From positions 1-32,545 of the forward strand of contig UYFQ01000390.1 in assembly GCA_900617105.1 (NCBI GenBank): a stretch of 32,545 nucleotides of DNA, written 5' to 3'. The notes under the pieces were generated by a model. The model did not search any database. It was given only the letters and a program-made list of their open reading frames with translations, and was not told the DNA's origin. Each line of letters begins with the position of its first letter. Within the stretch, counting starts at the first letter, position 1. The DNA comes from Hydrurus foetidus. Taxonomy: Eukaryota. The position numbers were made by a program, and so were the translations under genes. Shown piece after piece: positions 1 through 32,545 of this stretch.

Positions 1-530
1 TTCAATTTTGATTTTGATTTTGATTTTGATTTTGATTTTGATTTTGATTTTGATTCCATTTTGATTTTGATTTTGATTTTGATTTTATTCAATTTTGATT
101 TTGATTTTGAAATTTAATTTTGTTTTGATTTTGATTTTGATTTTGATTTTGATTCCATTTTGATTTTGATTTTATTCTGATTTTGATTTTGATTTTGATT
201 CTGATTTTGATTTTGATTTTGATTTTGATTTTGATTTTGATTTTGATTTTGATTTTGATTTTGATTTTGATTTTGATTTTGATTTTGATTTTGATTTTGA
301 TTTTGATTTTGATTTTGATTTTGATTTTGATTTTGATTTTGATTTTGATTTTGATTTTGATTTTGATTTTGATTTTGATTTTGATTTTGATTTTGATTTT
401 GATTTTGATTTTGATTTTGATTTTGATTTTGATTTTGATTTTGATTTTGATTTTGATTTTGATTTTGATTTTGATTTTGATTTTGATTTTGATTTTGATT
501 TTGATTTTGATTTTGATTTTGATTTTGATT
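1..530. repeat. (TTTTGA)n hexanucleotide tandem array, degenerate in the first ~200 bp and pure afterwards; runs off the window start
   Basis: Seen directly. It produces the spurious poly-IL and poly-KI ORFs. Confidence 0.98.
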
Positions 531-535
531 TCTTT

Positions 536-625
536 GTCTTCGAGCACGGACTAGTTACTAGCGCACGTGTTGAAGTTGCCGTAGGAGCACGTACCCAGGA
601 AGGATAAAACCAGGAAATAAAGCCA
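536..625 (+). repeat. 3' end of an LTR from a family-B-related copia element (diverged)
   Basis: GTCTTCGAGCACGGACTAGTTACTAGCGCACGTGTTGAAGTTGCCGTAGGAGCACGTACCCAGGAAGGA...CCAGGAAATAAAGCCA aligns by eye to 13868-13979 of the B LTR and ends in CA. Confidence 0.85.
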
Positions 626-627
626 GG

Positions 628-1776
628 GCCTCCAGTGACCCTGTGATCGTCCTTGAAGTGGCATCCTCCAACTGGGCTGCCTAAAAGAAGCAGTCATACC
701 GCCTGTTTCAAACTAAATTTGGACGCATAGGCGCGTCCATAATATCTGGCATTCGCCCCGCCACATTTGTTTTACCATCATGTCACGACGTTGATACAAC
801 TGGCTCCTACAAATTCAATCATCTACCTCGTACAGAGCCACCAACAGAACCAACCACAACAACAGAGCCACAAACAGCTCCAATCGTAATCCCTGACCTA
901 ACCTCATTTGGCTACGACATGTTGCGCGACTCCATCAAACGAGCACTCGACCAACAGAAAATCAATGAGAAGGACGATTATGATCTCCTTACCCACATCT
1001 TCTCAACCATGTCGTCCGAGTCTCACCTCTCCCTCGAAACTCATCCATCTTACCTCGTATTCCGAGCCACCCCTTCAACCCAAAAATCATTCGAATGTTG
1101 GGCCATACTTACCCTCATTCATTCTACGGGGAATGCATCCACTAAACTTCTCCGAACTCGGAACCTACTTCAGTCACAACAGGGTGATTCAACTCTGAGT
1201 CTCTTCCTTCAGACACTATCAACAAAAGTCGAACAGTTCAAATCAGATTTCGGTAGCCCGGCCAACTCAGAGCTCGTTTCTGTAAACGAAATTCACTGCT
1301 TCCTTATTCTTACCGGCATTCCCCGCAATGGCCTGTTCAACCTCCCTATGAACAACCTCCTCGCAGCAACCCCATCAGCCCGATTTACAGATCCAGCTGC
1401 ACTGGCTACCACCCTCCTCAACTGGGAGAAAAGCAGCGCACTACTTCATCTCTCCGACACTCCTTCCTCTCAAGCCTCTGCATATCTCGCAACAACACCT
1501 CCTCCCTCCAAATCCAACACAAACCCACCTGTCACAATATTCTGTGTCCACTGCCATAAGAAGTACCCGAAGAAGCCTAAAACCAACACTCATACTTCAC
1601 TGTCCTGCGGCCTTAACCCAGCCAACCGACCTGTTAATCCACCCTCCAACTTTACAGCAATGCGTACATTACTAGCGCAAGCTAAAGCTGCCACTCCCGG
1701 ATCATCTGCGTCAACTAATCTACTAATGCAACTTACAGATTCAGCATTCGAGGAATCTCTCAAGACCTCCGCCTAG
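628..1776 (+). pseudogene. gag: A1 gag, with a premature TAA at 682-684
   Basis: ASSDPVIVLEVASSNWAA*KKQSYRLFQTKFG matches the A2 N-terminus TILDIVSDNWAQFNKAFTLSCYTKFG. It is in frame with ORF 919-1776 and has a C-X2-C-X12-H-X4-C knuckle. Confidence 0.85.
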
Positions 1777-4700
1777 GTCATTGGGGAATTGGCCCCTACA
1801 GATCTTACTCCTGCGCCTAATCTCCCTCCATACTCCTTCCTAGCTAAACTTCCAGCATCAACTCCATTAGGCTACTGGGACTCAGGCAGCAGCCTCAACG
1901 TCACACCTCACAAATCTCATCTCTACAACATTCAACCTCTCCCCACCCCTTTCTCGTTAGGCGGTGTAAGCGGCTCTTGCCCGGTCACACATTCTGGTTA
2001 TCTTATCTACCTCCCAACCTGCAATAACATGAATCTTGCCTACCTTGCTCCAACCATCCCTGCCACTCTTCTTAGCCTATGCTACATGCAAACTTGCGGA
2101 GCCCATTACTGTCCTGATCCTACTAGCCCTAACACTCACTGTCTTATTTCCTCCTCTGTCAATGGCTTCCTTCTTGACCGGTCCTCCATTACATCCAACA
2201 ACCTACTTCCTATTAATCTCTCATCACTTCGCTCTGCTGCTCTCGCTCATCCAACTCATTACCTCACCCCTCCTGATCCAACGTCATATCTACTCACTTC
2301 AGTTCCCCATACAATTACCCACATCACTGGTGAGCAACGCCGACGTGCAGACCAAGCAGAAGCACTCCATCATGCTTTAGGCCACCCATCAGATGACTCT
2401 CTATTCCTTTGCATTTCAACTGGAAAAATCCCTACGTCACTCGTCCCCTCGGATATCCAACTCAACCGCTCTCTCCGGGGCCACTGCGTCCACTGCGCTG
2501 CTGGCAAGTACAGAGCACCTTCCCGTCCGTCATCAACATCCGCCCCAGCTACTGCTATTGGCCAAACACTATCATTCGATCCTCAGCAACTTCCCAACCC
2601 ATCCCCCGGTGGGTTCACCCACGAGGTCATCATAGTCGATGAGAACTCCGGTTACCTCTCGGTTGTCGGCTCATTCTCCAAATCCACCGCCCATATATTC
2701 AAGGCCATCCACTCAGTAATAACAACTATATATAACGCCTTCGGTCACAAGGTTGAGTCAATGCACAGTGACCCTGAACAAGTCAACAACTCCCTGTCAG
2801 TTCCCCTAGGATCCATCGGCATTAAACTGAAAACCTCCCTTCCCGGCGACCATGCCCATCGAGTAGAGCGCTACATAGAAACCCTACGAGCCATCTCCAG
2901 CGCAATGCTATCGCCCCTCCCATACCATCTTCCCCCCAAGTACTACCTCTACCTCCACCAAGCCGCAGCTGCATCCCGCAACTCCCTCATCTCCACCAAC
3001 AGTTCCATTCCATTCCAGGAAGCACAGCCCTAGTCGTCCAACATATCGACATTCCTTCTCGGCGTCTGCCCGGTCCCCACCTCCCTGTTTCCTCGCCAAC
3101 CGGTCCCCGACGAGCCAGTCCTACCTTCCATGTGTGTTCCATTCCTCCTCCCGTTCCACTCCCATCTCCATCCATCTCACTTCCCATTATGCCTGCCCCC
3201 TCTATCCCCTCGCCCTCAATCACCCACCTCAACTCCCCCATCTACCCCTCCCACAAGCTATTGCCGCTACAACAGCAAACTTGCCAAACCCTTTCCCTAC
3301 TCCACTGCTGGACTCAATCCACACAGCAACCCCCCTGCACCACCCTCCCCCACCTCCTGGCACCCCTCCATCACCACCATCACCCTCATTCCTTTCCATT
3401 CCTTCCACCCATGGATTTACCACTCCCACCAAACCCTCCATCCCCGCCTACGCTTCCACTCGTTCCCTCTGAACTCCCCCATACCCCCTCCCCCCAATTC
3501 AAAACCTGCTTCCCACCAATCCAACGGTCCTCCTTCCGATTTTCAACTCGCGGTTCAAGCTTTCCGCTTATTCAATACTCACGCTTCCTGCCGCTTTTCA
3601 ATGCTCAACAACAACCCCCTCCTCCATCATTCCCACACCCATCCCCGCCCAGAGGACAGAAATGTCCATCGCCCGGGCCTCACGTACCCTCCCCACTTCG
3701 GATATCTCAGCTGCCATATCAAAAGAAACGGACAAACAGTTTACAAAATACGCCAGCCTCCGCCTTGTCCCCCCTCGCACCCCTCTGGAGGCCAGACATG
3801 CCTTCCTGCGCAGTTCAATGTTCATTAAGAGAAAATCAAGCGGCCTCGTCACAGCTCGTCTAGCCATTGACGGTTCTCAACAACCTCCCGACTCATACAC
3901 CGACACCTTTGCAGGCACTTCAGACGTCACTAACCGATCCTTCATCATCGCAGTCGCCCTTGCAGACGCTGCCCATCGTAACATCCTTCCCGAGCTCATT
4001 ATCAGGTCCTACGACATTACTGCCGCATTTCTCCAAAGCTCCCTGCCCCGATCCCACACTGGAGGCTACCAGCTACTCACCACCCTCCCCAAGGATCTAC
4101 CAGACCCTACCCTTGCCGGCAAGACCGCTGAAATTATCGGTGCATGCTATGGTCTCAAGCAAGCCAATTACATCTTCGACACAGAACTAATCGCCCTGCA
4201 CATAGCTGCAGGATTCCTCCCAACACTCTCCGACCACCACACCTTCCGCAAAGTATGTCCGACCAACCCCGCTAACTCCCTCATCATCAACCTTCACGTT
4301 GACGACGGCTTTTATCTGTCAACCTCCCCGTCGCTTCTCGCCGAATATAAAGACCTCCTCACCAACCGATACGGCCCCATCACCTTCGACGACACTTGCA
4401 CCTCGATTTGCGGTATCCACATCACCCGCCACACTGACCACTCCGTCACCCTCGACTACGGCGCCCACATCTCAACCTTCCTTACCAAAGCCGGCATGGA
4501 CCCTCTACCACCAGCCCTTTCCCCGTCCCTCCACCCATTCTTTCAAACCCCCGCTGACCTTACCCCCGTTGATGCAACAGCCTACCAACGCATCAACGGC
4601 TCCCTTCTATTCTACGCCCCCCTCCGCAATTATTGCAGAAAGGAAATCATCCACCTGTGCACACACAATAACGCCCCCACTGCCACACATAGAAGAGACC

Positions 4701-5180
4701 AAATCTAGCTCCTCCGCTACCTCAAAGGTCACCCACATCTCGGCCCCACCTTCACCGCCATCCCGTCTAACCACCCCGACGGTGTAACCCTCTTTGCCTC
4801 TGCTGACGCCTCCCATGCCTGCCATCCCGACGGCTCTAGCCACGCCGCCTACACCCTCAGCGTCGGCCTCAACACAGCTCCCTTCCTTGCCTGCTCGTCG
4901 AAAGAAAAAGGCATTTCGCTCAACCCTTGTGAATCTGAATATAAGACACTCACAAAATGCGCCAAAGACGTCATTTTCTACCGACAATTCGCTACCGACC
5001 TCGGCCATCCGCAAACATCGCCCACTATAATCTATGAAGACAACAAATCCGCTATTAAACTCACTGAAGCTCCAGCCGTCACCCGCAAATCCCGCCACAT
5101 CTTCGTCCAGCATCACTACATCCGGTGGCTCCACCAAGCAAACCACATCACACTCCAGCACCAAGGCACACACGACATTG
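1777..5180 (+). pseudogene. pol: A1 pol (protease, integrase, RT, truncated RNase H)
   Basis: Protease YWDSGSS; integrase HHALGH...CVHC plus FDP/HSDP/VERY; RT YGLKQA and HVDD; RNase H ADASHA/CESEY/YEDN. Stops at 3031-3033 and 4706-4708, with frameshifts or deletions between 3034 and 3660. Confidence 0.92.
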
Positions 5181-5338
5181 TCGTTAGCCAGATCTGCTGA
5201 GCACATAATAATCTAGCTTAACTATTAAGCAAATTCTCGTTCTAAGTCAGATCTTGGACCCTACCCTTCCGGTATCAGTCCAACATTTGCTTAATAGTTA
5301 AGCTAGATTATTATGTGCTCAGCAGATCTGGCTAACGA
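5181..5338. repeat. Perfect 54-bp inverted repeat (5181-5234 / 5285-5338) with a 50-bp spacer; MITE-like or foldback
   Basis: The arms are exact reverse complements. No TSD is visible. Confidence 0.9.
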
Positions 5339-5861
5339 GTGTGGAGTGCGAATGTGTGACTTGTGTTCGTGAGTTTGTGTTGGAAGGATTTTCATGCAGG
5401 AGATGTAGTGCGTTAGGGTTGGTGTGTGTGATGATTAACGGTATTAGAACAAGGAATTACGACCCCCCCCCCCCCGGTCAGTGACCATAAAAAGATGTCT
5501 CTTTTGGTGTCTCTTTTCCACACAGGTTCTGTACGTACATCACCCTGGCGGCTGGACGTACTGTAGCAATAGGCTGATGCATGCTGCAGCAGTGATAGCA
5601 CAGCATCCAATATTTTACGTCCAGAGAACCCCATGACATCCGTCCAGGCGTAGTCATGGCTGGAATCTGTGTGTCGACTCTTTAGTCGAAAAGTAGTTTA
5701 GCAGCATCAACCTCCACGGATCTCAAAATCCCGAGATTCGATTCAATGATCAATGAGCTTAATATCTGGAGACAGATGCTGAGACTCAGAAGCCTCTTTT
5801 CGCTCGATTCTGAGCGCTCTTCGCTGGAATGGGCAACGTCCACGCTTCGTCGCCATCGTCA

Positions 5862-6120
5862 GTTACAACGGGAGATTCCATCTCGGCGAATCCTCCCTCG
5901 CTTCCAGCTTATTTTTTTAGACGGCAATTCTTCTTCAAGAACTTTCGAGGCCATTATGTCTGCGCCAGCTGGATTTGCGTCATCGTCCATGGAATACGCC
6001 ATCATTCGTATGCTACCATCTATTTGCCATCGTCCATTGGCCATCGTTAATTGTATTTCATCACTTGGACATCTGTTACAACGGGAGATTCAATTTCGGC
6101 GAATCCTCCCTCGCTTCCAG
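5862..6120 (+). repeat. 46-bp direct repeat (5862-5907 and 6075-6120) with 2 mismatches
   Basis: GTTACAACGGGAGATTC(C/A)AT(C/T)TCGGCGAATCCTCCCTCGCTTCCAG occurs twice. Confidence 0.9.
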
Positions 6121-6591
6121 ATGGTGCAATTAACGGACTTTATGCTACCGCATCTTCTATATCCCCTCTAATCCACTTCAGAATTTGTCTCCTTTTGTGA
6201 AAGGGGGAAACCCCTTGCAAATTTTTTTTGTTTACAAATGGGCCATCGACGAAACCATGTGCCATCGACCGACAGATTGGAGGAGGAAAGCACCATCGAC
6301 CATTGCTAACGCCATCATTATTGAGATTATAAATATTCTAATTATAGTGCGAAACCGAAGCTGCTCTATTTTTGTCGTAACACTCTTGCAGAAGTGGTGC
6401 AATTACTTTTTCATCTCTTAATTTTTTAAATACATATGAAATGTTCGTTTCAAGAAGCTTAGCATCTTATCGTGCAAAGCATGCATTCAATAATACATCC
6501 ATAAAGTTTCGAAAAATATGAAGATGTTTAAGTAACGAATATCTCATCAATAGAGCCGAAAATTTACCGCATCAAACACTTTTCCGTTATT

Positions 6592-6635
6592 CGTATTCTG
6601 TATCATCCGTATTCTGTATAATCCGTATTCTGTAT
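6592..6635 (+). repeat. 16-bp-period tandem repeat x3 (core CGTATTCTGTAT)
   Basis: Seen directly. Confidence 0.85.
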
Positions 6636-7098
6636 TTTTGAAATAATATTCATTGACCATAAATAGATATCTTTTTCGGTGTACACACTACTGTACACAC
6701 GCGCAGTGGTCAAGGCGTACTTACCACTCAGATGATAGATGATACTCATAGCTGTCTACTTCAGACTAGTGCATACTGGATATACGACGGCATAGTAAAT
6801 TCGTGTATACGACAGTTCAGGATGGATGTGGGCATAAAATCTGTAGTTCAGGCGCTTTTGAATGCTGATTAAACAGTGTAAGCGTCTACTGCTGCAAAAA
6901 TAATCACCCGTAAACAGCCGCAGGAGGGGAATATGACACCACCACCCCCTCTACCGGGGGTCCCCCCTCCCAGGGGACATCTTTTTATGGTCACTAGCGC
7001 CCCCCCCCCTCCCAGTATTCCACGTACGTTTTTTTTCGAAGATTTTTCTCAACGGGAAATAAAAAATAAATGCTGCCCAAAACCATGCCCAAAATAAC

Positions 7099-7978
7099 TA
7101 GGGCTGGTGGCCGTGGAAAACGAAGAGCCACGGCCAGTCCTACGGCCAGTCGATGAAAATAAAGACGGCCCACGGCCATCTGCTGAAGTTGAGGCTACGG
7201 CCAGTCCTACGGCCCACGGCCACCATGACCAACGGACCGTGGCCGCGGCCGGGCCGTTCCTGCCACGGCCAGATTGACGGCCAACGGCCCGTGGCCGCGG
7301 CCATCAACTCGTCGACAAATATCAATCATAACTTCGTTCAAAGAATGTTGCTCCACCGCTCAGCTTCTTTGAATTCTCTTTCATCTGACTAGCGCTGCGC
7401 AGCGGCAGGAATTTTTTGAGTCGAAAACTGTGGGAAATCGTTCAAGATGTGCTTTTTCGAGGAAAATTTTTAATTATTTAGAGGTTCCTGCAGATCAAAA
7501 CTATGCAATTGGTGAAAAATCATGAACAGACGCCATAAGTTGGGCTTCCGGCAAGTTTGCACTTCGCTAGCCAATCGCAATTCTGCCGCGCAACCTCCGT
7601 TTTCACACTTGAACGATGGATTGACGCTCATGATACTCGAGAAAGTTCTCAGCAGACTACTGCCAAGTATACTGAATGGTTGTTGGCTGAGATGCTGAGC
7701 TTTTGAGAATTGAGAGAGCTGAGACCTCACAAATCACGAAGTCTGTGGTGGTCAAAAAATCTGGCCGTGATGGCCGTGGTGATCATGGCCGTGGCCATCG
7801 GACTGGCCGTGGCGGCCGTAGTGATCACGGCCAGTGCAACCGTGGCCGTGGCCGCTATCACTTCAGACAGGAGCGGCCAGGCCGCTGTGGCCGTGGCCGT
7901 GGCTATTCACGGCCAGTCCGACGGCCACGGCCATGATCACAGTCTGGCCGTGATTTCACGGCCCGGCCACCAGCCCTA
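7099..7978. mobile_element. 880-bp non-autonomous hAT element
   Basis: 15-bp TIR TAGGGCTGGTGGCCG...CGGCCACCAGCCCTA; 8-bp TSD AAAATAAC (7091-7098, 7979-7986); dense subterminal ACGGCC/GGCCGT motifs at both ends. Confidence 0.93.
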
Positions 7979-8341
7979 AAAATAACATCAAGTTTTGATC
8001 TTCACTGTAGTTAGTACTACAACGGGTGCAACAACAATTCTCGCTGAAAAGTGTCGCCCTCTGTATCTTTCCTCTTTTACGATGGCACGTCTTACTGTAC
8101 AACTCGTGAGGCACAAATTTGTCCGAAGAGGGAGCAGTCCATTTTTTTGCGACGTCATCCACTGCAGATTGAGTGACGAATATCCAATAGTCAATCAAGG
8201 GGTCTTACGCTGTCATCTCGAGAACAGTTTGAATTGCAAGGATTCACATCGAAAACTTTGCTCGCCAAGAGACTAAAGCGCCCCGATCCTCCTGTCGCCA
8301 ACCATCCCGACTGCCTGATTTCTGCTCCACCCGTAGCGACT

Positions 8342-10886
8342 ATGGCGGAAACCACCCCTGATGATGTCATCATCAAAGTTTCCATTAAATTTTTGCTGTC
8401 GAATGGCGTCACCGGATCCTTAATTGGCTCAGGAGGTTAGTTCCATTTCAGATTACGGCCTTCTCGATTAAATCACTCAATTGCACTTTAAACGAGGATG
8501 AAGTATTAGGAAAAAGGCCACGATGACCAAGTACTTCTCTTAACCATGCTACATATATCCGTTGCCTCGATTCTGCCCATGTATATCACAAGCGGATAAT
8601 GCAGTGACTTTTGCCTTCAATTCCTAAGAGTCTGTGAATCAGCTACTGGCTAACATTAATCAACGTCAATTTCAGGATCAGCGATAAAAGAACTAGCAAG
8701 TGTTACTGGAGCTAAAATCCACGTGTCTTCCTCAGACGAGGTTTATCCTGGCACAAACGACAGGTGATCTGGTATTTTTCGGTGCTGAAATGCTACCGCT
8801 CGATGTATCGTCTATGGTCGAAGAAACGAGACATAATAATCGCTGCAAACTGGCTAGAGGATGAATCTGTCAATGTTGGGAAGTGGATTTTGAACCGATA
8901 ATGTTGCAATAAAATGATGCCCTCCTGCGGTCGCTGCTCAGATAACTTTGAAATCCTTCGGACGTTACTTGTCGTTGAATCAAATCGCCTAACTTTGTGC
9001 CTAGACCGTAATCTCGACTAACTTCCTCTTTTTCATGTTTTAATGTCAATCCAATCTTTTCAGAGTTGTGTTAATTGTTGGCAGCGAGAGCGTTGTCTCG
9101 TTGACTCAGACAATCATATGGGAGCTGATAGCGCAACACTTAAGAACTGTCGAAGCGGTTTGTTCTTGTGACGACTCATGACTGTCTCCATCGCACCATT
9201 CTCTTTCCTACTTCATGCGTGACTCTTTATGACTGAATCTTTCCGTGAATATTGACTACTCTCAACCCAAATCGCTGTCAGGGTGAGCGCAGTGAAACGT
9301 GGAGTCCTAAAATCGCTATTGCATCTCCCTCTTTTGGTCGTGAGGTAAACGCAGATAGATTCGTGTTCTGGAAGCCAAGGCGAATTATACGGTTTTGAAT
9401 TCGTATCTTGAGAATTTACCGATCTTCCAAGTAATATTTAGGAAGACTGTGTGAACTATGTGACATGATAAACTTCTGAAGTTGTGAATAACTCAGCTGG
9501 AAATATTTGAATCAATTTCTGCTTACAACAAATGTCATTACCAACACTATTGCACGGTATGTACTAGTCCAGTGATCTAGAAGAGTAGCATACTAACTAC
9601 AACAAACTGTACATGACCATTTCTTTCTCTCAGGATGGTGCACATGTGAGTGCCCGAATATCCATTCCTGCAGCTGTGGGAGGATTAATTCTAGGTAATC
9701 CTGACGCTGTCATGTCTTGTGTTCTTGGAGTGGATCTATGCTGGCTATACTGACTTTCGGATTATGACGCATTACCACACAAATCTCAAAATAAATATTA
9801 AAAAACTGACAATCGTTTTTCTGTTTTCAGGAAGAGGTGGAGCAACAATACGGTTGCTCGCTGAAGAGAGTGGAGCGAAAATCAGCATGACTTCGAAGGA
9901 TGAAGCTGTATTCACGCAGGAGCGCATTTTATCTATTTCTGGCCCAAAATTTTGTTGTATACAGGGCTTAGCTATGGTACTCTCAAAACTTGCAGAAGAC
10001 AGTGAACTCAATCAATTTCTAAACAAAGGCACGAATTACATGACGAACATCAACACGTACGAGTACGCACGAGGCACCGCGTCTAAGAGGGGTGGCCCTG
10101 GCAGAGGTAGAGGAAGAGGGGAGGGGCCTACGGGGCGAGGTGGAAGAAGTATGAGTGGTGGTGGGAGCGATGATGCGCAGGATAGCGGCGCCTTCGATGA
10201 TATTTCCGCCAGCACCACTATATCCATGTCTGTGCCTGAGCTCTTGATAGGCAACCTGTTAGGAAAGAATGTGAGTACAGCTAATTTACTGCTGTTCTTT
10301 TTATTCTTGATTTTCTTCTCTTCTCTCTTCACCCCTACGTTTGTTAAGTGCCTCCACACTTCAAGTGACATATTTAATCCACTGTCATATATTACGGCGG
10401 TAGCGTGCGTGATAAGCAGATGTTCATTTGACAAAACTCACTTCACATAATTCTGACGGTTTATAGGGCACGACCATACGCGAAATCACTTGCCTGTCTG
10501 GTGCCAGAATCACGGTTTCCTCAAGGTAGACCGATTCTCGCAAGGCAAAATAATGACGTCATCTATCGATAAACCCGTTTAATCCAAAACAATGACGTCA
10601 TCTATCCAATTGTATGACCACATCTGATCTTTTTACGAAAACTTTCTTGTGCTGGTTACCCTTGTTTTTTAAGGGGTGAGTACATTGAGGGTACAACAAA
10701 CCGACTAGTGACGATTTCAGGAACACCTGACTGTGCCCAGACTGCGCATCACTTGATAAATCAAAAACTGCTACAAGTACGTACCTAAGTCATTTAATCT
10801 ATTTCGTTTGAAATGCATATTGATCTTCATAACTCTTTCATTCTTCATTGTAGCCTCCCCGATCGACACAATCAGGAATGAAATAA
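8342..10886 (+). CDS. Triple KH-domain RNA-binding protein (NOVA/BTR1-like), 9 exons, ~344 aa
   Basis: Exons 8342-8435, 8676-8763, 9064-9157, 9282-9344, 9634-9694, 9831-10270, 10467-10525, 10674-10776, 10854-10886; all introns GT-AG and frame-preserving. KH loops LIGSGGSAIK, LILGRGGATIR, LLGKNGTTIR; YPGTNDRVV and EGTTNRLVTISG motifs; RGG-rich linker. Confidence 0.9.
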
Positions 10887-11763
10887 GAAAGGGTAAACAA
10901 CAAATTAGACCACCTCAAGAAAATGAGGAGAAAAAACAACCCAATATTCATTAACTGATTATGATGCAATTTTACGACGGGAAATCTTAGCAAGGAAGAG
11001 CGCTAATTTCAAATACTGTTCGGGTGCACATCAGAAATTCTAGATAGCAGTAGGGAAGAAACAAACACGGCGCGCAATAGAAGCGTTTTGGATAGTCAGA
11101 AATCTAGTATAGAGGAGCCAAGCGTGTCTCTGGGCGCGCGATTTACAAATTATCACATACAATGGCCACAACAAAACATATCCTCAGTTTACAACTCATG
11201 ATTAGATTTTTGCACACCCATCCGGGACGTACAATTTCTATATCTACGTAAGTAAAGGTAAAATTACTTACAATGATCACACCTACACTACGATTTTCAT
11301 ACTCTCATCTCGATGATTCTACAGTTTTAGACATCAATTACAACATCCCAGACCTCGAGCAGGTTGTCTCCTTCTTCATATTTATCATCAGCCAAGTATC
11401 AATATGCGAATGTATTACTTATGCATTTCGCAATTTATGTGTGGTTTAGTACGGAACCATTATTGATGATTAACTTCGCTTTTGCGCCTTTAAATCAGTA
11501 AAGTTTTTGTCTGTCAAAGAAATTCTCATTCCTAATTAGTCGGTTTCGAAATGCAGTACATCACTCGCGATTTACTAACTATGTAAGGGTATCAAGTTCG
11601 CCCCGAATATTCAATGGCCGATAATATCATGATTGCAGCTAGCACTAACTGCCAAGTCAAAAGTAGCACCACTTAAAATGTACAAAAAAGTTGAGAGAAA
11701 TGACGCACTCATATACCAAGATGTGCATCCTGAGCGGAATATCCCCACTAATCAACAAGTGCA

Positions 11764-13400
11764 TCACTGGGCGTGGTGCTTTCCAATAGCTGCTGCGGCT
11801 GCCTTAGCGGAACGTAGGCAGCCTTCGAAGTTGCTCTCAGTGAAAGCATCTCCCGTCACTACAACAATACCGCTGCTAACAATATCTTCAAAACGACCAT
11901 CATCTAGTTTTCTTTTGCCACTTCATGGCGGAATTATAAGTTGATGAAGGTAATACGGTTAAATTAGACGTATATTTCGGTAGTGAAGATGATTACAACA
12001 ATTACTAGCTTAATGAATTCGATCACAACAGACAGACACGTGATCAGGATTGTTGCATCCACTACCTTCTCGATGCGTCACTAGACAGTTCTGGCTGCTG
12101 CAGAATGTTGACTTCTCCTTCAAATCCGAAATTGCTGAGTCCTTTACTAATCTGTGAGTCTCTCCAATTGACGATGTGGTGACTATCTGGTTCTCCTATA
12201 AAACGATATAAAAGAAAGTTTTCATGCACAAAACTCACGTGCTTCGGTTGAATCTTAGTGACTCTGCATAATGTGACAGGTAATGAATAAATTGACAAAA
12301 CGTACCTAGGGAAGGAAAGATCATGTTCAAGCTCTTAAGAATCATCTCGTAGACTACTTTCTCGTCAGTGTCTTTGTGTTGAATACCAAATGGAACGCTG
12401 GTATGCACGAGTATAGATGGTCCTGATCCGCTGTGTCCCTCTGACACTGCGCTGACATCTCCCTCCCTAGTAATCTCAGTCTCAGATTTACTGGCTGGGA
12501 AATTCGATTTCCTATTCTCAATCGACACGTAGCGAATAATTTCGTCATCGAAAATGTATTTACCGCTCCACTTTACATTTTGTAAAGCTGACCAGGAGCT
12601 GAAATGGTAATAAAAGGCCACTGCAAATCTGTGGGTTTGATGACGAGAAAACAATCGTTTAGTTGCATGATGACAACTGCACTCGAAGAAAACCAATCAG
12701 GCAAAAGAATTATTTAAATAATCCAGAGGAAGTCAAATGCACGTGAAATTTACCTCGAAGAGTAGACGACGGAACTAAGCTGTTCTCTAAATTTTGTTCC
12801 GAACATTCCCACGATGTCACCCTCTAATGCTAGCAGCTGAGGAGTAGGAAGACTTAATACAATTGTGTCGAAAGACTCTTCCACTTTCGACCCCAATTTT
12901 GATCCCACTGCTGAGTAAACGTTGCTTTTTAATTCTTCGCAGTACTTCACTGTGATGGATTCCAAAGCTGTATCATAGCAAAATACGCTCGGGGGATCAG
13001 TCACTTGCCCTTTCGAAAGATAATCAACAACAGAGGAGAGCCCATTAGGAGCAATATAATGTGTCTTCAAAGCATGTTCTGGTCTCATTCCACTGATAAC
13101 GCTGTTATCGACCATCGGTGCAATAATGCCTGCATCATTAAGTAACGAGTAAATCAAACTCTCTGCTTCATCGGATGACCTCGTCAAATATTGAGCACCC
13201 ATATCGCAGTGAGATTCAGTGTGCTTCCCGTTCCGATCTGGGGCACTATCTAAATAATTCGTAATCATTCTGCCACCGAGGCTGCTGCTCTTTTCCCAGA
13301 CAGTATAAGATGGTCTCAGTGCAGGAAACATAGATGTGACATATCGATTGACAGCTGCTCCGGTAATTCCACATCCAACGACTAAAATTCTCGGTGACAT
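11764..13400 (-). CDS. RNLS: Renalase-like FAD-dependent oxidoreductase, 4 exons
   Basis: Exons 13400-12754, 12628-12306, 12195-12066, 11875 (or 11872, NAGNAG)-11764. Motifs: VVGCGITG, WEKS..LGGRM, DMGAQY, YSSRFA, HTSVPFG, WRDSQ, GDAFTESNFEGCLRSA. Confidence 0.88.
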
Positions 13401-13574
13401 TGGTCCCTCGAAGACAATTTCGGTTAATGAAATTCTATGAGAAGAAATTATTAAGGGAGTGACCTATGTTGGTTCGTTCAAACTAATCATCCTAAGTGGT
13501 CGAATGTCGGAAGAGAAGAAGTTTCAAGGTTCTGCATTACTTTCTGAAAAAGTGAAGAACGATGATTCAGTGAC

Positions 13575-13614
13575 TGTCAGTGTGTCACTGCTTCAGTTCC
13601 CCCGACCGTCGCCC
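13575..13614 (+). repeat. A2 5' LTR, first 40 bp
   Basis: Matches 25301-25340 and is interrupted by element B. Confidence 0.93.
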
Positions 13615-13979
13615 TGTCGGAATAACTATGAGTTAAGTAACCGTATAAGTTATTGCGTATGTACATTTGATGACGTTTCGTACGTCGTGTGCCGGGTGGA
13701 GGTCGCTACTCCACCGGTCCAGGTTCCTTTAACCCAGGAAGATCAAAAAGATGAAAGTACACCATGTTTGACTGTGCGGGACAGATCGAATTTGTCGACT
13801 GTCTCCATGAACGTTGTAAGCCATGTTGCATCGTTAATTACCTTAAATCTCACACCAGCAGAGCTTCGTCTTTGAGCCGGGACAAGTTGCTAGCGCACGT
13901 GTTGAAGTTGCAGAAGGAGCGCGTACCCAGGAAGGATTTAGTATTCCGTTAATCGGAAGTAGAGCCAGGAAATACGACA
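13615..13979 (+). repeat. B 5' LTR (365 bp)
   Basis: Direct repeat of 19518-19883 with TG...CA termini. Confidence 0.97.
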
Positions 13980-13990
13980 TAATTAACGAT
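13980..13990 (+). promoter_or_regulatory. B primer-binding-site position, complementary to its own LTR (candidate self-priming PBS)
   Basis: TAATTAACGAT is the reverse complement of ATCGTTAATTA at 13830-13840. No TGG start. Confidence 0.8.
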
Positions 13991-14015
13991 ACCTTTCAGT
14001 GCCAAAAGTTGCAAC

Positions 14016-15111
14016 ATGAAAGGCAAAGGCAGAGAAGCAAAACCTGCGGGTAGAGGCGGAAACCCTGCCAACGGGGGCAGAGGTCATGCCACCCAAGGAA
14101 AGGCTCCACCAAGGACAGGAACGGTAGCCGCGATTGGCGCATTCCTGGACCTTGGAAGAGAGATGAACCATGGTAGCGTAAGCACATGGATGAGAAAGTT
14201 CCGTGAGTATACACGGACAAATTACAAATCGGACATTAGCGAAATCTTTGGAAACGAGGGGATACCTGGGGAGTACCCGCAGTATATCGCCCCTGTGGAT
14301 ATAGCTCGCGATTCCGACTTTATGGTCCAAACGAAATGGAAGCGAGCACTCGAGCTCTTCGATAAAAACGTCATCACCTTGAGAGAAGACAGAAAACAAG
14401 TCTTCGGACTTATGCTGGGACAGATCAGCGAAGCTTCAAAAGCTACAATAAGAGAGACAGAAGCCGGATTAAATGCGATGACAGCGGAGGATCCGTTACT
14501 GTTACTGAGAGCTATCATATTGACTCACCTATCGGACCCGAGGCTGGGAGCAGACCAGAACCTGTTAAGAGTACGAATGGCGTACGAGACGGTTAAAATG
14601 GAACCCAACGACGTGTTGAAGTTCTACTATCAACGGTTCAAAGCGTTGAAAGCCGGGTACGAGGATACCATGCGTGCCTTGGGAGTCATGCCCGAATACA
14701 ACGAGGTCATGACCACCCACAACCACTTACTGACTTCAATCAAGTTCATGAATGGACTGAACTCTGGATACCGACATTACGTGGAATATTAGGCTAAAAG
14801 CCTGGCCGATCAACTTAGAGGAAGCTTACCTAGAGATGGCTAAGGTTACCCCGAAGAAACCGGCCGGAACCGCCCCCCCAAATCAAACGAACGTACTCGC
14901 AGTGAAAAACGCCGGCGGAGAGAAAACTGCTGCGACTGATAAGAAAGGGAAGTCTGACGGGGGTGATGGGAAGAAGGGTACCCGTCCGGGGTACGGTACC
15001 CGATCGGGCAAGTGTAATAAATGCAATCAACCGGGACACTACGGTTATGAGTGTACGGCCACGGATAGCCCAGCGGCTGCACCAGCAGCCAGTGGAAAAT
15101 CTTTAAACTAA
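14016..15111 (+). pseudogene. gag: B gag with one frameshift near 14790
   Basis: ORF 14016-14792 ends GYRHYVEY*. The continuation RLKAWPINLEEAYLEM...CNKCNQPGHYGYEC (CX2CX4HX4C) is in the +1 frame, ending at TAA 15109-15111. Confidence 0.85.
15102..15108 (+). other. Candidate -1 ribosomal frameshift heptamer T TTA AAC
   Basis: X XXY YYZ in the gag frame directly before the gag stop. The -1 frame is open from here into pol. Confidence 0.75.
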
Positions 15112-18100
15112 GTAAGTTACATCACTCCTCACCTGTACACTCACCCACACCCGCACCTGTACATACACCTGCACTTACATTTACACACACACCTACACAC
15201 ACACGTACCGATCCTCCATGTTTGGCTGATTCCACTAGCGGAATTGAAACATGTGATCATATTGTTTTTAGTGCCAATACATGCAATGTATATAACATGA
15301 TTAAGAGTAGACACATACTGCTTGACACATGTGCTGGTGAGTCGGTATTCAACGACTCATCCCTGCTATACAATGTCGAACACGCACCTACACCTATGAT
15401 TGTTAGCGGGGTGAATCCGAAAGGAAAACCGCTAATAATCAAGAAACGTGGGGTGTCGGCGTTCGGCAATGTTTATTATAGCCCTGACTGTGCTGGTAAT
15501 ATATTGTCTTTTGGTAACGCTGTACGTGACTGTACTGATGTTAAGTACTTACATGACTATGATTGTTACATAGTGCAAGATGTCATTGGCCAATATTTTT
15601 ATAGATTCTCGCGAGATGAGTCTACGAATATATACCAATGTGATCTTGACACTATGGTAACTGAGTGCATGCCAATATTAGTTACGACAGTAGAAGAGAA
15701 GAAGAAGAAGTATACAGTAAGAGAGGTCAGAGACGCGTCGTTAGCTAGAGACTATCAGCGTAGACTAGGATACGCTAGCGCAGCACAAACTATTAAGTTG
15801 ATATCCCAAGGGAATTTGACTAATTGTAAAGTGACTGCGCGAGACGTACATAGAGCAATCGATATATGGGGACCGGACGTGGGATCCCTAAAGGGGAAGA
15901 CCACTAGTCACCAGGCTAAGATAGAAGAGAAGTTGCCATTGATAGGAATAGAGTATAAGACCGAACAGATAATGTATATAGACTTAATGTTCGTGAACAG
16001 AGTACCTTACCTAGTCACAGTAGTGCAGCCTATTGAGTTCCTGTATGTAAGCAAGTTAGCTAATAAAGACCATAAGACAATTTGGAATAGCTTGAAGACT
16101 GCATTAGCCAGCATGGTAAAACACAAGTTCAGAGTTAAGATGATTCGAGTAGACGGTGAGGGTGCAATAAACACCGAATGGTTTCACAACAAAGTCGGTT
16201 TAAGAGGTATAGTATTAGACGTTACCGGAGCCGGGGAAGCCGTAGCCGTAGTAGAACGTAAGATCAGACATATCAAAGAGAGAGTCAGATCAGTCATAAA
16301 TTCGTTACCATTTCAGTTAGATGATAAGCTCGAAGTGTGGTTAGTTAAGTATGCAGTCAGTAGAATTGTATTAGCTCCCACACGTAACTCCACCAATCAT
16401 ATCAGCCCTAGAGAGAAATTGACAGGTAGAAAGATAGATATTGATAAGGAGATTAAACATGGATTTGGTGATTATGTACAAGTGCACAATGATGTAATTG
16501 ATAATTCCACCAAACCAAGAACTGCCGGGGCCATAGCACTTATGAGCTCCGGTAATCTAGAAGGTTCATGGTTTTATATGCTGTTAGCAAATGGGCAGAT
16601 AGTTAAGAGAACTAAAGCCACTATATTACCCATGCCTGATGAAGTCATACTGCATTTGAATAAACTTGCATCGACTAGAAAGACTGCCAATGTTAAACAA
16701 CCTGTATTCGAGAGTAGTCACACTGTATTCAATGATGATGATGATTTTGATGATGATGCTGAATATATTGGTGATATCGAATATGATATCATTGACGAAT
16801 CTGCTGTTGCAGAAGAAGTTGATGATAACATTGAAGATAACTTTGTTGACGATACTCCATATGTTGAACCACAACTTGACACATATGATGAAGATCACCC
16901 ACCCACATTAGATGAATATGTAGATGACACACTATATGTGACAGACACTACTGATGATGCTATTCAATATGATGCACATGAGTATACACCTAAGTATGAT
17001 CAAGCTTTAATAGATGATATATTTGGTGTTAGTGATGATGAAGATGATTTTAATGATGTATCTGTACACTCTGAAGTATTCACACCACCTGTTACAATAG
17101 AAACTGAACATGACTCACCTGACACTGATTCACCCGTGTTGCGTAGAAGTGGTAGAAATCACCAACTTGGCAAATGGAATAAGAAGTTTGTTGGTAGTAT
17201 GTTGTATAATCACACCCACCTATACAAAATGACTGTTAATGAAGGAATTACTAAGTTAGGGGTGGTAGCTGTTGATTCCATCACATCTGAACTAAAACAA
17301 ATGTGTGATAAGAATGTATGGGAAGGTGTAACTTATGAATCCCTTACCCCTAAACAAAAACGCACCATTATACCTAGTAGCATGTTTTTAAAAGAAAAGT
17401 ACACTGCTGATGGTATGTTTGAAAAACTGAAATCTAGACTAGTTGCCGGTGGGCACTTACAAGATAGAGATGTTTATAATAATGGCGCATCACCTACTGC
17501 TAGCACATCCAGTGTATTCATACTAACTGCAATTGCTGCTAGACAGAACCGTGCCGTTGCTACTGTTGATTTCCCCGGTGCATTTCTGAATAGTGATATG
17601 CCGCTGACCGGTGACCATGTTGTATACATGCGTTTAAATAAACAACTAACTGCTGCACTAATTAAAATTGATGCAACATATAACAATTATATTAATGACA
17701 ATGGAACATGTATTGTTAAACTTAAGAAAGCATTATATGGATGTGTAGAATCTGCTAAATTATGGTATGACAAACTATCCAGTGATTTGATTAAATTCAA
17801 TTATACTGCTAATGAATATGACATATGTGTGTTCAACCGAATTGAATCCGATAATACACAAACATCACTCGTAATTCATGTTGATGACATGATCATAACT
17901 GCTTCAACTGAATCTCGTGTTGATGATGTTATAAGACAAATTGAAACTATATATCCCGGTCTAACAAAACACAGAGGAAAAGTTTTAAATTACATAGGTA
18001 TGACATTTGACTTCAGCAAGGAAGGAAGTGTCAAGATGACCATGGAAGGCTTCGTGCATGATCTTATTGAGGGGTGCAAAGACATGCCCGGGACGGCAAC

Positions 18101-18956
18101 TACACCCGCACGACCTAACCTATTCACTGTACCTAACGAATCCGACTCACTCTTACCTGATAATCTGCGTGAGCGTTTTCATTCTATTACAGCCAAGCTG
18201 CTCTACCTGAGCAAGAGGACTAGGCCAGACATTCTGACGGCCGTAGCGTTCCTCACCAAGCGAGTGCTTAATCCCCAGAGGGATGACTATGACAAGCTGA
18301 CCCGTACGATACAGTACATACGGGGTAGTCAGCACATGGGTATAACATTTGAACTATATGAACCTATTCATGTTATTGCATATATCGATGCATCCTTTGC
18401 CATACACCCCGATATGAAAAGTCACACAGGCAGCGTAATCACCCTGGGAAAGGGAGCGATCTACGCCAAGAGCGGTACTCAGCGCCTGATGACAAAGTCC
18501 AGCACGGAGGCGGAGTTAGTCGCACTTAGCGACGCTGCCAACCAAGTGCTGTGGACTAGGAACTTCCTGGAACGCCAGGGACATCCCCAACCTCCCGCAT
18601 TAGTGTACCAAGACAATCAGTCTACGATACAGCTGATACGGAACGGACGTTCGAACAGCGAACGTACGCGGCACGTTGATATACGGTATTTTTTCTTGCA
18701 CGACAGGATTACCACTGGCGATGTGGACATCGTATACCTACCTACCACCGACATGATAGCAGACATACTCACTAAGCCACTCCAAGGGGAGTTATTCAAG
18801 AAGCTCAGGAAGGAGCTACTCAACATTATCCCATCTACCCTCACGTACGCAGAAGGCTGCAAGACCGAGGACCGTACGGGCCCAGCACTGGCACCCGTAC
18901 GCACGAGAACCAACCCACGGTTCCCGTATCCTACACCCCACACTCAAAGAAAATAA
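15102..18956 (+). CDS. pol: B pol polyprotein (PR-IN-RT-RH), uninterrupted
   Basis: Protease LLDTCA; integrase YIDL/RVDGE/VERKIR; RT KSRLVAGG, VDFPGAFL, LYG, HVDD; RNase H YIDASF, TEAEL, QDNQS, ADILTK. Acidic linker between IN and RT. Confidence 0.95.
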   Translation, partial: FKLSKLHHSSPVHSPTPAPVHTPALTFTHTPTHTRTDPPCLADSTSGIETCDHIVFSANTCNVYNMIKSRHILLDTCAGESVFNDSSLLYNVEHAPTPMIVSGVNPKGKPLIIKKRGVSAFGNVYYSPDCAGNILSFGNAVRDCTDVKYLHDYDCYIVQDVIGQYFYRFSRDESTNIYQCDLDTMVTECMPILVTTVEEKKKKYTVREVRDASLARDYQRRLGYASAAQTIKLISQGNLTNCKVTARDVHRAIDIWGPDVGSLKGKTTSHQAKIEEKLPLIGIEYKTEQIMYIDLMFVNRVPYLVTVVQPIEFLYVSKLANKDHKTIWNSLKTALASMVKHKFRVKMIRVDGEGAINTEWFHNKVGLRGIVLDVTGAGEAVAVVERKIRHIKERVRSVINSLPFQLDDKLEVWLVKYAVSRIVLAPTRNSTNHISPREKLTGRKIDIDKEIKHGFGDYVQVHNDVIDNSTKPRTAGAIALMSSGNLEGSWFYMLLANGQIVKRTKATILPMPDEVILHLNKLASTRKTANVKQPVFESSHTVFNDDDDFDDDAEYIGDIEYDIIDESAVAEEVDDNIEDNFVDDTPYVEPQLDTYDEDHPPTLDEYVDDTLYVTDTTDDAIQYDAHEYTPKYDQALIDDIFGVSDDEDDFNDVSVHSEVFTPPVTIETEHDSPDTDSPVLRRSGRNHQLGKWNKKFVGSMLYNHTHLYKMTVNEGITKLGVVAVDSITSELKQMCDKNVWEGVTYESLTPKQKRTIIPSSMFLKEKYTADGMFEKLKSRLVAGGHLQDRDVYNNGASPTASTSSVFILTAIAARQNRAVATVDFPGAFLNSDMPLTGDHVVYMRLNKQLTAALIKIDATYNNYINDNGTCIVKLKKALYGCVESAKLWYDKLSSDLIKFNYTANEYDICVFNRIESDNTQTSLVIHVDDMIITASTESRVDDVIRQIETIYPGLTKHRGKVLNYIGMTFDFSKEGSVKMTMEGFVHDLIEGCKDMPGTATTPARPNLFTVPNESDSLLPDNLRERFHSITAKLLYLSKRTRPDILTAVAFLTKRVLNPQRDDYDKLTRTIQYIRGSQHMGITFELYEPIHVIAYIDASFAIHPDMKSHTGSVITLGKGAIYAKSGTQRLMTKSSTEAELVALSDAANQVLWTRNFLERQGHPQPPALVYQDNQSTIQLIRNGRSNSERTRHVDIRYFFLHDRITTGDVDIVYLPTTDMIADILTKPLQGELFKKLRKELLNIIPSTLTYAEGCKTEDRTGPALAPVRTRTNPRFPYPTPHTQRK

Positions 18957-18963
18957 ATGTTTG

Positions 18964-19111
18964 CTGACGAAGACTCAAAGACTCCGTCATTTCTGCTGCC
19001 CATCCCATCCGACTCTACTACCCCATCAGTGCGCATTCTGACGAAGACCCCAAGACTCCATCATTCCTGCTACCCCCTCCATCATTTTCTACTACCCCGT
19101 CAAGTGCGAAT
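18964..19111 (+). repeat. ~74-bp tandem duplication in the B 3' UTR
   Basis: CTGACGAAGAC...AAGACTCC.TCATT.CTGCT.CCC...CTACTACCCC.TCA.GTGCG occurs at 18964 and 19038. Confidence 0.75.
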
Positions 19112-19517
19112 CGAGACCAAGACCGAACACTGAAGACTCCAAGAAAATCCCGACAGAGACATAAAGAGCGAGGAACGTGGACCCAGACCCAAGACCCGAT
19201 TCCGGGATGAGATAGTACCATCAGTCAGAAAATTACTTTTAAGTGCATTCTTTTGCGTGTTACATAAAGTCTTTTTAGTATTGTTTAACTCTATGCTCAT
19301 TCGGATCAGTCAGACCTTATGATACTAATATTACCCTGTGTGTAATAAATTATCTAACGTCACAATTAAAGTCAACCTCACTATTACCCTACTTCCCTAC
19401 ACTACGAAATCATGTCATGATACACCATTTGTGAAACTCCAAGTAAACGGAGTATTTTTGAATTCTATTGCGTTTTCATTCGCGTACACCAACCCGACGA
19501 CTCACGCCATAGGGGTG

Positions 19518-19883
19518 TGTCGGAATAACTAATGAGTTAAGTAACCGTATAAGTTATTGCGTATGTACATTTGATGACGTTTCGTACGTCGTGTGCCGTG
19601 TGGAGGTCGCTACTCCACCGGTCCAGGTTCCTTTAACCCAGGAAGATCAAAAAGATGAAAGTACACCATGTTTGACTGTGCGGGACAGATCGAATTTGTC
19701 GACTGTCTCCATGAACGTTGTAAGCCATGTTGCATCGTTAATTACCTTAAATCTCACACCAGCAGAGCTTCGTCTTTGAGCCGGGACAAGTTGCTAGCGC
19801 ACGTGTTGAAGTTGCAGAAGGAGCGCGTACCCAGGAAGGATTTAGTATTCCGTTAATCGGAAGTAGAGCCAGGAAATACGACA
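19518..19883 (+). repeat. B 3' LTR (366 bp), preceded by a short PPT-like ATAGGGGTG
   Basis: Direct repeat of 13615-13979. Confidence 0.97.
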
Positions 19884-19888
19884 CGCCC

Positions 19889-20115
19889 CCCCCCCCCTCT
19901 TTTCACAACCGCATACATCGACATTTTCATGCACATTCCGTTCGCTCATTTCACTACACGTTAGATGTCTTCCTGTAATTCAATCTCAATGTATCTCAAC
20001 TTCTCTCGATCTATTCACTCAATACCATTCTGCTCACACAATATAAAGCAGTAATCTTTTAAACAATTCTGTTTCTACCGCATCGTCTTACCGACTTCCG
20101 GCCGATTCACTGACA
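19889..20115 (+). repeat. A2 5' LTR, remainder
   Basis: Matches ~25341-25568 and ends CACTGACA. Confidence 0.95.
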
Positions 20116-20129
20116 ATTGTTTAAAAGAT
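20116..20129 (+). promoter_or_regulatory. A2 primer-binding-site position, complementary to its own LTR (candidate self-priming PBS)
   Basis: ATTGTTTAAAAGAT is the reverse complement of ATCTTTTAAACAAT at 20054-20067. The gag ATG follows immediately. Confidence 0.85.
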
Positions 20130-21353
20130 ATGCTTCCTGCTACAGTCCATCCTAGCGCCCCAGCCGCAACAATTCTCGACATTGTCTCAGATAATTGGGC
20201 ACAGTTTAACAAGGCTTTCACCTTGTCTTGCTACACAAAATTTGGAGTCGCGGGTCAGCAAATTCTTTCAAACAAAGAAATCCCACTTACTCCATTCGCT
20301 GTCGCCCCAACCAAATTGGATTTGGATACTAATCTCGCTGGGAGACCAATACCCGGTCAATACACGTATGCTAGACGCACCACAACAGCAGCTGAAGCTG
20401 CACTCCCGGAATTCGACCTCGCAACAATCTCTTTAACTGAATCAGCTAATCGTGAATATCGCGAGGATCTAAAACTCTACACCGCAGCTGCCCGTATCTT
20501 TGCCCTAGAGGACACTGAGTGCCTCGATCATTTACATCGACACATTTCATTACCTTCTCACACGTCAATCAAAACCCATCCGCTCTACACAGCGTACCAA
20601 CTTCTCCCTATAGGCAAACGCAGCTATGCCTTTTATAAAATGGCAAGGGACATACACTCCATCGGCAACGCAACAACCAAATTACACCGTACTCGTCTGT
20701 ACGTCAATATGTCGCAGATCGATCTCACTCACGAACAATATATGGAACAAATCTGCTCTATGGCTGAAACCTTCAACATTGACTTCGAATCTCCAACCTA
20801 CCCCGGCTACGTTCGCCTAAACGAATTTCACAGCTTCATCTATCTCGCAGGCCTAGATCGCACACAATTTCGAAGAGTCATCGATGAAACTCTCCAGACC
20901 AATCCAACTGGTCGCTTTCCAGACCATATCGCCCTCATGGCCCAAATACAAACTTGGAAAGTAGCCAACGCCTTATCTTTTACAAGGGAGGCTATCTCTA
21001 CTCAGGGGTCAGCTCTTATCGCTAAACCATCCCCTTCAACAAAATCAAACAAAAAGGAGCCTACTCAACGTCCACACCTACATCCTTCACCCTGCACATG
21101 GTGCCTATCCGCTGACAAAGTCTCACGGTATGGCCACTTATCATCTCACTGTTCTAAAAACCCCAACCGACTCCCTGGCCCTAGTCCTGCTCCTGTCCCA
21201 CCAACTCCTCGCCCTCCCTCAAACACATCTACTCGTCTCCATGCACTACTAAGCCAGCTCGACACTGCCACCACGCCAAACGATACTAATGCTGCCATGC
21301 TTCTAATTGCTGAAGCAGCTATTGAAGCGTCCGACTATCCCGACAGCGCCTGA
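20130..21353 (+). CDS. gag: A2 gag, 407 aa
   Basis: Located right after the LTR/PBS; similar to A1 gag; C-X2-C-X10-H-X4-C knuckle. Confidence 0.88.
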   Translation: MLPATVHPSAPAATILDIVSDNWAQFNKAFTLSCYTKFGVAGQQILSNKEIPLTPFAVAPTKLDLDTNLAGRPIPGQYTYARRTTTAAEAALPEFDLATISLTESANREYREDLKLYTAAARIFALEDTECLDHLHRHISLPSHTSIKTHPLYTAYQLLPIGKRSYAFYKMARDIHSIGNATTKLHRTRLYVNMSQIDLTHEQYMEQICSMAETFNIDFESPTYPGYVRLNEFHSFIYLAGLDRTQFRRVIDETLQTNPTGRFPDHIALMAQIQTWKVANALSFTREAISTQGSALIAKPSPSTKSNKKEPTQRPHLHPSPCTWCLSADKVSRYGHLSSHCSKNPNRLPGPSPAPVPPTPRPPSNTSTRLHALLSQLDTATTPNDTNAAMLLIAEAAIEASDYPDSA

Positions 21354-24300
21354 CTACCTGTAGTCAACAGCCACACTCTATCCAACATCACACTCGCTTC
21401 ACCTGACCCTCTTGCTCTAACCGCCGACTATGCTCCTACAAATTGCCCATACTCCACCCTTGCTATCCCTTACCCAAGTTCTTTAGCCCTTTCTTCACAA
21501 AGGACTGTCATTATTCCTTCCATCCTCGCACCAACTTACTGGGATAACGCATGCTCATTCCACACAGTCAACGACCTGACCCTGCTATACAATACTTCAA
21601 CCCTACATGCTCCATTCTCTCTGGGTGGCGTCGGTGGAACCTGTCTAGTCACTCATCGTGGTTACCTTCACTGCCTACCCCACAACAACAATATGAACGT
21701 TGCCTACTACGCTCCAACTATACCAGTCAACTTGTTCAGTCTAGGACACCTTCAGCGATGTGGAGCTAGCTACGGCCCAGACCCACTTCGACCCCTCACA
21801 CATGTCTCCGTCTATTCATCAATCTCTGGCCCCCTACTAGCCCATGCTACACTCTCACCAAATAACCTCCTTCTCGTCGACTTCAATGCTCTTAAAATGG
21901 CATCAATCCTGTCCCCCCTACGATACCATCCCTCCTACGCACTAAATGCTACATTCCCAATCCAACATATCAACGCTGAACAGCACGCTCGGGCTGATGC
22001 TGCTGAGCAGCTGCACATCGACCTTTGCCATCCATCGGACAGGAGTCTCTGCTCGAATCTCTCTACTGGCAAACTACCATTCACTACACTAACATGTACT
22101 GACATCACCCTCAACCGTCAACTCCGCGGCCCTTGCCCCCATTGCGCCGCTGGTAAGCACACCAACCCACCACACCCTCCATCAACAAGCCCTCCCGCTA
22201 CATCCATTGGTGAGGTCATCTCAATCGACCCACAGCTCCTTCCAGAACCTTCACCGGGACAACACACACACGAAATAATCCTCGTGGATGAGTTCACCGG
22301 CCACCTCTCTGTCGTTGGTGCCACATCAAAATCAACCCCGGCTGTATTCAAAGCACTACAACACATCATATCCACCACCTTCAACGCAAACCAACACCGC
22401 GTCGGTACAATCCACGGCGATTGCGAAAAGATCAATATCTCTCTCGCTGGCCCCCTTGGCTCGCTCGGCATCAATCTCCATACATCCCCTCCTGGAGAAC
22501 ATGCCGCGCGAGTCGAACGCTATATTCTTATCCTCCGCCAACTGTCCATCGCAATACTCTCAGCACTATCCTACATCCTCCCCTCCAAATATACCCTGTA
22601 TCTCCACAAAGCCATCGCATCGGTCCGAAACTCACTCATCAATTCTCGCAGCTCCCCCTCTACACCCGACGAACTCCTACGAGGTACCAAACCATCCCGT
22701 CGCCAATTCCCCTTCGGAGCCTGTTGCATGGTAACCCAGCACTACGACAAACGTGTTGCCCTTGCCCGTGCACATCAGTCCTCACCTGCCGTCGAAGCTA
22801 AGGCCGAAATCGGTGTCTGTATGGGCCATGATCATATCACTGGCCGAACCCTCTTTCTCCTCGCTAATGGTGCTATCGTACCTCGACGTCCCACATCGCA
22901 ACTACCATCCTCCTATGTCCCATTTAATTGGACCCCTAAAACCTTCGTGATCACCACACCCATTCCCTCTCCAACACAAGACCTCGCATCACCTCTACCC
23001 GCACCTCCCCTCAACTGTGTCGTCCAATTGCCACACGTCCCCCACTCCGACGCTATCGCCACAGTAACCGGTCATATCCCCTCCCCCCTCAACAGCGATC
23101 TTCTCTCCTACATCCGCCAACCACCCTCATTGATCCCTACCTCAACGACAACCCATCCCGGAGAATACACACTTCAAACCTTGATAACTCCATCTACCCC
23201 ACCTCAATCACCTACCACCATTGCCACGGCTATACCCAACGCGGCACCTACAGACCCATCCACTCCTCCAGCCGTGATCGACAACATCACTCATAGCTCA
23301 ATGCTATCCCCACTACCTACACCACCCACCACGCCTACACACATCTCTACACCGGCGCCGCGTCCTTCACGCAATACAGCACACCCACCCAACTTCTGGA
23401 AAGGTGCTTGCGTCAGCTCAGCCCCAAATACCGTACCCCCCAATAATGAACGCATGTCAGCCATCAAAAGAAAACTCTTCCTTTCTCAACAAGCAGCAAT
23501 CCGCAATAGGAACCACCGCCTCCAAAACCCAACACCATACAATAACCGAACCACCAACATTCTGCCTGAGCCTCTCCCCACACGCCGCGCAGAGATGTCG
23601 ATTCGTAAGGCCTCGAACCTATACAACGCCGCCGACATTTCCGCGGGCATCTCCAAGGAACTTTGCAAACACTTCACAACTTACAAATCACTAACACTCC
23701 TACCAAGACACGCCATCGAACCAAATGCAGTATTCATGCGAAGTCAAATCTTCATTTAAAAAAAATCCAATGGTCTCATTACAGCCAGGCTCGCTATTGA
23801 CGGCAGTACACAACCCCGCAAAACCTACAATGACACTTACGCAGGCACTTCTGATACAACAAACCGCGCATTTCTCCTTCAAGCATACATAGCAGATGCC
23901 ACACATCGTGGGTGCCTCGACCAATTACGCATAGGAGATTTTGACTTTCCCGGTGCCTTCCTTCATAATAAATTAACACGCGAAATGACCAATGGTCATC
24001 AGCTCATAGCCAAACTCCCATCGGATCTCCCCAGCCCACTCGCCGGACAACTTGCCGAAATTACCGGGTGCTGCTACGGGATCAAGCAGGCTAATCACGA
24101 GTATGATAAGGATCTAATCAACCTTCTTACCAACGCTGGCTTCATACCTACTGCCTCTGACCCACACTCTTTCCACAAACGCTGCTCTAACAACCCTTCA
24201 GATTCCTTGACCCTAAACATGCATGTTGATGATGGGTGGTACGTTACGTGCTCCGTCCCGCTCCTTGCCGAACTTAAGGCCGTTCTCACAATGCGCTACG

Positions 24301-25199
24301 GCCCCATCGACTTTCACGATGCCTCTAACGGCGTCTGCGGCGTCCGACTTACACGCCACCACGACCACTCTTGCACCCTAGATCAAGGTCCTCATATCAC
24401 CAAATTCCTCCACCGCGCGGGAATGGACCTGGTCCCACCAGCTCTCACACCATCCACGGCCACATTCTTCGACCCCCCCACCGACCTAACACCAGTTGAT
24501 AAAACCCGATTTCTCAGCGTGAATGGCAACCTTGTATTCCTCCTGCCCATACGCCATGATATACGCAAGGAAGTCATCCATCTATGCTCACGCAACTCCA
24601 ACCCTGTGCAGTCCGATCTTACCAAGCAGATACACGTCCTTCGCTATCTCAAAAGCTGTCCTGATCTTGGCCCCACATTCTCCACTAATCCCTCCGCTTA
24701 TCCCAACGGAGTCACAATCACAGCTGCTGCTGATTCCTCCCACGCATGCCATGCCGACGGCCGCAGCCACTCAGCTTATATCATCCGCATTGGACTCAAC
24801 ACCGCACCTTTCGTTACGCACTCAGCATCTGAAACCTCTGCTATTGCACTAAGCCCCTGTGAAGCAGAGTATCTCGCCCTCGGTCGGTGTGCTCAGCATG
24901 TCCTATACTTCAGACAATTCGCGGCCGACATTGGCTTCCCCCAAACCGCACCCACTGTTATCTTTGAAGATAACCAACCCGCTATCAATCTAACAGTCGC
25001 CCCTGGAATCACCCGCAAATCCAGGCACATCGCACTCAAAGAACACTATATTCGCTGGCTCTTCCAATCTAAACAAATCGCACCACAATTTGTGGGAACA
25101 AACGACATGCTCGCTGACGGCCTCACTAAAAGTCTCGCTCCATCAAAGTTCCTCTGGTTTCGCAAGGAACTATTCAATTCACATAATTTACAGAAATAG
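21354..25199 (+). pseudogene. pol: A2 pol, in frame with gag after a TGA; single nonsense TAA at 23757-23759
   Basis: Protease YWDNACS; integrase HIDLCH...CPHC plus IDP/HGD/VERY; RT TARLAIDG, DFPGAFL, YGIKQA, HVDD; RNase H DSSHA, CEAEY, EDNQ, ADGLTK. The TAA replaces the Lys seen in A1 (FIKRKS). Confidence 0.93.
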
Positions 25200-25300
25200 C
25201 CTGCTTCTTTCTATTTTCTATTCAAATACTTTAATCTTTTTTTTTCCTACATCTACACATATCCTCTCCATAATTCGCATATATATAGCTTACCGGCGCA

Positions 25301-25568
25301 TGTCAGTGTATCACTGCTTCAGTTCCCCCGACCGTCGCCTCCCCCCCCCCTCTTTTCACAACCGCATACATCGACATTTTCATGCACATTCCGTTCGCTC
25401 ATTTCACTACACGTTAGATGTCTTCCTGTAATTCAATCTCAATGTATCTCAACTTCTCTCGATCTATTCACTCGATACCATTCTGCTCACACAATATAAA
25501 GCAGTAATCTTTTAAACAATTCTGTTTCTACCGCATCGTCTTACCGACTTCCGGCCGATTCACTGACA
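25301..25568 (+). repeat. A2 3' LTR (268 bp)
   Basis: About 4 differences from the reconstructed 5' LTR; 8-bp terminal inverted repeat. Confidence 0.96.
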
Positions 25569-26147
25569 GTGACTGTTCCTGCTACGGCTACGTACGTGTG
25601 GTGCTACGTACGTGTAGTACTGTACGTGTGTAAATTACCCGTGTGTGTATTACAGCCATAGAATAAAATGGCACCCATTTACGGACATACTAAATCAATA
25701 GGAGATATATTTTGAAATTGAAAAAAATACTTTATCGTGTGTAGAAATAATGTAACGTGTAAATTTCTACCATAAGGATTATATGGTCAAATATGTGTAA
25801 TTTCTATTATTTAAATAGAAACTTGACTATAAATGACTCCATCAGACTTTATAAATAGATTTTTGTACTAATATCTGGACATCCGTTTCACATCTACCAA
25901 ATTAAAGGAATACCTACCCACAGTGTACACTGTTCAGTAAATAACGAGAATCGTACTAAAATCGAGTCCATGCACTTTAAACTGCAATCGATGACTTCAT
26001 TAGCGAAACCGATACCTTAAATCTGTAATTGAAACTGCTAATCATTGAGCGTCTACTACAACATTATACGTATCGACAGTCAATTCTTGCATGTCTCTCC
26101 GTTCATCGAGTCGCATTTAGTGCTTGTCTGTATTCTACAATCGAGCA

Positions 26148-28250
26148 ATGGAGAATTTCGGAAATCGAGGAAGAGGCAATGGTTTACCGTGGACGTTTCT
26201 ACGATCATTCAGCGAAGGTGATCAAAGTGGTGATTCTGCTTATTGACTTTTGATGCACTTATCTTTCTCATTATCGATTCCAGATCCTGAAGTAGCACCT
26301 TTCCTCCTTGATTTGGGGGTTAAAGTTGGCAGAGTCACCAATAGCAGAATCTCGACGACCTCTTACTATCACTGCAAGGTGGGAGGTTGCAAGAAGCAGT
26401 ACAGAGTCATCAAGTTAGTCGACGACGAAGACGTTGACAATCTCTATGTGGAGGAGGTAGCAAATGAATTCTATGATCACGCTGTAGCAGACGTTAATAT
26501 CAGAGGATTGTCACCGCGACAGAAGGAAATAGTCCTTCAATGCCACATGAGGAGGCAAAGTGCTCCCAAACGTGTCGTCGATGAATTCGATCGTCAAGCT
26601 GCAATCCTACTGACAGCAAACCTACCGGTTGTTCCAACTCCAACAACGGATATGATATCGAGCTTTCTATCTCATCATCGGAAGCTTCAAAGAGCTGGCA
26701 TCCCTGTTGGCAAGACAAGTCTCCAGGATTTGGAAAAGTCCTCACAAGATAATAGGATAGATAATAAGAATGATTAGAAAGTCAAAATAATCTTTACAAG
26801 CTAACACAACATAAACTTAAACTCAGTTGTAAATCAGGGTCTCGATGTAGCTGCTGTTTTGGACTACGAGCATGATGATGGAGTGAAGGGACCCTACTTC
26901 TCCATTTTATTTTGTTACTTGATCGATGGTACCCATTTTACACGTCCCATCGAAATAGACGACACCTACAAGCTGATTCATGAAGTATACACAGTTACTG
27001 TGTTGGGCCAGACTGATGCGGATCGTGTATTTCACACAAGAGCCGTTGGGATATCAACGAATAGTAGCGAGAGAGACCGAGTGCCACTATTCACGCCTCG
27101 TGCATACTTGGGCGATTCCGCAAAAGCCTATGCCAAGGCTGCACTGAGCATCTTTCCCTCTATTGCTGTCCGATTAATGTGCTTCGCTCACGTTTACAAA
27201 GGAAGTCTGGCAAGTGAAGTCAACTCACTACTTGGTGATCTACCGTTCATTAAAGTACTATAGGAATATAGTCTGAATTGATTATGATTATATGTTTACA
27301 ACTTGTAGAAAGTGGAGAAGCAGGATTAGGCCGTCAGAGGGAAGTTTCTCCATGATATAAATGCGATATCCCTGTCGTTCACCTCGGAGCAAGTCTTACT
27401 CGCAGTGGAAGGCAAATGAGAACGCTACAGTTCTCAATGTCACGGCTCATTTCAGAGCACAGTGGACTAACAATCATGTTAGTAACTGGACGAGAGGGTA
27501 CTGTCCCAATTGCGTCATCAACAATAATGGACTCGAGGCAACCAATGGAGTCATCAAGGATGAGGTGACACAGAGAAGGCTTTTGTCTGTACTGACTTTT
27601 TTGTACAAATATCGAGGTGGCTTACGTCCCAGTCTACTAGGAGGGATCCAGCAAATTCAAATTCCATTCCATTTACCGGCGTCCATACTATCGCAACAAG
27701 TAACTGGACTGAGGCATACAGATGGTCTAGGGACACTGCGCGACAACTCCGTATCACGAATGATGGGGTGTATGTAGCCGTCAATGGCGACGTTAGGGGC
27801 GATCTGACAGATGAAAAAGCGGCCAACTTTGTGGCTATGTTTACTAATGTCACATTCGGATCCTTCGATGACTTCACTAAGACATCAAATAACGTCTGTG
27901 TCATCAAACCGGATCTTACTAGGCAAGAGGGATACAATTGTACTTGTAAAGTTAATGCCAAAGAAGACAGCTGCAATCACTCCCTCGGTGTCGCCATTGT
28001 CCGAGGCGCTCTTGTTCCTCCCAGAGAAGCAAAGGTCACCCTCCTCGGACGTAAGAGAAAAAGAGAGAGAAAGCCACTAGCTGCTCCTGCCTGGCAGCAT
28101 CAACCTTTCGACATCGTTTCTCCCCAGTATCATCCTGAGCAAAATCCTGATATTCTTGCAGGTGTAGTTGCCCCACCAAATGAGCCCCTGAATGCTCAAA
28201 ATGCAATACTAGAAGAGCATGTTGAAGTACCTAATGCCATTGAACAGTGA
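26148..28250 (+). pseudogene. Mutator/MULE-type DDE transposase with a SWIM zinc finger, fragmented by introns and/or frameshifts
   Basis: Motifs EIDDTYKL, YLGDSAKA...MCFAHV (CxxH), NNGLEATNGVIK and YNCTCK...CNH lie in successive frames. TIRs were not found. Confidence 0.82.
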
Positions 28251-28932
28251 TTATTCACTATGAATCGTAATTTGATATTGTAGATGCTATTATGGTATTA
28301 TGAGTTAGAGTGTTGAGACGCTGTGAAGAGCAAGTAATTCCTCTGAGTTCTGAGGAGATGATAGTGTTTGCCCGAATCGAGCACTATGTGCAGAAATCCA
28401 CAAGGAAAAGCTATCGAGTAACTATGACCGCCTTTTTTTGAGTTGCCTGCTACCATATATGCTTCTAATGATTCAACTACTTTTGCGTGAACGACTTCTG
28501 CTTCGATTTGTAAATAAAATATTGAATTTATAACCCACAACCTAATTGCTCTTCATAAACAAGCTGTCTTAATGTCGTTTGATTCCGCGATTTCGTTTTC
28601 TTTCTGCAAAATTACGCAACATTACGAAGCACATAAATACTTCAGGAACTATCGTCTAAAGTAATTGTTGTATTGCTATCACCATAGTAGCATGTATCTC
28701 TTCGGTAATCAAGGCTGTAAAGCACTTACGCACTCTTCGATGACTTCATGTGAGTGCTGAACACAGAAAATAGAGGCCCAACTCTTTCTTGTCCCAGGCT
28801 CTACTGGTAACATGGTTTAGTGCATGAACACTGAATAGGAGATGTCATGCCCAAAGCAGTACCTCTTGCTAAAACAAAAGCCTATTCTACAGTAGCTATT
28901 CTACAAAGCCTGAAACACACCAGAAATTAAGT

Positions 28933-29060
28933 AAATGAATTTACAACTATGATAGAAAATAATACATTCAATCAAGGGAAGATATGAAGCCTCACACTAG
29001 AAAGAAAGCAAATGAATTTACAACTATGATAGACAAATAATGCACTCAATCAAGGAAAGA
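28933..29060 (+). repeat. ~50-bp imperfect direct repeat with period 77
   Basis: AAATGAATTTACAACTATGATAGA...AATAAT.CA.TCAATCAAGG at 28933 and 29010. Confidence 0.8.
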
Positions 29061-29969
29061 AATGTAAATTCTCGAAGTGTAGCCTCCAGCACTCCAGAGG
29101 AACAGTGTCCATAATGCCAGTGACACCTGGAAAGGAGAAAATATACTGGACACCCGGAAAGGACAAACTTACGAGTGTGTCAAGTTCGTAAGTGGACCAA
29201 CCACACCAACAACTTCGGGGAATCTCTTTTGAATCCAGGACACGTTGTCGCAAAAGATTTCAAAGAATTGTGGGAAGGCCCTTTAAAATGACTTATTTAG
29301 CTTACTCTTCAGCTTTGTGAAGGTTAACATAGAAGCAATGAGAAACATCACACATTCTATCAGCGAGGTGAAGAATGTCAAATTTAACACTGACATAGCG
29401 GCATGCAGTATCATATAACAAATTGCCACTATCTACGATGAGGACACCAACTGCATGGTCAATACTTTGGAGACCATCCGCAGTCTTCAAATACTGAAGC
29501 GCTTTAGTCTCCTCAGTAGTCCAAATGAGCTAGAAGTGGCAGAAAGGTGGTTTATCTTACAACGAGAAGAGAGTGGGTGAGCTAGCAGAGGTGTAAAAAC
29601 TCTGCATGCAAGACTTGCAAGGTAAGCTAACAAGCTGCGAGATGTTAGAAGGACTCTCAGCCACATGTACAAACGGCTATACGGGTAGGAATGTGGTACT
29701 AAATCCTGTACTATCACATTAAACCCACTTACTCCTTCCGGAAACGACCCAAGTCCCGCTTCTCTCTTTCTAAACTACTTAATTGTAACTAAAATAAAAA
29801 AAAACGAACTAACACTAAAGCAGAAAAGTTACATCAAGAGCTTTAAAAATGATGAAAAATAACTAGTCTAGAAGAGAGTTTGGGACAGGTCCTCCGAGGG
29901 AGTGTCCGTGCATCCGACAGCAGCGGTCTTGACCGGGTGTGAGTATGTCAGGTTTCACTGACTAAAACC

Positions 29970-32545
29970 TAGGGCTGGTGTCCGACTCCAAAAGTGAAGT
30001 CGGACCGGACAGTCGGACATCCACTGAAATGTCGGACGGACAGTCCGACATTCTCGGACAAATTGAGATAATCGGAGTCGGACGGAAGTCGGACAAAAGT
30101 CGGACGGAAGAGGTACGGAAGTCGGACAGATAACGTTTGGAAGTCGGACAGACGGACACTTTTTTTAATTTCTCTCTCGCATTCCTCAGCCAGCGGCCAA
30201 CTGTCGTGCAGGACTATCAGATCGGAAGCATGCTGTGGCTGAATAGAGGTGCGACAGAGAAAACGCGCTCGGAAGGTGCAGAAGTGGCAGGTATGCAGAG
30301 GATTCTACGAGCTAAAATGGCAGTGTGCATGATTGGCAGGCCTTTCATGGCTTTGTAACAATCAAGTTCGAGGGAAACGGTAATGTCGATTTCGTCATCG
30401 GCAACAGCGCTCTCGTCATCATCTCCGATACCTTCGAAGAGAGCTGTCAGTGGCCTCGCGACATCCTTTGAAGGTGCAACAACGGCATCTAAATTTGCAA
30501 ATTGGGCTTTTCTGGTTCTTATTTCGTCGGTGATTTTGCGCATCAAGGACTTAATCTGATCCCAGATTTTAATTCTGTCCAGGACTCCAATGTACTTCAA
30601 AGACTTTGAGCGGGGATCCAAGGCTGCGGCCAACAAGCTCGTTCGTGGGAATCCTTTTTGTCTGTTTGATCTGCCAGGTACCTCGTTTTCATCATACAGA
30701 GTATTCACTTCACCCTTGCCCCAGTAAGTGTTTAGTCCCTTAATCTTGTGATTCAGCATTTCATTTGCGAGTGTCCTCACGACGTCTGAGCGAGCGTTCT
30801 CACATTTGTCCTCCAACTTTTGTCTGACAACAGTGATGAGGTATGGGGCGAAGGGAAGAGTCGCGTACTTCTGACCCTCCAGGAACTGTTGGATCAGCAT
30901 GAAAGGTTCGAGCAACTCCTCTATATCCTCCAGCATGCTCCACTCAGTTCCAGTTAGATTCAACTCATCCTCGATAACTCCCTCAATAACTAATAATCCA
31001 AAGTATAATTTCAACTCTCGCAATCGCTTCACAAACTTCCATGTCGACCACCACCTTGTAGGACAGTCGTTGACGACTTTCTTCGGCTTCGTGTTGCTTC
31101 CGCGAGTCTGAATTGCTGCTAAGGACTCACTAGCTTGTACACTTGATTTGAAATGTCCTACGAGAGCTCGTGCACGTCTCATGAGATCCGGCGACGGTGA
31201 AGGCCAGCCCCTGCAAAAATCGGACCAACGACCGTGAGTGTACGACGCTACTGCTTGACGATCTAGGCTTTAACCTTCACACAGATGGTGTAAAAATGTT
31301 AAAAAACACTCACCGTAGTCAGCTCCATAACGTGATTTACATAGTAGTGGTGGGGGACTCCGTTGGGCAGCTGTTTACCAAAAGCACCCATTACTGGCGC
31401 TGTATCTGTCACTACGCAGACCATATTACGGATATCCAAATCAAATGCTGTCCATGCATTGGTGAGCTCCCTGATAATGTCACCAGCTTTCGAACCACCA
31501 GCATGTTCTTCACAGCCCAGTGTAAACGACCTCATCTGCCACGTGTCACTAATGTAGTGACATGTCACTCCTAGATAGTTAGTGCCAGCCAGAGATGTCC
31601 AGTGATCACAAGTCAGTGCGAAGTGTTTTTCCATCATCTCCGACTTCAATGTAGTTCTGACTCTACTCGCTTGTTCGCCTATGACACTGACGACCTTGTG
31701 GCGATCAAAGAATTGGACCTTTGGGTTCAATTCAGAACACATCCTCCTGAAGTGTTTGTTTTCGCATGTGTTGATAGGTTGGTAGGTGAACACGATCCAC
31801 TTTAAGAAGCTTTGGGAGAAATTGCCTCCATATGTAACATAATCCGCTATTTTTTCTCCCCTCTTGACTGATGCATCCGCTGCGGTAGCGTTCCGTGTTT
31901 GAATAATTTGTTGATGTCACTTCTCAATATGACGAGACAAAGTCGTTGTGCACGAATCCTAAAAAGATTATAATTGATTAATTGATTAAGGGATGCAATT
32001 TGAAGAGTACCGACGTTGCGTAATTTGTACCTTGTATTCAACAGTGAAATTGATGCTTTTGTCACTCTCAGCAGCTAGACGGCAAATGTTACATGACACC
32101 ACACCTTTCTTGTCAGGATGCGTCAAAATATTGAATTTGTGGAAGTGATCCCACACCCAAGAAGTTGACTTCGATGGAATCAATGTGATAACTGAAGAAT
32201 CAACACGGGTCGATGGCGCATTTATTCCATAAAAGTTGTGTCTATTATCTCTAACAGTTGTAGTCTGCTTTCTTGCTTTCTTGCTTTCTTGTTGTCCGGC
32301 TTTTTGGTCGATGTGCTAAAGGACGAATTTGAGATAGATGATGTTGATGAGCAACTGCCATACTGAAGTGCCAGCGCCCGATTTTCGGCAGTTATAGAGT
32401 TCTCTTCTTCGTAATCTTCCCAGTCATCTGCACTCCTTTTTCTACTCGGTAGAGAGTTGTCTGTAACTGCACTAGCCATCTCTGCTGCGAAACTGCGGTT
32501 CCGAATTGTGATAGCGTCGTCAGAACTTATTCAAAGGTCCTAAGA
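29970..32545 (-). mobile_element. hAT DNA transposon (3' end at 29970; 5' end outside the window)
   Basis: Terminus TAGGGCTGGTGTCCG is followed by an array of TCGGAC/GTCCGA subterminal motifs (29980-30160), next to a hAT transposase. Confidence 0.85.
30217..32479 (-). pseudogene. hAT transposase, probably defective
   Basis: BED finger SWVWDHF...CNIC; TCDHWTS; VTDTA; TRWWST; LDPR; LCIPATSAPSERVFS. CxxH reads YVNH, the frame slips after the putative intron 31313-31211, and the dimerisation domain looks internally deleted. Confidence 0.87.

Follow-up and report, generated by a model that had tools for sequence, protein, structure and literature searches.

Self-primed reverse transcription has so far been proven only in the gypsy-type element Tf1 and predicted in one plant copia lineage. 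For Tf1, self-priming was shown by experiment, with RNase H cleaving between bases 11 and 12 (PMC7175516), and two duplexes flanking the central one are also needed (PMC10085805). The plant lineage is TAR, of the Ty1/copia type (Houba, Osr-1), in which 89% of 203 elements were predicted to self-prime, as here from complementarity to their own LTR, of 10 bp or more at a distance of 0-5 nt from it (PMC6317226). Fungal GalEa elements carry a Conserved Hairpin Site in place of a tRNA site, for which the authors found no LTR complement (PMC5445492). It has also been proposed that the precursor of LTR elements was self-priming and that tRNA priming came late (PMC3601003). For diatom-type copia elements the accessible parts of three papers contain nothing on priming (PMC2806351, PMC2774666, PMC5371799), and in searches of the open literature we found no description of self-priming in protist copia elements.

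Here we analyze a copia element, B, contained in a stretch of 32,545 nucleotides from Hydrurus foetidus (contig UYFQ01000390.1), hereafter the window. Judging from its sequence and from those of its relatives, B likely uses the 5'-terminal 11 nt of its own RNA as the primer for reverse transcription, in the manner of Tf1.

Element B is a recently inserted copia element

The main features of B are the following:

13615-19883 (+): element B, a copia LTR retrotransposon
13615..13979 (+): 5' LTR of B, 365 nt, TGTCG...CGACA, 99.5% identical to the 3' LTR
14016..15111 (+): gag of B, broken in this copy by a frameshift near 14790
15069..18956 (+): pol of B, an open frame of 1295 aa with protease, integrase, RT and RNase H (copia order)
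15102..15108 (+): in-phase U UUA AAC heptamer directly 5' of the gag stop, with pol in the -1 frame
19511..19517 (+): end of the polypurine tract, AGGGGTG, immediately 5' of the 3' LTR
19518..19883 (+): 3' LTR of B, forming the LTR pair with 13615-13979

The LTR pair, with its TG...CA ends and 99.5% identity, and the 5-bp target duplication CGCCC on either side (13610-13614 and 19884-19888) are those of a Ty1/copia element. Because the LTRs are so nearly identical and the duplication is in place, B is a young insertion and its LTR end is fixed independently of any pairing. The RVT_2 domain of pol was matched in Pfam with an E value of 2.2e-21, while the domain order was taken from motifs in the translation; the integrase, for which Pfam returned no match, was identified by eye. 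The acidic motifs of RNase H can be read in the pol translation, and its activity is predicted only. The pol motifs of B may resemble those of CoDiII.

In gag, a stop lies at 14790-14792 and the zinc knuckle sits in another frame; near 14790, contigs from related copies of B read differently. The heptamer at 15102..15108 is a predicted site for -1 frameshifting from gag into pol. Among 23 testable relatives, pol is in the -1 frame in five, all within the subclade of B and three of them with an in-phase slippery heptamer, and gag and pol share a single frame in 18, so a programmed -1 frameshift was likely gained in that subclade. A GGGGTG-like motif lies 5' of the LTR start in most relatives of B, their polypurine tract having shrunk to a G-run plus GTG (GGGGTG/TG, with the slash at the LTR start); A-type elements, introduced below, have GCGCA/TG at this place.

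The sequence behind the 5' LTR of B pairs with the LTR

The elements of the putative priming structure are these:

13829..13830 (+): C/A dinucleotide, predicted transcription start (A13830 = +1), from the C/A enrichment in the lineage
13830..13840 (+): LTR arm of 11 nt, the predicted self-primer, complementary to 13980-13990 at every position
13980..13990 (+): primer-binding site of B, flush with the LTR end and without TGG

In agreement with the original prediction, TAATTAACGAT at 13980-13990 agrees letter for letter with the reverse complement of 13830-13840, and it lies flush with the independently fixed LTR end. Dinucleotide shuffles of the B LTR gave a flush match of at least 11 nt in 5 of 20,000 cases, or in 18 of 20,000 when offsets of 0-3 were allowed. 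TGG, with which a site for a tRNA 3' end starts, is absent behind the 5' LTRs of both B and A. In predicted transcripts starting from 13815 to 13830 the helix between 13830-13840 and 13980-13990 has a pair probability of 0.79-1.0 (0.85-1.0 for the start at 13830 itself), and it disappears when the start is moved to 13835 or later. In one contig from a related copy, the primer site contains an extra nucleotide. An Rfam scan of 13500-25700, with E up to 1, gave no match and hence no hammerhead.

The same geometry recurs with different letters in the lineage of B

We aligned 40 pol proteins (that of B and 39 of the 120 listed) and derived from them RT patterns for a scan of metagenome contigs that was blind to LTR sequence. 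A relative is encoded in 371 stretches, the best 80 of which gave 78 loci; 15 of these were dropped for having too little sequence behind RNase H, leaving 63. LTR ends were called from the polypurine tract and the terminal inverted repeat alone, blind to pairing, and a call was obtained in 50 loci and none in 13. An earlier, stricter blind caller had given too many ambiguous calls and was replaced.

A flush match of at least 9 nt to the element's own LTR was present in 36 of the 51 elements, that is, in B and in 35 of its 50 metagenomic relatives, where it measured 9-18 nt. Shuffles predicted 0.25, and the claim that the match rate would exceed that of shuffled controls was thereby confirmed. 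Counted by LTR cluster, the match was found in 29 of 41. At other nearby CA dinucleotides it occurred in 20 of 303 cases, several of which are the true end or lie 2 nt inside the site. Arm and site are on one unbroken contig stretch in 32 of the 35 positive relatives, with no read-around of contig ends.

Fifteen of the 51 blind calls had no match of at least 9 nt. Six of these were rescued post hoc by a match of 11-14 nt located at a different CA, and five show by eye, likewise post hoc, a perfect match of 9-16 nt at a mis-called or mutated end; such rescued cases weigh less than the blind calls. In another, L014, 10 of 11 positions are paired and the LTR pair confirms the blind end. The remaining three, L026, L032 and L063, have no clear self-match and together form one clade. 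Behind the called LTR end of L063 stands GGGTGGCAGAAC, which contains TGG and agrees with the GalEa tRNA-Met site at 9 of 12 positions; it is possibly a switch of primer, or chance. Among the viral contigs searched, neither B nor A had a relative.

Putative primer and primer site covary

For the comparison between elements we kept one element per cluster, giving 32 lineages, four of them by a rescued boundary. These 32 clusters have 32 different primer sites; the matches measure 9-18 nt (median 13), and the loops span 48-249 nt. The equality between the 11 nt of B and the length of the Tf1 self-primer, to which attention had been drawn originally, is thus a coincidence, and 11 nt was discarded as a conserved primer length. 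When each site was confronted with the LTRs of the other elements, a pairing of at least 9 nt was found in 8 of 992 combinations. In 13 hand-picked related pairs, 41 of 162 positions differ while both members still pair, a count that comes partly from offsets and distant pairs. Differences at paired positions with the pairing kept amount to 2 of 12 between L012 and L013, 2 of 10 between L017 and L019, and 3 of 16 between L036 and L037.

The LTR arms are AT-rich, which speaks for a fortuitous pairing of AT-rich stretches, but this explanation is refuted by the shuffles (5/20,000 for B and 0/20,000 for A), by the blind survey of the lineage (36/51 vs 0.25 expected) and by the cross-element test (8/992), and we assign it practically no probability. 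At the level of sequence, the covariation shows that the pairing is selected, though not for which purpose.

A tRNA primer is unlikely because the 32 primer-site sequences all differ, and only one of the 51 elements has a TGG no more than 5 nt from its LTR end. A further candidate primer is half a tRNA or a fragment from inside a tRNA, the type used by Drosophila copia, Osser and Bianca, with the LTR match being secondary. Priming by half-tRNAs is known in copia, the primer sites have a weak common start (A in 26 of 32 at position 2 and likewise at position 3), and L063 has the GalEa-like stretch with TGG described above. However, a fixed tRNA cannot account for sites that, past their first few bases, are different in all 32 lineages and in each case follow the LTR of the same element, and we hold such a primer to be very improbable.

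In the predicted folds of 27 of the 32 lineages the pair probability of the central duplex is 0.85 or more; in the other five the duplex is weak. Pairing of the U5 end is 0.56 compared with 0.51 in shuffles (p 0.08), and the U5 end of B is mostly unpaired. Behind the primer site, pairing is 0.48 compared with 0.38 (p 0.004), in B as a local hairpin. The base after the arm is a T, able to pair with the last A of the LTR, in 16 of 28 lineages (background 34%, p 0.01); unlike these, B has no T there. Across the lineage the gag ATG lies 12-71 nt behind the LTR end.

These features invite the question of whether the duplex is instead a selected leader structure, serving packaging, dimerisation or the control of gag translation, while some other primer is used. 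The excess of pairing behind the primer site over shuffles would agree with this, the covariation proves a selected pairing and not its purpose, and fungal GalEa has a conserved hairpin for which no LTR complement was found (PMC5445492). On the other side, the arms are placed at the first post-LTR base and at the C/A, a geometry that only priming needs, and no alternative primer site came to light (TGG in 1 of 51), so that we consider a mere leader structure improbable and favor priming by the LTR arm.

The LTR arm begins at a putative initiator

The arm starts exactly at a C/A in 22 of the 32 lineages, whereas the background is 5.5% and chance matches do so in 17 of 491 cases. Among blind calls alone the count is 19 of 28, and within one base of a C/A it rises to 29 of 32. 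Such an enrichment is as expected if the LTR arm is the 5' end of the transcript, and we infer from the sequences that it is. The C/A is the core of the initiator, whose human form is BBCA+1BW (PMC5287114); initiators have been described in LTRs (PMC3601003) and TATA-less initiator promoters in a stramenopile (PMC3599244). The human consensus BBCABW is fully matched in 12 of 30 lineages, compared with 101 of 582 background CAs; the start context of B, TGCATC, misses its last letter. A TATA was found in 1 of 32 lineages and AATAAA just upstream of the arm in none of the 32, and because of the latter the CA of the arm is unlike a poly(A) cut site. Both a TATA box at the arm and an AATAAA-linked poly(A) site were therefore discarded.

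Raw RNA reads with the same species label, covering ~6% of each of two runs, yielded 71 and 61 reads. Most are 90-99% alike, and the bulk of them run in sense orientation out of host sequence into the start of the LTR. The 71 and 61 reads, which exclude the 3' LTR of B and the junction of A, comprise no sense read across the primer site and form no start or poly(A) pile. Several host transcripts read in sense into B-family LTR copies at different loci (13560-13957), and the read-through reads have loose ends before 13613-13615. The DNA runs of the host contain many related copies of the B family.

An LTR-derived primer might also be supplied in trans, by the other packaged RNA, by the 3' R copy or by solo-LTR transcripts, with no cut in cis. 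The arm is present in both LTRs, related copies are many in the host DNA, LTR copies are read through by host transcripts, and a three-duplex structure of the Tf1 type is not evident, all of which would accommodate such a primer. Nevertheless, the loop to be spanned in cis measures only 48-249 nt, 27 of 32 folds give the cis duplex a probability of 0.85 or higher, and Tf1 provides a precedent in cis (PMC7175516); we regard a trans-acting primer as quite unlikely and retain priming in cis.

The second duplex is confined to B

Two further features bear on the bipartite duplex of the original prediction:

13822..13830 (+): upstream arm of the second duplex, pairs with 14010-14018
13992..14023 (+): predicted local hairpin behind the primer site, covering the gag ATG, in the minimum-energy structure

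The match of 13822-13830 with 14010-14018 is indeed present in B; A13830 is common to both matches, and the two together make 19 pairs. As a feature of the lineage it did not stand: a second-duplex match of at least 7 nt occurred in none of the 31 other lineages examined, with 0.4 expected in all. Within B the shuffle p value is 0.001, although B was chosen for this match. Competition from a local hairpin at about 13992-14023 keeps the ensemble probability of the second duplex at 0.02-0.2, and forcing that duplex costs 4.4 kcal/mol. That hairpin is the minimum-energy fold for starts at 13822, 13825 and 13830, and predicted starts at 13780-13820 give a similar one shifted by a few nt. Moreover, the arm lies upstream of the likely start, and with a start at 13830 it would be outside the RNA. 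Position 13823 is also a C/A, and an RNA starting there would contain the second duplex, which in that case may be a B-specific extension. We conclude that the second duplex is likely incidental or B-specific, and the bipartite 19-bp duplex, found in B alone (1/32) and losing to the local hairpin, was rejected as a lineage feature.

Element A repeats the geometry in a distant relative

Two other copia elements are present in the window:

13575-25568 (+): element A, copia, with the target duplication GTGAC at 13570-13574 and 25569-25573
13575..13614 (+): first part of the 5' LTR of A, up to the insertion point of B, matching 25301-25339
19889-20115 (+): remainder of the 5' LTR of A
20054..20067 (+): predicted self-primer of A, 14 nt, 0/20,000 shuffles
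20116..20129 (+): primer-binding site of A, flush with the LTR end, pairs with 20054-20067
25301..25568 (+): 3' LTR of A
about 685-5200: element C, copia

B interrupts the 5' LTR of A at a point 40 nt from the LTR start, upstream of the predicted self-primer of A, and both target duplications (GTGAC of A and CGCCC of B) are intact. As had been noticed before, the LTRs of A and B are dissimilar (best blastn match, E 1.7) and the geometry is the same in different sequence, A having a flush match of 14 nt that was reached in none of 20,000 shuffles. The two elements share 26% identity over RT/RNase H. The relatives of A in genome contigs were two loci, L079 and L080; the former, which is long, lacks the middle of its LTR, and the latter (1364 nt) lies entirely within pol. 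Both come from assemblies labelled as bacterial metagenome-assembled genomes and are likely eukaryotic contamination. The idea that tRNA-independent priming is lineage-wide is supported in the lineage of B (35 of 50 blind calls, 32 different sites, arm start at C/A), while in that of A it rests on a single element.

Gag and pol of A are in frame and separated by TGA then CTA (21351-21356), presumably a read-through-type context; a further in-frame stop lies in pol at 23757-23759. In C they are also in frame, separated by TAG (1774-1776). The own 5' LTR of C is not recognisable, and the best inverted match at its 5' end is 7 nt. The window opens (1-605) with an (ATTTTG)n tandem array of ~530 nt, followed by an LTR fragment and then by C; the fragment, 74 nt at 532-605, is 88% identical to the LTR of B. 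The RNase H end of C is cut off by an inverted repeat (5181-5338) with perfect arms of 54 nt and a spacer of 50 nt, and behind this repeat come a G-run and GT-rich sequence that may be a minus-strand LTR. The rest of the window contains a 33-nt inverted repeat at 7779-7940, a KH-domain frame at 9695-10450 (+), a renalase-like oxidoreductase frame at 12750-13463 (-) that ends about 110 nt from the insertion site of A, and a hAT dimerisation-domain frame at 30217-31269 (-).

Proposed mechanism and its implications

Self-priming of B in cis would proceed as follows. Transcription would start at A13830, from a C/A initiator with no TATA box, and the capped 5' end of the RNA would fold onto 13980-13990. 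Cleavage after nt 11, by a nuclease that in analogy to Tf1 would be the RNase H of B itself, would leave a 3'-OH, from which RT would copy 13979 back to 13841 before jumping to the 3' repeat. The product would be a strong-stop DNA of 139 nt, and the length of ~139 nt given in the original prediction is arithmetically correct for 13841-13979. The scheme also requires that 13840 lie upstream of the poly(A) site. Primer length would be set per family, within 9-18 nt, with primer and primer site changing together.

In a quick tree of 67 rows, unrooted and shown with a midpoint root, B falls among its 50 relatives and A groups with C and L079. The B and A groups are joined, apart from nine main-branch copia proteins (SH-aLRT 99), in a tree with long branches and with compositional bias in the A-type rows. 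The nine include proteins labelled Vitis, Trametes and Closterium; CoDi, GalEa, Ty1 and TAR references were left out.

What is new here is most likely the occurrence of a known mechanism in a different, deep copia lineage, with a variable primer length and an initiator anchor. If B does self-prime, the diversity of its lineage and the very distant A would mean that self-priming arose repeatedly or is old in copia, and both lineages bear on the proposal of a self-priming precursor (PMC3601003). A broader reading, which we put forward tentatively and consider rather doubtful, is that initiator-anchored self-priming is ancestral in a deep microbial-eukaryote copia branch including A and B, with family-specific primers of 9-18 nt and without the three-duplex structure, and that the GalEa-type tRNA or hairpin sites are later replacements or remnants. 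The 32 natural primer/site pairs, of 9-18 nt and anchored at an initiator, offer a direct way to test the cleavage rule. Elements of this kind would be missed or mis-scored wherever LTR annotation demands a tRNA site.

Comparison with known systems

Among the described systems, Tf1 and Tf2 of Schizosaccharomyces pombe (Tf1/sushi) resemble B in having no tRNA site and in the pairing of the post-LTR bases with the LTR. In Tf1 and B alike, the paired LTR stretch is at the predicted RNA 5' end and the match is 11 nt. Tf1 is nonetheless a Ty3/gypsy chromovirus, whereas B is a copia element (RVT_2, integrase before RT); Tf1/sushi elements are recognized by a last-placed integrase and a chromodomain, and B has the RT and domain order of copia and no chromodomain match. 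The primer would be 9-18 nt in the lineage of B, where the flanking 'pretzel' duplexes are not evident in the predicted folds. The cut has been demonstrated in Tf1, and in B it would occur by analogy.

TAR elements are, like B, copia elements with an LTR-complementary primer site. The two appear to be distant from each other, judging from a tree without TAR sequences, and the subclade of B has pol in the -1 frame.

Fungal GalEa shares with B the copia type and the lack of a tRNA site, and its CHSeq1 (CTAATTAGT) resembles the TAATT/CAATT start of many primer sites in the lineage of B. The RT motifs are DFPGAF and HVDD in B but DVKAAY and YVDD in the GalEa rows examined. The marks of GalEa are the animal site TGGTAGCAGAGC, a CHS without LTR complement and the RT motif DVKAAY, and B has none of them.

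Finally, CoDiI and CoDiII of diatoms are, like B, deep-branching copia elements of microbial eukaryotes, with TG...CA ends and a length of 5-8 kb (PMC2806351).

Follow-up and report, generated by a model that had tools for sequence, protein, structure and literature searches.

How does a copia retrotransposon express its polymerase when pol lies in a different frame from gag? The question is raised by element B, which shares the window with elements A and C; by the window we mean the whole stretch of 32,545 nucleotides from a Hydrurus foetidus contig, and all element B features given below lie on its forward strand. A sequence-only reading had proposed that gag and pol of element B are joined by a −1 frameshift at U_UUA_AAC. 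We find that intact copies of the element B family probably make Gag-Pol by −1 ribosomal frameshifting on an X_XXA_AAC heptamer that abuts the gag stop. The proposal stands at the level of the family and clade, where it is carried by a related locus (L002), by co-variation, by Gag tails and by a 65-row branch of the pol tree, but not for element B as assembled, whose gag is broken upstream.

Results

Element B and its setting

Element B (13615-19883) is a Ty1/copia retrotransposon and a recent insertion. It has a 5-bp target-site duplication on both sides and paired TG...CA LTRs, the 5′ LTR at 13615..13979 (365 nt) and the 3′ LTR at 19518..19883 (366 nt), which are identical at 364 of 365 aligned bases in the LTR alignment, with one indel. 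The host site is the 5′ LTR of element C, and both flanks match the 3′ LTR of that element. The pol frame (15102..18956) encodes a linker, protease, integrase, reverse transcriptase and RNase H, in copia order. The reverse transcriptase is of copia type and gives the Pfam match in pol (RVT_2, residues 760-1002, E 2e-21); the protease, integrase and RNase H are presumed from motifs in the translation. The 11 nt at 13980..13990, a candidate primer-binding position, are complementary to the element's own LTR (13830-13840) and are a candidate for self-priming; no TGG-type tRNA site was seen there by eye. Element B is present in sequencing runs from metagenomes of fresh water and sediment, and from one coded organism. 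Elements A and C have gag, a stop and pol in one frame.

The gag-pol junction

The junction of element B has the layout of a −1 frameshift cassette. The heptamer U_UUA_AAC (15102..15108) stands in X_XXY_YYZ phase at the end of ORF1, within TCT TTA AAC TAA (15100-15111) as the earlier reading had it, and ORF2 lies in the −1 frame and is open through the site. Directly 3′ of the heptamer is the gag stop UAA (15109..15111), a candidate pause. The −1 frame, described previously as running open through FKLSKLHHSS...DPPCLADS into pol, is indeed open over 15069-18953, which gives 1295 codons from stop to stop, 1284 from the heptamer, 1244 from TTG 15222 and 1219 from ATG 15297. This ATG is the first in pol and stands 9 codons before the protease Asp (15324), in agreement with the remark that pol has no ATG until near the protease motif; it lies 3′ of a V/I-F-S motif conserved in the closest relatives. 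The longest base run at the slip site is three bases, and beyond the UAA the 0 frame continues for another 62 codons without a stop. The window contains one copy of the 10-mer formed by heptamer and stop, where 0.15 would be expected, and at least one copy arose in 15 of 100 shuffles; therefore one copy alone proves little, and the weight must come from relatives.

Near-identical short-read contigs from other runs cover the heptamer and stop of element B free of gaps (X4 record 9, X5 record 9 and X6 record 20). The alignments of contigs to the junction leave out a repeat at 15135-15208, and the phase of gag relative to pol in element B is therefore given by the assembly alone.

One part of the earlier description fails for element B, namely that its gag ends TCT TTA AAC TAA. 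The ORF that opens at ATG 14016 (14016..14792) holds the N-terminal 258 codons of gag and ends at a premature TAG (14790-14792). The C-terminal part of gag (14791..15111), with a CCHC zinc knuckle and a tail, is in the frame of the slippery site, ends at the UAA and is out of frame with ATG 14016. Its zinc knuckle matches PF13917 (E 2e-5, below the curated cut-off) and PF00098 (E 4e-4, at the cut-off), and the part as a whole is 83% identical to residues 262-372 of P0117. Sister contigs in X1, X4, X5 and X6 have 8 extra bases at 14790, and homologous full-length Gags of ~370 aa continue through this position; gag of element B stops at the TAG because these 8 bases are missing. Either this copy carries a lesion here or the assembly is in error; relative to sister copies the window also has an indel at 13627. 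As the break lies 310 nt upstream of the slippery site, the site would not be reached in element B as assembled, and would be silent there.

The downstream tract

The sequence-only reading had described the stretch 3′ of the junction as C/A-rich and nearly free of G, and the counts bear this out, with 11 G in 114 nt (15112-15225) and 4 G in 83 nt (15121-15203). The tract (15121..15204) consists of degenerate 12-nt repeats, is 45% C and unstructured, and encodes in the pol frame a His/Thr/Pro linker that is not common to the closest pol relatives. The absence of an obvious stimulatory hairpin was likewise confirmed: 15109-15210 folds at −6.7 kcal/mol against −5.7 kcal/mol for shuffles (z −0.4). 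No stem-loop was predicted 5-9 nt 3′ of the heptamer (z −0.03 and −0.4) with a fold model that leaves out pseudoknots, for which the tract has too few G. A scan for long-range RNA duplexes, run without a shuffle control, gave no outstanding partner. On the 5′ side a small hairpin is predicted at 15070..15095 (−16.5 kcal/mol, z −3.2). We rejected it as evidence because the folding interval was picked post hoc and a variant at 15071 breaks an outer pair; it may be a by-product of Ala codons.

A donor-like GTAAGT (15112..15117) follows the gag stop and is the sole sense-strand copy of this motif in elements A, B and C, against 11 antisense copies. Since it lies 3′ of the UAA, splicing there cannot fuse gag to pol, and the objection drawn from this motif, that pol is made from a spliced mRNA, was not borne out; the donor could yield a gag-only RNA. 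Two RNA runs that bear the same species label, X21 and X22, yielded 48 and 40 reads respectively. None of these falls within 14206-16963 and none on 14600-15600 at 80% likeness, which favours neither splicing nor its absence.

Relatives at the DNA level

The metagenome scan gave at least 5 loci, of which one is split (L002), two are fused, one is degraded and one has no junction. L002 is 39% identical to element B in the PR-INT region. Its gag ends with A_AAA_AAC, one codon and UAA, its pol is in −1, and the repeat is absent between the two. The L002 protease region contains an in-frame stop, and a weak hairpin lies 17 nt downstream (−12.4 kcal/mol, z −1.3). A second genome scan gave 27 loci; the 15 inspected are distant, single-ORF, partial or degraded, with a clean split junction in 0/15. 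The first genome scan and the scans of viral contigs returned no matches, and no usable junction was found in the five source genomes searched.

Closer to element B, diverged contigs aligned at 80% likeness have T to G changes at both 15102 and 15103 (one contig from X6 and two from X16, among the matches listed); X6 record 22 and X16 record 3 are free of gaps through 15134, at ~80% identity to element B. One X5 contig, among the matches listed, is changed at 15102 alone.

Gag C-termini

In the close family, 70 Gag proteins gave 49 distinct tails, 28 ending in x-N and 18 in G-K. The residue before the terminal Asn is V in 21 of the 28, A in 3, P in 2, G in 1 and S in 1; four of these tails (A-N, 3; S-N, 1) fit a heptamer poorly at the P site. 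U_UUA_AAC would thus be a rare form in the close family: the V-N majority (21/28), together with the T to G changes at 15102 and 15103, points to G_GUA_AAC, if 15104 is unchanged.

Distant Gags were collected by a profile search of representatives of 50%-identity clusters, with 150 listed matches, 3 of them >600 aa. For the tail test 74 were kept, each with a zinc knuckle and a tail of 8-120 aa, and 76 were dropped (72 without zinc knuckle, 3 with tails >120 aa and 1 with a tail <8 aa). A tripeptide compatible with a canonical heptamer ends 34/74, against 7.7 expected when the last 12 residues are shuffled (maximum 16 in 1000 shuffles), counts that are inflated by relatedness and come from K/G-rich tails. 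With the listed exceptions included, 39/74 are compatible. When the stop is allowed 0 or 1 codon from a heptamer-compatible end the canonical count is 44/74 against 13.8 expected, and 30/74 have no canonical signature at either offset. Asn is the terminal residue in 29/74, against 7% locally. As a control, pol C-termini were scored in the same way, and 2/95 have a heptamer-compatible tripeptide (21 of 116 were dropped for want of an RNase H end).

Moreover, the Gag endings co-vary as the nucleotide rule demands (Q-K-N, T-K-N, S-G-N, K-G-K, N-P-N, N-L-N and S-V-N). Residue −3 is compatible in 39/40 against 33 expected, a modest addition. One member of the distant set, P0261, is the Gag of L002, and there the heptamer deduced from the protein end is confirmed by DNA. 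Element B and L002 are the only direct links between the Gag set and the pol branch. Whole junctions were seen as DNA in these two (the element B window and L002), and the other cases are deduced from protein ends, which do not give the codons. What had been put forward for checking, conservation of heptamer plus stop, is borne out in that the signal is kept across relatives, mostly as seen through protein ends, but not base for base: the heptamer varies while remaining of a slippery type.

The pol clade

The 116 pol homologues comprise pol-only proteins of ~1200 aa and fused proteins of ~1500-1800 aa, both sizes lying within the search window. In a tree of 113 PR-INT regions, element B and L002 fall in a 65-row branch (SH-aLRT 100) with 0/65 fused, whereas outside it 41/48 rows are fused. 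The tree is a quick IQ-TREE with SH-aLRT support, no bootstrap and a midpoint root, from which 17 of 129 candidates with <80% coverage were dropped; the fused or non-fused label comes from gene calls, and truncated ORFs can mislabel a row, as with P0055 outside the branch. On this tree the gag/pol split is a trait of the clade, and copies with a single fused ORF, which had been named as evidence against a frameshift, do not occur in it. Named hosts among the relatives come down to a chrysophyte, whose protein shares a cluster with a distant fused element, and one EukProt entry. A freshwater stramenopile is a candidate host of element B; a host gene queried against a protein atlas matched bacterial oxidoreductase clusters, which pointed to no lineage.

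Discussion

We consider ribosomal slippage at a site of the element B type likely. Most ribosomes would stop at the UAA and release Gag. In a minority, tRNA-Asn would shift from AAC to AAA and the upstream tRNA would re-pair at two or three positions, a backward slip of one base. Slipped ribosomes would read on into protease, integrase and reverse transcriptase across a predicted junction ...GKSLN-LSKLHHSS.... The pause would come from slow termination at the UAA instead of from a downstream structure. That the adjacent stop is itself the stimulator of −1 slippage is put forward tentatively; failing that, the shift would have to be put down to basal slippage, to a structure farther away or to a bound protein. 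A stop 0 or 1 codon from the heptamer is common across the clade (44/74), and a termination pause is therefore favoured as stimulator. Downstream RNA is visible in two elements, element B and L002, and the codon between heptamer and stop in L002, with its weak hairpin, does not favour the stop as sole stimulator. Short gag/pol overlaps may reflect selection for a fixed Gag end. It is a more doubtful suggestion that a copia clade of aquatic protists uses a structure-free −1 shift whose stimulator is a termination pause at the stop abutting the heptamer. If this were true, the kinetics of release factors would fix the ratio of Gag to Gag-Pol, and loose pairing in the P site, as in G_GUA or G_GCA, would be tolerated.

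A real frameshift might instead be stimulated by a protein on the C-rich tract or by distant RNA pairing, a variant that shares the probability of our best explanation and that we think unlikely. The 45% C of the unstructured tract would suit a protein, the hexanucleotide that follows the stop is able to pair with 15173-15178, and arterivirus frameshifting is stimulated by nsp1-beta with a poly(C)-binding protein, according to the excerpted text of PMC5009743. However, the closest pol relatives have a different linker peptide, L002 has no such tract, the duplex scan (without shuffle control) gave no outstanding long-range partner and the local fold is no better than shuffles. It is very improbable that gag and pol belong to one frame with the stop read through as in elements A and C, the −1 offset being an indel in the C/A repeat. 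The in-frame gag-stop-pol arrangement of those two elements, the 62 open codons past the UAA and the phase of repeat 15135-15208, taken from the assembly in a window with other indels at 13627 and 14790, all speak for it. Against this, L002 is in −1 without the repeat, UAA is the least leaky stop, and the heptamer co-variation and the Gag tail signature would serve no purpose.

The same signature would go unexplained if pol were translated separately, in the manner of foamy viruses, from a spliced or internally started mRNA beginning at ATG 15297 or TTG 15222. The perfect GTAAGT at 15112, unique on the sense strand of the three elements, and AG candidates at 15237 and 15270 make such an mRNA conceivable, and in a yeast reporter the Tca2 junction caused pol to be initiated anew, in the excerpted account (PMC2194720). 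Yet a donor 3′ of the stop would leave the UAA in any spliced product and could not join the two genes, and the stop of L002 is followed by no comparable donor. The presumed transcript start is separated by 26 ATGs from ATG 15297, which is itself not conserved and lies 3′ of a conserved motif; predicted starts scatter in the relatives. We judge separate translation improbable. Finally, the offset could be decay of a former single ORF by mutation, or be corrected at the RNA level by polymerase slippage. Relatives outside the branch are mostly single-ORF and gag of element B has a real lesion, as decay would have it, but all 65 branch rows are unfused, the Gags have a constant end point at which one signature recurs, the two LTRs hardly differ, pol is unbroken for 1284 codons and no run at the site exceeds three bases. 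We give this account hardly any credence.

Comparison with known recoding systems

Known copia strategies are a single ORF, +1 shifting, an in-frame stop and splicing, going by excerpts of PMC5009743 and PMC2194720. Ty1, Ty2 and Ty4 use a +1 frameshift (PMC5009743), Drosophila copia relies on splicing, Tca2 carries an in-frame stop (PMC2194720) and SIRE1 likewise has a stop codon (PMC5009743, PMC2194720); direction and signal differ from those of element B. These elements also make less Pol than Gag, and in the excerpts cited none does so by −1 shifting on a tandem-slip heptamer. A 2003 survey, as relayed in part by PMC5009743, places pol in −1 in 28 of 51 animal retroelements of unstated superfamily, many with heptamers, and has split plant elements, sireviruses included, using +1. 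The CoDi Ty1/copia elements of diatoms share with element B the copia domain order, the TG/CA LTRs and an aquatic microbial setting (PMC2806351), and in most of the selected ones at most one stop or frameshift separates gag from pol (Maumus et al. 2009, PMC2806351). The direction, signal and mechanism of the frameshift are not given in the excerpted account (PMC2806351), and the likeness to element B is one of description only.

None of our literature searches led to a copia element with a −1 heptamer; a copia case in Gao et al. 2003 or among the CoDi ORF layouts is possible. The element B clade has a real recoding signal that is conserved and of a known type, and that we did not find described for this group. 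The clade would have moved from one ORF to −1 frameshifting, which is a typical retroviral strategy. In annotation such elements give the impression of being broken or pol-only, and they are probably intact. Moreover, dozens of natural heptamer variants beside a stop would offer a panel with which to ask if the stop alone drives −1 slippage on eukaryotic ribosomes.

The excerpted text of PMC5009743 counts U_UUA_AAC, A_AAA_AAC and G_GGA_AAC among the shiftiest heptamers, lists G_GU and G_UU(A) as natural exceptions and holds that nearly all high-level frameshifting needs a stimulator. Element B resembles retroviral, totiviral and coronaviral −1 frameshifting in its X_XXY_YYZ heptamer, and those systems control the ratio of Gag to Gag-Pol (PMC5009743, as excerpted). 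It differs from them in having no predicted 3′ stem-loop or pseudoknot, and in that the stop of its clade abuts the heptamer or comes one codon later. In Rous sarcoma virus, too, the stop directly follows the heptamer, and there it is accompanied by a pseudoknot.

Results and Discussion

Element B, the Ty1/copia retrotransposon whose gag and pol lie in separate frames, was found to interrupt a C-rich run within element C's 5′ LTR (window 13575-25568), and element C carries its own 5-bp target-site duplication. By eye, a brief segment similar to the LTR of the B family (about 555-600) lies upstream of element A gag, beside the terminal array of GATTTT. Two minus-strand ORFs at 30217-31916 resemble, also by eye, pieces of a hAT-type DNA transposase.

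Both of the other copia elements have gag and pol in the same frame, separated by one stop codon. This is a TAG in element A (1774-1776) and a TGA in element C (21351-21353), the latter followed by CTA, a readthrough context. Given these single in-frame stops, neighbouring copia families in the window seem to use different recoding. Further in-frame stops or frame breaks occur within pol, at 3031-3033 and 4706-4708 in element A and at 23757-23759 in element C; this last one coincides with a run of A and could be due to misassembly. The end of element A pol also contains a perfect inverted repeat of 54 nt, its arms separated by 50 nt (5181-5338).

When short-read contigs from sequencing runs X4 and X5 were aligned over 13615-19510, summed contig depth, which is not copy number, was far higher on pol and the LTR than on gag. 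This suggests that there are many related families, with pol more closely shared than gag. Copia-type pol was also observed on contigs assigned to bacterial metagenome-assembled genomes (L006-L032), and these are probably eukaryotic contamination.

Lastly, the 11 nt just 3′ of the 5′ LTR of element B (13980-13990) are perfectly complementary to an LTR-internal stretch (13830-13840). The corresponding match in element C, between 20115-20129 and its LTR, is 15 nt, just after a TATA-like box. Among related loci from metagenome and genome scans, perfect complements span 16 nt in L005, 17 nt in the near-identical L009 and L011, and 9 nt in L002; none was seen after the 5′ LTR of L004, L020, L023, L027 and L034, some of which are without the needed flank. 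Judged from sequence, this arrangement in B, C and their relatives has the geometry of Tf1-type self-priming, making them candidates for this mechanism; such self-priming was predicted earlier for plant TAR copia (PMC6317226).

Follow-up and report, generated by a model that had tools for sequence, protein, structure and literature searches.

Directly after its 5' LTR, the Ty1/copia element A2 carries a PBS complementary to a site within that LTR, and we propose that minus-strand synthesis in the A2 family is primed, in the manner of Tf1, by the 5' terminus of the element's RNA rather than by a tRNA (estimated probability about 0.78). For a second copia group, the B clade, Tf1-like self-priming is predicted with higher confidence than for the A2 family. 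The self-priming reading, put forward for A2 in the initial annotation of the window (the whole 32,545-nt stretch of DNA analysed), is supported by covariation across many families and by an initiator-like motif at the edge of the predicted duplex. LTR elements are typically characterised by priming from a tRNA; the experimental demonstration of self-priming was made with Tf1, an element of the gypsy type. In our view the RNA duplex is real and selected, with Tf1-like self-priming as its most likely function. The strong evidence comes mostly from the B clade, an RT clade separate from that of A2, and support from the A clade is thinner.

Structure and setting of element A2

The window consists of eukaryotic DNA with introns and many mobile elements. 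Public runs that contain the LTR-gag stretch of A2 are mostly freshwater, biofilm and sediment metagenomes. The 5' LTR of A2 is interrupted by a second element, B, and the parts of A2 are arranged as follows:

13575-13614, plus strand: A2 5' LTR, part 1; its 3' end is one copy of B's target-site duplication, CGCCC
19884-20115, plus strand: A2 5' LTR, part 2
20130-21353, plus strand: A2 gag, 407 aa, ending in TGA and then CTA, in frame with pol
21354-25199, plus strand: A2 pol, in the copia order protease, integrase (HHCC), RT (HVDD), RNase H
25295-25300, plus strand: GGCGCA before the 3' LTR, with the GG-N-G-Y-R pattern of the B-clade plus-strand priming site
25301-25568, plus strand: A2 3' LTR, followed by GTGAC

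The 3' LTR is 268 nt long, with TG..CA ends and an 8-nt terminal inverted repeat, and the target-site duplication GTGAC is found at 13570-13574 and 25569-25573. Since the 5' and 3' LTRs are only two substitutions and one indel apart, A2 is young. This copy is nonetheless probably disabled, because its pol holds an in-frame TAA (23757-23759) and B sits in its upstream LTR.

A TG..CA LTR pair with a 5-bp target-site duplication, the PR-INT-RT-RH order read from the translation, an HHCC motif and an RVT_2-type RT mark A2 as Ty1/copia. Its Pfam matches fall below cutoff (RVT_2, E 0.004); A1, a decayed A-clade copy in the same window, scores 1.6e-8, and many homologs match PF07727. The domain order is that of copia, without integrase after RT-RH, and places A2 outside the Tf1/sushi group. 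A PDB search gave no match. No polypurine tract precedes the 3' LTR; GGCGCA follows a pyrimidine-rich stretch (25260-25300) and stands in the same register as GGAGTG or GGGGTG in the B clade. The TGA and CTA at the end of gag (21351-21356) form what we take to be a leaky-stop context. A1 has an in-frame TAG at the matching gag/pol junction (1774-1779). Gag-Pol of A2 and A1 is likely made by read-through.

The A2 PBS is complementary to its own LTR

The features around the junction between the 5' LTR and gag are:

20042-20047, plus strand: TATAAA, possibly a TATA box or a piece of a poly(A) signal
20046-20054, plus strand: putative transcription start range of A2, with 20053 or 20054 as the best guess and 20050 or about 20047 as alternatives
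20054-20067, plus strand: predicted self-primer of A2, the putative transcript 5' end; its core, 20056-20067, remains complementary to the PBS in a sister subfamily
20068-20115, plus strand: 48-nt loop between the predicted self-primer and the PBS
20116-20129, plus strand: A2 PBS, adjoining the terminal CA of the LTR

As the initial annotation had described, the 14 nt of the PBS are the exact reverse complement of 20054-20067, they contain no TGG, the gag ATG follows directly at 20130, and a TATAAA is present upstream. The match grows to 15 nt if the last LTR base, A20115, pairs with T20068, and the self-primer site is present in both LTRs. Among 20,000 dinucleotide shuffles of the A2 LTR, with start offsets of 0-5, none gave a match of 14 nt or more (best 12). 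The fold of 20054-20140 has a z of -4.5, with 0/200 shuffles equally good, and the mean pair probability of the duplex is 0.98 in modelled transcripts starting at 20050, 20053 or 20054.

The tract is rich in A+T and inverted repeats occur elsewhere in the window, which would suit an explanation of the match by chance, by local inversion or by an assembly artefact. Beyond the shuffles and the presence of the site in both LTRs, contigs of two other runs (X2 and X11), which may come from the same source DNA, cover 20025/20027-20140 near-identically, and the same layout recurs in B, in the A-clade locus L002 and in 45 other loci. We consider this explanation, to which we gave hardly any credence, refuted by the recurrence and the covariation described below.

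The sequence at the edge of the duplex is GTA, with GCA three bases earlier, and not YCA, from which we infer a start of transcription at 20053-20054. A start at 20046-20050 is possible, because in the fold the stem, which ends at the gag ATG, can extend over it. If the TATAAA were a TATA box with the usual spacing, transcription would start after 20067, against self-priming; at the corresponding position of the alignment, L002 lacks this motif. ARAGORN detected no tRNAs in the window, and no Rfam families were found there, so that at the gathering score the LTRs match no known ribozyme.

Element B has the same layout

The element nested in the A2 LTR is a second example of a self-complementary PBS, one missing from the initial annotation:

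13615-13979, plus strand: B 5' LTR, 365 nt
13830-13840, plus strand: predicted self-primer of B, 11 nt, whose first base is the A of a GCA
13980-13990, plus strand: B PBS, the exact reverse complement of 13830-13840
15069-18956, plus strand: B pol, an open frame of 1295 aa (RVT_2, E 2e-21)
19518-19883, plus strand: B 3' LTR, which matches the 5' LTR at 364 of 365 aligned bases, with 1 gap, and is preceded by GGGGTG

B is flanked by the target-site duplication CGCCC. Like that of A2, its self-complementary segment (11 nt) lacks TGG, and a match of this length arose in 15 of 20,000 shuffles. The predicted duplex depends on the length of RNA folded: it is part of the MFE structure of 13828-14020, and its pair probability is 0.01 for 13830-14060. 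The gag region of B (13983-15111) is split over two frames upstream of the pol frame.

Survey of the B clade

A search for RT-RH relatives of B returned 1,957 at E <= 0.001 among 7,992 scored candidates. In the metagenome scan, 572 of 605 candidate B-clade stretches were confirmed and 79 loci were kept. Two tests were applied in which the LTR end was set independently of the hairpin, one anchored on a gag-like ATG and the other on the LTR start (PPT) and terminal repeat. With the gag-ATG anchor, 21 of 46 scorable loci reached p <= 0.01, the misses including wrong ATG calls and 3' LTRs. With the second anchor, for which a strict purine-tract rule had failed at most loci and was replaced by the GG-N-G-Y-R rule derived from the same loci, 15 of 19 scorable RH-LTR-gag-pol contigs reached p <= 0.01; two more had no detected LTR start. 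With the LTR end set by eye, duplexes of 9-16 nt emerge in all four misses and in both unscored contigs.

On the 3' side, 10 of 39 scored loci passed, one of them an artefact, and 18 more were unscorable. Many of the misses appear to be 3' LTRs next to host DNA and so to provide a natural control: judged by eye, the match is absent from 3' LTR copies of the same families, which host DNA follows (L059 against L062, L106 against L068). L044 and L080 seem to cover the junction, yet show no convincing duplex, and L078 gives an ambiguous reading.

Several individual calls were revised. The 33-35-nt match on the 3' side of L064 is an inverted-repeat artefact and was left out, the 21 nt of L056 came from an inexact closure and were replaced by the 15 nt on the contig, and the automatic site of L051 (7 nt) was wrong, a better site pairing at 15 of 16 positions. 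L093 (3850-4140), whose LTR ends may be CG..CG instead of TG..CA, has an 11-nt self-complementary PBS and was left out of the count. L037 (1-13858) is a head-to-tail B-clade array with a period of about 5.65 kb in which single LTRs are shared, and many further loci are assembled as circles with a single LTR; such structures could reflect tandem copies, true circles or a collapsed assembly.

Covariation and an initiator-like motif at hand-set junctions

Forty-nine junctions were set by hand, 46 from 45 metagenome loci together with A2, B and L002. They were drawn from positives, as were the 11 rows aligned for covariation, and near-copies are included (L096/L104, L054a/b, L067/L069). All 49 were scored at the offset set by the first base after the LTR, the base opposite which a self-primer has to end. 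The duplex has a median of 14 pairs (range 7-19, mostly 14-15 nt) and encloses a loop of 39-213 nt. The base 3' of the LTR site is T in 31 of the 49 and could pair with the last A of the LTR. The 49 junctions have 47 distinct first 9-mers, 81% of the paired bases are A+T, and TGG occurs at a single junction (L002), a combination that a fixed tRNA set does not easily give.

Compensatory change between the PBS and the LTR site, which the initial annotation had proposed as a check, is present in the B clade, where both partners have changed at 12 of the 14 pairs of the 11-family alignment of positives. RNAalifold, with no structure supplied, recovered exactly the 14 site-PBS pairs from this alignment. 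Of its cells, 96% pair, against 59% when shuffled and 40-55% when the partner is slid. At the level of sequence, the alignment shows pairing that is kept while the letters change, and not how frequent pairing is.

The 5' edge of the duplex is marked by YCA. With the A within -3 to +2, the motif occurs at 38 of the 49 junctions against a background of 19% (binomial p 2e-18), and at 34 of 43 after six rows are dropped; in 35 of 49 the A lies at -1 or 0. In 19 of the 38, the A is located 15 nt from the primer 3' end. The YCA resembles stramenopile initiators, described as YCAYTYY in oomycetes (PMC3599244) and as an initiator-like TCAHW in diatoms, with +1 at the base after the A (PMC4686930). From the initiator position, a primer of 14-15 nt is predicted.

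Covariation demonstrates pairing and not priming, and the stem could be real and selected as a structure, for example as an R/U5-leader hairpin acting in packaging, dimerisation or translational control of the gag ATG, with another primer in use, a scheme suggested for the Conserved Hairpin Site in fungal GalEa copia. The A2 stem, as noted, reaches the gag ATG and may even include it, and the palindrome ACAATTGT (20113-20120) spans the LTR end of A2, as CHSeq1 does in fungal GalEa elements (PMC5445492). A structural stem would, however, have no need to start immediately behind the LTR or at a motif resembling an initiator, as this one does in different families and with loops of 39-213 nt. In GalEa the partner is situated downstream of the LTR, and the authors report finding no LTR complement (PMC5445492); in our elements no alternative primer site is visible. 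The placement of YCA at the duplex edge, being independent of complementarity, is the strongest indication that the stem acts in priming and is not only structural, and we regard the purely structural role as unlikely, though the strongest competitor of self-priming.

The A clade

A2 Gag has 65 homologs, with identities of 42-98%. Searches with A-clade Gag detected no loci in metagenome or viral contigs and two in genome contigs, on eukaryote-type DNA inside a bacterial bin. This bin (G001) has both A- and B-clade eukaryotic retrotransposon contigs (L001, L002, L115-L119), likely as contamination; the 16-nt LTR motif described below located no second LTR in it. No A- or B-clade pol was found in viral contigs.

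Besides A2, the junction evidence in the A clade comes from one distant locus, L002, whose Gag is 59% identical. Its duplex comprises 8 contiguous pairs, and compensatory change is seen here as well: two of the eight pairs differ from A2 on both sides, pair 5 from A-U to C-G and pair 8 from U-A to A-U. L002 also keeps a 16-nt LTR motif adjoining the site; this motif had 31 viral matches, none of them LTR-like. A TCA lies about 21 nt before the primer end of L002, and no YCA is present at its duplex edge.

In a sister subfamily (about 83% identical), only the last two PBS bases differ among the changes listed, leaving a 12-nt core. In four further runs, the 4 listed variant positions of close A2 copies, a small set that leaves contig ends aside, all fall in the loop. 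Run X8 suggests a subfamily with one A fewer in the PBS.

The PBS of L002 begins with AT, a 2-nt spacer, followed by TGG at +3. It therefore has the look of a tRNA PBS, and with self-pairing of only 8 bp it raises the question of whether the A clade, as distinct from B, takes the end of a host tRNA or a half-tRNA as its primer, the LTR complement serving to mask or regulate the PBS. CTTTTAA in the reverse complement of the A2 PBS presumably resembles the tRNA-Lys anticodon loop, which we counted in favour of this possibility; by inspection, the sequence flanking it could not form an anticodon stem. Copia half-tRNA PBSs without TGG are known from Bianca, Osser, Bryco and FunCo1 (PMC6317226, PMC5445492). 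Against tRNA priming, A2 itself has no TGG, and the differences between A2 and L002 at PBS positions 5 and 8 are matched by changes in their LTR sites. We judge it improbable, more so than a structural stem, and prefer self-priming for the A clade as well.

Predicted course of self-priming in A2

In Tf1, the PBS is complementary to the transcript 5' end; the duplex takes in the first 11 bases, and RNase H makes its cut between bases 11 and 12 (PMC7175516, PMC4600332). In the A2 family, the transcript would begin near 20053-20054 (range 20046-20054), and its initial 14-15 nt would pair with the PBS across the 48-nt loop. By analogy with Tf1, the RT/RNase H would cut between 20067 and 20068, and the 3'-OH so released would be extended by RT, with A20115 as the first template base, into a strong-stop DNA of about 48 nt, which would then jump to the 3' copy of R. 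The cut after 20067 and the length of the strong-stop DNA are predicted from the duplex geometry, and we infer every step after pairing by analogy.

Phylogenetic position

RT-RH trees of 121 and 39 rows were obtained by quick searches; they are unrooted, carry SH-aLRT support only and hold no named TAR, CoDi or GalEa rows. The A group forms one side of a branch with SH-aLRT 100 in both trees, and the B group does so with 96 in the 121-row and 100 in the 39-row tree. In the latter, 12 of 13 canonical copia proteins, including named plant and fungal matches, form a third group (SH-aLRT 100), from which the A and B clades each stand apart (SH-aLRT 100). The A-clade sequences have a skewed composition, flagged by the tree program, and a long stem. 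Judged from a tree without TAR rows, the A and B clades are likely independent of this plant lineage.

With only slightly more confidence than even odds, we favour the broader view that at least two deep copia lineages of aquatic microbial eukaryotes normally self-prime without a tRNA, namely the C-rich A clade with its degenerate PPT and the large B clade, both unrelated to plant TAR. If this is true, copia RT/RNase H would have gained Tf1-like cleavage of an RNA duplex several times, or kept it from a self-priming LTR-element ancestor.

Comparison with known systems

A PBS complementary to an LTR site is shared by A2 and B with Tf1 and Tf2 of Schizosaccharomyces pombe, with Tj1 and with the Tf1/sushi group of Ty3/gypsy. 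Unlike Tf1, A2 and B are Ty1/copia (integrase before RT, RVT_2), the loops span 39-213 nt and the system is known here from sequence. The duplex is mostly 14-15 nt compared with 11 bases in Tf1, and no second conserved stem comparable to the Tf1 U5-IR is seen in the B-clade consensus fold.

The novelty implied by the initial annotation was too high, for self-priming has already been predicted in copia: in the plant lineage TAR, 89% of 203 elements were assigned to it with blastn, on the basis of at least 10 complementary nt whose start lies 0-5 nt beyond the 5' LTR (PMC6317226). The same source cites Capy 2005 for the TAR elements Houba and Osr-1. A2 and B resemble TAR as copia elements predicted to self-prime by an identical criterion; TAR elements are from plants and mostly have one ORF, whereas gag and pol of A2 are separated by a stop. 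A literature search with subscription journals outside its scope returned no report of self-priming in non-plant copia. The mechanism, known in gypsy elements and predicted in TAR, would here be extended by covariation and initiator evidence to two copia lineages of microbial eukaryotes.

A similar proposal for the diatom CoDi elements, mentioned in the initial annotation, could not be traced. The main text of PMC2806351 contains no match to 'self-prim', 'Tf1' or 'tRNA', and no discussion of a PBS or of self-priming was found in the main texts of PMC2806351 and PMC2774666. CoDi elements are described as copia of about 5-8 kb with TG..CA LTRs, terminal repeats of up to 8 nt and two ORFs (PMC2806351), and they are placed in branch 1 in PMC2774666. 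A2 is like them in its TG..CA LTRs, 8-nt terminal repeat and two ORFs. No named CoDi or GalEa element occurs among the close matches; by resemblance, we presume that the B clade may be CoDi-like.

Fungal GalEa elements, from Copia branch 1, are reported to have no tRNA PBS, a Conserved Hairpin Site, a palindrome across the LTR end and a variable PPT (PMC5445492). A2 resembles them in a PBS without TGG, in the palindrome and in its degenerate PPT. The GalEa hairpin has a partner of conserved sequence 12-41 nt downstream, whereas in A2 and B the partner lies upstream, in the LTR, and its sequence is free to change.

A large and diverse copia clade with a covarying duplex at an initiator would offer natural variants for the study of self-primer cutting of an RNA duplex by RT/RNase H. 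It also bears on whether hairpin priming preceded tRNA priming, as proposed in PMC3601003. LTR finders that require a tRNA PBS would miss or downgrade such elements, and the elements themselves would be expected to escape silencing by tRNA fragments.

Other features of the window

A1 (685-5200) is a decayed A-clade copia with stops and a frameshift; its RT-RH is 58% identical to A2's closest relative, and no A2-like LTR was found beside it. A perfect 54-nt inverted repeat with a 50-nt spacer (5181-5338) lies where the RNase H of A1 breaks off. The A-clade coding strands (1001-5000 and 20001-25000) are strongly C-rich and G-poor, with a GC skew of -0.3 to -0.56, unlike B, in which the skew is about 0 to +0.1.

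An ATTTTG microsatellite of about 525 nt occupies 5-530, and directly after it stands a 74-nt fragment (532-605) that is 88% identical to B's LTR. Inverted repeats with C-rich ends, recognised by eye at 5465-5500 and 6965-7010, were noted around a GGCC-rich inverted-repeat element (7080-7980); the repeats and the element they enclose are possibly nested MITEs. Two genes were recognised, a KH-domain gene with introns (8340-10760, plus strand) and a flavin amine-oxidase-like gene (12235-13463, minus strand), and about 110 nt separate the open frame of the latter from the nested A2/B insertion. Decayed DNA transposons at 26247-28250 and 30217-31916 include a match to a hAT dimerisation domain on the minus strand, and one of those in this region, which has no Pfam match, we take to be a MULE/SWIM-like remnant.

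What the first reader, a model, noticed from the sequence alone, without database searches (positions are those of the whole stretch)
21345..21695. Gag-pol separated by a single in-frame UGA-CUA in A2: candidate stop-codon readthrough
Seen: gag ends GCC TGA (21351-21353), followed by CTA CCT GTA..., open in the same frame through the protease motif YWDNACS. The first downstream in-frame ATG (21693) lies after the active site. Established: UGA-CUA is a known leaky context, and the Candida albicans copia element Tca2 has gag and pol separated by an in-frame UGA. Inference: programmed readthrough sets the Gag:Pol ratio.
Basis: partly seen in the sequence, partly recalled or inferred. Interest (0 to 1): 0.72.

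Follow-up and report, generated by a model that had tools for sequence, protein, structure and literature searches.

The report
Family-wide gag stop in copia retrotransposon
A dead copy of a copia-type jumping gene has one stop codon between its coat gene and its enzyme genes, and its many freshwater relatives end the coat gene at the same place, so the enzymes are likely made by occasional reading through that stop, a rare but already known arrangement.

Summary
Observation confirmed: gag ends GCC TGA (21351-21353), then CTA CCT, open in frame past the protease motif; first in-frame ATG 21693. The stop is inherited, not decay: 119 of 130 gag relatives that reach the C-terminus end at the same residue; no fused form was found among longer proteins (1 of 150 distant representatives is joined); five contigs from four sequencing runs, down to ~82% identity, show no change at TGA-CTA; decayed paralog A1 (32% gag identity) stops at the same column, with TAG. 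C follows the stop in every close relative readable (CTA-CCN, CAG-CCA, CTC-CCA); no 3' RNA structure. Readthrough is inferred (0.7), not measured; no RNA run was listed. Splicing and internal initiation remain; for the cited precedent Tca2 the junction gave no readthrough in a yeast reporter. Known in Tca2, VdLTRE5 and Tj1/Tosmo; this scan noted such junctions before on other DNA (21 notes, at least 5 genomes). New member of a known kind.

The parts
13575..13614 (+). 5' LTR of element A2, left piece (starts TGTCAGTG); 5-bp target duplication GTGAC at 13570-13574
   Evidence: matches the start of the 3' LTR
13615..19883 (+). Element B, a different copia element nested inside the 5' LTR of A2 (LTRs TGTCGG...CGACA; target duplication CGCCC on both sides)
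   Evidence: RVT_2 E 2e-21
19884..20115 (+). 5' LTR of A2, right piece (ends CACTGACA); 1 mismatch to the 3' LTR over 228 nt
20130..21353 (+). gag, 407 aa: capsid fold (residues ~11-284), Cys/His knuckle-like motif at 21093, C-terminal helical hairpin, stop
   Evidence: best fold match Drosophila Copia capsid 8vvw, Z 12.2, 174 aligned, rmsd 6.7
21351..21362 (+). gag stop TGA and its 3' context CTA CCT GTA (candidate readthrough signal)
   Evidence: no change listed in five bridging contigs
21354..21536 (+). In-frame, stop-free spacer of 61 codons without ATG; weakly constrained in amino-acid sequence; no stable RNA fold
21537..21764 (+). Protease domain (YWDNACS; Pfam Pol_BBD E 0.007, below its cut-off); contains the first in-frame ATG at 21693
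22011..22520 (+). Integrase: HH-CC zinc finger and D,D,E-like residues (motifs assigned by eye from recalled consensus; relative P0078 has a weak rve hit)
23757..23759 (+). Second in-frame stop at the start of RT; private lesion of this copy
   Evidence: contigs of 3 of 3 runs that cover the site read a sense codon
23760..25199 (+). RT (HVDD at 24222; RVT_2 E 0.004, below cut-off) and RNase H, pol stop TAG
25301..25568 (+). 3' LTR (268 nt), followed by target duplication GTGAC
1774..1776 (+). Paralog A1: TAG at the same gag C-terminal column, in frame with its protease, context GTC ATT; A1 is decayed

Best explanation
A2 is a broken copy of a copia LTR retrotransposon family whose gag ends at one inherited stop codon in frame with an ATG-less pol, and Pol is likely made as a Gag-Pol fusion when a few percent of ribosomes read through UGA-C. 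Shown: the layout, the family-wide gag end, the kept frame, the kept +4 C, the lesions of this copy. Inferred: a near-cognate tRNA decodes UGA; the short 3' context (CUA-CCN or CAG-CCA) rather than an RNA structure is the signal; the loose spacer is a linker from which the protease is cut free; the leak sets the Gag:Pol ratio.
For: (1) Gag end is inherited: of 172 gag-family proteins (65 cluster representatives; 107 listed members of 10 clusters), 130 reach the C-terminus; 119 end at the same residue as A2, 6 one residue later, 4 were missed by my pattern but end alike by eye, 1 (P0065) runs on 18 residues. The 45 full-length representatives are 41-96% identical, median 61%. (2) No fused gag-pol among 6356 candidates of 714-2035 aa (weak by the tool's own note); in a length-free profile search 149 of the 150 best of 329 hits are under 600 aa. 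(3) DNA across the junction: 5 contig records from 4 runs bridge the stop with 31+ letters each side and no difference is listed between 21334 and 21358; two are ~82% identical and keep a same-length spacer. (4) Two more X8 loose ends continue after the stop as CAG CCA (one contig) and CTC CCA (two contigs, 67% agreement); frameshifted relative P0247 reads the -1 frame across the junction and implies T-x-A CNA CNA with gag and protease in one frame over a shorter spacer. (5) A1, 32% gag identity, stops at the same column in frame. Open spacer by chance: 0.16 (A2) and 0.33 (A1), each times 1/3 for frame. (6) 18 of 20 scored differences to sister contigs in gag and pol are synonymous, so both frames were under selection with the stop in place. 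(7) UGA-CUA alone supports 1.5% readthrough in human cells (PMC4132726 abstract); UGA-CU is leaky in fungi and mammals (PMC4207609 abstract); the gag stop of Tj1 is needed for transposition (PMC4600332). (8) TGA is an ordinary stop in the host: the renalase-like gene beside the element ends in TGA, and 25 of 25 Trp codons in seven retroelement frames are TGG.
Against: No RNA, ribosome or protein data; no RNA run was available. Protein records show where gag ends but not which stop codon. DNA contexts come from few records, and X1 or X5 may be the window's own source. A1 has TAG-GTC, not a UGA-C context. The spacer looks unconstrained (5 of 5 scored differences change the residue, against 2 of 20 in gag and pol; Fisher p 0.0004, from 25 of 40 shown rows of a cut table), which an intron would also give. 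6 of 18 pol relatives have a called start upstream of the protease Asp, 4 of them among the 5 most distant. One distant representative (P0316) joins gag to pol pieces. In Tca2 the like layout gave no readthrough in a heterologous reporter.
Confidence: 0.7

Rival explanations
1. Pol comes from a minor spliced RNA: an intron from a donor in gag to an acceptor in the spacer removes the stop.
For: The stop lies inside CTGAC, a branch-point-like word, 16 nt before CAG at 21368-21370; several GT sites in gag are in frame with spacer AGs; the spacer is pyrimidine-rich and unconstrained; other copia elements use splicing to set Gag:Pol (PMC5580714 passages).
Against: Such branch-plus-AG pairs are common here: 6 of 26 CTRAY sites in the element body. 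The nearest in-frame donor-like site (21128) loses its G in contigs of 4 of 4 runs. An intron need not keep frame or stay stop-free, yet A2, A1, the 82% subfamily and P0247 all keep frame with spacers of different length. Two inferred host introns show no CTRAY near their acceptors. In the copia cases read, splicing makes the Gag RNA, not the Pol RNA.
Confidence: 0.12
2. Pol starts on its own, from an internal promoter or by reinitiation at a non-AUG codon in the spacer.
For: Tca2 has a weak junction promoter. In-frame ATC/ATT codons occur in the spacer (21387, 21465, 21510, 21513, 21522). 6 of 18 pol relatives have a called start before the protease Asp.
Against: No ATG before the protease in A2 or A1; the six called starts lie at six different distances (16-55 residues) from the Asp and 12 of 18 start after it; independent initiation would not need the gag frame to be kept; free Pol would need another route into the particle.
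Confidence: 0.1
3. The TGA is a chance nonsense mutation in a decayed single-ORF element.
For: The copy is dead and does carry another nonsense codon (23757) and a split LTR.
Against: The RT stop is private whereas the gag stop is shared by 119 of 130 relatives and by bridging contigs.
Confidence: 0.02
4. The host reads UGA as a sense codon (altered code), so gag-pol is one ORF.
For: Host not identified; some protists reassign stops (recalled).
Against: Neighbouring host gene ends in TGA; no TGA at any Trp site in seven long frames; A1 has TAG at the same place.
Confidence: 0.02

Closest known systems
Tca2 (pCal) of Candida albicans, Ty1/copia (PMC2194720: abstract, Background, Discussion read)
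   Same: Copia order; gag and pol in one frame separated by one UGA; Pol made from the gag-UGA-pol RNA.
   Different: Tca2 has a purine-rich spacer and a proposed pseudoknot after UGA; here the spacer is C-rich and unstructured. Tca2's junction gave no readthrough in S. cerevisiae; it lacks CARYYA (PMC3441728 passage), while some relatives here have CAG-CCA. No sequence comparison with Tca2 was made.
VdLTRE5 of Verticillium dahliae, Ty1/copia (PMC3441728: passages read)
   Same: Copia element with gag and pol split by UGA, read as a leaky stop.
   Different: Two copies, no CARYYA; here a large family with a kept +4 C.
Tj1, Tcry1, Tosmo1-3 of fission yeasts (PMC4600332, PMC10085805: passages read)
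   Same: In-frame TGA followed by CT (CTA/CTG), pol without AUG; stop essential for Tj1 transposition. Closest match in context.
   Different: These are Ty3/gypsy elements with a conserved GAA before the stop; here copia order and GCC before the stop.
Type II (UGA-CUA) and type I (UAG-CAR-YYA) viral readthrough signals (PMC13517186, PMC4132726: passages read)
   Same: A2 has UGA-CUA; one relative has CAG-CCA, which fits CAR-YYA.
   Different: No extended 3' stem-loop as in alphaviruses; A2 has CUAC, not the stronger CUAG.

Membership tests
Ty1/copia LTR retrotransposon | Direct LTRs with TG...CA ends and a 5-bp target duplication | tested here: met
   268-nt LTRs TGTCAGTG...CACTGACA, GTGAC on both flanks
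Ty1/copia LTR retrotransposon | Domain order gag, PR, IN, RT, RNase H | tested here: met
   Pol_BBD then IN motifs then RVT_2; IN and RNase H motifs assigned by eye; Pfam scores for A2 are below cut-off, relatives A1 and P0080 pass RVT_2
Ty1/copia LTR retrotransposon | Gag with retroelement capsid fold | tested here: met
   Model pLDDT 69; best match Copia capsid Z 12.2, the first 16 rows all retroelement-type capsids; Foldseek had no hit at E<=0.001
Ty1/copia LTR retrotransposon | tRNA primer-binding site and polypurine tract | tested here: inconclusive
   Only 14 nt lie between LTR and gag ATG and no clear purine tract precedes the 3' LTR; no host tRNA set to test
gag-stop-pol retroelements (Tca2, VdLTRE5, Tj1 type) | One in-frame stop between gag and pol, kept across the family | tested here: met
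gag-stop-pol retroelements (Tca2, VdLTRE5, Tj1 type) | No pol start codon before the protease active site | tested here: met
   Met for A2 and A1; 12 of 18 relatives start after the Asp, 6 before it at scattered places
Programmed stop-codon readthrough | Leaky context (UGA-C, UGA-CUA or CARYYA) | tested here: met
   A2 and close relatives; not met by paralog A1 (TAG-GTC)
Programmed stop-codon readthrough | Measured readthrough above background or a stop-spanning peptide | not testable with these tools
   needs a reporter, ribosome profiling or mass spectrometry
MuLV/alphavirus-type structured readthrough | 3' pseudoknot or extended stem-loop after the stop | tested here: not met
   z +1.0 for 21351-21500; 12 windows after the A2 stop z -0.05 to +2.4 and 12 after the A1 stop z -0.7 to +1.1; pseudoknots and pairings beyond 200 nt not modelled
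Tca2 lineage | RT phylogeny placing it with Tca2 | not tested
   no reference sequence on hand; only the layout is shared

The most novel reading that the evidence does not exclude
A large unnamed copia lineage of freshwater microbial eukaryotes (329 clusters at 50% identity, gag standing alone in 149 of the best 150) expresses Pol by structure-free readthrough and swaps freely between the two classic short signals after UGA, CUA-CCN and CAG-CCA, while a sister lineage uses UAG-G. That would be a natural allelic series of readthrough signals and the first copia junction that works as a short portable signal, which Tca2 did not.
Probability: 0.3. Interest if true: 0.55.

Novelty: new member of a known kind. 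Interest (0 to 1): 0.36.

Why it matters
Most copia elements set the Gag:Pol ratio by splicing, frameshifting or protein turnover; gag-stop-pol is called very rare (PMC3441728) and its mechanism in the model case, Tca2, is unresolved. A family with dozens of diverged members, a short leaky context and no downstream structure gives ready-made natural variants for a reporter test. It also warns annotators that a stop at this place is not a sign of decay, whereas the second stop in RT is. The arrangement itself is not new, and this scan has met it in other genomes.

Tried and rejected
No whole genome is held for the window, so sister copies of the same genome could not be aligned. No RNA holder listed among 20 runs; this says nothing on expression. 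Scans with the gag alignment found no relative in metagenome contigs (0 of 129 pattern hits) or viral contigs (0 of 37). A protease-motif DNA pattern gave 6 metagenome, 0 viral and 3 genome loci; only L003 and L006 are relatives (~35% pol identity); they have no ATG for 100 and 135 codons before the protease Asp but their gag end could not be placed, so they were not counted. A 6-bp hairpin that includes the stop codon was set aside: the region folds no better than shuffles. Gag has no Pfam hit and pol no PDB sequence hit. P0065 (gag running 18 residues past the usual end) and P0316 (gag joined to protease-like and RT/RNase H-like pieces, no integrase match) were looked at and judged likely damaged copies or gene models, without DNA to check. 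Paper searches listed no description of this family or of copia readthrough in a protist; Gao et al. 2003, the survey of gag-pol recoding, and Harrell et al. 2002 are not held and were not seen; no supplements were read, and the element tables of PMC2806351 may bear on how common the layout is in diatoms. The host was not identified.

Full report
OBSERVATION. The sequence is as described. Gag runs from ATG 20130 to GCC TGA at 21351-21353; CTA CCT GTA follows, and the frame stays open through YWDNACS (21537-21557) with the first in-frame ATG at 21693. TGA-CTA occurs once among 46 TGA triplets in the element body.

THE ELEMENT. A2 spans 13575-25568 with 268-nt LTRs and a GTGAC target duplication; a second copia element, B (13615-19883), is inserted in its 5' LTR. 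ORF1 has no Pfam hit but its model (pLDDT 69) matches the Drosophila Copia capsid best (Z 12.2, 174 residues, rmsd 6.7) and the first 16 rows are retroelement-type capsids (Foldseek alone gave nothing at E<=0.001). Pol has the copia order PR-IN-RT-RNase H (IN and RNase H motifs by eye). The host is an unidentified intron-containing eukaryote; of the 8 runs holding half or more of the words, 6 are biofilm, sediment or freshwater metagenomes and 2 a coded organism.

IS THE STOP INHERITED? Yes. A gag search gave 65 clusters; with 107 listed members of 10 clusters there are 172 proteins, 130 of which reach the C-terminus: 119 end at the same residue as A2, 6 one later, 4 escaped my pattern but end alike, 1 runs on by 18 residues. 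Identity among the 45 full-length representatives is 41-96%. That search could not see fusions, so I searched longer proteins (none among 6356 candidates, weak) and a length-free library (329 hits; of the best 150 only P0316 exceeds 600 aa, joining gag to protease-like and RT/RNase H-like pieces). Laying contigs of four runs on the junction, five records bridge the stop; two near-identical ones have all 6 differences elsewhere, and for three others (82-91% alike) no difference is listed at 21334-21358 although rows 31 letters from a piece end are listed. One of these runs may be the window's source. By contrast the RT stop is a sense codon in 3 of 3 runs that cover it, so it is a private lesion. 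Of 20 scored differences to sister contigs in gag and pol 18 are synonymous (25 of the 40 rows shown were scored, leaving out LTR, paralog, RT-stop and three other rows; 332 rows were not shown), so the family was under selection with the gag stop in place. Paralog A1 (gag 32%, pol 53% identical) has TAG at the same column and in frame.

CONTEXT. After the stop: CTA CCT (A2 and sisters), CTA CCA (82% subfamily), CAG CCA (one X8 contig), CTC CCA (two X8 contigs, 67% agreement), and CNA CNA deduced from P0247, a frameshifted relative (69% to A2 over 86 residues) that reads the -1 frame from the gag end to the protease motif, 48 codons against 64 in A2, proving one frame for gag and protease; its stop triplet can only be read as T-x-A. 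+4 C and +7 C are kept in all; CUA is not invariant. A1 has GTC ATT. No 3' structure was found.

MECHANISM. Most likely a few percent of ribosomes decode UGA with a near-cognate tRNA and make Gag-Pol. UGA-CUA alone gives 1.5% readthrough in human cells and CARYYA works after UGA (PMC4132726, abstract and passages); UGA-CU is leaky in fungi and mammals (PMC4207609, abstract). Frame and openness of the spacer are kept in A2 and A1 (chance of an open spacer 0.16 and 0.33) and over different lengths, which fits translation straight through. This step is inferred. Splicing is the main rival: the stop sits in CTGAC, 16 nt before a CAG, and the spacer changes freely (5 of 5 differences alter the residue; p 0.0004 against gag and pol). 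But such signals occur at 6 of 26 CTRAY sites, the nearest in-frame donor-like GT is lost in 4 of 4 runs, and an intron has no reason to keep frame. Independent initiation is the second rival: 6 of 18 pol relatives have called starts before the Asp, at six different distances. A changed genetic code is unlikely: the neighbouring host gene ends in TGA and all 25 Trp codons in seven frames are TGG.

COMPARISON. The layout is known in copia elements Tca2 (PMC2194720; abstract, Background, Discussion) and VdLTRE5 (PMC3441728; passages), and with the same TGA-CT context in gypsy elements Tj1, Tcry1 and Tosmo1-3 (PMC10085805, PMC4600332; passages). Plant copia elements use splicing for Gag (PMC5580714; passages). 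Diatom elements are described only as having one or no stop or frameshift between gag and pol (PMC2806351; passages); PMC6875170 (passages) added nothing; signal types are from PMC13517186 (passages). Searches listed no description of this family; the main survey (Gao et al. 2003) was not available. Earlier notes of this scan report like junctions in at least 5 genomes (21 notes), none on look-alike DNA; they are leads, not support.

VERDICT. Real, inherited gag-stop-pol junction in a dead copy of a large unnamed copia family; readthrough likely (0.7) but unmeasured. New member of a known kind; interest 0.36.

Noticed in passing
window 15069-15111 (element B): The end of B's gag frame overlaps the start of its 1295-codon pol frame and ends T TTA AAC TAA (15102-15111): a U-UUA-AAC slippery heptamer right before the stop, a candidate -1 frameshift. 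No stable 3' fold (z -0.7 to +0.3). B's gag also has a frame break near 14790. So two nested copia elements seem to use two different recoding routes.
   Followed up: partly
window 13575-25568: Nested insertion: B sits 40 nt inside the 5' LTR of A2 at a C-run; both have clean 5-bp target duplications and LTRs differing at only a few sites, so both are young. A2 lies ~170 nt upstream of a host renalase-like gene on the other strand.
   Followed up: yes
window 540-5200 (A1): Decayed paralog with further stops (682, 3031, 4706) and frame breaks; its 5' end follows a B-like LTR fragment, and its 3' end is cut by a 158-nt element with perfect 54-nt inverted arms (5181-5338), probably a MITE.
   Followed up: partly
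window 21213-21350 (gag residues 362-406): After the Cys/His knuckle, gag ends in a conserved helical hairpin (LHALLSQLD...AAMLLIAEAAIEAS), more conserved than its surroundings and ending right at the stop; role unexplained.
   Followed up: no
window 21093-21158: The gag knuckle has long spacing (C-x2-C-x11-H-x4-C) instead of the usual C-x2-C-x4-H-x4-C (usual spacing recalled), conserved across the family.
   Followed up: no
window 20116-20129 and 25270-25300: Only 14 nt separate the LTR from the gag ATG and no clear purine tract precedes the 3' LTR; priming mode of this family is unexplained.
   Followed up: no
window 1-560: Tandem array of ATTTTG, about 550 nt, at the window's start.
   Followed up: no
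window 11766-13400 (-), 9695-10450 (+), 26247-28250 (+), 30217-31916 (-): Host renalase-like FAD oxidoreductase with GT-AG introns of 110-125 nt; a KH-domain exon; MULE-like and hAT transposase remains (Pfam for hAT and KH; MULE-like by eye).
   Followed up: partly
L003:600-690: A distant relative repeats a short motif (AASIA...SRIS) both upstream in another frame and at the start of its pol frame; its gag-pol junction could not be placed.
   Followed up: no
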